From: Candidatus Aminicenantes bacterium | GTDB taxonomy: Bacteria; Acidobacteriota; Aminicenantia; Aminicenantales; UBA4085 | Assembly: GCA_016931595.1 (NCBI GenBank) | Contig: JAFGEN010000136.1 | Coordinates: forward strand, 1-56,238 | Direction of reading: 5' to 3' | Length of the DNA: 56,238 bases | Shown here: in pieces, positions 1-56,238 of the stretch | Position numbering within the stretch: position 1 is the stretch's first letter | How the letters are laid out: each line of letters starts with the position of its first letter | Notes under the pieces: generated by a model | Told to the model about the DNA's origin: nothing | Seen by the model: the letters and a program-made list of their open reading frames with translations, nothing else | Database searches by the model: none | Translations under genes and position numbers: made by a program

Positions 1-861
1 ACCTTCTTCGGTTTCTTTTATATCCGGGATGTCATCCGGAAACGACAGACATTTTCCGCAAAGCCCTGGCCGGCCTTGGCGGGAACCGGCTTCCTGACCA
101 ATATGCTGGACACCCTCGGCATCGGCAGCTTCGCCCAGCAGACCGCCATTTTCAAGTTCTTCAAGCTGGTCGACGACCGCATCATCCCGGGAACGATGAA
201 CGTCGGCAACACCATCCCGACGGTGACCCAGGCCTTCATCTTCATGACGGCCGTGAAAGTTGACCCCGTCACCCTTGTGGCGATGTCGGTCGCTGCGCCG
301 ACCGGGGCGGTTCTGGGGGCCGGGGTCGTGGCCCGAATGGAGCGTTACAAAATCCAATTGGGCATGGGAATCGGGTTGCTTGTCGTCGCCCTGATCTTTC
401 TGGCCGGCCAATTCAACCTGATGCCTATCGGTGGAGAGGCCATTGGGCTGACGGGCTGGAAGCTGATCCTTGTCACCGTCCTGAGTTTTATTTTTGGCGC
501 CCTTCAGACCATCGGGATCGGATTTTATGCGCCGTGCATGGCCATGGTCTACGCCCTAGGGATGCACCCGTTGACGGCTTTCCCGATTATGATGACAGCG
601 ACGGCGATGCTCATGGCCGCCGGAAGCACCCGATTTGTCACGGCCGGGGCTTATGACCGAAAAACCGCCATTCTCCTGACCCTTGGCGGAATTGCCGGCG
701 TTTTCGTCGCTGCCTTCATCGTCAAATCCCTGCCCCTGACCGTTCTCAAGTGGATTGTCAGCGGCGTGGTGCTTTACACTTCGATCTGGATGTTCATGTG
801 CGCGGCCCAGTCGAGAAAATGCGCCGTCGGACCGTTGGGCAAAGAACCGTCGGGGTCCTGA
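1..861 (+). CDS. TSUP/TauE-SafE-like anion exporter family membrane protein (5' partial)
   Basis: Frame 1 is open from nt 1 to the TGA at 859-861. The protein has multiple Gly/Ala-rich hydrophobic helices typical of TauE/SafE permeases. The first start in the track (76) is TTG, so the true start is probably upstream of the window. Confidence 0.65.
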   Translation, partial: TFFGFFYIRDVIRKRQTFSAKPWPALAGTGFLTNMLDTLGIGSFAQQTAIFKFFKLVDDRIIPGTMNVGNTIPTVTQAFIFMTAVKVDPVTLVAMSVAAPTGAVLGAGVVARMERYKIQLGMGIGLLVVALIFLAGQFNLMPIGGEAIGLTGWKLILVTVLSFIFGALQTIGIGFYAPCMAMVYALGMHPLTAFPIMMTATAMLMAAGSTRFVTAGAYDRKTAILLTLGGIAGVFVAAFIVKSLPLTVLKWIVSGVVLYTSIWMFMCAAQSRKCAVGPLGKEPSGS

Positions 862-1017
862 AGACGGGACGGAACTCGGTTCAATCATCTTTAATCGAGT
901 CGGCTTCGAGCATCATGCGGCTCGAAGTTCAAGATCAGGTCGTCTTGAATTTCTCATCAAAACAGTGTTAGAAATAAGAAGAATTTCTATGAACTTCTGA
1001 CTCAAGGGGAGTGCCCG

Positions 1018-2691
1018 ATGAATCAGGCGACGCTTCTCCATGCCGTACGGTTTGCGCTCGTGGGGTTGCTGTTGACGGCGGGAGCGGCGGGTCAAGCGGT
1101 CAACGGCTCACGGACGAAAGACGAACAGGCCGTCCTGAATAAGCTGACCGCCTATATTCAGAAGGCCTTCACCGGCCAATGGCAGGCCGGCTGCCGTGAA
1201 GATATCGAGCGAAGCGAAAACCGGTATACGGACGTATTGACCAAGCGTTCGACCGGAGAGAATGTCCGACGATGGGAACTGCGGAAAACAGTTGTAACGA
1301 AGACGACGTACGAATATCGGCTCTATTTGAAGGGAAAGAAGATCACCGGAAAAAGGTATTCTCAAGCCGCCGACAACGAGCTCCTTTACGAGGGAAAAGA
1401 TACGGGGATCATCTTTCCGTACGAAACGCCGAGGGTCATCCGCCATCCGATGGAATACCTGGCCATGATCGGCAGGGGAGAGACGTCGTACCGGGTCGAC
1501 GGCCGTGAACGAGTCGGTGATTTCGAGGCCTGGGTCATCCGATTTTCCACGAAGGCCGCGGCCGGAGGTCGTTTGGAATTGCTATCCGGGGTGATCTGGC
1601 TTCATCCTGAGTCCGGGGCGGTCCGAAGAATGGATTTGGACCCGAAAAGCTGGCTGTTTTTCGCAAAGGAGGAGATTCCGAAAGAGTTCGGGGAAGTCAG
1701 GCGTTACGGGCATGCGGCCGCTCTGCGGGAATTGTCGTGGAGGGCGGAATTCGACCTTGAGACGGATGTAGGGATTAATTTTCCAAGCCGTGTTGAGGTT
1801 GCCGAGTCTTATGAAGACGGATTCGGGGAGAAGGTCAAAACAAATGAATGGACGATCCGCTATGGTGAATTCAGGTTTGAACACGGTGGACCGGGTCAAG
1901 CCGCCGCGCCGGAACATCCGATATTGAAGAAAGCGGCTGTTTACTGCGAACGATTGAAGACGATCGCCCTCCAGTATTATTGCGAAGAACACATTGAACG
2001 GACCTCGTATTTCTATGATGTCAGGCGTTATATCAAGTCATCAGGACTGGAGAATGTCGGATTGCCTCGCAAGAGGTGGACTCCGAAACGGTCCATGTCG
2101 AAACAGATCGTCTATGATTATCAATTGCTCAAGAAGGGCGAGCAATTGGAGGAAAAGCGAAGGGTTTTAAAGGTCGACGGGAAGGAATGGAGCGGCCGGA
2201 ACGAGCCGGAAAATATTCTTCCATACCAAGCAAGATATATCGTATATGGCCCGATTGGATTTCTCAGCACAACGTGGCAGAACGCTTTTGAGTACTTTGA
2301 AGAAGGAGAAAAGCGGTTGCCTGAAGAAGGCCGGCGAATGAGGATTTTCACATCGCAGCCGAACGAATTCAGAGAAGACAACAGTGTCTACGGGCGTCTT
2401 TGGATCGATCCGGAAACCGGAGCAGTCAGATGGATTTCATGGGATCACGAGTCGATCGATTTTTTTGATCCTGACGATGTTCCGGAGATGTTCAAGGGGC
2501 TGGAAAAGCAGCTGACCTGGGAGGCTTACTATAACGTCGAGAAGAACGGGATCTATTTTCCAAGTCGGCAGGTCATCAGAGAGGAATATCTCGGCCCTGC
2601 GGGAGAGGTGATCCCGGGCGACGTCTGGATCGTGACGTACGAGAATTATAAGTTTTTCACAGTGGACATAGACTACGAAATTAAGAAGTAG
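1018..2691 (+). CDS. Secreted hypothetical protein with two homologous halves (LolA/RseB-like flavour)
   Basis: ATG at 1018 is preceded by AAGGGGA. The N-terminus has a signal-like segment (LLHAVRFALVGLLLTAGAAGQA). The sequence shows an internal duplication (WLHPESGAVRRMDLD vs WIDPETGAVRWISWD; INFPSRVEVAESY vs IYFPSRQVIREEY). Confidence 0.6.
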   Translation: MNQATLLHAVRFALVGLLLTAGAAGQAVNGSRTKDEQAVLNKLTAYIQKAFTGQWQAGCREDIERSENRYTDVLTKRSTGENVRRWELRKTVVTKTTYEYRLYLKGKKITGKRYSQAADNELLYEGKDTGIIFPYETPRVIRHPMEYLAMIGRGETSYRVDGRERVGDFEAWVIRFSTKAAAGGRLELLSGVIWLHPESGAVRRMDLDPKSWLFFAKEEIPKEFGEVRRYGHAAALRELSWRAEFDLETDVGINFPSRVEVAESYEDGFGEKVKTNEWTIRYGEFRFEHGGPGQAAAPEHPILKKAAVYCERLKTIALQYYCEEHIERTSYFYDVRRYIKSSGLENVGLPRKRWTPKRSMSKQIVYDYQLLKKGEQLEEKRRVLKVDGKEWSGRNEPENILPYQARYIVYGPIGFLSTTWQNAFEYFEEGEKRLPEEGRRMRIFTSQPNEFREDNSVYGRLWIDPETGAVRWISWDHESIDFFDPDDVPEMFKGLEKQLTWEAYYNVEKNGIYFPSRQVIREEYLGPAGEVIPGDVWIVTYENYKFFTVDIDYEIKK

Positions 2692-2926
2692 GGTATTGCC
2701 GTCCCGTTAGAGAATTCCACAAATGCCCCGAAAGAGGGCAAAAAGATATCCACAAAGGACACATAAGGCTAAAGTGTAGATAATAATAAGAATACAGCAT
2801 ATATAATAATGGGTCGCATAACATATATTATGTAAACTAAAGAATGAAGCGGGTGTGTCTCAGGTTGTATAGCGGATTATAGGCCTCAACATCTAGTCTT
2901 GATGATGGATGGGACAGCCGGGAGAT

Positions 2927-3736
2927 TCAGCTGCGGCCGGCTTTCAACTTAGAAATCAGATCTTCGAGTACTTTGATGATCTCGGAGCGGTTTACAGTTT
3001 CTTTCCTGAACTCGATTTTCAAGTTGAAGGAACGATCTTCCTTGGGGCGATAACTAAAGACATAATGCTTCGGCTTTGTCTTTAAAGTTTCCTTGTCTTT
3101 GAACATTTTTGTCAAATCGCGGGTATCGGCCCTCTTCAAGTTCTGATTTCTTATGCTCTCGAGCAGGACTTTCATTTCTTCTTCTGTTTTCATCTTAGAT
3201 ATTTCGATTAAAAGGCTGCGGTTTTTGTCCAGACCCGCGGAATGACAGGCTTGGCGGAGAGCGCCAGGAATACGGCTGAGGTTTATGATTTCCGTGATTG
3301 TCGACCTGGCCTTTCCTATTTTACTTGATATGTCCGCATGGCTGTAGTTGTAAATTTCAATCAAGGCCTTCAAACCGTCTGCTTCCTCAAAAAGATCCAA
3401 ATCCTTTCTCTGAAGATTTTCGATCAAAGAAATTTCCATCGCTTCGCTTTCGGTCACATCCATGAGAATAGCGGGGACTTCTTTGAATCCGGCATTTTTT
3501 GAGGCGACATAACGGCGCTCTCCGGCAATAATCTCGAACCTATCCCCTATCTGTCGAAGAAGAATGGGCTCGAGAACACCCTTCGACTTGATTGAGTCCG
3601 TCAGCTCTTGAATGTTTCCAAGGTCGCATCGGGCTTGGCGGGGATTGGGGTCGATCTTCTCGACGGCGATTAATCGAACGATAGGTCCCGATTTTTGTGC
3701 AGAAATGAATTCAACGAAATGAGGATCGTGCCTCAT
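2927..3736 (-). CDS. parB: ParB/Spo0J family partition protein
   Basis: Motifs seen: IDPNPRQAR, GVLEPILL, IIAGERRYVASK (arginine patch) and an HTH-like segment SKIGKARSTITEIINL. The start is set at the internal ATG 3736 (MRHDPHF) because the longer ORF to 3838 would overlap parA by 74 nt. Confidence 0.85.
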   Translation of the reverse strand: MRHDPHFVEFISAQKSGPIVRLIAVEKIDPNPRQARCDLGNIQELTDSIKSKGVLEPILLRQIGDRFEIIAGERRYVASKNAGFKEVPAILMDVTESEAMEISLIENLQRKDLDLFEEADGLKALIEIYNYSHADISSKIGKARSTITEIINLSRIPGALRQACHSAGLDKNRSLLIEISKMKTEEEMKVLLESIRNQNLKRADTRDLTKMFKDKETLKTKPKHYVFSYRPKEDRSFNLKIEFRKETVNRSEIIKVLEDLISKLKAGRS

Positions 3737-3764
3737 TGTGATTGTTTCCGGTAGTCCGGATCGT

Positions 3765-4571
3765 TTAGTTTTTTGCACGTTCCAATATCTCCTGAGCGAC
3801 CTTTTGATATTGCTGGGCTCCGATTGAAGATGCCGCAAAAGTGAAAATAGATTCTTTGTAGGCAGGACTCTCTTCGATTTTCACGCTTTTTGAAATCGTC
3901 GTCTTGAATACCTTGTCACCAAAAACATGTGAAATCCTGGACACAACATCCTTGGCAATATTGGTTCGATTATCATGCAAAGTAATAAGGACGCCGAGAA
4001 TTTGAAGATTTGGATTTGCGACTTTGCGAACTTTATCGATTGTTTCGAGAAGGTCGTCAGTTCCCTCAAGACATAAAAAAGAAGATTGAATTGGAATCAA
4101 AAGATGAGTCGCCGCGACGAGGGAATTCAATGTGATCAAGCCGAGAGTGGGCGGCGTATCGATGAAGATAAAGTTGTAAAGCCCCCTCACCTGTTCAAGA
4201 ACTTCTTTCAAGCGAAAGTGCCCGTCGATTTGCCCTAGGAGCGACGGCTCCAGTTTTGCCATCGATATCCGAGATATCGCAACATCCAATCCCGGGACTG
4301 TTGATTTCATAATGATGTCGGCAATGGGTATATTGGGGCTCATTAAAGCATCGTACAAAGAACTTGCGCACTTATCGGTGCCAACGACGAGAGACTTGGT
4401 GCTGTGAGCTTGAGAATCGGTGTCGACGAGAAGAACCCTTTTTCCATGAAAAGCTAACGCCGCGGCAATATTGACCGCAGTCGTCGTTTTCCCGACCCCG
4501 CCTTTTTGATTTGTTACTGCAACAACCACGTGGCCTCCATTCAAATTATCAATAAGATAAATCAAATGCAT
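3765..4571 (-). CDS. parA: ParA/Soj family partition ATPase
   Basis: Deviant Walker A motif NQKGGVGKTTTAVN, followed by LLVDTDSQ and a length typical of Soj-type ParA. The ORF-track start at 4583 decodes as TTG, so ATG 4571 (MHLIYL) is preferred. Confidence 0.88.
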   Translation of the reverse strand: MHLIYLIDNLNGGHVVVAVTNQKGGVGKTTTAVNIAAALAFHGKRVLLVDTDSQAHSTKSLVVGTDKCASSLYDALMSPNIPIADIIMKSTVPGLDVAISRISMAKLEPSLLGQIDGHFRLKEVLEQVRGLYNFIFIDTPPTLGLITLNSLVAATHLLIPIQSSFLCLEGTDDLLETIDKVRKVANPNLQILGVLITLHDNRTNIAKDVVSRISHVFGDKVFKTTISKSVKIEESPAYKESIFTFAASSIGAQQYQKVAQEILERAKN

Positions 4572-4604
4572 TTTAAAATGCAACCTAAATAATTGACACA
4601 GACA

Positions 4605-4620
4605 TGTCGGCCGGCCGACA
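4605..4620. promoter_or_regulatory. Perfect 16-bp palindrome TGTCGGCCGGCCGACA upstream of parA (candidate operator or parS-like site)
   Basis: I read the sequence directly and checked it by reverse complement. It lies 34-49 nt upstream of the parA ATG as a GC-rich block inside an AT-rich spacer. It has the same length and TGT...ACA ends as the canonical parS TGTTNCACGTGAAACA, but a different core. Confidence 0.35.
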
Positions 4621-5059
4621 ATTTGCGTAATTAATACATAACAAACACTATATAAGGTATGATGATTAAGGATTATTTTTTAACGGGCCATGTGAGCTGA
4701 CTCAAGACAACAATGACTCGTCTGCGCTGTTGGAAGCAGTTCGCAGCAAGACAAGCACGGTTTTTGAATACAACATCCTCGATTTAAACAAAAATTCAGG
4801 CGTCGACACCCTCCGCCCCTTGCACCCGAAGCGATGTTGCGTTTTTTATCAAATAATCGAAATCGTTTTGCGGCAATGGATTTGGAGGACATATCGACTC
4901 GCAAATAATCCGGATTAAGTATCAAAAAACGATAGATAAAGTAATATTAAAGATATTTTTGAATAACGATTGATTTGGAGGGCTTCCTGGAATATCATTT
5001 TTCGGAATCAAAGTGGATAAGAATCTAGTATATATATTATAATCAACTACATAGCCAAT

Positions 5060-6436
5060 ATGCTCAAAGAAAATAGACTGATGGGCCTCTTTGATGCGAC
5101 TTCTCTTGTCGTGGGGGCGGTGATCGGATCGGGAATTTTTCTGACATCCGGAATCATCGCCGATTATCTTCCCTCTTCCGGAATGATGCTCATCGCCTGG
5201 TTTGCCGCCGGACTCGTGACGATTCTGGGAGCTCTTTGTTATGGAGAATTGGGATCGATGTATCCGAGGGCCGGAGGGGCTTATGTCTATCTCAAGGAGG
5301 CGTTCGGGCCGGTACCCGCTTTTCTTTTCGGATGGACATTTTTTATCATTATCGGCGCGGCGGGAGTGGCTGCCATCGCGATGGGATTCGCGGAATATTT
5401 CGAATCTCTTGTTCCAATATTTACAGATGGCGAAAAAATCCTTGGAGTGAACGGACCTCAAGTTATCGCCGTCGCGGCGATTGTCGGTTTGTCTTTTTTT
5501 AATGTTTCGGGACTGCGCACAAGCTACCGGGGTCAAACATTTATTACAGTGATCCGCCTCGCGGTCTTGGGGGTCATGATAGCCGCAGGAATCATTTTCG
5601 GCCTGAAAACCGGAGGAAAAAACCTTCAGCCGGTCTTTCCTTCCGGAGGAAATTGGCCTTCTTTGACCGCCTGGGGAGCGGCTATCATTACCGCCCTCTG
5701 GTCATTCGACGGATGGTATTCGGTTGCCTGTACGGCTGAGGAAATCCGGAATCCGAAACGGAATGTGCCCCGGGCATTGGTTATGGGCACTGCTTTGGTC
5801 ATGATCATCTATTTGGCCGTAAACCTTGTCTACGGATTGACGCTCCCTATAGAGGGGCTTCGAGGGACGATCCGGGTCGGCGAGGCGGCCTTTATCACGA
5901 TGGCCGGCCCTTCCGCCGCCCCGGTCTTTTCGGCGGTTGTCGCCCTGACCATCTTCGGCTGCCTTTCCGCCAATATCTTCTATTGTGCCAGAGTTCCTTA
6001 TGCCATGGCCCGCGACGGATTGTTTTTCCCCACCCTCGGCAGGCTGCATCCCCGAAAAGGGATCCCCGTCCGGGCTCTTTGGGCCCAAACAGCGGTTGCG
6101 GGCGTCTTGATCCTCACCGGTACATTCCAAAGGCTTGTCGATTATGTCCTGTTCGGCCTGGTCGCCTTTTTCGCCGCGACGGGTGCGGCGTTGATCGTCC
6201 TGCGTCGAAAAGAGCCCGGACGGGACCGGCCGTACAGACTGAGGCTCTATCCGTTCATCCCTCTCGCTTTTATTGCGGTCAATTCTGCAATTTTCATCGC
6301 CCTGGCCCTCGAACATCCGGGTCAGGCCGTGGTGGCTCTCCTGTTGATCTGCAGCGGCGGTCCGGCCTTTTTTATCTGGAATGCCCGCCGGAAAGTCAAT
6401 CCGCCGGGCAACGAGGAAATACCCGGAGGTCAATGA
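5060..6436 (+). CDS. APC superfamily amino acid/amine permease
   Basis: N-terminal signature FDATSLVVGAVIGSGIF...YGELGSMYPRAGGAYVY and about 12 hydrophobic segments. The stop at 6434-6436 lies 1 nt before the next start. Confidence 0.85.
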   Translation: MLKENRLMGLFDATSLVVGAVIGSGIFLTSGIIADYLPSSGMMLIAWFAAGLVTILGALCYGELGSMYPRAGGAYVYLKEAFGPVPAFLFGWTFFIIIGAAGVAAIAMGFAEYFESLVPIFTDGEKILGVNGPQVIAVAAIVGLSFFNVSGLRTSYRGQTFITVIRLAVLGVMIAAGIIFGLKTGGKNLQPVFPSGGNWPSLTAWGAAIITALWSFDGWYSVACTAEEIRNPKRNVPRALVMGTALVMIIYLAVNLVYGLTLPIEGLRGTIRVGEAAFITMAGPSAAPVFSAVVALTIFGCLSANIFYCARVPYAMARDGLFFPTLGRLHPRKGIPVRALWAQTAVAGVLILTGTFQRLVDYVLFGLVAFFAATGAALIVLRRKEPGRDRPYRLRLYPFIPLAFIAVNSAIFIALALEHPGQAVVALLLICSGGPAFFIWNARRKVNPPGNEEIPGGQ

Positions 6437-6437
6437 C

Positions 6438-8252
6438 ATGTCCCCCCTCGTCTCGGTTTTATCATCCGGCCGGCGGATTTCATCCGATTCGGGCGAACTT
6501 CTCAGCGACCTCCTTGTCCGGGAAGGCATTCCCATCAACCTCTACTGCGGACGCCGGGGCGTTTGCGGGAAATGCTTCGTCGAAGTCCTTTCCGGAGACC
6601 TGCCTCAGGCAGATGAGCGCGAACGGACTCTGGCCAAGGCCAGGAATCTGGACCCTGGACGCTTCCGCCTGTCCTGTCGTATCGCCGTCAGGACGGATAT
6701 GACGATCCGCATTCCGGACGCCGCCATGATCCCGAAAACCAGAATTCTCGCCGGGGGGGCGGGAAAGGACGTCATTCTCGATCCCACCGTCAGAAAAATT
6801 CCAGTCCGGCCGCGCCGGCCTGGTCTTCATTCTCCCCACGCCTTGATCGAGGGCTTGAAAACCGGACTCGGGCTTCCCGGCCTTCGCCTGTCGCCCGAAG
6901 CTCTCTTTTCCGCGGCCGCTGCGCTGTCCGGATCGCCGGACGAGGATCCCATGGTGACGGCCGTCCTGGGGTCCGGCGACGAGCTGCGCGGCGTCGAGCG
7001 GGGGGACACGTCTTCCCGCCTCTTTGGCCTGGCCCTTGACCTCGGGACGACGACCCTGGCCGCCGAACTGGTCGATCTCGGAACCGGTTCCGTCATCGCC
7101 ACGGCCGTGGGACTCAACGGTCAAGCCGCTTTCGGGGCTGATGTCGTCAGCCGGATCAGTGCGGCCTTCCATGATCCTGTCCAGGCGGCCTCGCTTCGGA
7201 ATACCGTGATCGCCTCGGCCAACGCGCTCTTGTCCGACCTGCAGGCGGCGGCCCGGATCGAACCGAATGAAATCTACGAAACGGTCATTGCCGGAAATAC
7301 CGCGATGAGCCATTTCTTTCTCGGCCTCCCGGTCGACGGGCTGGCCGTCGCTCCATTCGCCGGTATTTTTGCCGTCGCCCCTCCCCTCCCCGCCGACCGG
7401 AGCGGCCTGCGCGTCAATCCTCTCGGCCGGGTCTACTTCGCTCCCAACCTCCAGAGCTTCGTCGGCGGCGACGTCACGGCCGGCGTCACGGCGACCGACC
7501 TGCCCTCCCGGCCCGGGACGGTTCTTTTCCTCGACCTGGGGACCAACGGCGAGCTCGTCCTCAAAACGGAGCGGGGCATGACTTCAACCTCGACCGCAGC
7601 CGGGCCGGCTTTCGAGGGAGCGTCCATCTCCTGCGGTCTGCCCGCCCAGGACGGGGCGATCGACCGGGCCATCCTGAATGAAGACGGCGGGATCGAGGTC
7701 GGCCTCATCGGCGAGGGAACCGCCCGCGGCGTCTGCGGGACAGGGCTGGTCGACTTGATGGCCGCTTTTCTTCGCCGGGGGGATCTCTCCCCCGACGGCA
7801 GGATTCTCCGTCCGGATAAACGCCTTCCGGTCGCGCCCGGCGTTTTTCTTACTCCGCAGGATGTCCGCGAGGTCCAATTGGCGGCGGCCGCAGTGAAAAC
7901 CGGTATCAGGATGCTTCTTCAATCCGCCCGGCTCGACGTCTTCGACCTGGACGAAATCCTGGTCGCCGGAGCGTTTGGGGCCTATCTCAACATCGAAAAC
8001 GCGGAGGCGATCGGACTTCTGCCCCGGCTTCCAGGGCGGGTCCGGTTTGTCGGCAACTCGTCGCTCGAAGGGGCCCGGGCCCTGCTGGTTTCAGGCCGGG
8101 AGAGGCTCCGGGCGGAGGGGCTGACCCGGATCATCACCCACCTGCCGCTCGCCCGCGACGCGGTTTTTGAGAACGTATTTATCGAGGCCCTGGCCTTCCG
8201 GGAGTGGCCGGAGAGTCCGGCTCAGGCCCAAAATCCAAAGGAGGATTCATGA
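6438..8252 (+). CDS. RACo/RamA-like corrinoid reductive activase (N-terminal 2Fe-2S ferredoxin plus ASKHA ATPase domain)
   Basis: Plant-type ferredoxin Cys pattern (CGRRGVCGKC...LSC) and ASKHA phosphate-1 motif (LDLGTTTLAAELVDL) followed by DLGTNGE. GGAGG at 6426-6430 precedes ATG 6438. Confidence 0.78.
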   Translation: MSPLVSVLSSGRRISSDSGELLSDLLVREGIPINLYCGRRGVCGKCFVEVLSGDLPQADERERTLAKARNLDPGRFRLSCRIAVRTDMTIRIPDAAMIPKTRILAGGAGKDVILDPTVRKIPVRPRRPGLHSPHALIEGLKTGLGLPGLRLSPEALFSAAAALSGSPDEDPMVTAVLGSGDELRGVERGDTSSRLFGLALDLGTTTLAAELVDLGTGSVIATAVGLNGQAAFGADVVSRISAAFHDPVQAASLRNTVIASANALLSDLQAAARIEPNEIYETVIAGNTAMSHFFLGLPVDGLAVAPFAGIFAVAPPLPADRSGLRVNPLGRVYFAPNLQSFVGGDVTAGVTATDLPSRPGTVLFLDLGTNGELVLKTERGMTSTSTAAGPAFEGASISCGLPAQDGAIDRAILNEDGGIEVGLIGEGTARGVCGTGLVDLMAAFLRRGDLSPDGRILRPDKRLPVAPGVFLTPQDVREVQLAAAAVKTGIRMLLQSARLDVFDLDEILVAGAFGAYLNIENAEAIGLLPRLPGRVRFVGNSSLEGARALLVSGRERLRAEGLTRIITHLPLARDAVFENVFIEALAFREWPESPAQAQNPKEDS

Positions 8253-8905
8253 ACGCTGACCTTTTTTCGGCTATGGCCAGGGCCGTTGTCGACGGTGACG
8301 CAGCCGCCGCGGCTGAATTGGCCCAAAACGCCCTGGCCGGACATATTCCCCCGGCCGAAGCCCTCGACAAGGGATTCGTTCCCGGGATTCGGACCGTCGG
8401 CGGGCTCTGGGAAGATGGTGAGTATTTTTTACCGGAGCTGATCGCCTCGGCTGAGGCGATGAAGGCGGCCGCCGCCGTCCTTCGACCCGCCCTGGAAGCG
8501 GCCGGCTCGACCTCGGATGCTCCCGGGACGGTTGTCATTGGAACCATCGAGGGGGATATCCACGACATCGGGAAGAACCTGGTCTCGGCCATGTTGACGG
8601 CCAACGGATTCAAGGTCATCGACCTCGGGGCCGACGTCAAGCTTACGGTGTTTCTCGAAACCGCGGAAAGCGCCGGGGCCGATCTCATCTGCCTGTCGGC
8701 TCTGTTGACGACGACCATGCTCGGCCAGCGGCGGTTCATCGAACTGCTGGTCGAACGGGGACTCCGGAGCCGCTTCAAAGTCCTGGTCGGAGGCGCTCCG
8801 ACGTCCCGAAAATGGGCCGAGGAGATCGGCGCCGATGGGTACGGCGAAAGCGCCCCTGCCGCCGTCAGGGAAGCCCTGGCTCTCTTGGGGAAGGTGTCGT
8901 CGTGA
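8249..8905 (+). CDS. Cobalamin-binding corrinoid protein (MtgC/MttC-like)
   Basis: B12-binding DxHxxG motif (GDIHDIGKN) with a downstream SALLTTT segment and an N-terminal cap helix domain. The ATG at 8249 overlaps the upstream TGA (ATGA). Confidence 0.85.
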   Translation: MNADLFSAMARAVVDGDAAAAAELAQNALAGHIPPAEALDKGFVPGIRTVGGLWEDGEYFLPELIASAEAMKAAAAVLRPALEAAGSTSDAPGTVVIGTIEGDIHDIGKNLVSAMLTANGFKVIDLGADVKLTVFLETAESAGADLICLSALLTTTMLGQRRFIELLVERGLRSRFKVLVGGAPTSRKWAEEIGADGYGESAPAAVREALALLGKVSS

Positions 8906-10374
8906 TTGCCGGCCTTCGCCCCAAGTTTGACCTTCTCTCCCCCGCTCTGGTCGACCGCATTCTGGACGAGGCCTATTCGATCCTGGAACGGACCGGTGTT
9001 TTCTTTGAAAATCCCGAAGCCCGCTCCCTGTTCCGGGAGGCGGGCCAGGAGGCCGACGAAAAAACCCAGAGGGTCAGGCTCAGTCCCCGCCTGGTCGACC
9101 GATGCCTGGCCACGACTCCGGCGGCCTTCGACCTGTTCGACCGGCAGGGGGATATCTCCTGGCGCATTGGAGGCGATGAAGTCCATTTCGACCCCGGCTC
9201 ATCCGGAACCCGGATTCTCGACCATATAACCGGGAGGGAACGCAAACCCCTAACGGCAGACCTGGTTTCCATCGCCCGGCTAACGGACGCCCTGACCCAT
9301 CTTCATTTCCAGAGCACGGCTCTCGTGCCCTTCGATGTGCCCGGAGAGATCGCCGACGATTATCGCTTGTACCTCGCTCTCCTCTTCAGCGCCAAACCGG
9401 TCGTGACCGGAACGTTCCGCATCGCCGGCTTCGGGCCCATGAGAGACATGCTGGCCGCCGTCCGCGGCGGAGCCGAAAACCTGCGGGCCAAGCCTTTGGC
9501 CATTTTCGACGCCTGTCCTTCGCCGCCGCTTCGATGGAGCCGCCTGACGTCACAGAGCCTCATCGATTGCGCCCGGGCCGGGATTCCGTCCGAATTGATC
9601 TCAATGGGCATGACCGGGGCGACCTCTCCGGCGACAATCACCGGGACGCTGGTCCAGCATGTCGTCGAAAATCTGGCCGGCTTGTGCCTGGCCCAGATCG
9701 CCCGTCCCGGCGCTCCGGTGATTTTCGGCGGTTCACCCTCGAGCTTCGACATGCGCCGGGGAACGTGTCCGATGGGAGCGATGGAGACGATGATGATCGA
9801 CTGCGCTTACGCCCAGCTCGGCAAGCGCCTTCGCCTGCCGACCCATGCCTACATGGCCCTCAGCGATGCCAAGACCAACGACGCCCAAGCCGGGTTCGAG
9901 ACGGGGATCGGGGCGGTGCTGGCCGCCCTGGCCGGGATCAACGTCGTTTCAGGTCCGGGGATGATGGATTATGAGAGCACCATCAGCTTGGAGAAAATGG
10001 TGATCGACGATGAAATCTGCGCCCTGGCCTATCGGCTGATTTCCGGGATCGTTCCACGCGAGGACTCCTTGGCGGAACATCTATTCGAAGACTTTGGGCC
10101 GGAGACGGATTTCCTGAAGTCCGCCCATACCCGGAAATGGTACCGGGCCGAGCATCTTCTGCCCATCGTCGCCGACCGGGATCCTTACGATGCCTGGGAA
10201 GCCAAGGGAGGCCGGTCGATCGCCGACCGGGCCTCCGATCGGGTCAACGACCTGCTGGCGAAAAACACGCCGCCGCTTCCCGACCCGGCCTTAACCGATG
10301 AACTGAGACGAATCATGGCAGCCGACGCGGGGGCCAATGGGGTAACGGATTTGCCGGCCCTTCCTGTTTTTTAG
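8902..10374 (+). CDS. MttB-superfamily methyltransferase, non-pyrrolysine type (quaternary amine:corrinoid methyltransferase candidate)
   Basis: The N-terminus (LSPALVDRILDEAYSILERTGVFFENPEA) and the 490-aa length are typical of the trimethylamine methyltransferase family. There is no in-frame TAG. The GTG at 8902 overlaps the upstream TGA (GTGA). Confidence 0.8.
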   Translation: MIAGLRPKFDLLSPALVDRILDEAYSILERTGVFFENPEARSLFREAGQEADEKTQRVRLSPRLVDRCLATTPAAFDLFDRQGDISWRIGGDEVHFDPGSSGTRILDHITGRERKPLTADLVSIARLTDALTHLHFQSTALVPFDVPGEIADDYRLYLALLFSAKPVVTGTFRIAGFGPMRDMLAAVRGGAENLRAKPLAIFDACPSPPLRWSRLTSQSLIDCARAGIPSELISMGMTGATSPATITGTLVQHVVENLAGLCLAQIARPGAPVIFGGSPSSFDMRRGTCPMGAMETMMIDCAYAQLGKRLRLPTHAYMALSDAKTNDAQAGFETGIGAVLAALAGINVVSGPGMMDYESTISLEKMVIDDEICALAYRLISGIVPREDSLAEHLFEDFGPETDFLKSAHTRKWYRAEHLLPIVADRDPYDAWEAKGGRSIADRASDRVNDLLAKNTPPLPDPALTDELRRIMAADAGANGVTDLPALPVF

Positions 10375-10390
10375 CGAGAGGAGATCCGCC

Positions 10391-11446
10391 ATGCCGAACC
10401 ATGCTTCTTTTTTCCGGACCTTGAGACGGATTTCGGTCGTCGTCCCGGCTTCGGTTTTTCTCACCGTCCTGGTCTTCGTTCCGGTTGCGGGTCGGGACTC
10501 CCCCGCCCTCTCCGGCTTGGATCGCCTCGAAAAGCAGATCCGAAACGCGATCCGGGGCGCCGAAGGCGAGGTCGGCGTGTCCCTTCTTCATGTCGAGACG
10601 GGTCGCGAGCTGGCTGTCAACGGCGACACGCGCTTTCCCATGGCCTCGGCGTTCAAGGTGCCGGTCCTTGTCGAACTGCTGTATCAGGTCAAGGAGGGGA
10701 AATTCGGCCTGGATGAGGAAATCCGGGTGGGAAAAACCGACCAGCATATGGGCAGCGGCCTGCTCTCGGACCTGATCGCTCCCGGCATCGTTCTGTCCCT
10801 CCGAAACCTCGTCAACATGATGATGCTGATCAGCGACAACTCGGCCGCGGATATGCTCCTGTCCATGGTCGGACCGGCCAACATCAACGCCCGGCTGAAG
10901 ACCTTGGGGATTGAGGGCCTTTCGGTCGACCGTCCCTGCCAGAAGCTGATCATGGACTACTTGGGGGTGGACTACGCCGTCTACGGGCATCTCCCCCTTG
11001 ACGAAATCAGGACGGGGGGAGCTTGGACGGCTGAACAGAGAAAAGCAGCCGTCCTGGCGTTCACCGCCGACCCGCAGGACCAGTCCACTCCCCGGGCTAT
11101 GACCACCCTCCTGGCCAAGATTTTTCGACGGGAGATCATCGACCCGGCCTCATGCGACATGATTCTCGGGATCATGAGGAATTGCCAGACCGGTCAAGCC
11201 CGGATTCCTGCTTTGCTGCCCCCGGGAACCCCGGTCGCTCATAAAACGGGGACGATCGCCGGCACGGTGAACGATTGCGGGATCATCGATCTGCCGGATG
11301 GACGGGGTCATGTCGTCTTGACGGTTTGGACGAAAAATTTCCTGGGAGAAACGGAAGCGGTCGAAGCGATCATCGCCGAGATTGCACGCTTCGCCTACGA
11401 TTATTTTTATTTTGTCGACGGGTCGTCCGAACCCGTCAATCCTTGA
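10391..11446 (+). CDS. Class A beta-lactamase-like serine hydrolase (secreted)
   Basis: Motifs SxxK (SAFK), SDN (ISDNSAAD) and KTG (HKTGT) occur in the canonical order. The protein has an N-terminal signal-like segment. The RBS GAGAGGAG lies upstream. Confidence 0.75.
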   Translation: MPNHASFFRTLRRISVVVPASVFLTVLVFVPVAGRDSPALSGLDRLEKQIRNAIRGAEGEVGVSLLHVETGRELAVNGDTRFPMASAFKVPVLVELLYQVKEGKFGLDEEIRVGKTDQHMGSGLLSDLIAPGIVLSLRNLVNMMMLISDNSAADMLLSMVGPANINARLKTLGIEGLSVDRPCQKLIMDYLGVDYAVYGHLPLDEIRTGGAWTAEQRKAAVLAFTADPQDQSTPRAMTTLLAKIFRREIIDPASCDMILGIMRNCQTGQARIPALLPPGTPVAHKTGTIAGTVNDCGIIDLPDGRGHVVLTVWTKNFLGETEAVEAIIAEIARFAYDYFYFVDGSSEPVNP

Positions 11447-14400
11447 TCACGGCCGGAACCGGTATCGTTTCGGCCAGACCGGCTTTTTTCAAGGCCTCGT
11501 TCAACCGGGGAATGTCCGTTTTGATCAGTGCGTTGACCCGGTCCGCCAGGTCGGCGACCAGACGTTCCATGTCGCCGAGCATGTTCATCTGTTCGGCCGT
11601 CGGCCGAGAAGCCGACCACGGCAGGCCTGAACTGATTCCAACCAGAACCTGGTACGGCGTCCCTCCCCGAAGCGATTGCTTCCTGTCGGCCAGGTTGAGG
11701 ATATCCTTGGGCAGGACGGACTCGGCCAAGGGGGCCAACACGGCCTTGAATGCCGCCAGCTCGCGGGAGGCTTCAGCCGCCGCATCCCCCGAGGCCTTGG
11801 CCGCGGCGGCTTCGACCTTGGGCAGCCGGTCGCGAAGGCTTCGGACCGCAGACACGGTCGCGGATAATTTTGCGGTTTGGCGGGACGCCCGGATGACGGC
11901 CCCGACCTGGGCTTCATGAACGGAGGGGTCGAATGGAATCCGTGGATCGGGAAGAAGAACGGCCTTCTGCTCGAGGTTGCGCCCGTCGACCGAAACGGTC
12001 AGGAAATATTCGCCCGGCGGGGCGACCGGGACCCCGTAGGAGGCCGCGTTCGAGGCGATCGCCTTGACCCCTTCGATTTCCGGAATATAGTACAGGTCCC
12101 AAGGCACCCGCTGAAGGCCGGCTGTTTTGGACAGCTTGAATTCGGCCATCAGGCGGCCCTTTGCGTTGTTGACCTTGACCTTCGGCTGTTCCTTGGGCGC
12201 GGTCTTGGAGTAATACGTCAGGCCGAATCCGGCCGGAGGGTTTTTCGCGGCATACGGCGGACGCGAAAACGACTCCCGGACCGACGAGAGGTGGGCCCGG
12301 ATCGCAGGGCGGACACTGAAGAAATGGCCGGCGCTTTCCCAAACCGCCGGCGACATTTCCTGGAGGAATCCGATGTCGTCCATGATCCAGACGCCGCGGC
12401 CGTGAGTCCCGATGATCAGGTCGTTGTCCCGCGGATGGACTGCGATATCATGGACGGCGACGGTCGGCAGGTTGTTCTTCAGGGAGAACCAGCTTGTCCC
12501 GCCGTCGAGAGAAGCGAACACGCCGAATTCCGTCCCGGCGAACAGCAGGTTGCGGTTCCGGACATCCTCGCGGACGACATGGATCCAGCCGAAGGCCGGA
12601 AGGTTGGACGCGATCGATGTCCAGGTCCGTCCGAAATCGGCGGTCTTGTAAAGGTAGGCGCCCATGTCCCCCGTCCGATGGCCGTCGAAAGCGGCGTAGG
12701 CCGTTCCGGGGTCAAAATGGGACGCTTCGATCCTGGAACACCAGCTGCGGGCCGGAAGGCCCGGAATCGCTCCGGCCGTGTTGGTCCAGGTTTTCCCGTC
12801 ATCCCGGGTGACCTGAATGTTGCCGTCGTCGGTCCCGACCCAGATCACTCCCGGCTTCACCGGCGATTCGGCGATCGTCGTGATTGTGCAGTGGCTTTCG
12901 GCCGCCGAGTTGTCGGGGGTGATCGGGCCGCCCGAGTCCTTCTGCTTCTCCGGGTCGTCGGTTGTCAGGTCGGGACTGGCTTTTTCCCAGGTCATCCCCC
13001 GGTCGGGCGAGCGGAGAAGAAACTGGGCTCCGCAATAGACGACCCGGGAGTCATGAGGGGAAAGGTGGATCGGCGAATTCCAGTTGTAACGGTACGGAGG
13101 CTCCGACAGCGGGGCCTGCGGCCGGACGGAGATCGCCTGATTGATCCGCCGGTCGAAGCGGGTGATCCCGTTGCCCTGGGAGTTGGAATAGATGATGTTT
13201 GGGTCCTTCGGGTCCGGCTGGACGAAGAACCCGTCCCCCCCGGCCAGAATGAACCAGTCTTCATTCCGTACGCCTCCGCCGTCAAAGGAGGCGCTCGGCC
13301 CACCCCAGGCATTGTTGTCCTGGAGGCCGCAATAAACATGGTAGGGCGTTCCGAAATCGTAGCCGACCTGGTAGACTTGGGCCGCGTCGATGCTCTGGAC
13401 GGGGTCCCAGGTTCGTCCGCCGTCCCAGGAGATATCGATTCCGCCGTCGTTGCCTTCGATCAAGTGGAGGGGATTGGCCGGGTCGATCCAAAGGGAATGG
13501 TGGTCGGAATGGGTGCCCAGGCTGATGCCTTGAAAATGGGCCCCGCCGTCGCGCGAGACGCTCAAACCGGTGGCCAGCACGTAGACTGTCAAGTCGTCGG
13601 CTGGATCGATCCGGACCTGGCTGTAGTAAAACGGACGATTGGCGACCCGGTTGAAGATTTGCGTCGAACACATCCGCGTCCATGTTTCGCCCCGGTCCTC
13701 CGACCGGAACAGGGACCCGTCGATGGCCTCGACCAGAGCGTAGACGACTCCTGGGGAGGACCGCGATATATCGACGCCGATCCGTCCGAGAAGGCCCTCG
13801 GGAAGGCCCTTGGTCAGCTTCGTCCATGTCTCTCCACCGTCTTTGGACCGGTAGAGGCCGCTGCCTTTTCCGCCGCTCGAGAAAAACCAGGGCAGACGGC
13901 GGTGTTCGTAAGCGGCGGCGAACATGACGCGGCTGTCGGATGGATCGACGGCCAGGTCGGCGATTCCCGTATTCTCGTCGATGAAGAGGGTATTTTTCCA
14001 GGTTTTTCCCCCGTCGATCGTCTTAAAGACGCCGCGTTCCCTGTTCGGGCTCCAGAGCGTTCCCATGGCCGCGACGTGGACGATGTTGGGATCCCCCCGG
14101 TTGACCAGGATTCGGCTGATATGACGGGTTTCCTCGAGGCCCATGTTCGTCCAGGTCTTCCCCGCGTCTTCGGATTTGTAGACTCCGTCGCCGACGGTGA
14201 CCGAATTACGACAGGTCGCCTCGCCCGTCCCGACCCAGACAATGTCCGGATGGCTTTGGGAAACGGCCAGGTCGCCGACCGAGACGGTCGCTTCCTTGTG
14301 AAACACCGGCGTCCAGCTCGTTCCGGCATTGATGGATTTCCAGACGCCGCCCGGTCCGAGCGCGGCGTAAACGATCCAGGGCTGGGACTCAACCGCCTCG

Positions 14401-14543
14401 ATGTCTGTCGTCCGGCCGCCGGGAACGGCCGGGCCGAGCGCCCTCCAGGAGAAGGGTTTGAGCAGGTCGGTCATCTGGGCCGATGTTTGGGCCGAAGCCG
14501 AGGCGGCGAGGATGAAGAAGAGTCCTCTGAGCATGGTGCGCAT
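11436..14543 (-). CDS. Asp-box (BNR) repeat / sortilin-VPS10-like beta-propeller protein, secreted
   Basis: About 10 SxDxGxTW Asp-boxes are present (SEDAGKTWT, TIDGGKTWK, SKDGGETWT, SEDRGETWT, SWDGGRTWD, SPDRGMTWE, TRDDGKTWT, TADFGRTWT and others). The signal peptide is MRTMLRGLFFILAASASA. AAGGAG precedes the ATG at 14543. Confidence 0.85.
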   Translation of the reverse strand: MRTMLRGLFFILAASASAQTSAQMTDLLKPFSWRALGPAVPGGRTTDIEAVESQPWIVYAALGPGGVWKSINAGTSWTPVFHKEATVSVGDLAVSQSHPDIVWVGTGEATCRNSVTVGDGVYKSEDAGKTWTNMGLEETRHISRILVNRGDPNIVHVAAMGTLWSPNRERGVFKTIDGGKTWKNTLFIDENTGIADLAVDPSDSRVMFAAAYEHRRLPWFFSSGGKGSGLYRSKDGGETWTKLTKGLPEGLLGRIGVDISRSSPGVVYALVEAIDGSLFRSEDRGETWTRMCSTQIFNRVANRPFYYSQVRIDPADDLTVYVLATGLSVSRDGGAHFQGISLGTHSDHHSLWIDPANPLHLIEGNDGGIDISWDGGRTWDPVQSIDAAQVYQVGYDFGTPYHVYCGLQDNNAWGGPSASFDGGGVRNEDWFILAGGDGFFVQPDPKDPNIIYSNSQGNGITRFDRRINQAISVRPQAPLSEPPYRYNWNSPIHLSPHDSRVVYCGAQFLLRSPDRGMTWEKASPDLTTDDPEKQKDSGGPITPDNSAAESHCTITTIAESPVKPGVIWVGTDDGNIQVTRDDGKTWTNTAGAIPGLPARSWCSRIEASHFDPGTAYAAFDGHRTGDMGAYLYKTADFGRTWTSIASNLPAFGWIHVVREDVRNRNLLFAGTEFGVFASLDGGTSWFSLKNNLPTVAVHDIAVHPRDNDLIIGTHGRGVWIMDDIGFLQEMSPAVWESAGHFFSVRPAIRAHLSSVRESFSRPPYAAKNPPAGFGLTYYSKTAPKEQPKVKVNNAKGRLMAEFKLSKTAGLQRVPWDLYYIPEIEGVKAIASNAASYGVPVAPPGEYFLTVSVDGRNLEQKAVLLPDPRIPFDPSVHEAQVGAVIRASRQTAKLSATVSAVRSLRDRLPKVEAAAAKASGDAAAEASRELAAFKAVLAPLAESVLPKDILNLADRKQSLRGGTPYQVLVGISSGLPWSASRPTAEQMNMLGDMERLVADLADRVNALIKTDIPRLNEALKKAGLAETIPVPAVIKD

Positions 14544-14666
14544 CGATGATTTCTCCTTTGGGAAAACTCCCAGCCTGGATTATCCGTATGAATCATTATA
14601 GAATACGAAAAACATGAACTCGAGTTTTTCCGCTCCGCCTGATGGCGGATATTCAAGGAGGTTCGG

Positions 14667-16703
14667 ATGAATCCATTTCGCCGCATTTCGAATGTGTCTC
14701 TCTGTCTTTTTATTGCCGGCGCCTTGACGGCGACCGGTCAGACGCCTGCAGCCAAGAAGGCCGCGGGTTTTCGGCTTCCGGCCGAGATCACCGGAGCGAT
14801 GAACGTCCTGGCCGGGAAATACCCCGCCCTGGTCCGGATGGAGGTCATCGGCAAAAGCGCCGGCGGCCGGGATATTCCGATGCTGCGCCTGGCCGGCGCG
14901 GGGAAACCCGAAGGGCGTCCGGCCGTGCTCGTCGCGGCCAATGTCGAGGGCGGGCATGTCATCGGGACCGAAGCCGCCCTCCGCATGGCGGAAAAAATTC
15001 TGGATGGGTATGCCAAGGATCAAACGCTTCTCGATACCCGGACGGTTTTTATCGCTCCCCTGCTCAATCCCGACGGCATGGAGGCATATTTCGCCGCCGT
15101 CCGGACTGGACGATTCGGGAACGGCCGCTCAGTCGACGAGGACGCCGACGGGGCGATGGATGAGGATGGTTTCGAGGATTTGAACAAGGACGGAATGATC
15201 ACCCGGATGCGGGTGAAGGATCCCGAAGGCAAATGGATTCCCGACCCCAAGGAGCCGAGGCTCCTTCGTCTGGCCGACCCGAAAAAGGCAGAAAAGGGTA
15301 TTTTCAAAGTGTACACCGAGGGGACGGACAACGACGGCGACGGCCAATACAATGAAGACCCGCCCGGCGGCGTCCAACTCAATCGAAATTATCCCCACGA
15401 TTTTGAATACTTTGTGAAAACAGCCGGCCTCTATCCGGTTTCCGAGCCGGAATCGATCGCCCTCTTGAACTTCATGGAAGTCCATCCGGAGATCGGGCTG
15501 GTCCTGAGTTTTTCATCGGAAAACACGATCCTCAACCAGCAGCAAACGGCCCAGGCCAAGGCCGGCGGCGACAAGGTCCGGGTTCCAAAAGACCTGGCCG
15601 GATATATCGGCTTGGAAGCCGACCGGGATTATTCCTTGAAGGAAATCGCCGCAGCAGCCAACGCCGCCGGTCTCGGCGGGGGCATGGAAATCACCGAGGA
15701 GATGATCGCCGGCTTCCTAGGCCAGGGTCCGGCCGTCCAGATCGACCAGGCCGACCAGCCGATGTTCGAGGCCGCAGCCAAGGATTACAAGGACATGCTG
15801 AAGACGGCCAAGATGGAGGGACTCGAAAAGCATGCCCGGGGCGTGGGCAAGGGATCGTTCGCCGCCTACGTCTATTTTCAATACGGCGTTCCCGTTTTTT
15901 CGGCCGACCTCTGGCAGGTACCCGAGGCGAAGAAGGAAGAACCCGCCGACAAGATCACGGCCGATAAGCTCAAGGAAATGACCGACGAGCAGTTCCTGGC
16001 CCTGGGCGAGGAGAAAATCGCCGCTTTCCTCAAGGACGTCGGCGCGCCCCCCAACATGACGGCCAAGGTCATCATGGAAGCGGTCAAGGGAGGCAAGCTG
16101 AAAACAGCCCAGATGGCCGAGATGCTGGCGAAAATGCCCAAGAAACCCGGGGCCGACGGCGAGGATCATCCCGACGCCTATAAGCTCAAGTGGTCCGACA
16201 CGGCCCTGAAGGGAACCGGATTCGCCCCCTGGACGCCCTTCAAACATCCGCAGCTGGGGGATGTCGAAATCGGCGGTTTCGCCCCCGACTTCGGCCTCAA
16301 TCCCCCGCCCGAGGAAATGGAGGGGGCCATCGCCGCCCATGTCGACTTTTACCTCAAGCTGATGGACAACCTTCCCGTCCTTGAGATCACAGGCCTCAAG
16401 GCGGAACCGCTCGGCGGAGATACCTACAAGCTGACCGCCCTGTTCTCCAACACGGGGAAATGGCCGACCTCGACCGCTCAGGGCCGAAGGGCTCGCACGG
16501 CCTGGCCGATCCGGGTCAGCTTGGTTCTGGACAAAGCCCAAACCCTCTTTTCCGGACAGCCGACGGTCTCGATCCCCCTCCTCTCAGGCGGGGAGACGAA
16601 GAAACTGGAATGGACAATTCGTGCGGCGAAGGGCTCGAACATTACGGTCAGGGCCTGGACGCCCAAGCTGGGGACGGTCGCTTCGACCGTCGTCATGAAT
16701 TAA
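14667..16703 (+). CDS. M14 carboxypeptidase-like protein with altered zinc-ligand motif (possible pseudopeptidase)
   Basis: This is a paralog of the next gene. It has a signal peptide and an M14 scaffold (GGRDIPML...APLLNPDG). ExxH (NVEGGHV) sits where the partner has HxxE. Acidic DxDxDG-like inserts are present. The RBS is AAGGAGG. Confidence 0.72.
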   Translation: MNPFRRISNVSLCLFIAGALTATGQTPAAKKAAGFRLPAEITGAMNVLAGKYPALVRMEVIGKSAGGRDIPMLRLAGAGKPEGRPAVLVAANVEGGHVIGTEAALRMAEKILDGYAKDQTLLDTRTVFIAPLLNPDGMEAYFAAVRTGRFGNGRSVDEDADGAMDEDGFEDLNKDGMITRMRVKDPEGKWIPDPKEPRLLRLADPKKAEKGIFKVYTEGTDNDGDGQYNEDPPGGVQLNRNYPHDFEYFVKTAGLYPVSEPESIALLNFMEVHPEIGLVLSFSSENTILNQQQTAQAKAGGDKVRVPKDLAGYIGLEADRDYSLKEIAAAANAAGLGGGMEITEEMIAGFLGQGPAVQIDQADQPMFEAAAKDYKDMLKTAKMEGLEKHARGVGKGSFAAYVYFQYGVPVFSADLWQVPEAKKEEPADKITADKLKEMTDEQFLALGEEKIAAFLKDVGAPPNMTAKVIMEAVKGGKLKTAQMAEMLAKMPKKPGADGEDHPDAYKLKWSDTALKGTGFAPWTPFKHPQLGDVEIGGFAPDFGLNPPPEEMEGAIAAHVDFYLKLMDNLPVLEITGLKAEPLGGDTYKLTALFSNTGKWPTSTAQGRRARTAWPIRVSLVLDKAQTLFSGQPTVSIPLLSGGETKKLEWTIRAAKGSNITVRAWTPKLGTVASTVVMN

Positions 16704-16715
16704 GGAGGCCGCACC

Positions 16716-18479
16716 ATGAACAAGAAAACCTTCTTCACGACCATCGGGGCCGCAATGATCCTTTTGACCGGCCTCCTCGGGTTGCAACCCGGTTTACAGG
16801 CGGCTGAAAAGGTCACCCTGAGCTTCGATCACTGGTATGACAACGCGGCGATCGCCAAAGCGCTGATGGACCTGCAGGCCGCTTATCCGCAACTTTTAGC
16901 CGTAACCTCGATCGGCAAATCCGTCCAAGGCCGCGACATCTGGGCGGCCGTCATCAACAATCCCAAGACCGGGCCGGCCGACCGCAAGCCCGGCTACTAT
17001 ATCGACGGGAACATTCACGGAAACGAAATCCAGGGAGGCGAAGTCGCCCTTTACACGGTCAATTACCTGTTGAAGAATTACGGGAAGACGGAATTCGCGA
17101 CCCGGCTTGTCGACCGGCTGGTTTTTTACGTCATTCCGACGATGAATCCCGACAGCCGCGATTTTTACATCCACCAGGCCGCCGACCCCAATTCTCCCAG
17201 GACGGGCTGGTTTCCGATCGACGACGACAGAGACGGCCTCAAAGACGAGGACCCGCCCGAGGACCTGGACGGCGACGGGTCGATCACGATGATGCGAAAA
17301 CGCGACCCGCTCGGCCGCTGGAGGACCAGCCCCGACGATCCCCGCCTGATGGTCCCGGTCAAACCTGGGGAAAAGGGCGAATGGACCATGTTGGGCGAGG
17401 AAGGAATCGACAACGACGGCGACGGCCTGCTCAACGAGGACGGCCCCGGCTCATACGACATGAACCGCAATTTCGGTTACAACTGGCAGCCGGAGTATGT
17501 CCAGGGAGGAGCCGGTCCTTATCCGTTCCGCTGGCCGGAGACCAAGGCCGTCCGAGACTTCATCCTGGCCCATCCCAATATTTTGGGCGCCCAAAGCTAC
17601 CATAACTTCGGCGGGATGATTCTCCGGGGGCCGGGAGCAAAAAACCTGGGCGATTACAACCCGGCCGACATCCGCGTTTTCGACGAAATCGCCAAGCGCG
17701 GGGAAAAGATCATCCCCGGATACACGTACACCGTCGTCTATCGGGACATGTACACGGTCTACGGCGGGACCATCGACTTCATGTACGCCAACCTGGGAAT
17801 CTTCTGCTTTTCCAACGAGCTGGACACGGACCTTGTCGCCGAGATGAGCCCGAAAAAAGAGGGCGAAGACGAGGGCGTCATGGCCATGCTCGGACGGGAA
17901 GAGAACCTCGATGAGATGATTTTCCGGGACAACGTCGAAATGGGCGAACATTACACCGCCTGGAAATCCTACAAGCACCCGCTTTACGGCGACATCGAAA
18001 TCGGAGGAGCCGGCAAGTTCAGCGCCCGAGTCCCTCCCCTCTTCAAGCTGGCCGAGACATGCCACCGCAACGCCGCCTTTTCTCTTTACCACGCCGACCA
18101 GATGCCGGTCGCAGCCTTTGAGGCCATCTCGGTGAAGAAACTCGAAGGCGGCGTCTTTCAGGTCGATGTCCACGTGACCAACGCCAAGATCACTCCGACC
18201 ATTTCCGCCCAGGCCGTCAGCCAGAAACTCCACCGGCCCGACCGGATCGTCGTGGGCGGAAAGAACGCCGCCCTCCTGGCCGTCGGCGAGATACAGGATC
18301 GGTTCCTCGACCGGACCTTTCCGGTCAAATCGATCAAGAACACGTTCGATGTCGACGGAGGGGTTCCAGGGCGCGGCCGGCGGGAATTCCGGCTCCTGGT
18401 CAAAGGATCGGGAGCGGTCACTCTGACCTTCGAATCGCTGAAAGGCGGAACGGCCGAGAAGACGATCGAGCTGAAATAA
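16716..18479 (+). CDS. M14 family zinc carboxypeptidase, secreted
   Basis: HxxE zinc motif (GNIHGNEIQG), VIPTMNPDSRD, SYHNFGG, and acidic DxDxDG-like inserts. The RBS AAGGAGG lies 8 nt upstream. Confidence 0.85.
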   Translation: MNKKTFFTTIGAAMILLTGLLGLQPGLQAAEKVTLSFDHWYDNAAIAKALMDLQAAYPQLLAVTSIGKSVQGRDIWAAVINNPKTGPADRKPGYYIDGNIHGNEIQGGEVALYTVNYLLKNYGKTEFATRLVDRLVFYVIPTMNPDSRDFYIHQAADPNSPRTGWFPIDDDRDGLKDEDPPEDLDGDGSITMMRKRDPLGRWRTSPDDPRLMVPVKPGEKGEWTMLGEEGIDNDGDGLLNEDGPGSYDMNRNFGYNWQPEYVQGGAGPYPFRWPETKAVRDFILAHPNILGAQSYHNFGGMILRGPGAKNLGDYNPADIRVFDEIAKRGEKIIPGYTYTVVYRDMYTVYGGTIDFMYANLGIFCFSNELDTDLVAEMSPKKEGEDEGVMAMLGREENLDEMIFRDNVEMGEHYTAWKSYKHPLYGDIEIGGAGKFSARVPPLFKLAETCHRNAAFSLYHADQMPVAAFEAISVKKLEGGVFQVDVHVTNAKITPTISAQAVSQKLHRPDRIVVGGKNAALLAVGEIQDRFLDRTFPVKSIKNTFDVDGGVPGRGRREFRLLVKGSGAVTLTFESLKGGTAEKTIELK

Positions 18480-18490
18480 TCATAAAACGG

Positions 18491-18515
18491 CCGGGGAGAA
18501 CGCCGTTCTCCCCGG
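18491..18515. terminator. GC-rich hairpin between convergent genes (candidate bidirectional terminator)
   Basis: CCGGGGAGAA-cgccg-TTCTCCCCGG forms a 10-bp stem. On the minus strand it is followed by CCGTTTTAT and on the plus strand by CTCTTTCG. It lies 12 nt after the M14 stop and 60 nt after the protease stop. Confidence 0.45.
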
Positions 18516-18574
18516 CTCTTTCGTCATCGCACGGGGAATCTCTCCCGTCCCGGAATCCCAGGTCCCCTCGAGAT

Positions 18575-21520
18575 CTACATCAGCTTGAGGGAAATCATGA
18601 ATTCGTTCCGGCCTGAAAAGCCTTTTTCATAAGCTCGGGCATAACCGAATGAAAAAGTCGAATTCATCAGGGAAAACAGGACGATCCGGAAATCGAGCTG
18701 GGCCCCGAACCCGACCAGCTTCCGGCTGAAGGCCGAGTCGTCGAAATCGGTGATGATCCCCGAGGCGAAGACGGCCAGCCGGGCCCAGGTGCAGTAGAGG
18801 TCCATGAACCCGAATCGGCGGAAGGTCACTGGCGGAAGGGTCCATTCGATGGTCCCTTTGGCGAAGTTTCGGCCGCCCAACTCGTTGATGTCCAGGCCGG
18901 GGAAACTGTAGTATTCGCGGTATCGTTTTTCCGCAAGGTAATCGACCCAATTGTTTCCGAATCCGCCGAAGAAGAAACGGACGAAGTTGTTCTCCCGGTC
19001 GCCGAAAGACTGTCCGACGGCCGTCCTCAGCCAGATCGAGGAATGATTGACCGGCAGGGCCAGCCCGTAGTCGAACCGCCCGAAGATCCGGGGATAGAGC
19101 TTCCCGTTGACGTAGTTGGCCCGGGCAAACACATGCGCCCGGTAGCCTTTTTCCTCGTCGACCGCCCCGAGCGAGCGCCGGACGAAATTGTATTTCAGGC
19201 CGACCCGGGCCGAAAGCAGCTTGTCGTATGTCGCGTCGACGTTCTGGTAATCGGGCAACCGGTCGAGGCCGGCATAACCGGCAAGGCCGAACTCGAAGGT
19301 CAGGTTGCGGGGAGGGTCGTAGATCAGGTCCCGGGAATAATCGAGGCCGAGCGAATAGCCCTTCCGGCCGAACATCGTCGGGCCGAACAGGTCGTAAAAG
19401 TTGGCGTTGTTGTACGTCGCCGAGACCGTCCAGTTCCAGTAATGATAGACCAGCCCCAGGTGGAGCCGTTCCTTGGCCGGAAGGACGCTCGACGGGCTGT
19501 AGGACGCGGACACGTCGAATCCGTGGTACCGAAGGGCGTTTCGGAATTCCATCCGGACGCCCACGGCCAGGGTGTCCTTATAGCCCTCGAGAATCGGGTA
19601 GGCCGAATTCAATCCGATGTCACGGAACGAGCTGTAGGGGTCGATCGATTCGGTTAGGGATTCGATCGGGACGTCGGCCGGCGAGCCGGCCATCCAATCC
19701 TTGACCTCGGGGTATCGGTTGACCACTTCTTGGCCCAGGAAACGGACGGCGTTGACGTCCTGAAGGACTTTTTGTTCGATGAAACCGGGGAGGAACCCGT
19801 CCTTCGTATATTTGTAAACGAGGAGAGACCGGTCGTTGACGGGGAGCGGCCGGAAAAAGCCCGTTTCCGCGTTGCTCAAGACCTCCATCGTCTTTCGGGC
19901 CAGGTCGTAACGGAGAATGTTGGACACGCCGGTGTAATAGGAGGAGCCGTACAAGGCGGCGCCGTCCTCGGAAAAGCGAAAATCGGCCGGCGAGTCCGTC
20001 CCAAAATCATGGAGCTTTTCGGGCGAATAGGTACCCTTGAGCAGGTCGGCCGTGTTCATCCTGACGAGGGCTTGGTTTCCGGACACGTCGGAGACCGCCG
20101 CGGAGATCCAGGCTCCATCGGGCGACATATCGAGGCCGTACATATCCGTGTAGTAGTCGAACCCATACACGGCCGTCCAGTCGGTGTACGGAGGATCGAT
20201 CCGGACGAGGGTCGACAGGCCGATATTGTGGCGAATGCCCCAGAGGCTCTTGTCGACCGGGTTGAAAACAAGGTCTCCGATCCGGGCGTCGGTCAGAAGC
20301 TTTTCCGACGTTCCGGAACCCAGGTGATAGACACGAATGTCCCGGTAGGTGCTGTTGTCCGTGGTGAAGAACAGGCGGCCGCCGGACCGGTCGAAAGCCA
20401 GGGAGCAGACCGAGTAGAGCGAGGCCCCCTTGATGTCGCAGAGGCGCTTCATTTCGCCCGTTCCGACGTCAAATTCGGCCAGATGGGCGACCTGTCCGGG
20501 ATAATTGACTCCGGCGTACACCTTCCCCCTTTGGGCATCGTAGAATCCCCGGGACACGGAGCCCAAACGCCGGTCGGTCAGGGGCCGAAATTCGGTCACG
20601 GGGAATTTCCGGATGGTCTCCAGGTTTTCGGTCTGCCAGGTCCGTTCGGACTTCAGCCAATCGGACCATTCGTCCACCACCCGGCGGCCGAAGGTCTGCC
20701 TGAAGGAGGCCGAAAACGAGCTTTTGCTGTCTTTTTCCACGGAAACCCAATCGATGACTTTTTGCGGCCCGTATTTGACCGCCAGATGGGAAAAGAAGCG
20801 GGCGCCGTACATATAGGACAGGGCTCCGATTTGAAAATCGACCGCCGTTCCCTCGGATTCCAGGCTGAGGGCGTCGTACAGAACACCGTTTTCCAGGACC
20901 GCGGTCCGGAAGGCCATTTCATCATAGGCCCCCAAGGATCGGCCCAGTCCCCCGTTCATCCAAGTCTCCATGAAGACGGCGATCCCCTCCAGGTACCAGC
21001 GGGGCGAATACATTCTTGGGCTGGTCAAATAGGTGTAGAACATCGAGAGCGGATTTTCCTTGCTGGCTCCGACTTTTCCGAAAAAGATCTTTCGGAAAAA
21101 CGGGGCCGAGCCGAAGGGCTTGTCCATGGTCACGACGTGGACGAGCTCGTGGTTCATGATCAGGCTCATCCGCTCGTAGCCCGACATCATGTCGTAGGCA
21201 TGGTCGAAGGGCGAAAGCTCGAGAAAAACCAGGTTGCGGGGGACGGCCGTGGCCCCGCCGTTCCCCCAGTCGGCGAAATCCTCCACGAACACCGCCGTCC
21301 TTTCGGCCGGCCTGTAATTGAAGAATGTTTTGTAGTAGTCCATGGTGTTGACGAAGGACCGGGCCAGGTGCTGGACGACATACTCGTGGGCCTGGCTGTA
21401 GTAGACCAGGTTGAGGCCGGGGACTTTGAAGCTGAAAAGCGTCTGGCCGGAAAGGCCGGAGATCGACACCGCGAACATGGCCAGGAACACGAGGGGCGAC
21501 GGGCGTCGGGGAGATCTCAT
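18575..21520 (-). CDS. Secreted HExxH zinc metalloprotease-like protein with beta-propeller-like middle and beta-rich C-terminal region
   Basis: HExxH motif (MNHELVHV) with a downstream YLEGIAVFME. The signal peptide MRSPRRPSPLVFLAMFAVSISGLSG begins at the internal ATG 21520, which is preceded by GAGGAGGAGG. The middle has TolB-like repeats (RLFFTTDNS...IRVYHL). The longer ORF to 21637 runs into the upstream terminator. Confidence 0.7.
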   Translation of the reverse strand: MRSPRRPSPLVFLAMFAVSISGLSGQTLFSFKVPGLNLVYYSQAHEYVVQHLARSFVNTMDYYKTFFNYRPAERTAVFVEDFADWGNGGATAVPRNLVFLELSPFDHAYDMMSGYERMSLIMNHELVHVVTMDKPFGSAPFFRKIFFGKVGASKENPLSMFYTYLTSPRMYSPRWYLEGIAVFMETWMNGGLGRSLGAYDEMAFRTAVLENGVLYDALSLESEGTAVDFQIGALSYMYGARFFSHLAVKYGPQKVIDWVSVEKDSKSSFSASFRQTFGRRVVDEWSDWLKSERTWQTENLETIRKFPVTEFRPLTDRRLGSVSRGFYDAQRGKVYAGVNYPGQVAHLAEFDVGTGEMKRLCDIKGASLYSVCSLAFDRSGGRLFFTTDNSTYRDIRVYHLGSGTSEKLLTDARIGDLVFNPVDKSLWGIRHNIGLSTLVRIDPPYTDWTAVYGFDYYTDMYGLDMSPDGAWISAAVSDVSGNQALVRMNTADLLKGTYSPEKLHDFGTDSPADFRFSEDGAALYGSSYYTGVSNILRYDLARKTMEVLSNAETGFFRPLPVNDRSLLVYKYTKDGFLPGFIEQKVLQDVNAVRFLGQEVVNRYPEVKDWMAGSPADVPIESLTESIDPYSSFRDIGLNSAYPILEGYKDTLAVGVRMEFRNALRYHGFDVSASYSPSSVLPAKERLHLGLVYHYWNWTVSATYNNANFYDLFGPTMFGRKGYSLGLDYSRDLIYDPPRNLTFEFGLAGYAGLDRLPDYQNVDATYDKLLSARVGLKYNFVRRSLGAVDEEKGYRAHVFARANYVNGKLYPRIFGRFDYGLALPVNHSSIWLRTAVGQSFGDRENNFVRFFFGGFGNNWVDYLAEKRYREYYSFPGLDINELGGRNFAKGTIEWTLPPVTFRRFGFMDLYCTWARLAVFASGIITDFDDSAFSRKLVGFGAQLDFRIVLFSLMNSTFSFGYARAYEKGFSGRNEFMISLKLM

Positions 21521-21610
21521 GAAACCTCCTCCTCTCTCTCCTTGTGGAGTGATCTCAGAGTATCCGAGGCGGCGGGTATTTTCAAGAGGCGGGCCTGGAT
21601 GATACACGGG

Positions 21611-21652
21611 AAAAAAAGCCCCCCGGAAGGAGCCCAAGTTCCCTCCGGGGGG
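21611..21652 (-). terminator. Rho-independent terminator of the sigma/anti-sigma/repeat-protein operon
   Basis: The minus strand reads CCCCCCGGAGGG-aacttgggct-CCTTCCGGGGGG followed by C-TTTTTTT. This gives a 12-bp stem with one G-U pair. It lies 54-95 nt after the stop at 21706. Confidence 0.7.
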
Positions 21653-21705
21653 TTGTTTACCCGACTCTCCGGGATTTTTATCTCATCCCGGAACGTCGCC
21701 CGTCG

Positions 21706-23886
21706 TCACCAGTAATTGGCGAAATCGCCGCTTTTGACCATGTTGGCGAAGTTGCCGTCCTTGACCAGGTTGGCGAAATTGGCGTCCTTCATGAGATTGG
21801 AGAAAGAGCCGTCCTTCATCAAGTTGGCGAAGTTGCCGTCCTTGACCAGGTTGGCGAAATTGCCGTCCTTCATCAGGTTGGTGAAGCTTCCGTCTTTGAG
21901 GAGGTTGGCAAAGCTTCCGTCTTTGACCAGGTTGGCGAAGTTGGCGTTATTGACCAGGCCGCGGAAGCTTTCGACCTTGACCAGGTTGGCGAAATTCCCG
22001 CCATTCACGAGGAGGATGAGGTTGGCGAATCCCCCGTTTTTCACCATGTTGGCCAGGCTGCCGTTCTTCATCAGGTTGGCGAAATTGGCGTCTTTCATCA
22101 GATTGGCGAAGGACGGGTCTTTGACCAGGTTGGCCAGCCCGGGGTCCTTTGTCAGGTTGGCGAAGTTCGCATTTTTTTGCAGATTGGCGAAATCCCCGTT
22201 CTTGACCGCGTTGGCGAAGTTTGAGTCTTTGGCCAAGTTGGCGAAGTTGGGATCCTTGACCAGGTTGGAAAAATTCGGATCTTTGACCAGGTTGGCGAAG
22301 GCGTCGTTTTTCAACAGGTTGGTGAAGCCCGAGTCTTTCGTCAAATTGGCGAAATCCCCGTTGTTCACGAGCCAGACGCAGTTGGCGAATCCGCCGCTTT
22401 TGAACAGGTTGGAGAAAGAATCGGATTTAAAGAGATTGGCGAAGTTTGAGTCCTTCATCAAGTTGGCGAAAGCCGGATCCTTGACCAGATTGGCGTAATT
22501 CGGATTGTTCTCGAGATTGGCGAAATCTCCGCCCTTGACCGCGTTGGCGAACGAAGGATCCTTGGCCAGGTTGGCGAAGCCGGGATCCTTCATCAAGTTG
22601 GCGAAATTGGCGTCATTGAGGAGATTGGAGAAATTCCCGTCTTTCAACAAATTGGCGAAGTCGGCATCCTTGAAGAGATTCGCGAAGTTGCCGTTTTTGA
22701 CCAGGCTGGCGAAGTTCCCGTCCTTGACCAGGTTGGCGAAGTTCCCGTCCTTCATCAGGTTGGCGAAATTTCCATCCTGAATGAGAGGAATAAAATTCGC
22801 GCTCGGCCCGCCTTTCGTCAGATTTGCGAAATTTTCGTCCTTCACGAGGTTTGCGAAGGATGGATCCTTGACCAGGTTGGCGAAATCGGGCGTTTTGGCC
22901 CACCAGATGATGCTATTGGCGTACTCTCCGCTCTTGAAGAGATTGGCGAAATTCGCATCCTTCATGATGTTGGCGAACTCCGGCTTCGAGAAGAGATTCG
23001 CGAAGTCGCCGTTCTTGACCAGGTTGGCGTAATTCGGGTTGTTCTGGAGATTGGCGAAGTCGCCGTTCTTGACCGCATTGGCGAAGGCCGGGCCTTTGAC
23101 CAGATTGGCGAAGCTTGGATCTTTGACCAGGTTGGCGAAGGAGGGATCCTTGGCCAGGTTGGCGAAATCGCCGTTCTTCACCAATTCGATGATGACATTC
23201 GCCTGCGGACCGCTTTTGAGGAAAGCGGCGAAATTCTCGTTTTTGATCAAATTCGCGAAGCCGGCGTCATTGAAGAGATTGGCGAAATCGCCGTTTTTCA
23301 ACAGGTTCGCGAAATTCCCGTTTTTCACCAGGTTGGCAAAATTCGGGTCGTTCATCAGATTGGCGAACTCGGGCCGCAGGCAGGCATTGGAGAAATTCCC
23401 GCCCTGGATCAGGTTGGCGAAGTCCGGGTCCTTCATCAGGTTGGCAAAGCCTTCGTCCTTCACCAGGTTGGCGAATTCGGGCCGCAGCAGGAAATTGGCG
23501 AAGTCGCCGCTCTTGACCAGATTGGCCATCGACCCGTCCTTGAACAGCCCGGCGAAGTGTTCGTCCTTTACCAGGTTGGCGAAGTCCCCGTTCTTCAGCA
23601 AATTGGCGAAGTTCGGGTCCTCCATGGCCTTCTGGAAGCGGACGTTCCGGATCATATTCTGGACGTTCGGATCCTGGAGGATCCGGACGACATCCTCCTT
23701 GGTCAGGACCACATCCTTGGCCGTGACTCCACCGGCCCGGTGCCGGTCGGCCTTGGTAATGGTCCCGGCGACCTGGCCCTCGTCGGCCTTCTTCTTCAAT
23801 ACGCCGGGATTGAAAACAAACACCAGGCCGACGGCGATGACGACGATCGCCGCTCCGAACGAGAACATCTTCTGTTTTTGGGTCAT
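21706..23886 (-). CDS. Membrane-anchored nonapeptide-repeat protein (about 71 x D-[GP]-[NS]-F-A-N-L-[VM]-K); family unknown
   Basis: An uninterrupted 726-aa ORF starts at ATG 23886, preceded by GGGAGG. The N-terminus has one hydrophobic helix (FSFGAAIVVIAVGLVFVF). The remainder parses completely into 9-aa units. The opposite strand is broken into four ORFs. Confidence 0.85.
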   Translation of the reverse strand: MTQKQKMFSFGAAIVVIAVGLVFVFNPGVLKKKADEGQVAGTITKADRHRAGGVTAKDVVLTKEDVVRILQDPNVQNMIRNVRFQKAMEDPNFANLLKNGDFANLVKDEHFAGLFKDGSMANLVKSGDFANFLLRPEFANLVKDEGFANLMKDPDFANLIQGGNFSNACLRPEFANLMNDPNFANLVKNGNFANLLKNGDFANLFNDAGFANLIKNENFAAFLKSGPQANVIIELVKNGDFANLAKDPSFANLVKDPSFANLVKGPAFANAVKNGDFANLQNNPNYANLVKNGDFANLFSKPEFANIMKDANFANLFKSGEYANSIIWWAKTPDFANLVKDPSFANLVKDENFANLTKGGPSANFIPLIQDGNFANLMKDGNFANLVKDGNFASLVKNGNFANLFKDADFANLLKDGNFSNLLNDANFANLMKDPGFANLAKDPSFANAVKGGDFANLENNPNYANLVKDPAFANLMKDSNFANLFKSDSFSNLFKSGGFANCVWLVNNGDFANLTKDSGFTNLLKNDAFANLVKDPNFSNLVKDPNFANLAKDSNFANAVKNGDFANLQKNANFANLTKDPGLANLVKDPSFANLMKDANFANLMKNGSLANMVKNGGFANLILLVNGGNFANLVKVESFRGLVNNANFANLVKDGSFANLLKDGSFTNLMKDGNFANLVKDGNFANLMKDGSFSNLMKDANFANLVKDGNFANMVKSGDFANYW
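21709..23673 (-). repeat. Degenerate 27-bp tandem repeat array (about 71 units) encoding the nonapeptide repeats
   Basis: The period is visible directly, with units such as caggttggcgaaattgccgtccttcat and close variants. Identical 40-mers occur at 21742-21781 and 21823-21862, 81 nt (3 units) apart. Confidence 0.9.
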
Positions 23887-23917
23887 GATTTCCTCCCTTG
23901 ACCTTTGTTCATAGCGC

Positions 23918-24727
23918 TTATTTCTTTCCTTCGTTCATGCCGATTTGATGCTCTTTTCGGACCGGCCAGGCAAATGACCGGGAAAACAGCATTTCGCCGT
24001 CCGCGTTGGCCTGGACATCGAGGGCGGTCGGCGGATGACCCGGCGTCCGGAAGACGACGAGAAAGCCGTGAGAACCCGACACCCGCACGACGATTTTTCC
24101 GGGCATGATCTCGACGCCGCCGGTTTCGCCCGAAAGACGGCGTATGGTGTCGAACCGCATCTCCTCCGGGGAGAAACTCAGAGTGACGAGGACCTCCCTC
24201 TCCGTCAGGCCGCGCAGGCCGACGGCCAGCATGCGCTCGCCCCGGAGGACATCCACTGTTTGCTCGATTCCGGTCGACTCCCAGCCGGCCGTTTCCATAG
24301 GACTCAAGCTTTCGGCGTCCATGACGGTCCCGGCCAACTGACGGAGGTCCCATCCGGAATCCTTGACCACTCCGAACTTCGAAACCAGGAGAAGCCCCAG
24401 GCCCAGACCCAGGCCAAGGCAGAAAAACAGCGCATACTTCAACTTGATGGGTTCAAACAGGGGAGCCGGGATCCCCCTCTTTTTGACGAAATCGTTCTCG
24501 GGAATCCCCGGGCGCTGGAGAAAGGCCAGAATTTTCATCTTGAAAAACGGTCCGGGATCCGGGACGGGAGCGGTCCGCAGGAGTTCGATCGTTTCCGAGA
24601 GCTCGGCCGTATAGGTCTTGGCTTCGTTGTTACCGGCGAGGATTCGGGCCAAGGTTCGGCTTTCTTCGGCCGAATTGGTCCCATCCGATTCTTGGTTGAT
24701 CAGGCGGATGATTTCGGCCTCAAGCAT
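23918..24727 (-). CDS. Single-pass anti-sigma factor-like membrane protein
   Basis: The start overlaps the ECF sigma stop by 8 nt. The N-terminal roughly 50 aa resemble an anti-sigma domain (IIRLINQESDGTNSAEESRTLARIL) but lack the HxxxCxxC zinc motif. There is one TM helix (ALFFCLGLGLGLGLLLV) and an extracytoplasmic domain of about 150 aa. Confidence 0.6.
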   Translation of the reverse strand: MLEAEIIRLINQESDGTNSAEESRTLARILAGNNEAKTYTAELSETIELLRTAPVPDPGPFFKMKILAFLQRPGIPENDFVKKRGIPAPLFEPIKLKYALFFCLGLGLGLGLLLVSKFGVVKDSGWDLRQLAGTVMDAESLSPMETAGWESTGIEQTVDVLRGERMLAVGLRGLTEREVLVTLSFSPEEMRFDTIRRLSGETGGVEIMPGKIVVRVSGSHGFLVVFRTPGHPPTALDVQANADGEMLFSRSFAWPVRKEHQIGMNEGKK

Positions 24728-25265
24728 GGCGGAGTCCCCCGTCGCGGACGAGGATTTCCCTCAGCCGGTGTCGGGCTTCGAAAAGGCGGGATTTCACCTT
24801 GTGTTCCGGCATACCGAGCAGCTCCCCGATTTCCTTGTAGCTGAGCCCGTCAATACTCAAGGCGAGGAGAGCGCGCCGCCGGGGATGCAAGGACTCCATG
24901 GCCCGATTGATCCGGGCGTTCAATTCGCCGATCTCGCACAGGTCTTCGGGGTCGAGGACGGCGCTTTCCAAAACGGGCGGAGGAACACTCCGACGGTTCC
25001 TCTTTTCGACGAAATTCAGCGATTCGTTGACTGCGATCCGGTACAGCCAGCTGAAAAATTTGTGTCCGGGATCGTATGAAGACAGGCGGCTGAAGGCTTT
25101 GATGAAAACACCCTGGGCCACATCCCGGGCGTCCTCGGCGTTGCGTACGATACGGTAGGCCAAGCTCATCACCTGCTTCTGGTACCGGATAATGATCGAT
25201 TCAAAGGCGTCCACATCTCCCTCCAGGCAATCGCGGACGGCTTGAAGGTCTCCTTGTTCATACAT
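24720..25265 (-). CDS. ECF-type RNA polymerase sigma-70 family factor
   Basis: Region 2 (FESIIIRYQKQVMSLAYRIVRNAEDARDVAQGVFIKAF...FFSWLYRIAVNESLN) and region 4 (LSYKEIGELLGMPEHKVKSRLFEARHRLR) are both present. The internal ATG at 25265 gives a typical 181 aa. Confidence 0.9.
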   Translation of the reverse strand: MYEQGDLQAVRDCLEGDVDAFESIIIRYQKQVMSLAYRIVRNAEDARDVAQGVFIKAFSRLSSYDPGHKFFSWLYRIAVNESLNFVEKRNRRSVPPPVLESAVLDPEDLCEIGELNARINRAMESLHPRRRALLALSIDGLSYKEIGELLGMPEHKVKSRLFEARHRLREILVRDGGLRHA

Positions 25266-25414
25266 TATTACAGGCGATCGGCCCCGAAGTTGGATTTGGC
25301 CTGTTTTTGGCCCGTCGGGGGAATGACGAACGAACGAAGGAGGCAAGAATCCACACCGGGAAATCCTCCCTTCCTTCCCGGCCGGAAGGCTCTCTCCTCA
25401 TGGTTGATGCCCCG

Positions 25415-25444
25415 AATATACGTTGTCCCAAAGGCGAATGTCAA
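25415..25444 (-). promoter_or_regulatory. Candidate sigma-70-type promoter for the ECF operon (TTGACA-N18-TATATT)
   Basis: The minus-strand hexamers sit at 25439-25444 and 25415-25420. This is about 150 nt upstream of the sigma start. The match is by sequence only. Confidence 0.35.
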
Positions 25445-25479
25445 GACGGCCGACCGGTCCTGAGCGCGGGCATAGTCTC

Positions 25480-25508
25480 TTGAGAACATCGGGGAAATGA
25501 CATAGAAT
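25480..25508 (+). promoter_or_regulatory. Candidate sigma-70-type promoter for the PrsW-family gene (TTGAGA-N17-TAGAAT)
   Basis: Hexamers sit at 25480-25485 and 25503-25508. The -10 ends 14 nt before ATG 25523, which implies a very short leader. Confidence 0.3.
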
Positions 25509-25522
25509 GCATATCGCTTTTC

Positions 25523-26542
25523 ATGTGGATAACGATTGGACTAAAAATCCTGATCGGGTTTTTCCCGGTCTTGTTGTTTCTCCTGGCCTTGGTCTTCATG
25601 GACAGCTACAAACTGGTTCGGATGAAGGCGCTTCTTCCGGCCATCGCCGGCGGGGCGGCCGCAGCCGGGCTGAGCCTGCTTCTGAATTCCGGCCTGATCG
25701 GATTTTTCCAGGGGGATTTCGCTTTCTACTCCCGCTATGTCGCGCCCCTGGTCGAGGAATCGCTGAAAGCGGCCGTTCTGGTTTATTTTTTCCGGACCAA
25801 CCGGGTCGGTTTCCTGGTCGATGCGGCGATCCTGGGATTCGCGGCCGGGGCCGGATTCTCGATCGTCGAGAACATGCATTTTCTCAAGGCGGCCGTCGGG
25901 GCGGACATCGTCGTTTGGGCGGTTCGTGGCCTGGGAACGGCGATGATGCACGGCGGAACGACGGCTGTCTTCGCCTTCCTGACTAAGGCTCTCTCCGACC
26001 GGCGGACAAAGAATCATCCCTGGCCGGCCGCGGTCCCCGGCCTGGCCCTGGCCTTCACCGTTCATTCCGCCTTCAACCATTTTTTGCTGCCGCCTGTTGC
26101 GGCTGCGGCTGTGATGATGGCCGTGCTTCCCCTGGTGGCCGTCAATGTCTTCATCGCCGGCGAGCGGAGCACCCGGAAATGGCTGGAAATCGGCTTCGAT
26201 ACCGATGTCGAACTTCTCGGGTTGATCAACGCCGGCCGGTTTTCCACCAGTAAAATCGGCCGTTACGTTCTTTCCCTGAAGGACCGCTTTTCCGGGGAAG
26301 TCATGGCCGACCTATTCTGTCTCATCCGGATCCATTTGGAGTTATCCATCGGCGCCAAGGGGATTCTTCTGATGCGGGAAGCCGGCCTACCGGTCGTCCA
26401 GAACCCCGGGTTCCGGGAGAAATTCAGAGAGTTGGAATACCTTCAGAAAAGCGTCGGCCCCACGGGAATGATGGCCGTTTCACCCATCCTCCACCGCAGC
26501 CGCCGGGATTTATGGGGGTTGCACATGCTGGGAGGACAATAA
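25523..26542 (+). CDS. PrsW-family intramembrane metalloprotease with about 135-aa C-terminal cytoplasmic extension
   Basis: Polytopic N-terminal half carries EExxK (PLVEESLKAA), GFAAGAGFSIVEN, MMHGGTT and HxxxN (VHSAFNH) motifs in PrsW/CAAX-protease order. Confidence 0.72.
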   Translation: MWITIGLKILIGFFPVLLFLLALVFMDSYKLVRMKALLPAIAGGAAAAGLSLLLNSGLIGFFQGDFAFYSRYVAPLVEESLKAAVLVYFFRTNRVGFLVDAAILGFAAGAGFSIVENMHFLKAAVGADIVVWAVRGLGTAMMHGGTTAVFAFLTKALSDRRTKNHPWPAAVPGLALAFTVHSAFNHFLLPPVAAAAVMMAVLPLVAVNVFIAGERSTRKWLEIGFDTDVELLGLINAGRFSTSKIGRYVLSLKDRFSGEVMADLFCLIRIHLELSIGAKGILLMREAGLPVVQNPGFREKFRELEYLQKSVGPTGMMAVSPILHRSRRDLWGLHMLGGQ

Positions 26543-26549
26543 CCCGGGT

Positions 26550-28112
26550 TCAGGACGTCAGGGCGTTCAAGGCCACGGCAACGATGGTGACATCATCGGG
26601 AGGGGGGGTGCCTCCGGCAAACACGCGGACGGCTTCCCGCATCCCCTCGACCATTTTTTGCGGGCTCGTTCCGAGACCGGAGTCGAGCGTCCGATTGATT
26701 CGGGATTCGGTGAATAGCTCCAGAGAGGCGTTGGTTGCCTCCGAAACGCCGTCTGAGAACAAAAAGACGGCTTCCCCCGGACGGAGGCGGCCGGTGGTTG
26801 TCGAGTAGCCGCATCCTTCCAGGATTCCGAGGAACGTCCCCGTCGGCCCGGGCAGCGTCCTGTAGAGTCCTGATCCATCCGAGACGAATGGGGGGGGGTG
26901 TCCGCCGTCCGCGTAGGCGATTTCCCCGGTCCGGAGGTTCAGGACCAGGAAAAAAACGGTCACGAACATCATCATCTCGTTATCCGGTATAAGGGCGGCG
27001 TTCAGGCGCCTTAAGACCTCTCCCGGGGAATGGCCGCGCATCGCCTCCGTCTTGAGAAGCGTTTTACAGATGGCCATGAACAGGGCGGCCGGAACTCCCT
27101 TGCCGGAAACGTCGCCGATGGCCACGCCGACGCGGTCGTCGTCGATGAGAAAAAAATCGTAAAAATCACCCCCGACCTCCTTGGCCGGCTCCATGAGGGC
27201 GAAAATCTCGAACTCCGGCCGGTTCGGGAACGGCGGGAAAACCCGGGGAAGCATCGCCGCCTGAATATCCCGGGCGATCCGCAACTCGCTTTGGATTCGC
27301 TCCTTGGCCTCCGTCTCAGCCTTGAGGTTTTCGATGAATCGCTGAACGCAAAGATGGACGATCTTGAAGGCCATGTCGGAGTCGCGGCTGAACAGGCGGG
27401 TGACCTCCTCCTTGTCGATCGAATAGACGACGCAATTCTCCTCGCAGAGGGCGGATGCGGTCCGGATGTGGAAGGGGGACAGAAGCCCCATTTCTCCGAT
27501 GACATCGCCGGTCCGGACGATCTTTTCGATTTCAGGAAGCCGGATCGAACCGGAGGCGATGTAGAACATTTTTCCGGCCGGGTCGCCCTTCTGGAAAAGG
27601 ACGCTTCCTTTCGCGTGGGTTTCCCTGGTCATTGTTTCGAGGGGAAATCCCGATTCGGACATCCCCTCCGCCGTCGGCCGGATGCGGGCGGCCGGGCCGC
27701 CGGGCCGGGGAACAAACACCAGGGTCAGGATGTTTTTCCCGCCTTCCCGCCGCCAAATCGTTTCCTCGGTCAGCTGGTCGATGAAATAAATTCCCAGGCC
27801 TCCGACCTTGCGCTCCTCGAGCCCGGACCGAAGGTCCGGAGCGGCCTTCGAACGGGGATCGAAGGGAACACCCCTGTCCTCGATGTCGATTTCGACCCGA
27901 CCGGCGACGGTCCCTGTGCGCCATCGGACCTCGATTTCCCCGGATGCTTGGGGGTAGGCGTGGTGAATGATATTGACGACGGCTTCCTCGACGGCCAGCT
28001 GGATTTCCTTGATTTGGAGCGGGGAAAAGCCGTCTTCACGGCCTCGGACCTCAACGAAATCGAGGTACTGTTCCAGGTATTCGAGACGGGCGGGCAAACG
28101 CAGCGGAAGCAT
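26550..28112 (-). CDS. Fusion protein: RsbW/SpoIIAB-like serine kinase (HATPase_c_2), cyclic-nucleotide-binding domain, and PP2C/SpoIIE phosphatase
   Basis: Kinase N-box (EEAVVNIIHHAY) and G-boxes (DRGVPFDP, GGLGIYFI). cNMP phosphate-binding cassette (GDVIGEMGLL...RTASA). SpoIIE motifs (EVGGDFYDF, GDVSGKGVPAALFMA, DGGH, FSDGVSE). ATG at 28112 is preceded by GGAGG. Confidence 0.85.
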   Translation of the reverse strand: MLPLRLPARLEYLEQYLDFVEVRGREDGFSPLQIKEIQLAVEEAVVNIIHHAYPQASGEIEVRWRTGTVAGRVEIDIEDRGVPFDPRSKAAPDLRSGLEERKVGGLGIYFIDQLTEETIWRREGGKNILTLVFVPRPGGPAARIRPTAEGMSESGFPLETMTRETHAKGSVLFQKGDPAGKMFYIASGSIRLPEIEKIVRTGDVIGEMGLLSPFHIRTASALCEENCVVYSIDKEEVTRLFSRDSDMAFKIVHLCVQRFIENLKAETEAKERIQSELRIARDIQAAMLPRVFPPFPNRPEFEIFALMEPAKEVGGDFYDFFLIDDDRVGVAIGDVSGKGVPAALFMAICKTLLKTEAMRGHSPGEVLRRLNAALIPDNEMMMFVTVFFLVLNLRTGEIAYADGGHPPPFVSDGSGLYRTLPGPTGTFLGILEGCGYSTTTGRLRPGEAVFLFSDGVSEATNASLELFTESRINRTLDSGLGTSPQKMVEGMREAVRVFAGGTPPPDDVTIVAVALNALTS

Positions 28113-28137
28113 CGGTGCCTCCCCTGTTTTCGGAGAC

Positions 28138-28470
28138 TCAGAACCGGCCGTGGGCCGACTCGACCGAATCCTCGACGGCAAAGACTGAGCCGAACCCGGA
28201 AATGGTGAACACTTCCTTGACGACATCCTTGACGCAGGCGATGACAACCTTGCCTTTCTTCGCCGAGAGCTTCTTGCCAAGGATCAGGAGGCTTCGGAGG
28301 CCGGCACTGCTGATGTACTCCAGCCCGGTGAAGTTCAAGATGAAATTCGCCTCCCCGGCGGACAACCACTCGTCGCATTTGCGGTCGAATTCCTGCGAGG
28401 AGACGGCGTCCATCCGGCCTTCCACGGCGACCACAAGACGCCCATTTTCGTTTTTTCCTTCGATTTTCAT
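28138..28470 (-). CDS. STAS-domain anti-sigma-factor antagonist
   Basis: 110 aa with a SpoIIAA/RsbV-like core (LNFTGLEYISSAGLRSLL) carrying a phosphorylatable Ser at the conserved position. It lies 25 nt upstream of the kinase-phosphatase fusion. Confidence 0.85.
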   Translation of the reverse strand: MKIEGKNENGRLVVAVEGRMDAVSSQEFDRKCDEWLSAGEANFILNFTGLEYISSAGLRSLLILGKKLSAKKGKVVIACVKDVVKEVFTISGFGSVFAVEDSVESAHGRF

Positions 28471-28538
28471 GTCCCTTCCTCGGGCCGAGATTATCGGGCG
28501 GCCGCGGATGTCCGTGCCCGGGCCGTCCCGCACGGATT

Positions 28539-30134
28539 CTATCTTCGGTTGGCGTCTTGTGTCAACATGACGTCCGCCGTCCTGATGCCTTTGCTGATGA
28601 GCCCCGTCCCCAGCGCCCTCTCCAGGTTGGCCAGCGAGAGCCGGTAGTCGATCATGGCTTTGAGTTCGGCGCTCTTGGCCCCGGCCAGGTCGCGTTGCTG
28701 CCAGAGAAACAGATAATTTGTCGTCAGCCCAACCTTGAGTTTTTTCTCCTCGGCTGCCAGCTTCCTTTCGGAGAGCTCCCGAGCTGCCCGGTAGGCCTGG
28801 ACCCGCCGATAGTCGGTTTCGAGCGTTTTCACCGCGCTCCGGATCTCCAGGAAAATCTGCTGCCGGGCATTCTCGACCTGGAGAAGGGCCTTATCGTAAC
28901 TCAGCCGGGCGGCGGCAAAATGCTCTTTAGTCAAATAGTTCGCCAAGGGGATGCTGAGGCTCAATCCGATCGAATAATTCTTGTAAAGGAAGCGGAACGC
29001 GTCGCGCAGCGACTCCGAGGCCCCCCCCGGAATCACCCCGGTGACAATGCCGCTAAGCGCGTTTCCGTCCTGATAGAGGATCTGGGTTCCAGACACTCCC
29101 GGGCTCCAATATTGCACGGACAGGCGCAGGTCGGGCAGGAGTTGATTGCGGGCATAATCATATTGGAGGGACTGGTTGGCCAGGTTCAACCGGTAGATCG
29201 CCAAATCCGGCCGGTGAGCCAGGGCCAGGGAGAGGCATTCCTCGAGAACCACGGCCCGGGCCTCGGCCGCCGGTTTTTCCAGGGGGATCACCCGGCCGAC
29301 CTTGAGGGCGCCCTCCCCCGCAGGGAAGTTGATGAGGGTGAGAAGACGGTCCTGCAGGAGAGACACCTGGTTTTCAGCGGCCAGGATGTCGGCCTCCCTG
29401 GTCGCCACTTCGGCCTCGGCGTTGAGGATCTCGATCGGGGCGATCGTTCCGACTTCGACTTCCCGGCGGTTCTTCGTCAGCAGATCCCGGGCCAGGTCGA
29501 GCGACTGGCGGTGGACATTGAGGGATTCAACGGCAAAGACCAGGCTCCAGTAAGCTGATTCGACCCGGTAGACCAGGTCGAGGAGGACGGATTCAAATTG
29601 AGTTTCTGAAATCTGGAGGTTGTTCCGGGCGATGACGATGCTCCGGCGGTTGAGCTCCAGGCCGAAGCCCCTGAGCAGGGGCTGGGAAAACGAGAACGAC
29701 AGGGTGCTGCCGAAGCGCGGGTTGATCGTCTGGAAGCTCCGATTGCTCTCGCTCCTGTAGGAAGAGACGGATGCGCTCAATTGCCCGCCCGTCGGCAACG
29801 GCTGGGTGATCGAAGCCGCATAGTTCTTGTCCAGGGAGGAAACGACGGCGGCCGCCTCGATATAGGAATAGGAGGCGGAGCTCGTATCCGCCGAACTGAA
29901 GCCGAAGCTGAGCGCAGGGACGAATTTCTCCTTGGCGAACCGATAGTTCATTTCGCTGAGCCGGGGATTGATCACTTCCACGGCCACCCCGAGGTTGTGT
30001 TTCAGGGCGGCCAGGATGCAGGAATCCAGGGTCATCGGAAGGTCCCTTTCCTGGCCGGCAATGGCGCCGGCTCGGGCCAGAGCCAGGATGATCCCGGCGG
30101 TCAAAACGAAACGTACGGCTGTTTGGAGCTTCAT
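28539..30134 (-). CDS. TolC-family outer membrane efflux protein
   Basis: Signal peptide (MKLQTAVRFVLTAGIILALARA), two-fold repeat of coiled-coil and beta segments, and a typical N-terminus (LTLDSCILAALKHNLGV). GGAGG RBS. Confidence 0.85.
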   Translation of the reverse strand: MKLQTAVRFVLTAGIILALARAGAIAGQERDLPMTLDSCILAALKHNLGVAVEVINPRLSEMNYRFAKEKFVPALSFGFSSADTSSASYSYIEAAAVVSSLDKNYAASITQPLPTGGQLSASVSSYRSESNRSFQTINPRFGSTLSFSFSQPLLRGFGLELNRRSIVIARNNLQISETQFESVLLDLVYRVESAYWSLVFAVESLNVHRQSLDLARDLLTKNRREVEVGTIAPIEILNAEAEVATREADILAAENQVSLLQDRLLTLINFPAGEGALKVGRVIPLEKPAAEARAVVLEECLSLALAHRPDLAIYRLNLANQSLQYDYARNQLLPDLRLSVQYWSPGVSGTQILYQDGNALSGIVTGVIPGGASESLRDAFRFLYKNYSIGLSLSIPLANYLTKEHFAAARLSYDKALLQVENARQQIFLEIRSAVKTLETDYRRVQAYRAARELSERKLAAEEKKLKVGLTTNYLFLWQQRDLAGAKSAELKAMIDYRLSLANLERALGTGLISKGIRTADVMLTQDANRR

Positions 30135-30166
30135 GCCAAGCCTTCCTCCCAGGCCCCCGGAGGATG

Positions 30167-31429
30167 TCACTTGAGGATGATTTTCGGGGCCTTTTCGAAT
30201 CGATCATAGGATGAAACGATCACCCGGTCCCCGGACTTCAGGCCGTCGAGAATCTCGACGGCTTCGGCATTGCGCCGTCCGGTCCGGATCGGGGTTCGGA
30301 CGGCAGAGCGGCCCTCCGGATCGAGCCGGAAGACCCAGGTTCCGTCTGTGGTTTTGAGGTATTCGCCGGTCTCGAGGGTGAGGACATCCGCTTGTTCGCC
30401 CAGGTCGAGCTCGACATGCAGCGTCTGACCCCGCTTGATCGTTCGAGGACGCTCGCCCATGAATTCGAACTCGGCCTCGAACCGGCCGTTCTTGACCTCC
30501 GGAAAGATTTTTTTCAAGACCAGCTGGTACCGGCTGCCGTCCAGGTCGAAGGTCCCGTTTTCCCGAACCGCCACCCGACCCATCATGGCTTCCTCGATGA
30601 ACGCCGTGGCCTTGAAACCCTGGAAGGAATCGATCTGGCCCAGGCGTTCGCCGGCGCCCTTGGATTGGCCCAGCTCGGCCGAAAGCGAGGTGATTTGACC
30701 TGGAACCGAGGCTTTCACCGTCAGGTTGTCCAGGCGGCGGCGGGCGGCTTCCAGGTTCGTCTCGAGCCGGCGGAGTCCTTCCTCAGCGTCCTGGAGTTGG
30801 CCGTTGCGCAGGGCCAGGTCGCTTTTCTGGCTCTTTTCGATCAGTTCCTTCCGCTTGCGGAGGTATTCAAACTGGTCGCGGGCTTTCTCGAATTCGTGCT
30901 TGGAGATCAGATTGTCCTTGTCCAGCTCCTGGTATCGTTCGTAGAGTTTTTTCTGCTGCTGGAGGTCGTTGTCGATATCCGACAGTTGCTGGGTGAGCTG
31001 GAGCTTGTATTGGTCCAGGGCGAGACGGGTGTTGCGGATGGCGTTGGCTTGCTGGAGGACCTCGGCTTCCCGGGACATGATCTCCATCTCCAGGGAGGGG
31101 TTGTCCAGCAGAAGGATGGGATCGCCCTCTTTGACCACGGAACCGACATCGACATATTTCTTTTCGACCCTCCCGGCTTCCAGGGAATCCAGGTAGACAG
31201 TCTGGAGCGGCTGGATCGTCGCCTCGACCGAAAGCCTGTCGCGGAACGTTCCCACTTGAACTTGGCCGATCGCAACCTGGGTTGATTCCAGAGTCGGGAT
31301 TTCCGAAGGCCGAAACATGCGCTGAAACACCGCGACGGCCAGCAGGACGATCAAGACGGCGATCAGTCCGAGTTCGACGATCTTGAGTGCCCGCCACTGA
31401 TGTTTGGGGACAATCGGCGTCTCCGGCAT
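30167..31429 (-). CDS. HlyD/MFP-family periplasmic adaptor subunit
   Basis: N-terminal TM helix, lipoyl-like hairpin (GRVEKKYVDVGSVVKEGDPILLLD), a long coiled coil and a beta-barrel C-terminus. ATG at 31429 has GGAGA upstream. The alternative TTG at 31450 would overlap the upstream stop. Confidence 0.8.
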   Translation of the reverse strand: MPETPIVPKHQWRALKIVELGLIAVLIVLLAVAVFQRMFRPSEIPTLESTQVAIGQVQVGTFRDRLSVEATIQPLQTVYLDSLEAGRVEKKYVDVGSVVKEGDPILLLDNPSLEMEIMSREAEVLQQANAIRNTRLALDQYKLQLTQQLSDIDNDLQQQKKLYERYQELDKDNLISKHEFEKARDQFEYLRKRKELIEKSQKSDLALRNGQLQDAEEGLRRLETNLEAARRRLDNLTVKASVPGQITSLSAELGQSKGAGERLGQIDSFQGFKATAFIEEAMMGRVAVRENGTFDLDGSRYQLVLKKIFPEVKNGRFEAEFEFMGERPRTIKRGQTLHVELDLGEQADVLTLETGEYLKTTDGTWVFRLDPEGRSAVRTPIRTGRRNAEAVEILDGLKSGDRVIVSSYDRFEKAPKIILK

Positions 31430-31446
31430 TTGTTCATTTCTCCGGG

Positions 31447-32847
31447 TCAAGTCAGTTCGAATTCATCTCCGTATCGAGGAACGACCGTCTTCCAGCCGTC
31501 TTTTTTCAGCTCTTCAGCAAGGCTGAGGGATGCACCCTCTTCTCCGTGGCAGAGGAAGAGCCGGCGGGGACGACGCTCGAAACCCCGAAGCCACCGCAGA
31601 AGCTCGTTCTTCCCGGCATGGGCGGAAAAGCCCCCGATCCGGACGATCCTGGCTCGGACCGGCAACGTTTCGCCCAGAATCCGAACTTCCTGTGCTCCGT
31701 CGAGGATGGTCCGGCCCAGGGTTCCCTGGGCTTGGAATCCGACAAACAGCACGGTTGTTTCCGGCCGGCCGATGGTCTGCTTCAAATGGTGCTTGATCCG
31801 GCCTCCGGTGACCATGCCCGACCCGGCCAGAATAACAGCCGGCCCGGCGACGGCGTTGATGGCTTTCGAGTCCGCGGCCGTCGGGGTCGGGCGAAGTCCG
31901 GGAAATTCGAACAGACGATGTCCCGACCGCAGGATCTTCCCGGCTTCCTCGTCCATGTAGGATGGATACCGGGTGAACACCTGGGTGACCTCGACGGCCA
32001 TCGGGCTGTCGAGAAACACCGGGATGTTCGGAATCCGTCCGGCCCGCCGCAGGATTCCGAGGATATAGAGGAGTTCCTGGGCCCGCTCCATGGCGAAAAC
32101 GGGAACGACGACCTTCCCTCCCCGTCCGGCGGTTTCTCCGATGATCCGGGCCAGGATCTCATCGACCGGGGCTTCGTCGTCGTGCTCCCTGTCGCCGTAG
32201 GTCGATTCCATGACGAGATAGTCGGTCCCGATGTGTCGAGCGGGGTCGCGGACCAGTGGGTTGTCGTACCGTCCGATGTCCCCGGAGAAGAGAATGCGGC
32301 GAACGTCAGACCCCTCCCCTGCTTCCACCTCGATCATGGCCGAGCCGAGAATATGACCGGCGTCGTGGAAGGTGACGGACGTCCGCCGGCCGACGGCGAT
32401 GCGTTTGCCATAAGCCACGGGCTCGAACAGAGGCAGCGATTCCTCGGCGTCGGCGATGGTGTAGAGCGGAATTTCCGGATGAGGCCCGGTGCGGCCCTCC
32501 TTGGCGTGCCGCTTTTTCTTAAAGGCCGCGTCCTCCTCCTGGATATGGGCGGAATCAAGGAGGATGATCCGGGCCAGCTCGACGGTGGGTGCCGTGGCCA
32601 GGATCCTGCCCTTGAAGCCGTCGGCCGCCAGACGCGGGATGTAGCCGCAATGGTCAAGATGGGCATGAGTCAGGAGAACGGCTTCGATGTCCCCCGGAGG
32701 GACCGGGAAGCGGTCCCAGTTTCGATGGAGGAGCGCCCGTTCCTGGTAGAGACCGCAATCGACCAAGAGAAGCCGGTCATCCGTTTCCAGGAGGAATTTA
32801 GAGCCCGTGACCTGCCGTGAGGCACCGAGGAATCGGATGTTCATCAT
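31447..32847 (-). CDS. Beta-CASP family metallo-beta-lactamase-fold ribonuclease
   Basis: HxHxDH motif (LTHAHLDHCG), ESTYGDREH, and C-terminal GFSAHAG...LCHGE. The start is at MMNIRFLG (32847). The 667-aa track ORF is an artefactual N-terminal extension. Confidence 0.85.
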   Translation of the reverse strand: MMNIRFLGASRQVTGSKFLLETDDRLLLVDCGLYQERALLHRNWDRFPVPPGDIEAVLLTHAHLDHCGYIPRLAADGFKGRILATAPTVELARIILLDSAHIQEEDAAFKKKRHAKEGRTGPHPEIPLYTIADAEESLPLFEPVAYGKRIAVGRRTSVTFHDAGHILGSAMIEVEAGEGSDVRRILFSGDIGRYDNPLVRDPARHIGTDYLVMESTYGDREHDDEAPVDEILARIIGETAGRGGKVVVPVFAMERAQELLYILGILRRAGRIPNIPVFLDSPMAVEVTQVFTRYPSYMDEEAGKILRSGHRLFEFPGLRPTPTAADSKAINAVAGPAVILAGSGMVTGGRIKHHLKQTIGRPETTVLFVGFQAQGTLGRTILDGAQEVRILGETLPVRARIVRIGGFSAHAGKNELLRWLRGFERRPRRLFLCHGEEGASLSLAEELKKDGWKTVVPRYGDEFELT

Positions 32848-32861
32848 GATGGACCTCAGCC

Positions 32862-33377
32862 TCACCGGGGACAAATCGAAGGATGTTTCTGGAGCGCGTC
32901 GTCCCAGCTTTTCAGCCGGGGGAAATACATGAAAAACAGGAACAGGGAAACGAAAAGGAGGATGTAGAAGTCGCGGTTGTATCCGGCCAGGAAGAATAAG
33001 GCCAGGCCGAGGAGAGCCGGCGTTTCGGCCAGGACCAGAACCACCGCGTTCATGCGGGACAGAACGGCCAGGGCGGCGTTCGGTTCGGCGGCCTCGGCCG
33101 CTTTCCTTGCCATCCGGTAGTGAACGAACCGAAGGATCAAGACGCAGACGACAGCCAGGCCGAAGACGGCATAACGGAGCACGGGTCGGGACCCCTCCGG
33201 GAGGGATTCGGATAAGACGCCGAGAAACGGGCGGAACCTGGACCGGACGAATTCCACCAAGGCAAGATAGAAGGCCAAGCCGGCGATCATCCCGGCCCCG
33301 ATGATCAAGGCGGTCCGGAAGGCGCGGCGGTAATCGGCGAGAAAATCGGGTGCGTTCAACCGGTTTAGAACGGTCAT
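32862..33377 (-). CDS. Hypothetical small membrane protein (about 4 TM helices)
   Basis: ATG start, four hydrophobic segments, and only 14 nt upstream of the beta-CASP gene on the same strand. No motif recognised. Confidence 0.5.
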   Translation of the reverse strand: MTVLNRLNAPDFLADYRRAFRTALIIGAGMIAGLAFYLALVEFVRSRFRPFLGVLSESLPEGSRPVLRYAVFGLAVVCVLILRFVHYRMARKAAEAAEPNAALAVLSRMNAVVLVLAETPALLGLALFFLAGYNRDFYILLFVSLFLFFMYFPRLKSWDDALQKHPSICPR

Positions 33378-33489
33378 TTCGGTCCTCTCTTTCCGGGCCG
33401 GGACGGCGGGATTTCCGTCCAGGTAGGGTCCATTTTATCACAAAACTCAAGGCCTGGGACGCGGATTTAACCGCGCCGCGGGCCGGGTC

Positions 33490-34656
33490 TCAATCGACGT
33501 GAAGGAGCAAGCCTTTGAGATAGTCTCCTTCCGGGTGGAACATGTTGACCGGATGGTCGGGAGACTGCCGATGGCGTCCGCAAATGCGGACGCGGCGGCC
33601 GGCCTCCCCCGCGGCTTGGAAAATGACCTGGCGAAAGAGCTTTTCGTCCACGAAATACGAACAGGAGAACGTCAGGACCAGTGAAGCCGGAGGGCAGCCC
33701 TTGAAGACGATCCGGTGAAGATCCTTGTATCCGCGGCAGGCGGCGATCACCTCGCCCTTGCGCTTGGCGAAGGCGGGAGGGTCAAGGATGAAGAAGTCGT
33801 AATCCAAAGGATGGTTGCGGAGGACGTCGAAAGCGTCGCCGGTGATCAGGGCGTTCTTTGACCGGTCAAGTCCGTTGAGGGTCATGTTTCTGCCGGCCAG
33901 TTCGACGGCCGGGGCGGACGCATCGAGACTGGCCGCGGAAACCGCCCCTCCGGCCAGGGCGGCGACGGAGAATCCTCCGGTATAGCAAAAGGCGTTGAGC
34001 ACATTCCGGCCGCGGGCCAGCTCGCGGACCATTTCACGGTTGGACCGCTGGTCGAGGTAGAATCCGGTTTTCTGGGAGGCGGCCGGACGAACAATGAAGC
34101 GGAGGTCCTTCTCCCGGATGACGATCTCTTCGACCGGCCGCCCGCGCAGAAGGCCGTCAAACGGCGGCAAGCCTTCCTCTTTGCGAGAAGGCAGGTTCGA
34201 TTTTTCCCAGATCGTTTCGGCTCCGACCTCCCTCTCCAGAATCTCCAGGATCAGCGGTTTGAGGCGCTCTGTTCCCAGGGTTGAGACCTGGATGACAAGG
34301 ACGGGGCCGTACCGGTCGACGATCAGACCGGGAATCCCGTCGCCTTCTCCGTTGACCAGCCGGTATGCGTCGGTCGAATCGCCGAGCAGCCGGGACCGAA
34401 GGGCTGCCGCCCGGATGATATTCTCGGCCAGAGCGTTTTCCGGAGGCGATTCATCGAAGGTCAGCATTCGGCCGAGGATCGAGGAGCGCCGGTTGAAGTA
34501 TCCAAACCCGAGAAATCCGCCCCCGGCGTCCCGAACGGCCAGGATATCCCCGTCCTCGAATTCGGGCAGCCGGGCGACCGCCCCGGAAAAAATCCAGTGA
34601 TGGCGGTTTCTGACGGCCTTGTCCTTGCCGGGCCGGAGTACAACCGATGGAATCAT
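33490..34656 (-). CDS. RlmI-like class I SAM-dependent rRNA (cytosine-C5) methyltransferase with PUA-like N-terminus
   Basis: LVIQVSTLG, SAM-binding NAFCYTGGFSVAA and ILDPPAFAK motifs. The length of 388 aa fits. The ATG overlaps the upstream Nudix stop (ATGA). Confidence 0.78.
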   Translation of the reverse strand: MIPSVVLRPGKDKAVRNRHHWIFSGAVARLPEFEDGDILAVRDAGGGFLGFGYFNRRSSILGRMLTFDESPPENALAENIIRAAALRSRLLGDSTDAYRLVNGEGDGIPGLIVDRYGPVLVIQVSTLGTERLKPLILEILEREVGAETIWEKSNLPSRKEEGLPPFDGLLRGRPVEEIVIREKDLRFIVRPAASQKTGFYLDQRSNREMVRELARGRNVLNAFCYTGGFSVAALAGGAVSAASLDASAPAVELAGRNMTLNGLDRSKNALITGDAFDVLRNHPLDYDFFILDPPAFAKRKGEVIAACRGYKDLHRIVFKGCPPASLVLTFSCSYFVDEKLFRQVIFQAAGEAGRRVRICGRHRQSPDHPVNMFHPEGDYLKGLLLHVD

Positions 34657-35051
34657 TGGCGCCCCCCCCCGCTTCGAAGAAGGGCGACAAACGGCCGGTC
34701 GGCCGGGGCGAATGAGAATCGGTCGAGATCGGACGGTTCGACCCAGCGGGCTTCGGCATGCTCTCGAAGGATGAACGCGCAGGATGAGCGAAGGCCGGCG
34801 GAAAAAACGATCAGTTCGATCCCCATGGACGCATCGCCGGACCGGGACGACCCCAGACGTTCTCCGACCTGGATGTCCAAACCCAGCTCTTCATCGATTT
34901 CCCTTCGAAGCCCTTCCTCGAGCGTTTCCCCCGTCTCTGTTTTTCCCCCGGGGAACTCCCACAAGCCGCCGTACAATCCGCCTTCGCGGCGCCGGCAGAT
35001 GAGGATTCGTCCAGCGTCCCAAATCACCGCGGCGGTCACCTCGATCCTCAT
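34653..35051 (-). CDS. Nudix hydrolase (MutT-like nucleoside triphosphate pyrophosphohydrolase)
   Basis: Nudix box GGLWEFPGGKTETGETLEEGLRREIDEELG. The protein is 132 aa. Confidence 0.82.
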   Translation of the reverse strand: MRIEVTAAVIWDAGRILICRRREGGLYGGLWEFPGGKTETGETLEEGLRREIDEELGLDIQVGERLGSSRSGDASMGIELIVFSAGLRSSCAFILREHAEARWVEPSDLDRFSFAPADRPFVALLRSGGGRQ

Positions 35052-35119
35052 CGCCCGGCCATCTTACCGATTCAATCCCGGTTTGGCAAGGAGGCGGAAG
35101 GAGCGTATCATGGGCGGGA

Positions 35120-36538
35120 ATGAAGATCGCGTTCGTCGTTTCCGAGGCGGTTCCCTACGTCAAGACCGGGGGGTTGGCCGACGTGGCCGCTGCGCTTCCC
35201 CGAGCCCTTATCCGGGCCGGGCATGAGGTGCTCCTGGTCATTCCCCTCTACCGGATCATTCGGGACAGGGTCGGGCCCCTCTCCCTTCGGGCCGCGGCAG
35301 GCACGGGTCTACCGGCTGTCTTCGAGGATCGCGGCGCTGATGTTCCGGCCTTGTTTCTGGAGAACGAGACCTGGTTCGGCCGTGGTCATCTCTACGGAAC
35401 GTCCGCGGGCGAGGACCCGCAGAACGGCGACCGCTTCGCCTGGTTCTGCCGGGCCGCTCTCCTGACGATGCGGCGTCTCGGGTTCAATCCCGAGATCGTC
35501 CACCTCCATGACTGGCAGAGCGCGGCGGCCGCTGTGTACCTGCGGTTCGTCTTCGACCGGGACCCGGTTTTCCGGGACGTCCGGTCCGTTTTCACCATCC
35601 ATAACCTGGCCTATCAAGGCCTCGGCGACCCCGGGCTCCTCGACCGGGCCGGATGGCCCGAGGATCTTTTCCGGACAGAGGAGATGGAGTTCCACGGCCG
35701 GGTGAGCTTATTGAAGGCCGGGATTCTGTACGCCGATGCGGTCACGACGGTCAGCCCACGGTACGCCCGGGAGATCCAAACTCCGGAGTTCGGCTGCGGC
35801 TTGGACGGCTTGCTCCGGGCTCGTGGCCCGCGGCTGAAAGGGATCCTCAATGGAATTGACGAGGATTCGTGGAACCCCCAAACAGACCCGGAGATCGCCC
35901 GCCGATTCGGTCCGGACGACCTCTCGGGAAAGATGGACTGCAAGACCGACCTCCTGGCGGCATTCGGAATGGCCGGCCCCGCCGATGAACCGGTCATCGG
36001 CCTGGTTTCCCGGCTGGCCGGCCAGAAGGGCCTCGACCTCGCCGCCGAGGCAGTCGATGACCTCGTTTCCCTCGGCGTCCGGCTGGTCGTCCTCGGCGAA
36101 GGCGAGGCTCCCATCGAACGGCTTCTTCGATCCGCCCGGAAACGGCATCCCGGAACAATCGGGTTGAAAATCGGCTATGACGACCGGCTGGCAAGAAAAA
36201 TCTTTGCCGGAAGCGACCTCTTCCTGATCCCTTCACGCTACGAGCCCTGCGGCCTGACCCAGATGTATGCCCAAAGATACGGCTCGATCCCCGTCGTCCG
36301 GGCGGTTGGGGGGTTGGACGACACGGTGGATGAATACCAGCCGGAGACAGGAGAGGGAACGGGATTCAAATTCGATGAAGCCACGCCGGCCGCTCTTACC
36401 GGCGCCGTACGCCGGGCTCTGAAGGCCTGGAGCAATTCGGCCGCCCTGAGAACGCTCCGGCGAAAGGGCATGACCCGGGATTTTTCCTGGAAACGGCCGG
36501 CCGAGGCTTACGCGGAGCTTTACCGGTCCCTTCGATGA
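35120..36538 (+). CDS. glgA: Glycogen synthase (GT5)
   Basis: Canonical N-terminus MKIAFVVSEAVPYVKTGGLADV, followed by HDWQ, NGID...WNP and a PSRYEPCGL motif. Confidence 0.9.
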   Translation: MKIAFVVSEAVPYVKTGGLADVAAALPRALIRAGHEVLLVIPLYRIIRDRVGPLSLRAAAGTGLPAVFEDRGADVPALFLENETWFGRGHLYGTSAGEDPQNGDRFAWFCRAALLTMRRLGFNPEIVHLHDWQSAAAAVYLRFVFDRDPVFRDVRSVFTIHNLAYQGLGDPGLLDRAGWPEDLFRTEEMEFHGRVSLLKAGILYADAVTTVSPRYAREIQTPEFGCGLDGLLRARGPRLKGILNGIDEDSWNPQTDPEIARRFGPDDLSGKMDCKTDLLAAFGMAGPADEPVIGLVSRLAGQKGLDLAAEAVDDLVSLGVRLVVLGEGEAPIERLLRSARKRHPGTIGLKIGYDDRLARKIFAGSDLFLIPSRYEPCGLTQMYAQRYGSIPVVRAVGGLDDTVDEYQPETGEGTGFKFDEATPAALTGAVRRALKAWSNSAALRTLRRKGMTRDFSWKRPAEAYAELYRSLR

Positions 36539-36552
36539 GACTGACAAACGGC

Positions 36553-37419
36553 TTAAAAGAGCTTGATCTTGAATCCAAGCGCCGCCGTAAATCCGGTCAG
36601 GCCGAGTCGGGCAGGCCTGACATTCGTCACCTCGGAATCCGCAACGGGTTCTTCTTCGCCGAAGATGATCTGGTCATAGACCAGGCCGCCGGTGTTCCAT
36701 TCGTAGAACCAGATCTGTCCACCGGAACCGGTCGTTTTCTGGTTTTCGAAGATATCCCCGGCTAGGGTTTCCGACCAATCCCCGGTGAAACCCGAAACCG
36801 ATGCCACCCGGCCGGAGAGAGCGAGGAGTATGGAGAACTTCGGGTCGATCACCCATTCTACATTCAGGCCGCCCTGGACCCCGAAGCCAGCTTTCGAAGC
36901 GTTGAAATCGTAGACTCCGCTCCCGTTGAAACCAAGGACGCTGAAATCCTGGCGGTAGGAGAAGTCCAGGCCGGTGAGATAGACGCCCGCTCCGGCATAA
37001 AGGTCGAGGCTGACCGGTCCGAACCAGGGGAAGGAATAATGGAGGTTGGCGGTGATCGGGATGACCTTGTACTTCGGAGTGACGGTTTCCCGGACATCGA
37101 TCAACCCCAAGATCGGATAGGAGGCCTGGGTTTGTTTCATGTGCTCGAAGTACCCGGCTCCGATTCCCAGGGCGAAATGATCGGTGAAATGATAGAGCAA
37201 TTCCCCGTTGACCTGAAAACCCCAGATGGGTGAGGCCAGCTCCCCTTCGGCCCCGAACTCGTCGAGGAGGAAGGCGCTCTGTCCCTTGAGGCCCCGGGTG
37301 ATGTCTCCCCCGGCGGCGTAATTGAGGCCTCCGGACAGATGGAAGCTCACCCTGGTCTCGGCCGCGGAAACCGCGACGAGAACCGGGATCAAGAGGAGGG
37401 GAAGGAGAATGCGTTTCAT
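36553..37419 (-). CDS. Outer membrane beta-barrel protein (porin-family-like)
   Basis: Signal peptide MKRILLPLLLIPVLVAVSAA, alternating beta-strand pattern, and C-terminal ...GFKIKLF ending in Phe. The 529-aa track ORF is an over-extension. Confidence 0.6.
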   Translation of the reverse strand: MKRILLPLLLIPVLVAVSAAETRVSFHLSGGLNYAAGGDITRGLKGQSAFLLDEFGAEGELASPIWGFQVNGELLYHFTDHFALGIGAGYFEHMKQTQASYPILGLIDVRETVTPKYKVIPITANLHYSFPWFGPVSLDLYAGAGVYLTGLDFSYRQDFSVLGFNGSGVYDFNASKAGFGVQGGLNVEWVIDPKFSILLALSGRVASVSGFTGDWSETLAGDIFENQKTTGSGGQIWFYEWNTGGLVYDQIIFGEEEPVADSEVTNVRPARLGLTGFTAALGFKIKLF

Positions 37420-37465
37420 GTGGGATTCCTTTCTCGGACTAAGATAAAGGGAATCAGGGCGAAAA

Positions 37466-38533
37466 TCAACTGCGGCGAAGGGACGCAGCCGCTTGCTCGG
37501 GAAGCACCGGATTGATGAAACAACCCGTCCCCCACTCGAATCCCGCGACCGCTCCCAGGACGGGAAGGATTTCAAAGCGCCAATGGACGAACCTGGAAAC
37601 ATGTTGGTCGTTCTCGTCTCCGGTCCGCAGGACCGGGGCCTGGCGGAGAACGAGATGGTATGACGGGTCGCCGGCCGAAACCCGAAGCCGACGGAGCACC
37701 TCCCGCATCGTCCGGGCCAGGGGGATAATCTCTCCGTCGGAGATGTCGGAGAATGACGCGGCGTGGCGGCGGGGCAGGATGTGTGTTTCGTACGAGAAGC
37801 GCGAGGCGAACGGCGCCAGGGCGACGAATTCTCGGCCGGCCCAAACCAGGCGAGGGCCGGGTTCCTCGTCGGCGATGAACCGGCAGGCGAAACAGGCGCC
37901 GGCGGATATTCCCCTGCGGACCATGAACGCCGCTTCCGCCGCGACCTGGCCGGGCACGACGGGCAAGGCCAGAATCTGGGTGTGAGGGTGGCAAAGCGAA
38001 GCCCCGGCTTCGCCGCCCTTATTTTTAAAAAGCTGGATGTAGGCGATGGACGGGTCTTTTTCGATAATCCGAAGACGGTCGCGGGAGAGGGCCAGGACTT
38101 CGCCGAGATGATCAACCGGCAGGTCGGCCCAATCACGGTCATGGTCCGGTCCGTCGATGACGACCTCGTGGATGCCCAGGCCGGCCCTGGACGGTCCGCT
38201 CTCTTCTGCGGCTGTGGAAAAGAGCGGCGCGGTCGGGCGGTTCAAGGCGGGATACTTGTTGGGGACAACCCGGATCCGCCAGCCGGGTGAATCGGGAACG
38301 GACTCATTGTCCCGAAGGGACGCGACTTCCGGAGGCGTCTCCCCTTCCCGTCCCGGACAGAACGGGCAGGAATCCCGGGAACAGTCCGGCGCCGCCGCCG
38401 CTTTTTGAGCCTTGAAATCATTCGGCCTTGCGGTCCGGCCCGGCGCGAACAGAACCCAATGGCCGCCGGTTTCATCGAATCGGATCTCGTTTGCCGAACC
38501 GGGTGGTTCCAAGAAGTTGCGTTCAGAAGGCAT
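37466..38533 (-). CDS. GalT-family (HIT superfamily) hexose-1-phosphate nucleotidyltransferase / ADP-glucose phosphorylase-like enzyme
   Basis: Zinc motif CPFCPG and active-site HxHxQ (CHPHTQIL). ATG at 38533 overlaps the upstream GH57 stop by 11 nt. Confidence 0.72.
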   Translation of the reverse strand: MPSERNFLEPPGSANEIRFDETGGHWVLFAPGRTARPNDFKAQKAAAAPDCSRDSCPFCPGREGETPPEVASLRDNESVPDSPGWRIRVVPNKYPALNRPTAPLFSTAAEESGPSRAGLGIHEVVIDGPDHDRDWADLPVDHLGEVLALSRDRLRIIEKDPSIAYIQLFKNKGGEAGASLCHPHTQILALPVVPGQVAAEAAFMVRRGISAGACFACRFIADEEPGPRLVWAGREFVALAPFASRFSYETHILPRRHAASFSDISDGEIIPLARTMREVLRRLRVSAGDPSYHLVLRQAPVLRTGDENDQHVSRFVHWRFEILPVLGAVAGFEWGTGCFINPVLPEQAAASLRRS

Positions 38534-40469
38534 CGGACTCCCCTGCTTCGAAAACGAACCCGGTCCGTTCGCCCCGGCCGAGCTCGACCTCCCGGAACCA
38601 GACCAGACGGAACCCTTGGTGAATCGTGTCGAAGCCCTTTTCCGATTGGGAGAGCGTGAGGAGAGGGTGAATTCGGAGCGCGGCATCGGACGGGCCGGCC
38701 AGGAGGAAGGCGCCGCGGCAGAGGCTGACCAGGCTTCCCCGGGCCTCCATTTCCTCCGGAAGCTGGTAGAGATTCCATTCCACGGCCGTAATGAAATGCA
38801 TCCGTTCGTTCCCGTCGTTGCGGATATCGATTTCGACCCGAAACTTCCGGTCGAGGGGGATGAATTCCTTGGTCAGGGTGACCCGGCCGGATTGACGGAA
38901 GACCAGACGCTCACCTTTGATTTCGGCCGGGCCGAGTCCGCCGGCGATGTCTCCCCGGCCCTCAGCCTCACCGGAAGCGATCGCGGCCGGGTCGGTCTTC
39001 GGGTCATGAAAACGGACTACGGCCGACCTCAAGGGTCCGCGGTCCGGAACAATCAAACGTTCGGTCCCGGGCGGAAGGACTTTGGCGATCTCGTGGATGC
39101 TCCTCCCCTCCCCGGATTCATCCATGGGTTCGGATCCGGCGATCAAGTGATATGACTCACGTCTTCGGGCCAGGACGTCGGACAAGTTCCGATAAAGCCG
39201 GAAGGAATCGAGTTCGGCCAATACTCCACCGTTCTCCTGTTCAACCCAGACCCCCAGGGACCCGTTTCTCCAAGCGTATTCATCCCGCCCGTCCAGGTCC
39301 CAATCACCGGCCGTCCATCCCGACGGAGCGGGGCACATGGCTTCGGCCTTCAGAAGATGTTCCCAGGCCGCTTCCCGGAGATGCGGAAGGTACAGGCCGC
39401 CGAAAACGCCGTGCCAATAGGGGTCGTTGCCCTGGCCGCGGTAAAGCTCAGAAACGGCGGCCGGCAAACCGTGGGACCGCACTGCCCGGGAGATTCCCAG
39501 CATCCGGTCGCGAAGGCGGCGGCTTTCCGGATATTTCCGGAAAAAATCAAGAAAGGAACCGGCCCTGAGAAATCCGCGGGCCTCGGCCTCAGGGATAGAG
39601 GATTTCAACCGCCGGAAGCGGCTCTCGTCCTCCGGTTCGAGAACCCATTCCGTCATTTCTTCATAGCTGGCCGGCGGAGGATAAATCCGGGCGGCGGGCG
39701 CGCCGCTCGAGACGGCTTCGCCGAACGTCATCGTCGGAATCCGGTTGTCCTCGATGAAACGGAGGAAACGCACGAGCCAGCCTTTTTCATAAACCCAGGC
39801 CTTTGTTCCCGGCCAAACCCCGAACTTCTCCCCGTCGTCGCCCAGGACGGCCCAACCTCCGGACCTCCGAATCTCCGCGAAATAGGCGCCGATTTCCTCG
39901 AGTTCCCGGAATGGAATGAGATAACGAAGCTTCTGGTCGATCGCCAGAAGACGGAGGGGAAAACCCTGGTCCTCGGTGATATAAATGCCGCGAAGATCGG
40001 GAAGGTGCGAGGAATGAAAATGGTTTTCGTCCAGGAGGGTATATTCAATTCCGGACCGGGCCAGGTTTGAAGCCAGAGAGGGCTCCCAGACGCGCTCGGT
40101 GAGCCAGAGGCCGCGGGGCTTCCTTCCAAAATGCTTTTCCAGGTAGCCGCTCATCATTTCGACCTGACCCCGCCGGTCTTCATCGGGAATGATTGAGAGA
40201 ATCGGTTCATAAAAACCGCCGCCGAGGAGTTCCATCTGCCCCCGGGTTATCATCTCGCCCAGAAGGTCCCAGGCCTCGGGCCGTTCGTCGGCGAAGTATT
40301 CGAGGAGAGGGCCTGAATAATGGGCCGAAAACTTGACCGAGGGATGAGACCGCATGACCTTGAGAAACGGGATGTAGCAATCGTCGGCGGCCTGGTCGAA
40401 CACCCAGCCGAAATTGCCGACGGGCTGATGGTTATGAATGCCGAAAAGGAAGGCGAATTCGCGGCTCAC
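38523..40469 (-). CDS. GH57 family 4-alpha-glucanotransferase-like enzyme
   Basis: The N-terminal region (FLFGIHNHQPVGNFGWVF...HYSGPLLEY...GGGFYEPIL...WLTERVWEP...KLRYLIPFR) matches my recollection of the Thermococcus-type GH57 glucanotransferase. The GTG start at 40469 overlaps the upstream TGA. Confidence 0.78.
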   Translation of the reverse strand: MSREFAFLFGIHNHQPVGNFGWVFDQAADDCYIPFLKVMRSHPSVKFSAHYSGPLLEYFADERPEAWDLLGEMITRGQMELLGGGFYEPILSIIPDEDRRGQVEMMSGYLEKHFGRKPRGLWLTERVWEPSLASNLARSGIEYTLLDENHFHSSHLPDLRGIYITEDQGFPLRLLAIDQKLRYLIPFRELEEIGAYFAEIRRSGGWAVLGDDGEKFGVWPGTKAWVYEKGWLVRFLRFIEDNRIPTMTFGEAVSSGAPAARIYPPPASYEEMTEWVLEPEDESRFRRLKSSIPEAEARGFLRAGSFLDFFRKYPESRRLRDRMLGISRAVRSHGLPAAVSELYRGQGNDPYWHGVFGGLYLPHLREAAWEHLLKAEAMCPAPSGWTAGDWDLDGRDEYAWRNGSLGVWVEQENGGVLAELDSFRLYRNLSDVLARRRESYHLIAGSEPMDESGEGRSIHEIAKVLPPGTERLIVPDRGPLRSAVVRFHDPKTDPAAIASGEAEGRGDIAGGLGPAEIKGERLVFRQSGRVTLTKEFIPLDRKFRVEIDIRNDGNERMHFITAVEWNLYQLPEEMEARGSLVSLCRGAFLLAGPSDAALRIHPLLTLSQSEKGFDTIHQGFRLVWFREVELGRGERTGFVFEAGESDAF

Positions 40470-41812
40470 GCGCCCGCCTTTCCCGGCCGGACCTGGGCCG
40501 GGACGGGAAGGCCCTTGGCCCGGTAGGCGGCGGCGAGATAAGAATGGAACAGCTCTTGAAACTCGGGGTGTTCCTCGCCCCGCCACCAGAACCAATCCGA
40601 ACCTTCGGCGATCAGGATCTCCTCGATCGGGCCGCAGGCGGCCCGGGCCCGGCTGAGAAGAGTCCAGCCCTCGTTTTTAGCCTGGCTTCCGATCCACTTG
40701 GAAAAATCGCCGAGCCAGGTGCCGGAGGCCAGGTCGATGTCGGGAAGAGGGTTGCCCCGATCGGCCAGGATTTCTCCGAAAAAGGAAGGAGTGAGGCCTT
40801 CCGTCCGGAGCATTGTTTCATAGAAAGCCCGCAGGAAGGGGACGCCGTTCTCGGCATAGCAGCCCCATGGATTTTCGCCGTCAAGGGCCAGGACCAGCAT
40901 GTCCTCCGGGTCGTCCGTGCGACGTTCCGAGATTCGTCGGACCAGGTCGGCGGCGGCCTCGCCGGGAGCCCAGCCGTTATACTCGAACCCGATCAGGTCG
41001 GATAGTCCCCGGTCACGAAAAAATATCGGCAGCCCTTCGCTCCGGTAGGGGGTCCGGAAGAGGTCGGAGTCCGGCGCGACCTTCATGCTTTTCCAGAGAA
41101 CGCTTTCATCCGTCACGGCGAAGGGAAATCCGGCGTCGGCCGCCAACCGGGCCACGGCCGGGCTGATCCCTCCCTCGGAAGGCCAGAGGCCGGCCGGGCG
41201 AAAACCGAACAGCCCGTCGAAATAGGCTCGGGCCGATTGAAGGTGTGTCCGGGCGTCTTCGGGATAGCGGAAGGATTCCCCGGGAAGGACGAGGCCGTCG
41301 GCCGAGGCCAGATCGCAAATGAGCGGGGTCAAGGGATGATAGTATGGTGTGACGGTCAGCTCGATCTGTCCCGCCCGGGCGGCCCGGCCGTAATTGTCCA
41401 GAAGAGAAACAGCCACGCTTTTTTGTTTTTCCAGAAGCTCCTCTCTTCCGGCGGGAAGAGAATCGACCGGGGAAAGAAAAGAGCGCAAGGCGGACAATTG
41501 GATGTCGGCGGGGCTTCTTTCTTCGGGAGCGAACGGCTGCAGGAGAGCCAGGTCCGCCTCGGTCAACCGGTCGGGCGTCTTTTCCAGGGCGGATTGAACC
41601 GGATCGTTCGCCGTCCCCTCGGCGTAGTCGCGGATCTGCTCGAGGAGGCAGGGGACCACGTTCAGGGTGCAGGGGTATCCCGTCTCCTGGGCGATTCGGA
41701 GCATTTGATGGTAGTTTTTCAGATGAAAATCGACCCAGGGTAGAACGTAGTCCTTCGTCCCGGGCTTCCGGTAGACCGGCTGATGGAGATGCCAGAGGAT
41801 CGCGACGCGCAT
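40466..41812 (-). CDS. GH57 family glycoside hydrolase (amylase or branching-enzyme-like)
   Basis: GH57 N-terminus MRVAILWHLHQPVYR...VLPWVDFH, plus TVTPYYHPL and WPSEGG segments. Confidence 0.75.
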   Translation of the reverse strand: MRVAILWHLHQPVYRKPGTKDYVLPWVDFHLKNYHQMLRIAQETGYPCTLNVVPCLLEQIRDYAEGTANDPVQSALEKTPDRLTEADLALLQPFAPEERSPADIQLSALRSFLSPVDSLPAGREELLEKQKSVAVSLLDNYGRAARAGQIELTVTPYYHPLTPLICDLASADGLVLPGESFRYPEDARTHLQSARAYFDGLFGFRPAGLWPSEGGISPAVARLAADAGFPFAVTDESVLWKSMKVAPDSDLFRTPYRSEGLPIFFRDRGLSDLIGFEYNGWAPGEAAADLVRRISERRTDDPEDMLVLALDGENPWGCYAENGVPFLRAFYETMLRTEGLTPSFFGEILADRGNPLPDIDLASGTWLGDFSKWIGSQAKNEGWTLLSRARAACGPIEEILIAEGSDWFWWRGEEHPEFQELFHSYLAAAYRAKGLPVPAQVRPGKAGA

Positions 41813-41855
41813 GGTCAGATTCCTTCTTCCGAAGACAGATTCCGGAACGGCCGCA

Positions 41856-42365
41856 TCACGATCCGCCGGCCGCTTGGGGGTGTGTTTTTGATTTGAAAAA
41901 AAGCCAATTCTTGTCCTTGGGGTCTTTCGGTTTCAGTTTCAGGAGGATATACGAGCCGCTCAGCTTTGTCCCCGAGATGTCGATGATCCGCTTGGTTTCC
42001 GTCGTCTCCAGGGCCCGGTAGGTCCCCCGGTCCCAGATTTCGACCGTTCCGGCGCCGTATTCTCCCTTGGGAATCACGCCTTCAAAGGCGGCGTAGTCCA
42101 GCGGGTGATCCTCGACCTGGACAGCCAACCGCCTGAGGCCTTCGATTTCCGGAGGTTCCTTGGGAACGGCCCAGCTTCTGAGCACCCCCCCCTCCTCCAA
42201 CCGCAGGTCCCAGTGCAGATGGGAGGCCTGGTGTTTTTGAATGACATACAATTGACCGCGGCTCTCCCGGACAACGGGCTTTTTCGGGGATTCCGGCGTT
42301 TCGTGTCCCCCCGGTTCGGGAGTCCGGTCGAACCGCCGTTTATCCCGGTATTGTTTCAAACCCAT
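41856..42365 (-). CDS. Stand-alone LigD-type 3'-phosphoesterase (PE) domain protein
   Basis: YRDKRRFDRTPEP, VIQKHQASHLHWDLRLE, VLRSWAVPK, VEDHPLDY and GEYGAGTVEIWDRGTY are hallmark motifs of the LigD phosphoesterase domain. Confidence 0.8.
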   Translation of the reverse strand: MGLKQYRDKRRFDRTPEPGGHETPESPKKPVVRESRGQLYVIQKHQASHLHWDLRLEEGGVLRSWAVPKEPPEIEGLRRLAVQVEDHPLDYAAFEGVIPKGEYGAGTVEIWDRGTYRALETTETKRIIDISGTKLSGSYILLKLKPKDPKDKNWLFFKSKTHPQAAGGS

Positions 42366-42407
42366 GTTCGGTCCTCGCAGTCCCCGGCCGCTTCCGACGC
42401 GTCCGAC

Positions 42408-43499
42408 TCAGCGATGGAGGAAACAGCGTTCGCAGTCGATTTCGCCCGGTTTCCGAGTGACGATCATGGCCAGGCCGAGCTCATCGGCCCGGGAGATGAC
42501 CTCCTGATCACGGACCGAGCCCAGCGGGTAAATGATTGCGGACAGGCCGGTTTTTCCGGCCAGCTCGACGACGTCGGGGAAAGGCATGAACGCGTCGGAG
42601 GCCAACACGCACCCGTCCGGCCCGTAGCCCCGGCGCGAGATCCGGATCGCATCTTCAGCTGAATCGATCCGGCTTCTCTGGCCCGAGCCGATCCCGTGAA
42701 TCCGGTCCCTGGTCCCGATGACGACGGCATTGCTCCGGGTGTATGCGGCGACGTTCCAGGCCAGGAGGGCGGCTTGAACCTCGTTGTCGCTCGGCTTGCG
42801 CCGGGAGACGACGTCGATATCGGCCGGAGAGACAATCTTCGAGTCGAAGCGTTTCTGGACAAGCAGGCCGCCGGACACCCGCTTGACTTCAAGGCCGTTG
42901 TCCTCGGCCGGGTCGGTCATCGATCCGCCCATCCGGACGACCCTGAGCGGTTTGCGGGAAGCAAGAATTTCCAGGACGCCTTCCTCAAACCCGGGAGCGT
43001 ATACGACTTCGATATTGCGGGGACTTTCCACCAAAAGCCTCGCGACCGCCGGAGTGACCGGAACGTTGAAGACGTCGACCGAACCGAAGTTGGAAAGCGA
43101 ATCCGCGTTCCAGGCCTTTTCAAAGGTTTCCAGGAGGTCGTCGCCCAGGGCCACGCCGCTGGGAATTTCATGCTTGATCAGAACGACGGCTGTTTTTCCG
43201 GGGAATACGGCCGTCAGCTTCCGGGCCAGGCGCTGGCCGAGGTCCATATCTCCGACATTGATATAGCCCAGGCCCTTGGATCCCTCCTGGAGGACCTCGA
43301 GAGTGGCCATGTTCGGACCGGAAGCGCCTTCCTCGGCGTAGAATGCGGCCGGATAACCCGGATTTTCGCCGTAGCGCATGGACATGCGTTTGCGAAATTG
43401 CCCGGAGCCGAATGGAAGGATTTCGGGAAAATCCTCCTTGACCTTGGTGAAGTACTGCTTTCGGGCGGCTTTGTCGGGGCTGTCTTTCTCAGGGCTCAT
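42408..43499 (-). CDS. AICAR formyltransferase (PurH C-terminal domain only, no IMP cyclohydrolase/MGS domain)
   Basis: RYGENPGYPAAFY, VLIKHEIPSGVA, GGLLVQ, GIGSGQRSRIDS and ASDAFMPFPD align with the AICARFT half of PurH. At 363 aa it is too short to contain the IMPCH half. Confidence 0.8.
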   Translation of the reverse strand: MSPEKDSPDKAARKQYFTKVKEDFPEILPFGSGQFRKRMSMRYGENPGYPAAFYAEEGASGPNMATLEVLQEGSKGLGYINVGDMDLGQRLARKLTAVFPGKTAVVLIKHEIPSGVALGDDLLETFEKAWNADSLSNFGSVDVFNVPVTPAVARLLVESPRNIEVVYAPGFEEGVLEILASRKPLRVVRMGGSMTDPAEDNGLEVKRVSGGLLVQKRFDSKIVSPADIDVVSRRKPSDNEVQAALLAWNVAAYTRSNAVVIGTRDRIHGIGSGQRSRIDSAEDAIRISRRGYGPDGCVLASDAFMPFPDVVELAGKTGLSAIIYPLGSVRDQEVISRADELGLAMIVTRKPGEIDCERCFLHR

Positions 43500-44231
43500 T
43501 CAGCGGTTCCTTTCATGACGGTTGATGATGGACACGGCCGTGAGCGACGTCTCGGTCCTAGAAACAAAAACACAGGCCACGGCGACGCGGAAATCTCCGG
43601 CCCGCCCGTCCGGCCCGAGGGCTTCATAAAACTCGGCCGCGGTTTCTTCGGCCGAGCTCTTGAGCAGCTGCAGCGGCAGGGGTTCGCCCGAAAAGACCGG
43701 CAGGGGATTTTTGTTGGGCCCGGCATACGTTGCGACCATTTCGGCTTGTCCGGGCCGGAGTCGCCACTCGTAGAACGCCCGCCGCGGGGCGCCGTCTTCG
43801 GACCGCTTGATCAAGCTCAGCGCGGCCCGGCCATCCGGCCCGACGAGTCCGCTGATGCGGGGAGTGAAGATCGGCTCATCCGGCTCATAGGACCAGGCCC
43901 GAAGGGCGGATTCAAGAGCGGGGACGAGGGGGCCGGCTTCGGACCGGACGACGTCTTCCGTCTGTTTGCCGTTGCTGACCGCGATTCGATCCTCCAAGAT
44001 CACCGCCGGGTAAACGAGCAGATCGGGATTGCCGGTTTTCAACACCTCGGGATCGGTCGGCTTGGTCACGATCGCCCGACCTTCCCTCTCCAGGCGGCGG
44101 GCCTGGCTGGAAGGCGAGCGCCCGGTGACCGCATAAACGACGACGTCGAAGGCATCGGCTTGGTCGCGGCCGATGACGATCACCCGGCCGGGGTATTCCA
44201 TGTTCCTCAGGGCGGAAAGGGGATGGGACAT
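43500..44231 (-). CDS. PurO-like (archaeal-type) IMP cyclohydrolase candidate
   Basis: The N-terminal pattern YPGRVIVIGRD...VVYAVTGRSPSSQAR resembles PurO (Y.GR..V.G....Y.VSSRS). The gene abuts the AICARFT gene with no gap. Confidence 0.55.
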   Translation of the reverse strand: MSHPLSALRNMEYPGRVIVIGRDQADAFDVVVYAVTGRSPSSQARRLEREGRAIVTKPTDPEVLKTGNPDLLVYPAVILEDRIAVSNGKQTEDVVRSEAGPLVPALESALRAWSYEPDEPIFTPRISGLVGPDGRAALSLIKRSEDGAPRRAFYEWRLRPGQAEMVATYAGPNKNPLPVFSGEPLPLQLLKSSAEETAAEFYEALGPDGRAGDFRVAVACVFVSRTETSLTAVSIINRHERNR

Positions 44232-44359
44232 CGTGTTCGCTCTCTCTTTCTTTTCAGCCGGAAAAAAGTATCACACGCACCCCGGGATGTCAAAAAGAGC
44301 GTTCGGGTCTATACATGGGATGCAAATTTGGGCTAGAATCCGACCCTGGAGAACAGATC

Positions 44360-45121
44360 ATGAAGACACCCGCCGTTCCCCCGATCGCCTTTAAAAACGA
44401 GGCCTTTCTCAGCTCCGTCCAAGCCCGACCGCTCCGCATCCTGAGCGAATACTCGGAGCCGGAGGACCGGTTCGAGAGGAACAAGATCAACTCGACGATC
44501 CTTTTTGTGGGCTCGGCCAGAATCCGGCCTGACGGCAAGGAGTCTCCCTTGTGCCGGTATTATGCCGAGGCCGAGGAGCTGGCGTTCCGTCTGGCCCGCT
44601 GGGCGATCCCCCTCCGTCCCAAGGGGAAGAATTTCGTCATCTGCACCGGCGGCGGTCCCGGAATCATGGAAGCGGCCAACCGGGGCGCGGCCCGGGCCGG
44701 GGGGAAATCGATCGGGATGAACATCTCCCTCCCCCACGAGCAGGCGCCGAATCAGTACGTTTCCGACGACCTCGGCTTTCTTTTTCATTATTTCTTCATG
44801 CGGAAGTTCTGGCTGGTCAGCCGAGCCCGGGCGGTCATCGCCTTTCCGGGAGGATTCGGGACGCTCGACGAGCTGTTCGAAACGCTGACCCTGATTCAAA
44901 CCGAAAAAATCGCCCGTGAGGAAGTCGTCTTTCTCTTGTACGGCGAGGAATTCTGGCGGGAGGTCGTCAACTTCGATGTTCTGGTCAAGAATGGAACCAT
45001 CTCTCCCGAGGACTTGAAGATTTTCACTTTCGCATCGACTCCGGCCAAGGCCTTTTCCTTCCTCAAGCGGAAGCTGATCCGGTACTGCAGCATTTACGGT
45101 CCGCCGCGCTTCCAGGGTTGA
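44360..45121 (+). CDS. LOG/TIGR00730 family Rossmann-fold nucleotide-binding protein
   Basis: GGGPGIMEAANRGA and PGGFGTLDELFE motifs. ATG at 44360 has GGAGAA upstream. Confidence 0.8.
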   Translation: MKTPAVPPIAFKNEAFLSSVQARPLRILSEYSEPEDRFERNKINSTILFVGSARIRPDGKESPLCRYYAEAEELAFRLARWAIPLRPKGKNFVICTGGGPGIMEAANRGAARAGGKSIGMNISLPHEQAPNQYVSDDLGFLFHYFFMRKFWLVSRARAVIAFPGGFGTLDELFETLTLIQTEKIAREEVVFLLYGEEFWREVVNFDVLVKNGTISPEDLKIFTFASTPAKAFSFLKRKLIRYCSIYGPPRFQG

Positions 45122-45522
45122 GGGGCCTTGTCTCCCGGACCGTCCGGGGCGAAAAAACGCCGTCCATGCCTGCTTCGGGCGATCATCCGGGCGATTCCCC
45201 ACCCGGCGGCCAAACCCAGAACATCGACTAGAACATCGAGAATCTCCGCGCTCCGGCCCGGGACGAACATCTGATGGACTTCGTCCAAACAGGCCAGGAC
45301 AGCCCCAAGGACGGGGACAACGGCCGGCCGGTCCCTCAGCCCGGCTGTTTTCATCGTGCCGTAGGCCAGGCAGACGCCGAAACCCGCGTACAGGACGAGA
45401 TGGAGGGCTTTGTCGATCAAGGGAAACGCGGCCGGCAGCCGGACGTTCGGCTGGGCCGACAGGAAAAAAATCAGGCCGTAATACAGTCCGGCCGGGAGAA
45501 ATGGATTTAATTTGGAACGCAC
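45094..45522 (-). CDS. VanZ-like family membrane protein
   Basis: Four hydrophobic segments with DKALHLVLYAGFG and LDEVHQMFVPGRS motifs. The start is GTG. The 3' end overlaps the convergent LOG gene by 28 nt. Confidence 0.62.
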   Translation of the reverse strand: MRSKLNPFLPAGLYYGLIFFLSAQPNVRLPAAFPLIDKALHLVLYAGFGVCLAYGTMKTAGLRDRPAVVPVLGAVLACLDEVHQMFVPGRSAEILDVLVDVLGLAAGWGIARMIARSRHGRRFFAPDGPGDKAPQPWKRGGP

Positions 45523-45663
45523 CGCGGCGAACGATATCTTGGGACGACCGGTTTGTCAATCCGGCCGTCATCGTTTGGGGTGAGACGTCCGGGAGAAAAT
45601 TCCACCCCCTATTCACCCGGGAAGACGATTCCCCGGGTCCCTCGACAGATTTATAATCATCGC

Positions 45664-46317
45664 GTGGACACCACGAATGCAATTCGCTCCGCCGGACGAG
45701 TCGGTTTCGCCGCCGTCGTCCTGGCGATCGGCCTGGTTTCCGGCTGCGCCCGACCGCGGGTCCTTCCCAACGCCCCCTTCCAGACCGGGACGGCCTCATG
45801 GTACGGGCCGGATTTCCACGGGAAAACGACCTCCAACCGGGAGGTCTACGACATGTACGAGATGACCGCCGCCCATCCCTCCCTCCCCTTCGGAACCCGG
45901 GTGATGGTCACGAACCTGGACAACGGCCGGAGCGTGGAAGTCCGGGTCAACGACCGCGGCCCGTTTGTCAAGAATCGGATCATCGACTTGTCCTACGCTG
46001 CGGCCCGGTTGCTGGGAATGGTCGGGCCGGGGACCGCTCCGGTTCGACTGGACCTGCTTTCCCGCAATGTCCGTCCCGAAGGACCGGGCTATATCATCCA
46101 ACTCGGCTCGTTCACCGACGAACGAAACGCCCGGGAGCTTTTGGCGCGGCTGGGAAAACGGTACGGCCCGGCTTTCATCTCCGAATTCATCCTGGCCGGA
46201 AGGACGTTTTACCGAGTCCGTATTCCGTCCGGTGACCGGCCCGGGACGGAAGCCCTGGCCGCCCGATTGAACGCCGCCGGCTATCCCGTCCTCATTTGCG
46301 AAGAATATAGATCCTGA
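45664..46317 (+). CDS. rlpA: RlpA-family septal ring lytic transglycosylase lipoprotein (DPBB plus SPOR domains)
   Basis: DPBB core (ASWYGPDFHGKTTSNREVYDMYEMTAAHPSLPFGTRVMVTNLDNGRSVEVRVNDRGPF), C-terminal SPOR domain (YIIQLGSFTDERNARELL), and lipobox LVSGC. The start is uncertain: GTG 45664 is chosen, and the track ORF begins at TTG 45553. Confidence 0.78.
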   Translation: MDTTNAIRSAGRVGFAAVVLAIGLVSGCARPRVLPNAPFQTGTASWYGPDFHGKTTSNREVYDMYEMTAAHPSLPFGTRVMVTNLDNGRSVEVRVNDRGPFVKNRIIDLSYAAARLLGMVGPGTAPVRLDLLSRNVRPEGPGYIIQLGSFTDERNARELLARLGKRYGPAFISEFILAGRTFYRVRIPSGDRPGTEALAARLNAAGYPVLICEEYRS

Positions 46318-46339
46318 CCGACGGAACGGACATCTCTCG

Positions 46340-47407
46340 TTATTTATCGTAGAGGTATGCGGCCTCGCGAATCGCAGCTTGCATTCCATCGTGGACGGCG
46401 TATGTTCCCCCGGCGAACATGGAAGCCGAACCGAATTCCCCTTTCGCGTTTACAGCATAAAAGTTCAAACCGTAATTCGGCCGGCCGTCGGGCCGGGACA
46501 GACGGCCCGTCCGCCGGGTCCCCTCGGCCGTCCGTTCCAAGGCCTTGAGACAGGCTTGCTCGGGACTCAGGCCCCGACCCATATCCTGGACGACCGCGTA
46601 GCTTCCCAGGTTCATGATGTTGGCTTCTCCCAGTCCCGTCGAACCGGCAGCGCCGATCGCATTATCGACGTACAGCCCGGCCCCGATGATCGGGGAATCC
46701 CCCACCCTGCCGGCGATCTTCCAGGATAGACCGCTCGTCGTCGTCGTTCCGGCCAGGCGGCCCCGGTCGTCGAGAGCCAGGCAGTTGATCGTGCCGTAAG
46801 TGGACATCGCCGCGGCCAGCCCCGGAGGAATGTTTTGATTCCGTTCGGGGATCCAGTTGTCTCGGTCGGAAAGTCGCTCCTTCCATTCCAGCCAGGCCAA
46901 ACGTGCTTTTTCCGTTAAAAGATTTTCTTCCTTGAACCCGTGGGCCAGGGCGAAACGCAACGCTCCGGGACCGACGAGCAGGCAGTGCCTTGTTCTCTCC
47001 ATGACCAGCTTGGCCACCTTGGAGGGATTTTTGATATTCTGGATGGCGGCGACAGCGCCCGACGAATGAGTCGGCCCGTCCATGACAGAAGCGTCGAGTT
47101 CGACAATGCCGTCCTCGTTGGGCAGGCCGCCGTAGCCGACGGACATGTCCTCGGGATCGTCCTCGACGAGATTCACTCCGGCGACCGTCGCGTCCAGAGG
47201 GTCGGCCCCGGCCTGAAGAAGCTCCATGGCTCTTTGGACTGCGGCCAGCCCATTGGCCGAGGCCACAACCCGGGCGACGCCGGCCGGGGCCGCCGACGTT
47301 CTCGGCCCGTCCGCCCGAAGAGCCGCCGGGTTTGAGACGGCCAGCGTAGCCGCACCTAGAATCGCACCGTCTTTTAAAAATTCCCGCCGCGTGCATTTCG
47401 ATTTCAT
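46340..47407 (-). CDS. Glycosylasparaginase / isoaspartyl peptidase family Ntn hydrolase with Tat-type signal
   Basis: Tat-type signal (MKSKCTRREFLKDGAILGAATLAV) plus GTINCLALD...TTTSGLSWKIAGRVGDSPIIGAGLYVDN, which matches the asparaginase_2 family core. Confidence 0.78.
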   Translation of the reverse strand: MKSKCTRREFLKDGAILGAATLAVSNPAALRADGPRTSAAPAGVARVVASANGLAAVQRAMELLQAGADPLDATVAGVNLVEDDPEDMSVGYGGLPNEDGIVELDASVMDGPTHSSGAVAAIQNIKNPSKVAKLVMERTRHCLLVGPGALRFALAHGFKEENLLTEKARLAWLEWKERLSDRDNWIPERNQNIPPGLAAAMSTYGTINCLALDDRGRLAGTTTTSGLSWKIAGRVGDSPIIGAGLYVDNAIGAAGSTGLGEANIMNLGSYAVVQDMGRGLSPEQACLKALERTAEGTRRTGRLSRPDGRPNYGLNFYAVNAKGEFGSASMFAGGTYAVHDGMQAAIREAAYLYDK

Positions 47408-47727
47408 GGTGTTCTCCCTTGCAGTCAACGCCGAATCCGAATGATTTGTCGGCCCGGTTCGAAATGTATATGCCAAAGTCATCGCTGATGTCAAAAATCT
47501 CCGCTCTCTTCGAGGAAGCGGCGCCGACCTGCAAGCGGGCCAACCGGATTCCGACGTTCGGTTTGAACCGCCGCCGGAGGAAGGCCGCGGCCCGGTCCGT
47601 CGCCGCCTAAGCCTACCTGGCCTCGACCATCGTCCGGTTCAATCCGGCCGGGTCCTCGTCAGACTTCTTTTATTGGGAGCGGTCGCCGTCCGCCGGGCGG
47701 AAACCGACCCGGCCCCGAAGGCCGGCC

Positions 47728-49017
47728 TCACATCGAGATCGAGATGCTCGACCCGCCGCCCGAACCAAACCGCGGGTTGACGATGTTGCTGAAAACGGAC
47801 CCGAATGTGTAATTCAGGCCGACCGAAAAATAATAATCATACCCCGTGGCCAATTGGCGGCGGCGGAGGAGCACTTCCTCATAAGACGCCCCGCCCTTCG
47901 GCAGGGCCAGCTGGTCGCGGACCCGAGATCCCCCGCCGGAGATTTCAAAGCTCATCCCCTTGAGGATTCTCCAGGAAACGCGGGCGCTCAGGTTGAGGCG
48001 GTTCTTGGAGAGATCGTGGAAATAATGAGATCCCGTCAGCGAAACGCTCATGGTCCCCCACGGCCGTTTGAGGTCCAAGGCCACGGTCAAAGCCTGCTTC
48101 CAGAGCGTTTCCCGCGTCTTGTCGAAAATCGTCTCCTCGGTATACCGGACGACTTCGGGGCCGGCATAGTAGAGAAAACAGAGCTGTTTAGCCGTCGATT
48201 CGTCATAGGGAAAGACATCGAACTCGATCGCCGGCTTGAAGCTCAGGTAGAGGTCCTGATTGCTGTAGGTCGATGAGCTGGCCGAGACCGCGGCCCCAAT
48301 CGACCAATGGCGGCCCAGGCTGCGGACGATCAAACCCGAGGCCGAACGGGACCGTGATTCGCTTTCGTACAGGAATCCCTCGTAGTCATAAGCGTCCGTG
48401 TTCGTGCTGAGACTGGCGCTCATCCGGATTTTCCAATCCGGGGTCACCCTGTTGGCGGACACGTTCCCGATCCATTGCTGACTTCGGTAGGATTCCTGGC
48501 CCATCATAAATCCGTTGGCGCTCAGGCTGAAAACCCAGAAATCCCAGGGGTCGGTCACGGCCGTGGGCTTGACCTGGTCCTGGAACAGGACGTCGATCCG
48601 AGCGGCGGCCGGCGTTTCGGCGCAGAATCGGAGAAGCCCCAGCTTCAGGATCCGGGCGACGCCTTTTTTCGTCTCCTCGGACGATTCGCCGACAGCCGGA
48701 CGATAGACGAGCGTGTCTTGCCGGCCCTCAAACTTGCCCAGGCCGATGAACGTCAGGTTGACCTGGGAGCCTTCGGCCGTCCGGGTTGGGAGGATCTCCA
48801 CCGCCACATCGGCCTCCGCCCGGTCCGGGGAGACCGCGGCGAACGGAATTTCCGCGGCATAGAAGCCCGCTTCCGGTCCAGAGAGAAAAACAATCAGGCC
48901 GGCCGAGAGAGGCCGGCTTTCAGCAGGCGGAACTTGGGCGGCGATTTCGGCGGGGAGGATCAATCCGAAGAGAACGGCCGCCATCCATCTGAAAGATGAT
49001 TCAAAAATACTTTTCAT
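47728..49017 (-). CDS. Hypothetical secreted beta-rich (putative outer membrane) protein, paralog A
   Basis: Signal peptide and alternating-residue beta pattern. Clearly paralogous to the next gene (LLRRRQLATGYDYYFSVGLNYTFGSVFSNIVNPRF vs LLRRRQLATSYNYFAMFGLSYTFGSVYTNVVNPRF). Confidence 0.6.
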   Translation of the reverse strand: MKSIFESSFRWMAAVLFGLILPAEIAAQVPPAESRPLSAGLIVFLSGPEAGFYAAEIPFAAVSPDRAEADVAVEILPTRTAEGSQVNLTFIGLGKFEGRQDTLVYRPAVGESSEETKKGVARILKLGLLRFCAETPAAARIDVLFQDQVKPTAVTDPWDFWVFSLSANGFMMGQESYRSQQWIGNVSANRVTPDWKIRMSASLSTNTDAYDYEGFLYESESRSRSASGLIVRSLGRHWSIGAAVSASSSTYSNQDLYLSFKPAIEFDVFPYDESTAKQLCFLYYAGPEVVRYTEETIFDKTRETLWKQALTVALDLKRPWGTMSVSLTGSHYFHDLSKNRLNLSARVSWRILKGMSFEISGGGSRVRDQLALPKGGASYEEVLLRRRQLATGYDYYFSVGLNYTFGSVFSNIVNPRFGSGGGSSISISM

Positions 49018-49028
49018 GGTAGCCGTCC

Positions 49029-50330
49029 TTAGTGGATGTTAATGGTGACGCCGCCGCTCCCTCCGCCGAGTTTGGCGAAGCGGGGATTGACGACATTGGT
49101 GTAAACCGAGCCGAATGTATAACTGAGCCCGAACATGGCAAAATAATTGTAGGATGTGGCGAGTTGTCTGCGCCGGAGGAGAATTTCTTCCAGGCTGGCG
49201 TCGCCCTTGACCAGGGAAAGCTGGTTGTGAATCCGGCTTCCGCCTCCGATCATGTAGGCGTTCAGACCCTTGACCAGGTTTAACTGAACGAAGGCGGAGA
49301 GCCCGATCTGGTTCATCTTGATGTCGTGAAAATAATGCGAACCGCTGACGGTCCCGCTGATGCTCCCCCACTTCTCCTTGAGGGAGAGAGTGGCCGAAAG
49401 GGATTCCAGGAGGAGGTTTTCGCGAAGCGTGTTATAAATGGTCGTCTCCCGGTACCGGACACCCTCGAAGCCGAGCCGGTAGACGAGAACGAACTGGCGC
49501 CGGGTGGACTCGGCGTAAGGGAAGATGTTGTATTCGATCGCGGCGGCCGGAGCGAGCCGCAGGGCGGTGTTGTTGTATGAAGACGAGTCGGCTTCGAACG
49601 ATAAACCCGCCGACCAATGAGGTCCGAGGCTTTTCACCAGGAGTCCATTGGCCTCGTACGATTCCTGGGTGCTGGTAATGTCCAGGCCGTCGTAGGAAAA
49701 CCGGTCCCGCCCGAAACTCGCTGACAGGCCAAGACGCAACTTCCATTCCTCGGTGATACGGTTGGCCGAGAAGTTGAACCCGAAATTGCCGCTTCCATTC
49801 GATTCCTCTCCGTTGAAGTATCCGTCGGCGCCGATGTTGAACACCCAATGGTTCCAGCGATCCTTTGTCTCGGACGGCCGTTCCTCCGGACGGAACCGGA
49901 CGTCGAGCCGGCAGGCGATCGGCGTCCGGGCCACGTAGCCCGCCAACCCGTGTTTCAGGGCGTGGACCAGCCCTTTCCTGATGTCGTCTTCGGTATCGTC
50001 CTGCTTTGAAAAATAACGGAAGGAATCGTCGATTCCGGAAAACCCGTTTTGCCCCATGAAGGTTAGGGTATATTCCCGGCCGCCGGAGGCGGTCGTCTGG
50101 CTGGTGACCAGGACATGAACATCGGCCTCCTTCCTGTCCCGGACGTAATTGACGAATGGAATTTCGTTTTTCGTATAGGCCAGGTCGCAGCTTCCGCAAT
50201 CGAGATAGATTTTGGGAGCGGCCTTTTTCAAGGCCTCGAGGTCGGCCTCTCCCACCTGGGCCACGGCTTCCACACCCGCGGCCGCGAAAAGGGCCAGGCC
50301 TAGAAGCAGACAGGAAAGTTTTTGCGGCAT
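49029..50330 (-). CDS. Hypothetical secreted beta-rich (putative outer membrane) protein, paralog B
   Basis: Signal peptide MPQKLSCLLLGLALFAAAGVEA. It has the same architecture as paralog A, and the two are separated by 11 nt. Confidence 0.6.
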   Translation of the reverse strand: MPQKLSCLLLGLALFAAAGVEAVAQVGEADLEALKKAAPKIYLDCGSCDLAYTKNEIPFVNYVRDRKEADVHVLVTSQTTASGGREYTLTFMGQNGFSGIDDSFRYFSKQDDTEDDIRKGLVHALKHGLAGYVARTPIACRLDVRFRPEERPSETKDRWNHWVFNIGADGYFNGEESNGSGNFGFNFSANRITEEWKLRLGLSASFGRDRFSYDGLDITSTQESYEANGLLVKSLGPHWSAGLSFEADSSSYNNTALRLAPAAAIEYNIFPYAESTRRQFVLVYRLGFEGVRYRETTIYNTLRENLLLESLSATLSLKEKWGSISGTVSGSHYFHDIKMNQIGLSAFVQLNLVKGLNAYMIGGGSRIHNQLSLVKGDASLEEILLRRRQLATSYNYFAMFGLSYTFGSVYTNVVNPRFAKLGGGSGGVTINIH

Positions 50331-50527
50331 CTTGTTCTCCTCGAATATCCCTTATCCCGTCAACCCGTCTTCCAGCGATTTCCGCGCCGCCCGGCCGAAT
50401 TTCCACGCCTCACATGGCATATCGATCCGCCAAAGAAGCGTGTTCTCGTTTGTTCCGTCAGATGGCCGGGAACCTGCGCGGACCCTTTGGTATATACGCA
50501 CCGAGGATCGAAAAAGTTACAAAACGC

Positions 50528-52924
50528 TCAGTCCAGGGCTTCGAGGAGTTGGAGAAGAATGGTGTGGTTTCCGTCCGGGACGTCGAAGGCGACTTTGGAG
50601 CCCTTGAACACCCGCTTGGGGACGTTGTCGATTTCGAGCTGGTATTTGCCCTTTCGAAGGAAGGTGATCCTGACCTTGCGCTCGGCCATCGTCTTCAGAT
50701 CGAAGGACACTTCGTTCTCAGCATAAAGAAAATGTCGGACGACCGCTCCGCCGTCGATGGCGACAATCGGCCGGTCCTCCTCCGTGAGGACGATTTTTTT
50801 TCGGGAGACGCTCACGCCATAATGGTGCCCCTGGATCGAAATCCGGGAAACACGGCCGTCCTCTTCCGGACTGATCATTCCAAACCGGACGCCTTCACCG
50901 GGGGTGAAGTCGAGGTATTCCTCCACCGCGATAAGGGCCAACAGCGGGCCGAGGCTTTGGAACCGGAGTCCGGCCGCCTCGCCGCTCAGCGGATGGTAGC
51001 TTTCCGGCGACAATTGAAAATTATGCCAGGCGTTGAGGACCAAGCCGGCGCTTTTACGGGCGAATTCGGAAGCCTCGGCGTCGAAGCCGTAGCTTTTGAG
51101 CCCCTGGTAAACGAGATAATTGGCCGCCGGACGGATCGCGCCGCGCCAGGCTTGGCGGGATGGATTGCCGGGGTCGAGAAAGGCGGGATCGTCGCGGGAC
51201 ACGGTGGGAATGAGGAAATCTCCCCAGAATTCCTTCGGGTCGAGGAGGTGACGCCGGATGAGCTGGGCCCGCCGGTCGTCGGGAATCCGGGCCAACATCG
51301 GGAAAAAATTCGAGGCTGCTTTCCGGCTGGAAAACCGCCCATCCCAAAACCGGTCGAAATAGAAATTCTCCCGGCTGTTCCACAAAATATCATTGACGAG
51401 CTTTTTCTGAAGTTCGTATTCGTCCAGATAGGCGTCGCGCTCGGCCTGGCGGTCGAGGATGTCGGCGATTTGGGCCAGGCACAATGCGTCCAGGGCATAC
51501 AGGCTGTTGAGGTCGACGGCATTGAGAATCTGTGTCCCGCCGGCCGAATTCACCGGAATGTCGTCCCAATTGGGGAGGTCGTCCTGTCCGGATTCCGACC
51601 GGGCCCTGGCCGCCGCGGCGGCGCCGCCCGCGGAGCCGACGGGCTTGATGTCCGATCCCCATTCCAAAAGGCCGTCACCGTTTCGGTCCCGGCGGGGTTT
51701 CCCGTCGGCTGCGGGATCCTTCCAATAGGCATGGCTTCTGCGGAGAACGGGATAAGCGGTTTCCAACAGGCTGCGGTCGCCGGACTTTCCGAACAGCTTG
51801 AGAAGGACATAGGCTCCCAGCGGGGGCTGCGACCGGTCGGGCGCGCCGCTCGAACGGCTCCTCCATCCTGGGAGATTTCCGTTGGGGTACTGTGTTTCCA
51901 GGACCGCACGGAAGGCCTCGGCTGCCGATTGAGCGCTTTCCAAAGAAAGACCCAGCGTAGTCAGGAAGGAATCCGCCGCCGAGATCCGCCAATCGTCGGG
52001 TTCGTTTTCGTCCCGGCCGTAAACACGGGTCCTTGCGGACGGGACATAGAGACGGTGCGACCCGGGTTGATAAAGCATCATCCAGTGGAGGCTATTCGTG
52101 ACCGCCTCCGCCGCACCGGAGAAGAGACCTTCGACGATCACCCGCTTTTTCTCGTATCGGTCGCGCTCTTCCTCGAGAAGGACGTCGATGGTTCGGGCGT
52201 TTTTGTAGCGGTAAATCCGGCGGCGGATGGACTCCACCTGGTCGCCGACGCCGACGGCAAAATAGACGGTCCTCTCTCCTTGCGCCGAATAGGAGTAGAC
52301 GGCCATCGAGCCGTCTCCGGCGACCGCGGGAGGATTATCGCGGTTGGTCCAGAGAACAAAGGCCGCTTTTTTCTGTCCGACTGCTTCTCCGAACAGGTCG
52401 CCGTCGGTTGAGGCCCGAAAACGACCTTTGAAATCCCAGGGGAAATAGGGCAGGAGACGGACGGCCGTGTTTTTCGGGATCGTCAGCCGGCCGACGACGG
52501 CCCGTTCGTCCTGACGGGACCATTCCAGGATCAGGAGGTTGGACCGGCGGACCGGCTTCATCAGGATCGGGGTTTCATTCTTCCTCTCGGCAAGAATCGG
52601 GAGCCCGAGGTCGAATCCGATCCGGGCATACAGTCCATCGGGTGAATTCGGGCCGATCTCCGAGGCCAGGTAAAAGAGATCGTGCCCCTCGGCCTCCTGG
52701 CCGTCCTTCTCGACCTGGAAACGGAAGGCGAAGGCGGCTTCCTTGTGCGGCGCCAGAACCAGGCCGCACCAGCCGGCGGCATCGAAGGCTCCGATTTTGA
52801 CGTTTTTCCACGGCGAGGCAATCTCCGACCCGGCCGGGCCGAGGAGAAAGAGGATCGATGCGCCGAGACAGGCCCAGAGAGCCAGGATACGGAGAAGCCG
52901 CTCAACCGTCCTTCCCGGAATCAT
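50528..52924 (-). CDS. GH63/GH37-like (alpha/alpha)6-barrel glycoside hydrolase, membrane-anchored or secreted
   Basis: The C-terminal half (FFPMLARIPDD...HLLDPKEFWGDFLIPTVSRDDPAF...WRGAIRPAANYLVYQGLKSYGF) resembles MGH1/GH63-type hydrolases. ATG at 52924 gives a signal-anchor. The track start at 52960 is TTG. Confidence 0.55.
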   Translation of the reverse strand: MIPGRTVERLLRILALWACLGASILFLLGPAGSEIASPWKNVKIGAFDAAGWCGLVLAPHKEAAFAFRFQVEKDGQEAEGHDLFYLASEIGPNSPDGLYARIGFDLGLPILAERKNETPILMKPVRRSNLLILEWSRQDERAVVGRLTIPKNTAVRLLPYFPWDFKGRFRASTDGDLFGEAVGQKKAAFVLWTNRDNPPAVAGDGSMAVYSYSAQGERTVYFAVGVGDQVESIRRRIYRYKNARTIDVLLEEERDRYEKKRVIVEGLFSGAAEAVTNSLHWMMLYQPGSHRLYVPSARTRVYGRDENEPDDWRISAADSFLTTLGLSLESAQSAAEAFRAVLETQYPNGNLPGWRSRSSGAPDRSQPPLGAYVLLKLFGKSGDRSLLETAYPVLRRSHAYWKDPAADGKPRRDRNGDGLLEWGSDIKPVGSAGGAAAAARARSESGQDDLPNWDDIPVNSAGGTQILNAVDLNSLYALDALCLAQIADILDRQAERDAYLDEYELQKKLVNDILWNSRENFYFDRFWDGRFSSRKAASNFFPMLARIPDDRRAQLIRRHLLDPKEFWGDFLIPTVSRDDPAFLDPGNPSRQAWRGAIRPAANYLVYQGLKSYGFDAEASEFARKSAGLVLNAWHNFQLSPESYHPLSGEAAGLRFQSLGPLLALIAVEEYLDFTPGEGVRFGMISPEEDGRVSRISIQGHHYGVSVSRKKIVLTEEDRPIVAIDGGAVVRHFLYAENEVSFDLKTMAERKVRITFLRKGKYQLEIDNVPKRVFKGSKVAFDVPDGNHTILLQLLEALD

Positions 52925-53021
52925 CGCCTTCAATGTAGGATAAACCCGGGTGAAAATCAACGGGACTCCCGGGGCCCCGGGGGGAATTCAGTTTTAGGGA
53001 ACGAGGGTTGACTCGTGCGGA

Positions 53022-53645
53022 TTAAAGAAGAAGGCGCAGGCCGAGCTTCAAGTAGACGACGTGGAGGTTGACCCAAATCTCGTCAGTGGTCAGCCCCAGA
53101 GCGACATCTTGCGTGAACGTCTTGGCCGGAGCCGTCCGAATCAAGTAATCGATTTCGGCGAAGAAATCCCAGAACCCGGACAGTCTCCAGGCGATTCCAG
53201 CTCCGAAATAACCGGCCCAACCGCTGCGGACGGTCTGGTCGATCGTCACATCGGGGACTGCCGGGAGCGTGCCGATCCAGAACTTCGTCTCGATGTAGCC
53301 GACCCCGGCCACGGCGTACGGTGAGAAATATCCGTTGCCCTCGAATTCATACCGCAGACCGAGCAAAAACGGCCGGACTCGCAGGCGGCCGTTGTACAGT
53401 TTTCGATGGGAGGTCTGCGACCGCGTTCCCCAGGAATCGGCTTCGAACGCGACGGAAAGGCGGTGCATGAGGGGGACGGCCAGGCCGAATCCGGCCGCCA
53501 ATCCGACGTTCAAGTTGTTTTCCTCGTGTCCGGCGCCTCCGCCCTGGAAAGACAAAACGACCCGCCGGGATTGACCGAAGGCCGTCGATCCGAGGCAGAC
53601 CGAGGCCAAAAGCGCAGCCGCGAACAGCCGAACCGTTGTCTGCAT
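53022..53645 (-). CDS. Small outer membrane beta-barrel protein
   Basis: Signal peptide MQTTVRLFAAALLASVCLGSTAFG and about 8 amphipathic beta-strand segments with aromatic girdle residues. Confidence 0.55.
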   Translation of the reverse strand: MQTTVRLFAAALLASVCLGSTAFGQSRRVVLSFQGGGAGHEENNLNVGLAAGFGLAVPLMHRLSVAFEADSWGTRSQTSHRKLYNGRLRVRPFLLGLRYEFEGNGYFSPYAVAGVGYIETKFWIGTLPAVPDVTIDQTVRSGWAGYFGAGIAWRLSGFWDFFAEIDYLIRTAPAKTFTQDVALGLTTDEIWVNLHVVYLKLGLRLLL

Positions 53646-53727
53646 CGGGAGTCATCTTCGCTTTTCCAGCCGGGGTTGTCAATCACCTCCCGCCTTGTGT
53701 TAGAGTATGTCGGGTTGAGGAGGCGCC

Positions 53728-54858
53728 ATGAATTATCAGCAGTTTTTCCGCTCCCGCCGCGGGGAGATGGTTGGTTTTCTTAAACAACTCGTCCTGGCCG
53801 AATCCCCCACCTCGGACAAAAAAGCAGTCGATGCCTGCAGCGCGATTTTTCTGGCGAACTGCGGACGGCACGGCGTCCGCCACACCCGGTTTCCCCAGCG
53901 CGGCCGGGGAGACTTCCACCTGCTGGAATACCCCGCCCGGGACGACGACCGGCTGGACGGGCGTCTGCTCGTTCTGACCCATATCGACACGGTATGGCCG
54001 GTCGGGCGCCTGGCGAAAATGCCCTTTTATCTCCAGGGCGACAAGATCTTCGGTCCCGGCGTCCTCGACATGAAGGCAGGACTTGTCCTGGCCGCTTCGG
54101 CGCTCGGGGCCCTTCGGGAGCTCAACCTCAGGCCCAGGCGGCGGATCGCCATGTTTTTGAACTCGGCCGAGGAAACGGGGTCCGAGGAAGCCCACGAGAT
54201 CATCCGGGCTCAGGCCAAGGCCGCCGACCGGGTTCTCTGTCTGGAGCCCGCTCTCCCGGGCGGAGCGTTGAAAATCCAGCGCAAGGGCCGGCTTGTCATC
54301 CGGCTCGATGTCCACGGAATCGCCGCCCACGGCGGTTCTCCCGGAAAGGGCGTCTCGGCGATCGACGAGCTCATTTGCCTGATTCGAAAAATCGAAGCGC
54401 TCCGCTCCGCCGATGTCTCGGTCAATATCGGCTTGATCGGAGGAGGGGAAAAAGCGAATATCGTGGCCGAGTCGGCCTTCGCCGTCGGCGACATTCGATT
54501 CTGGACGGCGGCACAGCGGGACAAGATTCTGGCCGTTCTCAAAGCCCTGGGACCGTCCGTTCGGCGGGCCAAAGTCAAGACGACAATTGAAAGCACGACG
54601 CCTCCGATGGAGAGGACCAAGGGTTCGGATGCGCTGTTTGCCGAAGCCAGGTCGGTCGCCGCGGAATTAGGGATGAAAATTACCGGCGGAAAGACCGGCG
54701 GAGGCTCGGATGCCTCGATCGCCGCCGGCCTGGGCCGGCCGACGTTGGACGGCCTGGGTCCGGACGGTGACGGGATTCACGCCGCCCATGAACACGCCCT
54801 GTTGTCCTCGCTGGTCGACCGGGCGGCCCTTCTGACTGCGCTGTTTCTGAAGATTTGA
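53728..54858 (+). CDS. M20/M25/M40 family metallopeptidase (carboxypeptidase G2-like)
   Basis: LVLTHIDTV, GPGVLDMKAG, NSAEETGS and GGSDAS motifs. The RBS GAGGAGG lies upstream. Confidence 0.8.
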   Translation: MNYQQFFRSRRGEMVGFLKQLVLAESPTSDKKAVDACSAIFLANCGRHGVRHTRFPQRGRGDFHLLEYPARDDDRLDGRLLVLTHIDTVWPVGRLAKMPFYLQGDKIFGPGVLDMKAGLVLAASALGALRELNLRPRRRIAMFLNSAEETGSEEAHEIIRAQAKAADRVLCLEPALPGGALKIQRKGRLVIRLDVHGIAAHGGSPGKGVSAIDELICLIRKIEALRSADVSVNIGLIGGGEKANIVAESAFAVGDIRFWTAAQRDKILAVLKALGPSVRRAKVKTTIESTTPPMERTKGSDALFAEARSVAAELGMKITGGKTGGGSDASIAAGLGRPTLDGLGPDGDGIHAAHEHALLSSLVDRAALLTALFLKI

Positions 54859-54962
54859 CCCGTTTGACAGGTATAAAAATTTTGTGATAGCGTACCGCCT
54901 AAAGCAAATCATCGACGCGGGGTCGTTTTCTTCCGGCTGCCGTTGCGTTAAAGGATGGATCG

Positions 54963-56108
54963 ATGATCAAGAAGGCCTATCTTCTCTCCCCCGGACCGAC
55001 TCCGGTCCCGCCGAGCGTTTTAGCCGCGGCGGCTGAACCGATCATCCACCACCGGACCGAGGAATTCTCCGGAATTTTCATGGAGGTGACGGAAGGGCTC
55101 AAAACCATTTTCGGAACAAGGGAGGATGTCTATATCTTGACGGCCTCGGGGACCGGGGCGATGGAAGCCGCCGTAGCCAACCTCTGCTCCCCCGGCGACC
55201 GCGTCCTGACCATCAACGCCGGCAAGTTCGGCGAACGTTGGTCGCGGATTTGCCGAGCCTATGGCGTCGCCGCCAGGGACATCGTTCTCGATTGGGGCAA
55301 GGTCTTGCCGAAGGAATCTCTCGAAGCGGAGCTAGAAGCCGTCCCGGACGTCAAGGCCGTTTTTGCCACCCTCTCGGAAACATCGGCCGGCCAGGTCTTT
55401 GATATCAAGGGGTTCGGAGAAGTCGTTGCCCGGACGCAGGCCGTCCTCGTCGTCGACGGCATTTCCGGCCTTGGCGCCGCCCCCTGTCCGATGGACGAAT
55501 GGAACATCGATGTTCTGATCGCCGGTTCCCAAAAATCGCTCATGATTCCCCCCGGTCTGTCCTTTATCGCCGCGAGTCCCAAGGCCTGGGCATTCATCGA
55601 ATCTTCGAAATGCCCGAAGTTCTATTTCGACTTGAAAAAAGCCCGACAATCTCTCGCTTCACGGACATCTCCCTGGTCTCCGGCGATCAGCCTGATCGTC
55701 CAGCAGAAAAAGGCTCTGGAGATCATCCTGGCACCGGGCTTGGACAAACTCATCGCCCACCATCATGTTCTGGCTGAAGCAACCCGGGCGGGCGTCCGGG
55801 CGCTCGGTCTTGAGCTTCTGGCCGAGCGGCCGGGCGACATCCTGACCGCGGTCAGAACGCCCTCCGGAATCGACGGGAAGACGCTTGTCAAAACAATGCA
55901 GACCAAATACCTGGCCTATATCGCCGGCGCCCAAGACCCTCATAAGGGAGAATTCTTCCGCATCGCCCATCTCGGATACATGGGCGGATTCGACGTCATC
56001 ACCGCTTTGACCGCCCTCGAGATGACCCTGGCCGACCTGGGCTTCGCGATTGTTCCCGGAACTTCGATTCAAGCCGCTGAACCCATATTAAAGGAGAACT
56101 GGTCATGA
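54963..56108 (+). CDS. Class V aminotransferase (serine-pyruvate/alanine-glyoxylate type; possible phosphoserine aminotransferase role)
   Basis: LLSPGPTPVP N-terminus and PLP-lysine motif GSQKSLMIPPGLSF. The stop overlaps the serA-like start (ATGA). Confidence 0.82.
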   Translation: MIKKAYLLSPGPTPVPPSVLAAAAEPIIHHRTEEFSGIFMEVTEGLKTIFGTREDVYILTASGTGAMEAAVANLCSPGDRVLTINAGKFGERWSRICRAYGVAARDIVLDWGKVLPKESLEAELEAVPDVKAVFATLSETSAGQVFDIKGFGEVVARTQAVLVVDGISGLGAAPCPMDEWNIDVLIAGSQKSLMIPPGLSFIAASPKAWAFIESSKCPKFYFDLKKARQSLASRTSPWSPAISLIVQQKKALEIILAPGLDKLIAHHHVLAEATRAGVRALGLELLAERPGDILTAVRTPSGIDGKTLVKTMQTKYLAYIAGAQDPHKGEFFRIAHLGYMGGFDVITALTALEMTLADLGFAIVPGTSIQAAEPILKENWS

Positions 56109-56238
56109 AAAAAATCCTGATCGCCGACGCTCTGGACAAGGAATCCACCGATCTTCTGAAAGCCGTTCCCGGCTTCGATGTCGTCGTGAAAACCGGCCTG
56201 GATGAAGCCGGCCTCATTCAGACGATCCCCGGGTTCAA
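56105..56238 (+). CDS. serA: D-3-phosphoglycerate dehydrogenase (3' partial)
   Basis: The N-terminus MKKILIADALDKESTDLLKAVPGFDVVVKTGL is typical of PGDH. The ORF is open to the window end. Confidence 0.65.
   Translation, partial: MKKILIADALDKESTDLLKAVPGFDVVVKTGLDEAGLIQTIPGF

Follow-up and report, generated by a model that had tools for sequence, protein, structure and literature searches.

A Candidatus Aminicenantes locus as a probable version of a multi-phylum cassette built on a SigW/RsiW/PrsW-type switch

The locus described here is probably the Aminicenantes version of a many-phyla cassette built on a switch of the SigW/RsiW/PrsW type. Judged by their sequences, the sigma factor, anti-sigma factor and protease of the window (the whole 56,238-nucleotide stretch of DNA that was analyzed) are true homologues of Bacillus SigW, RsiW and PrsW. 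The larger cassette around these three genes is conserved in more than 10 phyla and is apparently undescribed so far. An outer-membrane-type protein of 981 amino acids (O981) and the STAS, RsbW and PP2C genes belong to the same system.

Sigma factor, anti-sigma factor and PrsW

The sigma gene (24720..25265, minus strand) encodes an RpoE/SigW-like ECF sigma factor of 181 amino acids with Sigma70_r2 and r4_2 domains. Its top NCBIfam matches are RpoE (106 bits) and SigW, both under the equivalog cut-offs, and its relatives in the PDB are AlgU, sigmaE and SigW (E = 1e-22 to 4e-24). The gene overlaps by 8 nt that of a single-pass anti-sigma factor (23918..24727, minus strand) with an RsiW-like N-domain and a beta-rich C-terminal domain. 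As a single sequence this protein has no match in Pfam or NCBIfam; a profile of 22 anti-sigma N-domains matches B. subtilis RsiW (5wuq_C) along the whole length, with E = 4.1e-10. The transmembrane (TM) segment occupies residues 94-112 and is followed, 20 residues past it, by a G-T-V motif. All 25 of the 25 anti-sigma factors have this module, a TM segment plus G-[TS]-[ILMV]. There is no His or Cys in the N-terminus, which therefore lacks the HxxxCxxC zinc motif, as the preliminary description of this DNA had pointed out.

The gene for the PrsW-family membrane protease (25523..26542, plus strand) is divergent and starts 257 nt from the sigma start. Pfam family PF13367 matches residues 37-206 with 62.7 bits (cut-off 23.5), and because the match ends at residue 206, a C-terminal tail of ~133 amino acids (residues ~207-339) remains. 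Sixteen homologues show no variation at E78-E79-x-x-K82 and H181-x-x-x-N185, the EExxK and HxxxN motifs recognized earlier, or at F112/E116 and H143. The number of full-length homologues exceeds 2154. An AF2 model (pLDDT 81) has seven long helices and then a helical C-terminal domain; its membrane core resembles APH-1, TMEM147 and Rce1, whereas a search with the modeled C-terminal domain gave no PDB match. This domain is found only at the C-terminus of proteins of ~330-345 amino acids (490 representative clusters) and is specific to the subfamily. The tail is predicted to be cytoplasmic and, by the positive-inside rule, the active site would face the periplasm.

The analogy to Bacillus drawn in the preliminary description is thus borne out as homology, by the AlgU, sigmaE and SigW relatives and by the RsiW profile match. 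As in the B. subtilis system, the sigma factor is an ECF protein of RpoE/SigW type, the anti-sigma factor has an RsiW-homologous N-domain followed by one TM segment and an extracytoplasmic part, and the protease, a member of the PrsW family, retains each of the four catalytic motifs. The resemblance extends to promoter geometry, in that AAC-N17-GTA of the cassette equals the SigW consensus TGAAAC-N16-CGTA. However, cassette hosts have outer membranes, their PrsW is linked to the sigma and anti-sigma genes and carries the extra helical tail of ~133 amino acids, and their anti-sigma factor lacks the zinc ligands of RsiW. The cassette also has four extra conserved partners, namely the repeat protein (REP), O981, the STAS protein and RsbW/PP2C, and has no nearby site-2 protease gene, none being found within the 56-kb window.

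A search for an ECF-type promoter identified a SigW-type motif, TCCAACTT-N13-TGTAAT (25263..25294, minus strand), that abuts the sigma ATG and has the core form CCAACTT-N13-GTA. It is unique in the 56-kb window (PWM score 26.7 bits versus 10.9 for the next best site), and AAC-N17/18-GTA is present at 42 of 45 sigma genes. Loci totaling 1.15 Mb contain 38 sites at sigma starts and 37 elsewhere. Nearly all of the latter are just 5' of REP, with ordinary leaders of 46-111 nt and ribosome-binding sites, and none was found upstream of the O981 gene or PrsW. Most phyla outside the lineage of the window carry a second copy directly upstream of the REP gene; in the window lineage, this separate promoter of REP has been lost, and REP is cotranscribed with the sigma and anti-sigma genes. 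In most loci the GTA is only 3 nt before the sigma ATG, so that a canonical transcription start would fall inside codon 3 of sigma, and autoregulation from this motif is therefore only putative.

The two back-to-back sigma-70-like promoters proposed previously were recovered. One is a distal promoter for the sigma operon, TTGACA-18-TATATT (25415..25444, minus strand; 11/12 matches), and the other, TTGAGA-17-TAGAAT (25480..25508, plus strand; 10/12 matches), would serve PrsW. Such a match by itself is weak, because a scan gave three sites in 6 kb versus 1.6 expected; the hexamers of both are conserved in Aminicenantes relatives, with CTTGACA-N17-GTATATT retained in loci L001-L009.

Repeat protein and conserved cassette

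The REP gene (21706..23886, minus strand) follows the anti-sigma gene after a 31-nt spacer, with the ribosome-binding site GGGAGG 6 nt before its ATG, and all features named in the preliminary description lie where it placed them. According to repeat analysis and orthologues, REP consists of an N-terminal TM anchor, a membrane-adjacent module (AGTITKADRHRAGGVTAKDVVL) and ~70 nonapeptide units with the consensus D-[GP]-[ND]-F-A-N-L-[VML]-K. It has 57 F[AST]N anchors, 44 of whose 56 spacings are exactly 9 residues, and the period of the repeat DNA is 27 nt. The TM segment with G-[TA]-[IV] recurs in all 33 of 33 REP orthologues, and a membrane anchor with a membrane-adjacent G-T-[IV] is common to REP and the anti-sigma factor. 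Fusions of an anti-sigma domain to REP occur at no fewer than four loci (L009, L012, L029 and L070), and the fused forms are without the anti-sigma C-terminal domain. This shared module and these fusions contradict the idea that REP is the sole non-regulatory cargo of the operon. Nor does a nonapeptide fiber hold up as its output: the unit is lineage-specific, with 8, 9 or 12 amino acids in orthologues of different phyla and unrelated sequences rich in helix-favoring residues, although hydrophobic residues are retained at positions 4, 7 and 8. Nothing points to fiber formation by REP.

An intrinsic terminator lies 3' of the REP gene (21610..21652, minus strand). A strong hairpin followed by seven T residues had been described correctly, but the stem (21652-21619) has 13 pairs, 10 of them G-C, and not 12; its energy is -35.7 kcal/mol (z = -3.8 versus shuffles). 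The terminator keeps its position in 20 of 28 non-Aminicenantes loci, versus 0-1 in shuffles, in agreement with a closed unit.

Beyond the terminator lies O981 (18575..21520, minus strand), an envelope protein with a signal peptide, an HExxH (MA-clan-like) domain, a TolB-like beta-propeller and a C-terminal beta-barrel. Over 2913 homologues, all unnamed, reach an identity of 49% or higher. Residues H124, E125, H128, E178 and E185 are invariant. In the AF2 model (pLDDT 78) the propeller matches TolB (Foldseek, E = 1e-10). None of the Pfam matches to Peptidase_MA_2, PD40 and Omp85_2 reaches threshold, and domain searches found no POTRA or TPS-type secretion domain. O981 shares with BepA/BAM, TolB and Omp85-family proteins a periplasmic zinc-metalloprotease motif, a six-bladed TolB-like propeller and a beta-barrel. 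Unlike them, it joins all three domains in one polypeptide, is without POTRA or TPR domains, reaches no Pfam threshold and belongs to a family unnamed in every source.

A STAS/RsbW/PP2C module flanks the cassette. One gene (28138..28470, minus strand) encodes an RsbV-like anti-anti-sigma protein with a STAS domain (Pfam, 1.4e-19) and an ISSAG serine motif. The other (26550..28112, minus strand) encodes a fusion of RsbW-like kinase, cNMP-binding domain and PP2C/SpoIIE phosphatase (Pfam HATPase_c_2, 1.3e-24; cNMP_binding, 2.6e-14; SpoIIE, 6.6e-48). The set of domains seen in RsbU/RsbV/RsbW modules, namely STAS, HATPase_c_2 kinase and PP2C/SpoIIE, is complete here. In other phyla the genes lie directly upstream of sigma, and in 33 of 41 loci the STAS gene is within 300 nt of it. 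In contrast to those modules, the adjacent sigma factor is of the ECF type (group 4) and already has a membrane anti-sigma factor, and in the window kinase and phosphatase are fused, with the cNMP-binding domain between them. The preliminary description had missed these genes, O981 and the tie of REP to the anti-sigma factor.

To assess the spread of the cassette, 599 pattern matches in genome contigs were reduced to 555 with this PrsW type and to 80 loci kept, which span more than 10 phyla. Their usual order, with all genes co-directional, is PP2C, RsbW, STAS, sigma, anti-sigma, REP, terminator, O981 and PrsW. The divergent position of PrsW is thus a peculiarity of the Aminicenantes lineage, in which both PrsW and the genes of the partner switch are found on the other side of sigma. 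The nearest neighbor of PrsW is the O981 gene, not the anti-sigma gene; in 56 of 64 loci O981 immediately precedes PrsW. In the 45 PrsW loci whose upstream flank covers 6.6 kb or more, the sigma gene is present in 39, STAS in 38 and RsbW/PP2C homologues in 39. From the usual order across phyla it follows that PrsW co-occurs with this sigma factor, and the synteny proposed earlier as a check holds over more than 10 phyla. PrsW linkage survives where gene order has been rearranged, for instance in Aminicenantes and at L031. The most constant core is the trio of REP, O981 and PrsW, which is still there at four loci (L010, L021, L034 and L063) where no sigma gene was found.

Candidate mechanism and alternative readings

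We infer both the cleavage steps involving PrsW and REP and which protease cuts what. An envelope signal would cause PrsW to cut the periplasmic segment of the anti-sigma factor beside the membrane, in or close to the conserved G-T-[IV] motif, and O981 may help or gate this cut. Further degradation of the anti-sigma factor would then free sigma, leading to transcription of REP and perhaps also of the sigma operon. Because REP has the same anchor and motif as the anti-sigma factor, it may feed back as a competing substrate or shield. The partner-switch module, here with a cyclic-nucleotide-binding domain, would provide a cytoplasmic input, with either sigma or the PrsW tail as a possible target.

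The E. coli RpoE/RseA/RseB system, with DegS and RseP, is similar in its sigmaE-like sigma factor (RpoE is the best NCBIfam match, below the equivalog cut-off), in an operon whose third gene, besides those for sigma and a membrane anti-sigma factor, encodes a protein exposed to the periplasm, in an AACTT-type -35 element and in an envelope setting with outer-membrane components. It differs in that the cassette anti-sigma factor is RsiW-like rather than RseA-like, and in that the linked protease is PrsW rather than a DegS-type PDZ serine protease. Since the order sigma, anti-sigma, REP parallels rpoE-rseA-rseB, REP might be an RseB-like shield or co-sensor and not a substrate, a possibility that we consider unlikely but worth weighing. 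Its amphipathic periplasmic repeats would bind the anti-sigma factor, lipids or unfolded envelope proteins, thereby blocking or exposing the cleavage site, and induction of REP by sigma would constitute negative feedback. Apart from sigma, REP alone among the local genes has the ECF motif, its units retain their hydrophobic positions, and the fusions place the putative shield in one chain with the anti-sigma domain. However, REP is unrelated to RseB in sequence or fold, a shield needs neither the anchor nor the G-T-[IV] motif of the anti-sigma factor, and the fused forms lack the very C-terminal domain that REP would bind.

The constancy of the REP/O981/PrsW trio, even where sigma was not found, would instead fit an envelope machine in which PrsW frees REP from its membrane anchor and O981 then processes it or exports it through its barrel. 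The sigma and anti-sigma factors would only set the supply of REP, the latter mimicking a substrate to report demand. That O981 unites an HExxH domain with a TolB-like propeller and a beta-barrel weakly similar to Omp85_2 would suit this role, as would the highly variable repeats, expected of an exposed or loosely constrained product, and the published proposal that PrsW domains are peptidases freeing exported proteins (PMC3482391). We nonetheless think it quite improbable: the Omp85_2 matches are below threshold and unaccompanied by POTRA or TPS-type domains, the terminator splits REP from the O981/PrsW pair, there is no known export signal, and the homology of the anti-sigma factor to RsiW argues for a genuine PrsW substrate.

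The original reading, a self-contained PrsW-gated three-gene operon making a structural nonapeptide fiber, with O981 and the partner-switch genes unrelated, agrees with the operon structure in the window, the conserved terminator and the restriction of the ECF motif to sigma and REP. It is very unlikely, given that O981 and the STAS/RsbW/PP2C genes stay with the system from phylum to phylum in a conserved order that contradicts it, that the nonapeptide unit is not conserved and that REP is fused to an anti-sigma domain in several lineages. That PrsW is adjacent only by chance or co-regulation, another protease making the site-1 cut, is most improbable: no ECF motif precedes PrsW, and B. subtilis prsW is unlinked to sigW-rsiW, so that linkage is not required for function, but here linkage persists over more than 10 phyla despite rearrangements, and all three partners are homologous to a proven protease/substrate/sigma triad.

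With its cleavage steps inferred, the cassette represents, in the SigW/RsiW/PrsW-type reading that we prefer, a real variant of that pathway.

Operon layout and promoter motif

Genes for the sigma factor (24720-25265, 181 aa), the anti-sigma-like protein (23918-24727) and the tandem-repeat protein (21706-23886) are found on the minus strand, all three at the positions given in the preliminary description. The anti-sigma-like ORF overlaps the sigma gene by 8 nt, and the predicted GGGAGG ribosome-binding site lies in the 31-nt spacer before the start of the repeat gene. The proposed terminator after the repeat gene was recovered as a 13-pair stem (10 G-C) followed by seven T residues (21652-21619, minus strand; -35.7 kcal/mol, z = -3.8). 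The PrsW gene (25523-26542, plus strand) is divergent and 257 nt from the sigma gene, as described. Two sigma-70-like promoters can indeed be read in this spacer and both are kept in relatives; the scan found 3 such promoters versus 1.6 expected, which is weak statistics taken alone.

The sigma factor has the ECF (group 4) architecture, defined by the presence of sigma-2 and sigma-4 domains only in about 180-200 aa (Pfam Sigma70_r2, 2.6e-16; Sigma70_r4_2, 3.9e-13). Its score against the sigma70-ECF model TIGR02937 is 101 bits (cut-off 42.9), and with RpoE and SigW, the equivalogs closest to it in NCBIfam, it reaches ~105 bits, far under their cut-offs of 209-236. The closest solved relatives in a PDB search are AlgU, sigmaE and SigW. 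The overlapping anti-sigma gene provides the adjacent cognate anti-sigma factor expected of an ECF sigma factor.

A conserved ECF promoter motif, AAC-N17/18-GTA, is located ahead of 42 of 45 sigma genes; its full form is CCAACTTTT-N12/13-(T)GTA(A/T)TT, with AAC-N17-GTA spacing. AAC and GTA correspond to the AAC -35 and (C)GT -10 elements expected of ECF promoters, and the motif matches the SigW consensus, TGAAAC-N16-CGTA. The copy in the window (25294-25263, minus strand) scores 26.7 bits, versus 10.9 for the next best site in 56 kb. The preliminary description suggested looking for an ECF-type promoter upstream of sigma, and the search located the motif there and further copies mostly at the repeat gene. 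In 1.15 Mb of loci, 38 sites are at sigma starts and 37 elsewhere, nearly all of the latter directly upstream of the repeat gene, where they are followed by ordinary 46-111-nt leaders and ribosome-binding sites. No copy precedes the 981-aa protein gene or PrsW anywhere in these 1.15 Mb. The conserved SigW-type motif thus appears to define a local regulon. In the window, none of the repeat gene, the 981-aa gene and PrsW is preceded by a second motif; the second copy has been lost there, so that the repeat gene rides on the sigma operon.

A hairpin with a T-run follows the repeat gene in 20 of 28 loci outside Aminicenantes, versus 0-1 in shuffles. Because of this conserved terminator and the placement of the promoter motif, the proposal that the unit closes after the repeat gene is right, and it applies to most of the loci compared. 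The conserved 981-aa gene (18575-21520, minus strand) was considered as a contradiction of a closed operon, and this objection was dropped since the terminator itself is conserved. As a promoter for the 981-aa gene we see by eye only a weak TTGAAA-17-TACTCT, a site that the promoter scan did not report.

In 31 of ~40 loci only 3 nt separate the -10-like GTA from the sigma ATG, and in six the distance is 7-8 nt. In the window (25263-25271) and at most sigma starts of loci L007-L085, the 3-nt gap misfits the canonical distance from -10 element to transcription start if the ATG is transcribed. Canonical geometry would put the transcription start at sigma codon 3, whose first base is a purine in all but one of 29 loci by our own count. 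Conservation of the sigma protein sets in at about codon 5, and there is no alternative start. A gammaproteobacterial MAG carries a third high-scoring copy of the motif (31 bits) just downstream of PrsW (L067:11039-11066, plus strand), with no clear ORF within the following 250 nt. Downstream of the distal sigma-70-like promoter and ahead of the ECF motif, the leader (25300-25410, minus strand) contains a conserved CATGAGGAGAGAG element, common to the window and its relatives L001-L003 and followed in the window by a CCTTCCGGCCGGGAAGG hairpin. Neither Rfam nor tRNA scanning gave a match in the window.

Elsewhere in the window, a low-GC patch (2001-6000; 0.45-0.47 versus ~0.60) includes ParB (2927-3838) and ParA (3765-4583) genes, the start of an amino-acid permease gene (5060-6436) and part of an unassigned 557-aa ORF (1018-2691); the patch may have been acquired, or it may be close to the replication origin. 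Two tandem M14 carboxypeptidase genes and a gene for a 1035-aa BNR/sortilin-type protein reside beside the 981-aa gene (11436-18479) and are kept in the Aminicenantes relatives L001-L004. A class A beta-lactamase-family gene (10391-11446, plus strand; Beta-lactamase2, 1.1e-57) adjoins genes for an MTTB methyltransferase and a RACo-type corrinoid activation protein.

Conservation of the cassette across phyla

Only four relatives of the anti-sigma factor were detected among 5.8 billion proteins (57-70% identity), and a scan of genome contigs with the single anti-sigma sequence gave no matches. The genes occur together in the contigs of these four relatives, where the whole 20-kb neighbourhood is collinear. 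Such collinearity reflects shared ancestry and is no evidence of functional linkage, so we rejected close-relative synteny as an argument and used a cross-phylum analysis instead. A genome scan with PrsW yielded 555 confirmed loci, 80 of which were kept; they include Aminicenantes, KSB1, Bacteroidota, Ignavibacteriales, Gemmatimonadota, Zixibacteria, Krumholzibacteriia, Calditrichia, Acidobacteriota, Gamma- and Betaproteobacteria, and others. The cassette was mapped by searching the window proteins against six-frame ORFs of these loci.

The genes recur in the co-directional order PP2C, RsbW, STAS, sigma, anti-sigma, repeat protein, 981-aa protein, PrsW. Among the 64 loci with at least 3.1 kb of upstream sequence, the 981-aa gene is directly upstream of PrsW in 56 and is found somewhere in 62. 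Where at least 6.6 kb is available, 39 of 45 loci contain sigma, 38 contain STAS and 39 contain RsbW/PP2C; STAS lies less than 300 nt upstream of sigma in 33 of 41 loci. The presence of PrsW regardless of this sigma factor, which would have argued against the linkage, is not what these loci exhibit. Homologues of SigW, RsiW and PrsW are kept together across more than 10 phyla, mostly uncultured, along with four further conserved partners. The divergent orientation of PrsW in the window is a rearrangement specific to Aminicenantes. All three partner-switch domains (STAS, the HATPase_c_2 kinase and the PP2C phosphatase) score above the Pfam threshold in the window, and its STAS protein has an ISSAG motif with a candidate phosphorylatable serine.

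In a Gemmatimonadota chromosome (L021:3121-9852), the ECF motif stands ahead of the gene for a 1135-aa repeat protein with QVIPALEKE-type units, and the 981-aa gene and PrsW come next. The search of the 10 kb upstream revealed no sigma gene; the trio of repeat protein, 981-aa protein and PrsW is thus separable from sigma.

Component proteins

The anti-sigma sequence on its own matches no Pfam or NCBIfam family, and its full length has no significant match in the PDB. A profile of 22 anti-sigma N-domains has one significant PDB match, 5wuq_C (RsiW in the SigW-RsiW complex; E = 4.1e-10), aligning profile positions 4-77 with RsiW residues 5-78, that is, the whole domain; the next match is RskA, at 0.027. 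With SigW among the solved relatives of the sigma factor, the likeness of the pair to SigW and RsiW is one of homology. The preliminary description was also correct that the HxxxCxxC zinc motif is missing, the N-domain of the window protein having neither His nor Cys. Where RsiW has HLETCEKC, the cassette consensus is yLaenpeA, in which the zinc ligands are replaced; zf-HC2 matches are weak and are found in just 5 of the 22 N-domains.

The nonapeptide repeats of the repeat protein are confirmed, with ~70 units of the consensus D-[GP]-[ND]-F-A-N-L-[VML]-K. Readings as an RTX-like beta-roll or a pentapeptide solenoid were rejected because this consensus misfits GGxGxDxUx and A(D/N)LxX, respectively. 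Pfam and NCBIfam matches to STI1 DP, TPR_END_plus, MunI and VipD were discarded as summed repeat artefacts; those to STI1 DP and TPR_END_plus add up sub-significant matches with no single significant stretch. The sequence has no significant match in the PDB. Orthologues share an N-terminal anchor and the juxtamembrane module PPxxE/DxxGTIGxxxKYRxEQIxxxDVxL, and their units vary by phylum, with 9 aa (SEAFRNALN, DENFSMLAA), 8 aa (AAKSAADS) or 12 aa (LEKMPVLERAQT, ATLQEKAAIMER). Several of these units (SEAFRNALN, LEKMPVLERAQT, ATLQEKAAIMER) are rich in helix-favouring residues.

The G-T motif is present in 33 of 33 repeat proteins and, as G-T-[ILMV], in 25 of 25 anti-sigma factors, where it occurs 12-22 residues past the transmembrane segment and in one alignment column. 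Moreover, in four loci a single reading frame runs from an RsiW-like domain into the anchor, the G-T-I-G module and the repeats (L009:4874-7690, minus strand; L012:437-1720, L029:5303-6784 and L070:862-2331, plus strand); the first of them is from a close relative whose nonapeptides are likewise of the FA(N/G)L type. A separate anti-sigma factor with the usual C-terminal domain is absent in these four. There the anti-sigma factor is the repeat protein itself, and such fusions arose in at least four lineages.

We assigned proteins to the PrsW (M82) family by a PF13367 score above the gathering threshold and the motifs EExxK, FxxxE, H and HxxxN. The window protein scores 62.7 bits (cut-off 23.5), and 16 homologues all keep E78, E79, K82, F112, E116, H143, H181 and N185. 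PF13367 covers residues 37-206 and leaves a tail of ~133 aa, in agreement with the extension reported previously. This tail equals the protease core in its degree of conservation. The full-length protein, with the tail, has more than 2154 homologues, and the tail as sole query retrieved 490 representative clusters. Among the best-scoring 150 matches listed, it is always C-terminal, in proteins of at most ~345 aa, of which the shorter ones look like fragments. An AF2 model (pLDDT 81) has seven long helices and then the helical tail. In Foldseek no match reached E <= 0.001; with weak E-values, the core is similar to APH-1, TMEM147 and Rce1, and the tail has no PDB match. The likeness of the core is consistent with the relation described in PMC3482391. 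By our own positive-inside reading, the tail would be cytoplasmic and the catalytic residues would lie towards the periplasmic side of the membrane, where the active site could reach the G-T-[IV] segment. No M50/S2P (site-2 protease) gene is present among the window ORFs scanned.

More than 2913 proteins from across phyla are homologous to the 981-aa protein at 49% identity or above, none of them named. An HExxH motif and two downstream Glu residues (H124, E125, H128, E178, E185) are invariant in 28 sequences; a MA-clan zinc metallopeptidase would be expected to have HExxH, a Glu ligand further along and a match to a family HMM. Pfam Peptidase_MA_2, PD40 and Omp85_2 recur on the family, always below threshold (Peptidase_MA_2, 26.6 bits versus 32.4, in one homologue only; Omp85_2, 16-18 bits versus 23.1), so the protease and barrel assignments are provisional. 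An Omp85/TpsB outer-membrane protein would be expected to combine a 16-stranded barrel with POTRA domains; no POTRA domain was found, and the sequence has no significant PDB match. In the AF2 model (pLDDT 78), a signal peptide and a mixed helical domain are followed by a propeller and a beta-barrel of ~16-17 strands (residues 625-980). Foldseek matches the propeller to TolB; the whole chain returned propellers only, which leaves the protease and barrel domains unclassified by fold. One Aminicenantes locus was recorded twice (L001:13172-16117 and L006:3110-6052), with the 981-aa gene as four ORFs in the ENA contig and intact in the GenBank MAG, pointing to assembly indel errors in one of the two records. 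Together with the repeat protein and the PrsW tail, the 981-aa protein makes three conserved families or domains that lack a name.

Proposed mechanism and significance

The sigma factor, anti-sigma factor and protease are homologous to SigW, RsiW and PrsW; their genes are linked, with a recurrent promoter and terminator layout, a motif shared by anti-sigma factor and repeat protein, and natural fusions of the two. The cassette is best read as regulated proteolysis of the known SigW/RsiW/PrsW type, in which an ECF sigma factor is, unusually, paired with a partner switch. PrsW would cut the anti-sigma factor near the G-T-[IV] motif, possibly aided by the 981-aa protein, and the freed sigma factor would drive the repeat gene. 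The repeat protein could feed back as a competing substrate or a shield, and the partner switch might contribute a cytoplasmic input, here via a cNMP-binding domain.

Among rival explanations, the repeat protein might act as an RseB-like shield; the fusions, combining both proteins in one chain, speak for this, and the anchor and juxtamembrane motif that it shares with the anti-sigma factor, which a shield would have no need of, speak against it. The repeat protein, 981-aa protein and PrsW might instead form an envelope machine in their own right; the trio without sigma in Gemmatimonadota speaks for this, and the homology of the anti-sigma factor to RsiW, which suggests a genuine PrsW substrate, speaks against it. 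The original version, in which the repeat protein is plain non-regulatory cargo, is correct about the operon and fails on the protein, which shares its anchor-side motif with the anti-sigma factor and is fused to an RsiW-like domain in four loci. Coincidental adjacency is hard to reconcile with an order that recurs across phyla.

We also put forward, as a tentative and rather unlikely extension of regulated proteolysis, that the cassette is an undescribed signalling machine spanning the whole envelope, with competing substrates and a two-input ECF switch. An outer-membrane 981-aa protein (metalloprotease, propeller, barrel) and inner-membrane PrsW would jointly process membrane-anchored substrates bearing the juxtamembrane G-T-I-G mark, namely the anti-sigma factor and the fast-evolving amphipathic repeat protein. 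These two would compete for the proteases, and their competition would determine how active sigma is and keep the repeat protein under homeostatic control. A cyclic-nucleotide-sensitive STAS/RsbW/PP2C switch would act from the cytoplasm to gate the regulatory PrsW tail, itself cytoplasmic, or the sigma factor, and the outcome would be an AND-type two-input ECF switch. Full-text literature searches found no published description of the cassette, and one may exist; the main text of the ECF reclassification paper makes no mention of STAS or PrsW context (Casas-Pastor 2021).

The role of PrsW as site-1 protease in SigW activation is textbook knowledge in Bacillus. The cassette bears on how PrsW senses its signal and on whether the pathway exists beyond Firmicutes. 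It provides testable handles on this system, including the G-T-[IV] candidate recognition motif, the promoter motif and the natural fusion variants, and it offers a candidate outer-membrane input as well as a candidate cytoplasmic one. If the proposed mechanism is true, it would be an uncommon instance of an ECF sigma factor joined with an RsbV/RsbW-type partner switch.

Follow-up and report, generated by a model that had tools for sequence, protein, structure and literature searches.

By its alignments, the 726-aa protein encoded on the reverse strand of the window (the whole stretch of 56,238 nucleotides analysed here) is a hyper-expanded member of an unnamed family in which a transmembrane (TM) anchor is followed by a juxtamembrane module of the form GTIGxAxRY..Q..DVxL and then by nonapeptide repeats. 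The family has a fixed place in a gene cassette that comprises an RsbW-like kinase, a STAS protein, an ECF sigma factor, an RsiW-like anti-sigma factor, the repeat protein, a ~1000-aa HExxH protein and a PrsW protease. We lean slightly towards a reading of the repeat protein as the anchored helical-repeat arm of a proteolytic switch of the sigmaW/RsiW/PrsW type. ECF sigma/anti-sigma pairs are among the main signalling devices of bacteria and, to our knowledge, the extracytoplasmic input domain and the stimulus are not known for most ECF groups. The features discussed below are listed in Table 1.

Table 1. Features of the repeat gene and its neighbours, in order of position in the window.
Feature	Position	Strand	Basis or description
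Partner protein, ~981 aa	18575..21520	-	Signal-peptide-like N-terminus, invariant HExxH, beta-rich middle, weak Omp85-like C-terminus
Intrinsic-terminator-like hairpin	21619..21652	-	13-bp stem (10 GC), then T-run; ~55 nt past stop
CDS of TM-anchored nonapeptide-repeat protein, 726 aa, ATG start	21706..23886	-	ORF list
Array of 71 tandem units, residues 72-726	21709..23673	-	Parse, periodicity statistics, TRF, predicted helices
Juxtamembrane module, residues 41-61, GTITKADRHRAGGVTAKDVVL	23704..23766	-	Best-conserved block of family alignment A2
N-terminal transmembrane anchor, residues 8-25, FSFGAAIVVIAVGLVFVF	23812..23865	-	Sole hydrophobic stretch; kept in all homologues
Shine-Dalgarno GGAGG	6 nt 5' of repeat-protein start	-	Strong site
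Putative anti-sigma factor, 269 aa	23918..24727	-	RsiW-like N-terminal domain, one TM, ~145-aa periplasmic domain
ECF sigma factor	24720..25265	-	Sigma70_r2, r4_2 and ECF matches; TIGR02937 above cut-off
Sigma70-type promoter-like site TTGACA-N18-TATATT	25415..25444	-	11/12 match; 5' of sigma/anti-sigma/repeat operon
PrsW-family intramembrane protease	25523..26542	+	PF13367, 62.7 bits; divergent from operon
HATPase_c_2 (RsbW-like) + cNMP-binding + SpoIIE/PP2C phosphatase fusion	26550..28280	-	Domain matches
STAS-domain (RsbV-like anti-anti-sigma) protein	28138..28533	-	Domain match

The repeat protein and its family

A preliminary description of this locus had proposed a single hydrophobic N-terminal helix that anchors a very regular array of 71 nonapeptide-type units, and both proposals were borne out. 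Residues 8-25 are the only hydrophobic segment, and a parse from residue 72 recovered the same unit numbers (65 units of 9 aa, three of 12, two of 13 and one of 8, with nothing left over) and the same consensus, D-[GP]-[NDS]-F-A-N-L-[VML]-K. The counts per position in the exact nonamers were D35/N15, G24/P20/A8, N24/D12/S11, F54, A52, N57, L51, V23/M11/L7/F7 and K50. Residue identity at lag 9 was 0.486, compared to 0.098 +/- 0.012 in 1000 shuffles (maximum 0.135); the periodicity held at lags 18 and 27, and the autocorrelation peaked only at 9, 18 and 27. The anchor is flanked by KQK before and KKK after it, which leaves the positive-inside rule alone ambiguous for topology.

TRF reported periods of 27, 54 and 108 nt in the repeat gene, and the opposite strand has open mirror ORFs, as might be expected of a misassembled or non-coding tandem DNA repeat that is open by chance. 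This explanation, to which we give next to no credence, is effectively refuted. The 65 nonamer units include no identical pair at the DNA level and share a mean pairwise DNA identity of 64%, their synonymous codons differ (N, AAC36/AAT24; K, AAG31/AAA22), and the longest exact DNA repeat within the gene is 40 nt. Furthermore, the gene has a strong Shine-Dalgarno sequence and a terminator, three syntenic full-length homologues keep the irregular units, and the family has hundreds of members. The concern raised earlier that the array could be an artefact of assembly is answered by this divergence of the units and by the homologues.

A lookup of contigs encoding the exact 726-aa protein returned no record, and word-index homologue searches with the full protein and with residues 1-125 gave no matches; relatives were found instead by an exhaustive HMMER search, which returned 489 representative clusters at E<=1e-3, and by a profile of the juxtamembrane module. 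Three independent MAG homologues (733, 734 and 851 aa) can be aligned with the 726-aa protein over the full length; the long irregular units are common to them, and the super-motif FANAV[KR]-xxxFANLQ[NQK] recurs at positions that are conserved. Of the top 150 representative clusters, 36 have the module, with the signature G-T-I-G-x-A-x-R-Y-[RQ]-x-x-Q-x-x-x-x-D-V-x-L, and 13 of these 36 carry an N-terminal extension of at least 100 aa. The module is also found in the metagenome loci and in the inspected members from the second search, most of which match its regex. The same layout is found in the 726-aa protein, with the TM at 8-25, the module at 41-61 and the repeats at 72-726 (alignments A1, A2 and A3). 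A metagenome scan with the subfamily alignment A5 confirmed the family at no fewer than 264 loci, and none of 57 further members has a name other than 'hypothetical' or a recorded Pfam domain. The median length in the family is about 330 aa, with 135-494 aa at the metagenome loci and 726-851 aa in Aminicenantes, and the hydrophobic autocorrelation peaked at lag 9 in 33 of 44 members and at lag 18 in 6.

Many strong HMMER matches were rejected as periodicity-driven and non-homologous, among them giant virus-like or fibre-like proteins with LVSTANLxN nonamers (P0003, P0005 and P0009) and eukaryotic low-complexity nonamer proteins (P0004, P0006 and P0010). P0009 ends in a tail-spike chaperone-like segment.

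Operon and gene cassette

Judged by its transcription signals and spacing, the repeat gene shares one transcript with the genes of the ECF sigma factor and the anti-sigma factor; this transcript starts at a conserved sigma70-like promoter, and the repeat gene has a terminator of its own. The promoter block CTTGACA...GTATATT is invariant across five loci, the sigma and anti-sigma genes overlap by 8 nt, 31 nt separate the anti-sigma gene from the repeat gene, and L001, L002 and L003 have an equivalent hairpin with T-run in the corresponding position. The sigma ORF is open to 25346, and the ATG at 25265 is the conserved start according to L003, L010 and the alignment; the nearest equivalogs are RpoE and SigW. 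An Rfam search with the conserved leader 5' of the sigma gene found no family, and the motif AACTT-N13-15-GTAAT, sought across the window as a possible regulon marker, occurs in a single copy, before the sigma gene.

Synteny was counted in 80 metagenome loci, which represent one sequence-similar subfamily and are phylogenetically not independent, including only loci with enough flank. The sigma gene lies upstream of the repeat gene in 25 of 27 loci, and STAS and HATPase_c_2 genes were each found upstream in 18 of 18 (at least 2.6 kb upstream). Directly downstream is the gene of the ~1000-aa HExxH protein (27/27; at least 1.5 kb downstream), and PrsW was present in all ten loci with enough downstream sequence. 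PrsW is likewise in the cassette of L001-L003, L010, L013 and L015, and STAS genes are also found in L004, L010, L013 and L015. All components are present in the window (18575-28533), which departs from the norm in two ways: its PrsW gene is divergent rather than downstream, and its RsbW-like domain forms a fusion with a PP2C phosphatase. The cassette is common in soil Acidobacteriota (Vicinamibacteria and Aminicenantes), which are abundant and poorly studied.

HExxH is present in 26 of 26 long (>900-aa) homologues of the partner protein, at an equivalent N-terminal position unless the ORF start was over-extended. The only match of the ~981-aa protein was a weak one to Omp85_2 (E=0.003, below cut-off), and its gene has its own conserved sigma70-like promoter of the TTGAAA/TTGCAA-N17-GATAAT type.

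Link to anti-sigma factors

The 269-aa anti-sigma factor alone had no Pfam or NCBIfam match, and its ~145-aa periplasmic domain matches no family. A profile built from the N-terminal extensions of family members and the N-terminus of the window anti-sigma factor (A4) matched RsiW of B. subtilis (5wuq_C) with E=5e-11 over 69 residues, and further RskA (0.011) and RslA (0.013), and the NCBIfam 'anti-sigma factor' model NF052375 matches P0017 and P0002. The N-termini of the window anti-sigma factor and of P0002 are 42% identical (E=9e-14), and P0002, found on three independent contigs with synteny as in the window, is a homologue of this N-terminus fused to a homologue of the repeat protein. Fused proteins are encoded directly after ECF sigma genes. 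With an anti-sigma-domain HMM at E<=1e-3, the N-terminal extension was unrecognised in several 'fused' loci. The zinc-binding HxxxCxxC (ZAS) motif was sought in the aligned anti-sigma N-terminal domains and no Cys/His motif was found, and zf-HC2 gave weak matches only (best E 0.023; 5 of 15 members). Homology to RsiW-like class I anti-sigma domains, encoded directly after an ECF sigma gene, applies to the 269-aa neighbour and to the fused N-termini, and not to the repeat protein.

In the fused relatives, the equivalent TM helix sits between the cytoplasmic anti-sigma domain and the repeats. Because the repeat domain is fused to an anti-sigma domain in some lineages, the repeats are placed outside the cytoplasm, in agreement with the location first proposed. 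The same description had placed the gene under dedicated ECF control, which was imprecise. The repeat gene is on one transcript with the sigma and anti-sigma genes, and by synteny and gene fusion it looks like part of the regulatory apparatus itself, rather than a demonstrated target of it.

Curated models and predicted fold

The array had initially been thought to fit no repeat family, and this holds only in part, as two curated models scored above cut-off. Pfam STI1-HOP_DP (PF17830) matched the 726-aa protein with 67.7 bits (cut-off 29.1; E=8.5e-19) in four stretches, of which the best covers profile positions 4-30 only, so that the full five-helix domain of ~55 positions is not matched; in relatives the matches span positions 4-29, 5-24 and 14-50, and no single stretch is significant. 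NCBIfam TPR_END_plus (NF047558) gave 84 bits (cut-off 32), with 54.4 for L001 and 39.9 for L002, in a match repeatedly limited to the last ~20-28 of its 56 positions (28-55), while shorter family members scored 19-21 bits (below cut-off) or had no match. A search of the 726-aa protein for TPR repeats with Pfam and NCBIfam gave no match. Both scores are inflated because a "DP" motif of ~20 residues is matched over many repeats. The Pfam comparison called for at the outset thus leaves a motif-level similarity whose above-cut-off scores are summed over many repeats, and no existing family model describes the family. A literature search on anti-sigma factors with STI1, nonapeptide repeats and ECF classification found no description of it either. 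The label 'STI1/HOP DP' or 'TPR end-of-group' that automated annotation will give to such proteins is misleading.

Comparison with hhalign of the family and STI1-HOP_DP gave a probability of 44% over 21 columns, and the family profile weakly retrieved STI1 DP2 (2llw, E=0.091) and HOP (7kw7_E, E=0.69) from the PDB. The single sequence searched by phmmer against the PDB returned only noise (a porin and SRP54) and neither of these two structures.

Modelling predicts a helical array with one short helix per unit and no beta structure. AlphaFold2 with the single sequence placed one helix in each unit over the whole array with low confidence (pLDDT 51.9), and with the family alignment, residues 36-237 gave 20 short helices in register with the units at moderate confidence (pLDDT 77.6, pTM 0.58); the juxtamembrane module was a low-confidence coil. 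In each unit, D/N-P/G would cap a helix of 6-7 residues with F4, L7 and V/M/L8 on one face, and the units together may form an alpha-helical solenoid or rod from a DP-type motif. A Foldseek search of the PDB with the 202-residue model found no solved analogue and no DP domain (best E 0.83, TM<0.3), and the matches of the low-confidence full-length model and the 202-residue model were designed helical repeats, TAL effectors and GPCRs (E>=0.013 or 0.8).

Of the two folds suggested at first, these models agree with the stacked short helix-turn units capped by D-P/G (one helix of 5-9 residues per unit) and lend no support to the beta-roll of 18 residues per turn. A beta-solenoid, beta-roll fibre or adhesin with RTX-like or pentapeptide-like geometry is highly improbable in our view. 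The period of nine is that of RTX, the A-N-L core resembles the pentapeptide A(D/N)LxX, and there was a weak NCBIfam match to the LIC20035 adhesin, which was dropped at 31 bits (cut-off 250) and for which a literature search was uninformative. However, both AlphaFold2 runs gave only helices, and the hydrophobic pattern at i, i+3 and i+4, the D/N-P/G N-caps and the C-terminal Lys are a helix signature; in homologue L002 the caps turn Ala-rich (A28% of the array), which favours a helix as well. In addition, the family is tied to anti-sigma factors and not to secretion systems. RTX is further argued against by position counts without a Gly-rich/Asp motif, with no GGxGxD in the array, and by the lack of an RTX/HemolysinCabind Pfam match, and the pentapeptide repeat by a lag-5 autocorrelation of 0.037 and no Pentapeptide Pfam match. 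The exclusion of these two families, as of LbH and LRR, was upheld.

Proposed function

We propose that the 726-aa protein would be anchored in the inner membrane with its N-terminus in and its C-terminus out, so that its part of ~655 residues would be periplasmic. There it may serve the anti-sigma factor as a sensing or regulatory arm outside the cytoplasm (a co-anti-sigma) and may gate the PrsW-initiated regulated proteolysis of the anti-sigma factor that would release the ECF sigma factor, after the sigmaW/RsiW/PrsW paradigm of Bacillus. A gene that shares its transcript with an ECF sigma factor sometimes encodes an effector and not a regulator, which counts against a regulatory arm. PrsW is the site-1 protease of RsiW (PMC4598750). 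The analysis shows the repeats, the family, its synteny and fusions, the RsiW-like homology of the anti-sigma domain and the predicted helical state; contact of the repeat protein with PrsW, the ~1000-aa protein or the anti-sigma factor, its control of proteolysis and the kind of signal are inferences only. As a separate polypeptide in the window, beside an anti-sigma factor with a periplasmic domain of its own, the repeat protein may not touch that factor.

The gene directly downstream raises a second, unlikely possibility, namely that the repeat protein is a periplasm-spanning rod linking the HExxH/beta-barrel-like protein, presumed to lie in the outer membrane, to the anti-sigma/PrsW switch in the inner membrane, with the signal passing from the outer to the inner membrane as in FecA-FecR-FecI cell-surface signalling. 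The 27 of 27 loci with this gene order, the signal-peptide-like N-terminus, invariant HExxH and weak Omp85-like C-terminus of its product, the N-terminal anchor and predicted long, regular helical ectodomain of the repeat protein, and the diderm markers in the window (OEP/TolC and OMP_b-brl) are in line with such a connection. Yet the array length varies about five-fold in the family, a poor fit to a fixed periplasmic ruler, and no C-terminal globular 'contact' domain follows the repeats. Moreover, the outer-membrane placement is presumptive, the Omp85_2 match being below cut-off, and the partner gene in the window is a separate transcription unit behind a terminator.

A quite improbable third reading takes the repeat protein as a stress effector merely co-expressed with the sigma factor, that is, a periplasmic holdase or scaffold that is tethered to the membrane and binds hydrophobic or unfolded segments through its many DP-like units. 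In eukaryotes, STI1/HOP DP and ubiquilin STI1 domains bind such segments. DP domains in ECOD consist of short helices with ~90-degree [DN]P turns and bind partners (PMC12353581), and the STI1-HOP_DP score lies above gathering and recurs faintly across the family, whose profile weakly retrieves the STI1 and HOP structures. The similarity is nevertheless confined to ~21 columns, and a packed solenoid would bury the hydrophobic positions and not expose them to clients. The recurrent RsiW-like fusion and the invariant place between the anti-sigma and ~1000-aa genes instead favour a regulatory role.

Beyond the regulatory arm, we put forward tentatively, and with more doubt than confidence, that the array is a previously unseen alpha-solenoid of 9-residue helix-turn units, the shortest helical repeat known, with D/N-P/G caps and an invariant Asn. 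As an inner-membrane-anchored periplasmic rod it might sense or transmit an envelope signal and, with the ~1000-aa HExxH/beta-barrel-like protein, the RsiW-like anti-sigma factor, PrsW and RsbW/RsbV, form a new machine for signalling across the envelope that is widespread among Acidobacteriota of soils and sediments. Arrays of up to ~70-90 such units without a solved analogue would widen the known range of helical repeat proteins and could interest protein designers. The work defines a widespread, un-annotated candidate input module with at least 264 metagenome loci, a recognisable signature and a fixed seven-gene context, which holds two putative proteases (PrsW and the HExxH protein) and a partner-switching pair, and the whole cassette in soil Vicinamibacteria and Aminicenantes becomes directly testable.

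Comparison with known systems

The units resemble STI1/HOP DP domains (PF17830; 2LLV, 2LLW) in their [DN]P-started short helices, spacing of ~9 residues and h-x-x-h-h pattern, and AMKDPEVAAIMQDPVMQSILQ of STI1 is comparable to KAMEDPNFANLLKNGDFANLVK of the window. In contrast to the repeat protein, these domains are five-helix globular modules of ~55-70 aa in eukaryotic cytosolic co-chaperones, whereas the repeat protein is bacterial and extracytoplasmic, with 71 units and a different N-terminal module and genomic context. The TPR_END_plus model presumably ends in a double motif of the DPxFxxL[RK]xDPRFxxLL type, the same nonapeptide pattern, but this domain terminates runs of TPR and the repeat protein has none. 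With RTX proteins (GGxGxDxUx beta-roll) the repeat protein shares the tandem period of nine and a long regular array; it differs in the absent Gly/Asp calcium motif, the predicted all-helical fold and the N-terminal membrane anchor, and it is RTX proteins that use type I secretion via a C-terminal signal. Likeness to TolA/TonB and FecR-type proteins is one of architecture only (an N-terminal inner-membrane anchor, a long periplasmic region, and an ECF sigma factor with an envelope partner), as there is no sequence similarity and no C-terminal globular domain, and the cassette has no TonB-dependent receptor or FecR domain.

In the sigmaW/RsiW/PrsW system of B. subtilis, as in the cassette, an ECF sigma factor stands beside a single-pass RsiW-like anti-sigma factor, and the cassette includes a PrsW-family gene; in Bacillus, prsW is not known to be linked to sigW. 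Unlike RsiW, the anti-sigma domains of the family have no zinc-binding Cys motif, and the RsiW ectodomain is not known to be related to the repeat protein. The host here is diderm, unlike Bacillus, and to the Bacillus switch the cassette adds a nonapeptide-repeat membrane protein, a ~1000-aa HExxH protein and RsbW/RsbV-like partner-switching genes.

Repeat Gene and Array

The repeat gene is a real open reading frame of 726 aa, starting with an ATG that is preceded, six bases 5', by a GGAGG at the Shine-Dalgarno position. The sole hydrophobic helix spans residues 8-25, and everything from residue 72 to the C-terminus can be parsed completely into 71 units (65 of nine residues, three of 12, two of 13, and a closing one of eight), which exactly reproduces the single helix and the unit parse of the preliminary description. 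Its consensus, D-[GP]-[NDS]-F-A-N-L-[VML]-K, was also borne out, as F, A, N, and L each occur in 51-57 of the 59 scored nonamers, and lag-9 residue identity was 0.486 compared to 0.098 +/- 0.012 in shuffles. At the DNA level, Tandem Repeats Finder identified periods of 27, 54, and 108 nt. The units all differ from one another in nucleotide sequence, being 64% identical on average with a mixture of synonymous codons, and exact repeats measure at most 40 nt.

Three full-length alignable MAG homologs were obtained, encoded by loci L001 (733 aa) and L002 (851 aa), both labeled Aminicenantes, and by L003 (734 aa), labeled Eubacteriales, yet syntenic and 69% identical. In their alignment, the long irregular units occupy conserved positions, as do the three occurrences of a FANAV[KR]-xxxFANLQ[NQK] motif. 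Because the unit DNA is divergent, synonymous codons are mixed and the irregular units are kept in all three homologs, the 71-unit array is judged old and under selection, and neither a recent nor an artefactual expansion. The L003 contig (CAYPKX010000051.1, titled "uncultured Eubacteriales") shows complete synteny with both the Aminicenantes loci and the window and is probably mis-binned or mis-labeled. Long open frames on the strand opposite the repeat gene mirror the sense repeats and even score on the repeat-family HMM; it is almost certain that none of them is a gene, but gene finders could mis-call them.

Predicted Fold

From the single sequence, AlphaFold2 placed one helix of 5-9 residues in every unit with low confidence (pLDDT 51.9). 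When it was supplied with a family alignment (A3) composed of family members and non-overlapping segments of the repeat protein itself, residues 36-237 were predicted with moderate confidence (pLDDT 77.6, pTM 0.58) as 20 short helices in nonamer register, and the juxtamembrane module as low-confidence coil. The nonamer pattern also agrees with a helix: D/N caps its N-terminus, P/G takes its first position, residues i, i+3, and i+4 are hydrophobic, and Lys closes its C-terminal end; in the L002 array the caps are mostly Ala instead. Of the two folds considered earlier, short helix-turn units are thus favored by one predicted helix per unit, while a beta-roll is unsupported because both the AlphaFold2 models and the sequence logic point to helices. 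The array is without a solved structural analog, none being found by Foldseek with both models.

An Unannotated Protein Family

An exhaustive HMMER search returned 489 representative clusters (E<=1e-3), of which 36 among the top 150 combine a single transmembrane helix (TM), a conserved module and nonapeptide repeats. The module is strongly conserved, lies ~15-20 residues past the TM and reads G-T-I-G-x-A-x-R-Y-[RQ]-x-x-Q-x-x-x-x-D-V-x-L, followed by xDxxxQxxLQxDxF. A profile of this TM/module region added 57 members, one from a Vicinamibacterales MAG, all unnamed or "hypothetical" and none with a recorded Pfam domain. A pattern scan of JGI metagenomes yielded at least 264 confirmed family loci, chiefly from soil and sediment, with unit types including ADPALARLA, ASPDFARLV, and ADAEFQHLM; the autocorrelation of the repeat regions peaked at lag 9 in 33 of 44 and at lag 18 in six of 44. 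The median protein length in the family is ~330 aa; the repeat protein of the window is hyper-expanded, as are its Aminicenantes relatives.

Many strong HMMER matches were rejected as periodicity artefacts, including virus- or fibre-like LVSTANLxN proteins and eukaryotic low-complexity proteins. P0003, P0005, and P0009 are giant proteins of 2900-3900 aa with runs of LVSTANL[AST]N nonapeptides, and the end of P0009 resembles a tail-spike intramolecular-chaperone domain. These are probably large-virus or fibre proteins, which have the "ANL" nonamer periodicity in common with the repeat protein, but not the module or the gene context.

Gene Neighborhood

In the window, genes for an ECF sigma factor and a 269-aa single-pass protein, overlapping by 8 nt, precede the repeat gene by a gap of 31 nt, and a strong terminator-like hairpin, kept in homologous loci, lies 3' of it (see table). 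Neighbor HMMs built from the window genes were scanned over 80 metagenome loci, which represent one subfamily and are not independent; among those with enough flanking sequence, the sigma gene was upstream on the same strand in 25 of 27, STAS and HATPase_c_2 genes were each present in 18/18, a ~1000-aa homolog of the 981-aa protein was encoded directly downstream in 27/27, and PrsW followed the latter in 10/10. The usual order is HATPase_c_2, STAS, sigma, anti-sigma, repeat protein, 1000-aa protein, PrsW. The RsbW-like kinase is a separate small gene in most related cassettes, unlike in the window, where its unusual fusion to cNMP-binding and SpoIIE/PP2C domains suggests that this ECF sigma factor also receives a second input, dependent on cNMP.

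Features of the window and of homologous loci
Feature	Position	Strand	Remark
MTTB-family trimethylamine methyltransferase, RACo-type corrinoid activase upstream; then class-A-like beta-lactamase-family gene	6381-10374, 10391-11446	+	unrelated to the repeat protein
M14 zinc-carboxypeptidase pair	14667-16703, 16716-18479	+	adjacent genes flanking the cassette
981-aa conserved protein	18575-21520	-	directly downstream of repeat gene; own sigma70-like promoter
Repeat gene	21706-23886	-	
Open frames antisense to repeat gene	21716-22498, 22505-22780, 22781-23032, 23039-23914	+	LAKLPSLTR-type translated repeats
269-aa putative RsiW-like anti-sigma factor	23918-24727	-	
CAACTT-N14-TGTAAT element	25267-25291	-	L001 6594-6618; L002 6554-6578; L010 5433-5457
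HATPase_c_2/cNMP/PP2C protein	26550-28280	-	RsbW-like kinase, cyclic-nucleotide-binding and SpoIIE/PP2C phosphatase domains in one polypeptide
STAS protein	28138-28533	-	adjoins HATPase_c_2/cNMP/PP2C gene
PrsW-family protease	window neighborhood	divergent	

A conserved CAACTT-N14-TGTAAT element, present once in the window (0.04 expected), stops 1-5 nt short of the sigma ATG, which has no Shine-Dalgarno sequence. It could act as an autoregulatory promoter of the ECF type, from which a leaderless mRNA would be made. An invariant CTTGACA-N17-GTATATT promoter is located ~150 nt further upstream, and the sigma-gene leader had no Rfam match. L001, L003, and L010 (a further homologous locus) have the M14 gene pair in synteny; N/X runs occur inside the M14 gene of L003.

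The 981-aa protein falls in none of the Pfam or NCBIfam families and may, like the repeat protein, be undescribed. All 26 long (>900-aa) homologs carry an HExxH (HELVH) motif, often followed by W[YF]xEGxA, and a conserved M-[VI]-S-L-K-[IL]-[LM] is located at the C-terminus. The protein has a signal-peptide-like N-terminus, a beta-rich middle and a weakly Omp85_2-like C-terminus. One main alternative for the repeat protein is a periplasm-spanning connector to this partner, but the five-fold variation in array length speaks against a ruler.

Fusion to an Anti-sigma Domain

N-terminal extensions of at least 100 aa were present in 13 of the 36 representative family clusters. A profile of these extensions and the N-terminus of the 269-aa protein matched the solved anti-sigma-W factor RsiW (E=5e-11), followed by RskA and RslA, and the NCBIfam "anti-sigma factor" model matched two fused N-termini. 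Several fused N-termini were too divergent for our own anti-sigma HMM. P0002, in which a homolog of the window anti-sigma N-terminus (42% identity) is joined to a repeat-protein homolog, is a clean Rosetta-stone fusion. Three independent contigs carry it among the neighbors seen in the window (STAS, PrsW, sigma, a 982-aa protein, and M14 peptidases); other fused proteins are encoded directly after ECF sigma genes. In such fusions the anti-sigma part has to lie in the cytoplasm, and as a single TM comes after it, the repeats are placed on the extracytoplasmic side, in line with the location outside the cytoplasmic membrane proposed initially. The fused architecture thereby settles the topology, on which the positive-inside rule by itself was ambiguous. 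Residues ~125-269 of the anti-sigma factor form a periplasmic domain without a match in Pfam, NCBIfam or PDB; it is kept in split loci (own HMM, E 1e-7 to 1e-12), and fused proteins lack it.

The site-1 protease of Bacillus RsiW is PrsW, which upon envelope damage initiates the regulated proteolysis of this anti-sigma factor and so releases sigmaW (PMC4598750). Given this role, the anti-sigma fusions and the conserved cassette, the best-supported reading is that the repeat protein would serve as an extracytoplasmic sensing or regulatory arm of the RsiW-like anti-sigma factor, as part of a switch that depends on PrsW, with the arm encoded as a separate polypeptide in the window and fused to the anti-sigma domain in some relatives. 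The anti-sigma fusions and the fixed gene order speak against the other main alternative, a DP-like holdase effector. All functional statements on the repeat protein derive from synteny, fusion and homology; what signal the arm would sense, which partners it would bind and whether it would shield from cleavage or trigger it are points that we infer.

Relation to Known Systems

RTX, pentapeptide, LbH, and LRR identities were ruled out on three counts, motif, repeat period and secondary-structure prediction, as anticipated. The broader statement that it could be placed in no repeat family held only in part, as two curated models scored above their cut-offs, Pfam STI1-HOP_DP (67.7 bits, cut-off 29.1) and NCBIfam TPR_END_plus (84 bits, cut-off 32). 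However, only profile positions ~4-30 of 55 and ~28-55 of 56, respectively, were matched, many times over, the family profile reached E=0.09 against STI1 DP2 (2llw) and E=0.69 against HOP, hhalign gave 44% probability over 21 columns, and shorter relatives scored below both cut-offs. For these reasons the repeat protein is not assigned to the STI1/HOP DP-domain or TPR-end proteins, and the kinship is at motif level only.

The family libraries and literature searched contain no description of the dedicated family of nonapeptide-repeat proteins, of its juxtamembrane signature, of the cassette of seven genes or of the extreme 71-unit array. As the family is abundant, unannotated and has no solved structural analog, the finding is substantial despite a known motif and a familiar type of system, the signaling logic of ECF sigma factor, class I anti-sigma factor and PrsW being already established. 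According to the ECOD curators, DP domains consist of short helices with ~90-degree [DN]P turns between them (PMC12353581), a feature also found in the predicted array. The building block that the repeat protein shares with the STI1/HOP and TPR-end models is the known "DP" nonapeptide, which it repeats about 70 times.

What the first reader, a model, noticed from the sequence alone, without database searches (positions are those of the whole stretch)
26550..28470. Partner-switching pair in which kinase and phosphatase are fused around a cyclic-nucleotide-binding domain, with no sigma factor nearby
What the sequence shows:
- A 110-aa STAS protein carries the conserved phosphorylatable Ser context (EYISSAGL).
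- 25 nt downstream is a 520-aa protein containing, in order, an RsbW/SpoIIAB-type HATPase_c_2 kinase (N-box EEAVVNIIHH; G-boxes DRGVPFDP and GGLGIYF), a cNMP-binding domain with an intact phosphate-binding cassette (GEMGLL...RTASA), and a SpoIIE/PP2C phosphatase.

Established knowledge: RsbW-type kinases phosphorylate STAS antagonists and RsbU/SpoIIE-type PP2C phosphatases dephosphorylate them. These opposing activities are normally on separate polypeptides. Multidomain fusions do exist; as I recall, Mycobacterium tuberculosis Rv1364c is one, but with a different domain order and no cNMP domain.

Inference: cAMP or cGMP may toggle one polypeptide between phosphorylating and dephosphorylating its own STAS partner. 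The nearest same-strand neighbours are TolC and HlyD rather than a sigma factor, so the output may be non-transcriptional.
Basis: partly seen in the sequence, partly recalled or inferred. Interest (0 to 1): 0.7.

Follow-up and report, generated by a model that had tools for sequence, protein, structure and literature searches.

The report
cNMP-gated STAS kinase-phosphatase beside ECF sigma

Summary
The sequence observation holds. A 110-aa STAS protein (28470..28138, minus strand) lies 25 nt upstream of a 520-aa protein (28112..26550). That protein contains an RsbW-type kinase, a cNMP-binding domain and a SpoIIE/RsbU-type PP2C. All catalytic and ligand-binding motifs are intact and invariant in 65 homologues.

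The "no sigma factor nearby" claim is wrong. An ECF sigma gene lies 1.3 kb downstream, with a single-pass anti-sigma candidate and a PrsW-family protease. All 8 related Acidobacteriota-type loci keep the block fusion, PrsW, ECF sigma, anti-sigma, 9-residue-repeat protein and a ~980-aa secreted protein; seven also show STAS (the eighth is cut off). TolC and HlyD are upstream only in the window and its closest relative. STAS has its own conserved promoter.

The same gene families recur in more distant lineages, including Bacteroidales. There the kinase and STAS are separate genes, and where a phosphatase is encoded nearby it carries other sensors (GAF, dCache-HAMP).

The kinase-sensor-phosphatase order is already known from Vibrio fischeri SypE, which has a REC domain in the middle. 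This is therefore a new sensor variant of a known bifunctional switch.

The more novel lead is that an RsbUVW-type partner switch appears coupled to an ECF sigma/PrsW system. Function is inferred, not shown.

The parts
28138..28470 (-). STAS anti-sigma-antagonist-type protein, 110 aa. The predicted phospho-acceptor is Ser55 (EYIS-S55-AGL).
   Evidence: Pfam STAS E 9e-20. TIGR00377 scores 76 bits against a cut-off of 53. In the phmmer alignment to B. subtilis SpoIIAA (1auz), query 'issagl' aligns with SpoIIAA 'mdssgl', so Ser55 pairs with the first Ser after the Asp. By my recollection of SpoIIAA numbering that residue is Ser58, the phosphorylated serine.
28536..28565 (-). Sigma-70-type promoter of the STAS-fusion operon (TTGACA-N18-TAGAAT). 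The -10 hexamer overlaps the TolC stop codon.
   Evidence: 11 of 12 consensus match. The same TTGACA...GATAGAAT element is conserved upstream of STAS in L081, L082, L085 and L086. L082, L085 and L086 have no TolC upstream.
26550..28112 (-). 520-aa fusion protein: RsbW-type Ser kinase, cNMP-binding domain, helical linker and SpoIIE/RsbU-type PP2C.
27717..28097 (-). Kinase domain (residues 6-132). N-box is E42 E43 N47, G1 is D79xG81, G2 is G104-G105-L106-G107.
   Evidence: HATPase_c_2 E 1e-24. Best named matches are RsbW: NF003144 E 3e-14 and PDB 6m36 E 1e-8. E43, N47, D79, G81 and G104-G107 are invariant in 65 homologues, and E42 is conserved in at least 90%. Standalone ~135-aa kinases are 40-46% identical to it.
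27381..27620 (-). cNMP-binding domain (residues 165-244) with phosphate-binding cassette G206-E207-M-G209...R217-T218-A219.
   Evidence: Pfam E 2e-14. It aligns to PKA-R, Epac, SthK and CRP, with G-E and Arg in register. G206, E207, G209 and R217 are invariant in 65 homologues.
27252..27380 (-). Predicted continuous 43-residue helix (residues 245-287) joining the cNMP C-helix to the PP2C domain. It is among the most conserved parts of the protein outside the catalytic cores (RFIENL...SELRIARDIQ).
   Evidence: The AF2 model shows helix H245-287. Invariant residues are R258, E261, N262 and S275-Q284.
26571..27143 (-). PP2C/PPM phosphatase domain (residues 324-514) with motifs GGD316xxD319, GD334VSGKG, D454G and D506D507.
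   Evidence: SpoIIE E 5e-48. The motifs align with P. aeruginosa RssB and Rv1364c. Foldseek top hits are RssB 3f7a, Rv1364c 3ke6, SpoIIE 5ucg and SiaA 6k4e. The aspartates are invariant in 65 homologues.
25523..26542 (+). PrsW-family intramembrane protease homologue (339 aa), convergent with the fusion gene across a 7-nt gap. It has a conserved ~130-aa helical C-terminal extension that follows the last predicted TM helix.
   Evidence: Pfam PrsW-protease E 4e-17 over residues 37-206. Present next to the fusion gene in 8 of 8 clade loci. AF2 model has pLDDT 86.
25480..25508 (+). Sigma-70-type promoter of the PrsW gene (TTGAGA-N17-TAGAAT).
   Evidence: the position is conserved in 6 loci.
25415..25444 (-). 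Sigma-70-type promoter upstream of the ECF sigma gene (TTGACA-N18-TATATT), giving a leader of about 150 nt.
   Evidence: conserved in 6 loci.
25268..25291 (-). Conserved element CCAACTT-N14-TGTAAT abutting the ECF start codon, with no Shine-Dalgarno sequence. It is a possible ECF-type autoregulatory promoter.
   Evidence: Conserved in 6 loci. It occurs once in the window. Its function was not tested.
24720..25265 (-). ECF sigma factor (181 aa from Met28 of the long ORF), RpoE/SigW-like.
   Evidence: Pfam Sigma70_r2 and r4_2. TIGR02937 scores 101 bits against a cut-off of 43; the best named models are RpoE and SigW. Orthologues in related loci start at this Met.
23918..24727 (-). 269-aa candidate anti-sigma factor. 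It overlaps the sigma gene's stop and has one TM helix at residues 98-116.
   Evidence: It has no Pfam or NCBIfam match. Its N-terminal ~85 aa are conserved, and in L082, L085, L086 and L001 they are fused to the repeat protein. It is homologous to the gene that follows the ECF sigma gene in L173 and L033.
21706..23886 (-). 726-aa membrane-anchored protein made of about 59 nine-residue repeats (xFANLxKDx).
   Evidence: Conserved in the cluster.
18575..21520 (-). ~981-aa secreted protein of unknown function. It has among the highest cross-lineage identities of the cluster's proteins.
   Evidence: It is 66-70% identical in the other intact clade loci (about 85% over the fragments in L081) and 37-54% identical in other lineages. 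It has no family match apart from a weak Omp85_2 hit at E 0.003.

Best explanation
The pair is a two-gene partner-switching module in which writer and eraser are one polypeptide.

Proposed mechanism (inferred from motifs, a structure model and precedent):
- The N-terminal RsbW-type kinase phosphorylates Ser55 of the STAS protein.
- The C-terminal PP2C removes that phosphate.
- The kinase is joined by a flexible ~18-residue linker. The cNMP-binding domain runs into the PP2C through one long conserved helix.
- The regulated step is therefore most likely the phosphatase. cAMP or cGMP binding at the intact phosphate-binding cassette would move the C-helix and linker and switch the PP2C, while the tethered kinase acts constitutively.
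- Cyclic-nucleotide level would thus set the fraction of unphosphorylated STAS.

Proposed output (inferred from conserved gene neighbourhood only):
- The output is the adjacent ECF sigma system, which consists of an ECF sigma, a single-pass anti-sigma candidate, a PrsW-type protease, a 9-residue-repeat membrane protein and a ~980-aa secreted protein.
- Unphosphorylated STAS would relieve inhibition of the ECF sigma by one of three routes. It could titrate the kinase domain acting as a second, cytoplasmic anti-sigma (the classical partner switch). It could bind the cytoplasmic domain of the membrane anti-sigma, as HsbA binds FlgM. Or it could act on the C-terminal domain of PrsW.
- This would add a cytoplasmic second-messenger input to an envelope-signal proteolytic pathway.

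TolC and HlyD are incidental neighbours.
For: Shown by tools:
- Domain matches are above curated thresholds.
- In 65 homologues the kinase N-box (E43, N47), G1 and G2 residues, the cassette residues G206, E207, G209 and R217, and the four PP2C aspartate motifs are invariant. Kinase E42 and cassette T218 and A219 are conserved in at least 90%.
- STAS Ser55 aligns with the SpoIIAA serine that I recall as phospho-Ser58.
- The kinase domain's best named matches are RsbW. The PP2C fold is closest to RssB, Rv1364c, SpoIIE and SiaA.
- In the AF2 model (pLDDT 81), residues 137-154 are disordered and a single helix spans 245-287 into the PP2C.

Context:
- All 8 clade loci (fusion 53-80% identical) keep fusion, PrsW, ECF, anti-sigma, repeat protein and the ~980-aa protein; STAS is seen in the seven loci that extend upstream. 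The STAS-side flank differs in nearly every locus.
- The same families recur with separate kinase and STAS genes and in different orders.
- L173 has GAF-SpoIIE, kinase, STAS, ECF, anti-sigma, repeat protein, the ~980-aa protein and PrsW.
- L171 has STAS and kinase divergent from ECF, anti-sigma, repeat protein, the ~980-aa protein and PrsW.
- Bacteroidales L033 has dCache-HAMP-SpoIIE, kinase, STAS, PrsW, ECF, anti-sigma and the ~980-aa protein; L070 shows the same tblastn pattern (PP2C, kinase, STAS, PrsW, ECF, ~980-aa protein).
- STAS has its own conserved promoter.

Precedent:
- SypE has the kinase-REC-PP2C order and acts on SypA Ser56 (PMC3610818).
- HsbR's REC domain switches it between kinase and phosphatase action on HsbA, and HsbA binds the anti-sigma FlgM (PMC6482189).
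- Coiled-coil linkers transmit sensor signals to RsbU-type PP2Cs (PMC12143880).
Against: - No biochemical data exist for any family member. Literature searches found no paper naming cNMP, SpoIIE and HATPase together.
- The link from STAS to the ECF sigma rests on gene neighbourhood alone.
- The only element resembling an ECF-type promoter abuts the ECF sigma gene's own start codon. The STAS, PrsW, ECF and ~980-aa genes carry housekeeping-type promoters.
- RsbW-type proteins were stated in 2020 never to have been described interacting with ECFs or class I anti-sigma domains (PMC7406223).
- In Omnitrophota the same fusion sits in an operon with a second STAS gene, a GlgX-like debranching enzyme and DJ-1 genes, with no sigma factor. 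The module's output is therefore not fixed.
- No nucleotide cyclase is encoded in the window.
- The inter-domain arrangement in the AF2 model is uncertain (pTM 0.57).
- Whether cNMP turns the phosphatase on or off is unknown.
Confidence: 0.55

Rival explanations
1. The STAS output acts on a target outside the cluster. This would be a self-contained cNMP-controlled STAS switch like SypE/SypA or HsbR/HsbA. Its target might be a sigma factor encoded elsewhere, or a non-transcriptional partner such as an enzyme, transporter or diguanylate cyclase. Adjacency to the ECF cluster would then reflect shared physiology or co-inheritance, not direct control.
For: - SypA acts post-transcriptionally on an unknown target (PMC3610818, PMC8256260).
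- HsbA binds FlgM and HsbD, and CrsR and HsbR bind RpoS (PMC6482189); as I recall rpoS is encoded elsewhere in those genomes.
- Omnitrophota relatives sit with GlgX, GlcNAc-2-epimerase and DJ-1 genes and no sigma factor.
- The cNMP-SpoIIE relative in L089 sits with a separate kinase, a STAS gene and ABC-transporter genes, one of which carries a STAS domain.
- The STAS, PrsW, ECF and ~980-aa genes in the window carry housekeeping-type promoters.
Against: The same set of gene families (kinase, STAS, ECF, anti-sigma, PrsW-long, ~980-aa protein, usually with a sensor PP2C) recurs in at least four lineages. Gene order, fusion state and sensor domains all differ between them. That pattern is hard to explain without functional coupling.
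Confidence: 0.27
2. One reading: the pair regulates the neighbouring TolC/HlyD efflux or secretion system non-transcriptionally, because no sigma factor is present.
For: TolC-like and HlyD-like genes lie immediately upstream on the same strand, 68 nt from STAS. Bordetella BtrU/V/W offer a precedent for a partner switch controlling secretion (PMC8256260).
Against: - TolC and HlyD are upstream only in the window and its 79%-identical relative. The other five clade loci that extend upstream of STAS have unrelated upstream genes.
- STAS has its own conserved promoter, which overlaps the TolC stop codon.
- An ECF sigma gene is present and its linkage is conserved.
Confidence: 0.05
3. The protein is not truly bifunctional or not cNMP-regulated. 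One catalytic domain might serve only as a binding scaffold (an anti-sigma or docking domain), or the cNMP-type domain might bind a different ligand, as some CRP/FNR-family domains do.
For: - HsbR's kinase domain also serves as an anti-sigma binding domain (PMC6482189).
- P. aeruginosa RssB, the closest solved PP2C, is annotated as a response regulator. As I recall it acts as an adaptor, which is my own knowledge.
- No cyclase gene is present in the window.
Against: All ATP-binding, metal-binding and phosphate-binding-cassette residues are invariant or nearly so across 65 homologues spanning 42-79% identity. That argues for retained catalysis and nucleotide binding.
Confidence: 0.1

Closest known systems
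Vibrio fischeri SypE / SypA
   Same: One polypeptide has an N-terminal RsbW/HPK-like Ser kinase (~140 aa, with an essential Asn), a central sensor domain and a C-terminal PP2C. The substrate is a single-domain STAS protein phosphorylated on the conserved Ser (Ser56). The sensor domain decides which activity dominates (PMC3610818, PMC8256260).
   Different: SypE's central domain is a phospho-accepting receiver (REC), not a cNMP-binding domain. SypE lies in the syp polysaccharide locus, its output is post-transcriptional, and its target is unknown. No ECF sigma or PrsW cluster is involved. I could not measure sequence identity to SypE because the SypE sequence is not held by these tools.
Pseudomonas aeruginosa HsbR/HsbA and Shewanella CrsR/CrsA
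   Same: A bifunctional PP2C plus RsbW-like kinase on one chain acts on a STAS partner. The sensor state switches the net activity. The STAS protein or kinase domain controls sigma factors: HsbA binds the anti-sigma FlgM, and the kinase domain binds RpoS (PMC6482189).
   Different: The domain order is REC-PP2C-kinase, and the sensor is REC fed by a phosphorelay. The permuted relatives found here (cNMP-SpoIIE-kinase, e.g. P0094) share that order, but the window protein does not.
Mycobacterium tuberculosis Rv1364c
   Same: It fuses an RsbU-type PP2C and an RsbW-type kinase. Its PP2C domain is among the closest solved structures (3ke6).
   Different: The order is PAS-PP2C-kinase-STAS (PMC12143880). 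STAS is part of the same chain, and there is no cNMP domain.
Classical RsbU/RsbV/RsbW and SpoIIE/SpoIIAA/SpoIIAB partner switches
   Same: The same three protein families and the same phospho-Ser logic are present. Split three-gene versions of this very module exist next to the same ECF cluster in L173 and L033.
   Different: In the classical systems the kinase and phosphatase are separate proteins and the target is a group-3 sigma (sigma-B or sigma-F) encoded in the operon. Here the only sigma factor in 56 kb is an ECF.
Bacillus subtilis SigW / RsiW / PrsW
   Same: An RpoE/SigW-like ECF sigma is followed by a co-transcribed single-pass membrane protein, and a PrsW-family protease gene is adjacent. 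That PrsW cleaves RsiW as the site-1 step is my own knowledge.
   Different: As I recall, B. subtilis PrsW is about 218 aa, whereas this PrsW carries an extra ~130-aa C-terminal domain. The cluster adds a 9-residue-repeat protein, a ~980-aa secreted protein and a partner-switching module. The anti-sigma candidate matches no curated anti-sigma model.
Bordetella BtrS (ECF sigma) with BtrU/BtrV/BtrW
   Same: As I recall, an RsbU/V/W-type partner switch is encoded beside an ECF sigma gene in the same locus. The partner-switch proteins and their role in type III secretion are described in PMC8256260; the adjacency to btrS rests on my own knowledge.
   Different: The Btr proteins are separate polypeptides with no cNMP domain. 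They control type III secretion rather than, as far as is known, BtrS activity. No PrsW or ~980-aa protein is present.

Membership tests
RsbW/SpoIIAB-type HATPase_c_2 serine kinases (anti-sigma kinases) | Profile match to PF13581 above the curated threshold | tested here: met
   87.3 bits against a cut-off of 27.4, residues 6-132. The best named NCBIfam matches are RsbW and SpoIIAB. These fall below equivalog cut-offs, so this is not an RsbW orthologue.
RsbW/SpoIIAB-type HATPase_c_2 serine kinases (anti-sigma kinases) | ATP-binding N-box Asn/Glu and the G1 and G2 boxes | tested here: met
   E43, N47, D79xG81 and G104-G105-L106-G107 are invariant in 65 homologues; E42 is conserved in at least 90%.
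RsbW/SpoIIAB-type HATPase_c_2 serine kinases (anti-sigma kinases) | Phosphorylates its STAS partner and binds a sigma factor | not testable with these tools
   This needs a kinase assay and binding assays or multimer modelling.
Single-domain STAS anti-sigma antagonists (SpoIIAA/RsbV) | Profile match plus a conserved phosphorylatable Ser in the D/S-S-x-G-L loop | tested here: met
   PF01740 scores 70.9 bits against a cut-off of 22.6. TIGR00377 scores 76.1 against 53.45. Ser55 aligns with the SpoIIAA serine that I recall as phospho-Ser58.
SpoIIE/RsbU-type PPM (PP2C) phosphatases | Profile match, metal-binding aspartate motifs and the PPM fold | tested here: met
   PF07228 scores 163.9 bits. D316/D319, D334, D454 and D506/D507 are invariant and align with the same motifs in RssB and Rv1364c. 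Foldseek E values are 5e-15 to 1e-12 against RssB, Rv1364c, SpoIIE and SiaA.
Cyclic-nucleotide-binding (CAP/PKA-R-type) domains | Profile match with an intact phosphate-binding cassette (G-E ... R-[TSA]) | tested here: met
   PF00027 scores 53.6 bits against a cut-off of 27.5. G206-E207 and R217-T218 are in register with PKA-R and a cNMP-binding diguanylate cyclase domain and are conserved.
Cyclic-nucleotide-binding (CAP/PKA-R-type) domains | Binds cAMP or cGMP; which one | not testable with these tools
   R-T-A-S is found in both cAMP-responsive and cGMP-responsive domains (my own knowledge). No cyclase gene is present in the window.
SypE-type bifunctional STAS kinase/phosphatase | Domain order of N-terminal Ser kinase, central sensor and C-terminal PP2C, with a single-domain STAS protein encoded close by | tested here: met
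   STAS is immediately upstream of the fusion gene in every N-terminal-kinase family locus whose gene calls were read and that extends upstream. In the permuted Lentisphaerae locus L088, STAS lies 3 kb away.
SypE-type bifunctional STAS kinase/phosphatase | The central sensor is a receiver (REC) domain controlled by phosphotransfer | tested here: not met
   The central domain is cNMP_binding, and no Response_reg match was found. The protein therefore works like SypE but is not a member of that response-regulator family.
HsbR/CrsR and Rv1364c architectures | PP2C precedes the kinase (REC-PP2C-kinase, or PAS-PP2C-kinase-STAS) | tested here: not met
   In the window protein the kinase is N-terminal. 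Only the permuted relatives P0094 and P0086 have the PP2C-kinase order.
PrsW-controlled ECF sigma systems (SigW/RsiW/PrsW-like) | ECF sigma, a co-transcribed membrane anti-sigma and a PrsW-family protease | tested here: inconclusive
   ECF sigma and PrsW-family membership are met. The 269-aa protein has the right position, a start that overlaps the sigma gene's stop codon and a single TM helix, but it matches no curated anti-sigma model. Cleavage by PrsW was not tested.

The most novel reading that the evidence does not exclude
An RsbU/RsbV/RsbW-type partner switch is a conserved cytoplasmic input to an ECF sigma factor that is also guarded by a membrane anti-sigma factor and a PrsW-type protease. 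In this window the switch is fused into one cNMP-sensing kinase-phosphatase plus STAS.

The cluster is found in Acidobacteriota-type MAGs, Bacteroidales and at least two further lineages. Its phosphatase sensors are interchangeable (cNMP, GAF, dCache-HAMP).

ECF control by STAS phosphorylation would be a regulatory mode absent from the text I could read. The main text of the 2021 ECF reclassification (PMC7826278) does not mention it. [quoted passage not shown]
Probability: 0.45. Interest if true: 0.75.

Novelty: new variant of a known kind. Interest (0 to 1): 0.6.

Why it matters
If the model holds, cAMP or cGMP would be read directly by a partner-switching enzyme. That would tie second-messenger signalling to Ser-phosphorylation-based sigma control in one polypeptide, in poorly studied uncultured phyla (Acidobacteriota/Aminicenantes-like, Omnitrophota).

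More broadly, the conserved cluster suggests that ECF sigma factors can receive input from RsbUVW-type partner switches in addition to regulated proteolysis. That would be a two-input design that current ECF classifications do not list.

The system is small, with two soluble proteins. It is directly testable in vitro and could serve as a cNMP-responsive phospho-switch module.

Tried and rejected
1. Scans of genome contigs and metagenome contigs with the family alignment used PP2C motifs and returned mostly generic RsbU-type phosphatases. Only about 11 of the 160 loci were true family members. They were still useful, because L033 and L070 turned up the Bacteroidales cluster.
2. Full-text literature searches for the exact architecture (cNMP, SpoIIE, HATPase) gave 0 papers. 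Searches for ECF with PrsW and STAS found nothing relevant. The ECF reclassification paper has no held supplements.
3. I looked for an ECF-type promoter upstream of STAS, PrsW or the ~980-aa gene that would place them in the ECF regulon. Only housekeeping-type promoters were found. The AAC-N16-TGTAAT element occurs once, at the ECF gene itself.
4. I looked for a nucleotide cyclase or a group-3 sigma factor in the window. Neither is present.
5. An AF2 model of the PrsW homologue searched with Foldseek against the PDB gave no significant match for the C-terminal domain. There was only a weak APH-1-like similarity for the membrane part, with E above 0.1.
6. The ~980-aa protein has no PDB, Pfam or NCBIfam match beyond a weak Omp85_2 hit.
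7. Complex modelling of STAS with the fusion, the sigma factor, the anti-sigma factor or PrsW was not possible, because only single chains can be predicted with these tools.
8. OsaC, which I recalled as kinase-PAS-GAF-PP2C, could not be verified. [quoted passage not shown]

Full report
**1. Observation**

All relevant genes are on the minus strand.
- The STAS gene is 28470..28138. It encodes 110 aa, starts with ATG and is preceded by GAGGAAGGG.
- The next gene starts 25 nt after the STAS stop. It runs 28112..26550, encodes 520 aa and is preceded by GGGGAGG.
- Pfam places HATPase_c_2 at residues 6-132 (E 1e-24), cNMP_binding at 165-244 (E 2e-14) and SpoIIE at 324-514 (E 5e-48). STAS scores E 9e-20.
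- NCBIfam names the STAS protein an anti-sigma factor antagonist, above its cut-off. The kinase part's best named matches are RsbW and SpoIIAB. The phosphatase part's best named matches are RssB, SiaA and SpoIIE.
The coordinates and anatomy are therefore correct.

**2. Integrity of the active sites**

I aligned 65 full-length homologues that are 42-79% identical to the window protein.
- Invariant kinase residues are E43, N47, D79xG81 and G104-G105-L106-G107. E42 is conserved in at least 90%.
- Invariant cassette residues are G206, E207, G209 and R217. T218 and A219 are conserved in at least 90% of sequences.
- Invariant PP2C residues are D316, D319, D334 (in GDVSGKG), D454-G455 and D506-D507.

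Comparisons with solved structures agree with these assignments.
- The PP2C motifs align with the same motifs in P. aeruginosa RssB and in Rv1364c.
- The cassette aligns in register with PKA-R and with a cNMP-binding domain of a diguanylate cyclase.
- STAS Ser55 aligns with the first Ser of the SpoIIAA DSSGLG loop, which I recall as phospho-Ser58.

An AF2 model built on the 65-sequence alignment has pLDDT 81.
- It shows three folded domains.
- Residues 137-154, between the kinase and the cNMP domain, form a low-confidence linker.
- One continuous helix spans residues 245-287 and runs from the cNMP domain into the PP2C.
- Foldseek places the PP2C nearest RssB, Rv1364c, SpoIIE and SiaA.

**3. 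How common is the architecture?**
- Among the 120 best clusters at 90% identity, by my count from the table 81 carry all three Pfam domains. Sources name them only 'SpoIIE family protein phosphatase' or 'RsbU/anti-sigma regulatory factor'. The named organisms are Acidobacteriota, Aminicenantes, Omnitrophota and Lentisphaerae.
- An exhaustive phmmer search with residues 1-270 covered 1.84 billion representatives of clusters at 50% identity. Only two full-length clusters (P0028, P0064) and one 255-aa protein have a contiguous kinase-cNMP arrangement.
- Two further clusters (P0094, P0086) are permuted, with the order cNMP-PP2C-kinase.
- Most of the other listed hits are standalone ~135-aa kinases, 36-49% identical to the N-terminal domain; the rest match the cNMP part.
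- The family is therefore real, narrow in sequence space and, as far as the searchable literature shows, uncharacterised.

**4. Genomic context: the main correction**

Downstream of the fusion gene the window carries the following genes.
- A convergent PrsW-family protease gene (25523..26542, plus strand), separated from the fusion gene by 7 nt.
- An ECF sigma gene (25265..24720), most like RpoE and SigW.
- An overlapping gene for a 269-aa protein with one TM helix at residues 98-116, which is the anti-sigma candidate.
- A gene for a 726-aa membrane-anchored protein made of about 59 nine-residue repeats.
- A gene for a ~981-aa secreted protein with no family match.

Conservation within the clade is complete.
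- I examined relatives with the fusion protein 53-80% identical: L001, L081, L082, L084, L085, L086 and L091. Together with the window they make 8 loci.
- All 8 keep the block fusion, PrsW (opposite strand), ECF, anti-sigma, repeat protein and the ~980-aa protein. STAS sits directly upstream in the seven loci that extend that far; L001 is cut off within the fusion gene.
- TolC and HlyD are upstream only in the window and in L081, which is 79% identical. Elsewhere the upstream genes are unrelated: a Ser/Thr kinase, a GDSL lipase, an aldehyde oxidoreductase and a metallo-beta-lactamase.

The STAS-fusion pair is its own transcription unit.
- A sigma-70-type promoter (TTGACA-N18-TAGAAT, 28565..28536) precedes STAS.
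- Its -10 hexamer overlaps the TolC stop codon.
- The same element is conserved in loci that lack TolC.

**5. The linkage extends beyond the clade**

I used the PrsW homologue, which carries a conserved ~130-aa C-terminal extension, to reach more distant loci.
- L173 has GAF-SpoIIE, HATPase_c_2 (134 aa), STAS (95 aa), ECF, a 266-aa protein, a repeat protein, a 979-aa protein and PrsW.
- L171 has STAS and HATPase_c_2 divergent from ECF, a 257-aa protein, a repeat protein, a 978-aa protein and PrsW.
- tblastn and blastp support orthology. ECF is 42-46% identical, the large protein 48-54% and PrsW 49-53%. The anti-sigma candidate matches L173's 266-aa protein clearly (E 8e-13 to 8e-15) and L171's 257-aa protein only weakly (E 0.002). 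STAS keeps the YISSxGL motif.
- Among the PP2C-anchored loci from the earlier scans, two Bacteroidales contigs show the cluster again. L033, whose ORFs I scanned against Pfam, carries, all on one strand, dCache-HAMP-SpoIIE, HATPase_c_2, STAS, PrsW, ECF and an anti-sigma homologue, with a tblastn match to the ~980-aa protein further downstream. L070 shows the same order of tblastn matches (PP2C, kinase, STAS, PrsW, ECF, ~980-aa protein).

At least four lineages therefore keep the same gene families. Gene order, the fusion state of the kinase and the phosphatase's sensor domain all vary between them. This pattern is what selection for functional coupling would produce. The window protein is the version in which the kinase has been fused onto a cNMP-sensing PP2C.

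Other contexts for the same module also exist.
- In Omnitrophota the operon is GlcNAc-2-epimerase, STAS, GlgX, STAS, fusion and DJ-1.
- In L089 a cNMP-SpoIIE protein sits with a separate kinase, a STAS gene and ABC-transporter genes.
- A permuted Lentisphaerae form has its STAS gene 3 kb away.
- The cNMP-controlled STAS switch is therefore portable, and its output is lineage-specific.

**6. Mechanism**

What the tools show is limited to intact motifs, conserved neighbourhoods and the predicted linker geometry. The rest is inference.
- The kinase phosphorylates STAS Ser55 and the PP2C reverses it.
- The cNMP domain is rigidly connected to the PP2C by a conserved helix, while the kinase is flexibly tethered. 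The phosphatase is therefore the likely regulated activity.
- This fits the coiled-coil-linker mechanism shown for RsbU and proposed for other sensor-PP2C proteins (PMC12143880).
- SypE has the same domain order and shows that a central sensor can bias such a protein between kinase and phosphatase modes (PMC3610818).
- The output in this clade is most likely the neighbouring ECF system. Three routes are possible: the kinase domain acting as a second anti-sigma; STAS binding the anti-sigma's cytoplasmic domain, for which HsbA-FlgM is a precedent with a non-kinase anti-sigma (PMC6482189); or action through PrsW's C-terminal domain.
- I could not discriminate among these routes.

**7. Comparison with known systems and novelty**
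- The closest functional analogue is SypE/SypA, followed by HsbR/HsbA and CrsR/CrsA, and then Rv1364c.
- The protein is not a member of the SypE response-regulator family, because it has no REC domain. It appears to work like SypE.
- PP2C proteins with cNMP domains have been noted in Myxococcales (PMC2887360). REC-PP2C-kinase fusions have been noted in Campylobacterota (PMC9239204).
- I found no description of a kinase-cNMP-PP2C protein.
- I also found no description of an RsbUVW-type switch coupled to an ECF sigma and PrsW cluster. The main text of the ECF reclassification never mentions STAS, RsbW, SpoIIE or PrsW. [quoted passage not shown]
- As I recall, Bordetella btrS and btrUVW are the nearest case of adjacency.

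**8. Verdict**
- It is wrong on context, because TolC and HlyD are incidental and an ECF sigma cluster is conserved.
- The finding is a new variant of a known kind.
- It carries a more interesting, still unproven, lead: partner-switch input into an ECF sigma system.

Noticed in passing
window 21706..23886 (-): A 726-aa protein has an N-terminal TM helix followed by about 59 tandem nine-residue repeats (xFANLxKDx). In L082, L085, L086 and L001 it is fused to the N-terminal ~85 aa of the anti-sigma candidate. Counterparts elsewhere keep the 9-residue period with quite different repeat sequences: LLAKPEVTA in L173 and AFREALNSN in L171. All share an N-terminal AGTI...RYR motif.
   Followed up: partly
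window 18575..21520 (-): A ~981-aa secreted protein is 66-70% identical in the other intact clade loci and 37-54% identical in other lineages, among the highest cross-lineage identities of the cluster's proteins. It has no Pfam, NCBIfam or PDB match except a weak Omp85_2 hit at residues 821-892 (E 0.003). It has its own conserved promoter and terminators on both sides.
   Followed up: partly
window 25523..26542 (+), residues 207-339: The PrsW-family protease carries a conserved, all-helical ~130-aa C-terminal domain that follows the last predicted TM helix. As I recall, this domain is absent from B. subtilis PrsW. The AF2 model is confident (pLDDT 86) but has no Foldseek match in the PDB. Full-length homologues about 50% identical are named Latescibacterota and Bacteroidota.
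   Followed up: partly
window 25266..25295 (-): The element CCAACTT-N14-TGTAATTATG abuts the ECF start codon in all six loci compared, and no Shine-Dalgarno sequence is present. It has the geometry of an ECF-type promoter (AAC-N16-TGTAAT). If it is a promoter, the mRNA would be leaderless or nearly so. It occurs only once in the window.
   Followed up: partly
L083, L087, L090 (Omnitrophota relatives): The same fusion protein sits in a conserved operon: GlcNAc-2-epimerase, STAS, GlgX/isoamylase, STAS, fusion and DJ-1/PfpI. There are two STAS genes and no sigma factor. This suggests a metabolic, glycogen-related output in that phylum.
   Followed up: no
L089 7256..9278 and L096: A split version exists. 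A cNMP-SpoIIE protein (425 aa) is divergent from a standalone HATPase_c_2 kinase and a STAS gene. These are followed by ABC-transporter genes, one of which encodes a 415-aa STAS-domain protein.
   Followed up: no
window 31447..33450 (-): The mechanical 667-aa ORF for the beta-CASP/RMMBL metallo-beta-lactamase-fold ribonuclease-like protein is probably over-extended at its 5' end. The orthologue in L081 is 465 aa, and a separate 171-aa membrane-protein ORF (32862..33377) occupies the upstream part.
   Followed up: no
window 2000..6000: A low-GC stretch (45-47% against about 60% elsewhere) carries ParA-like and ParB-like genes and an amino-acid permease. Further along are an MttB-family methyltransferase and a RACo-type activase (6381..10374).
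   Followed up: no
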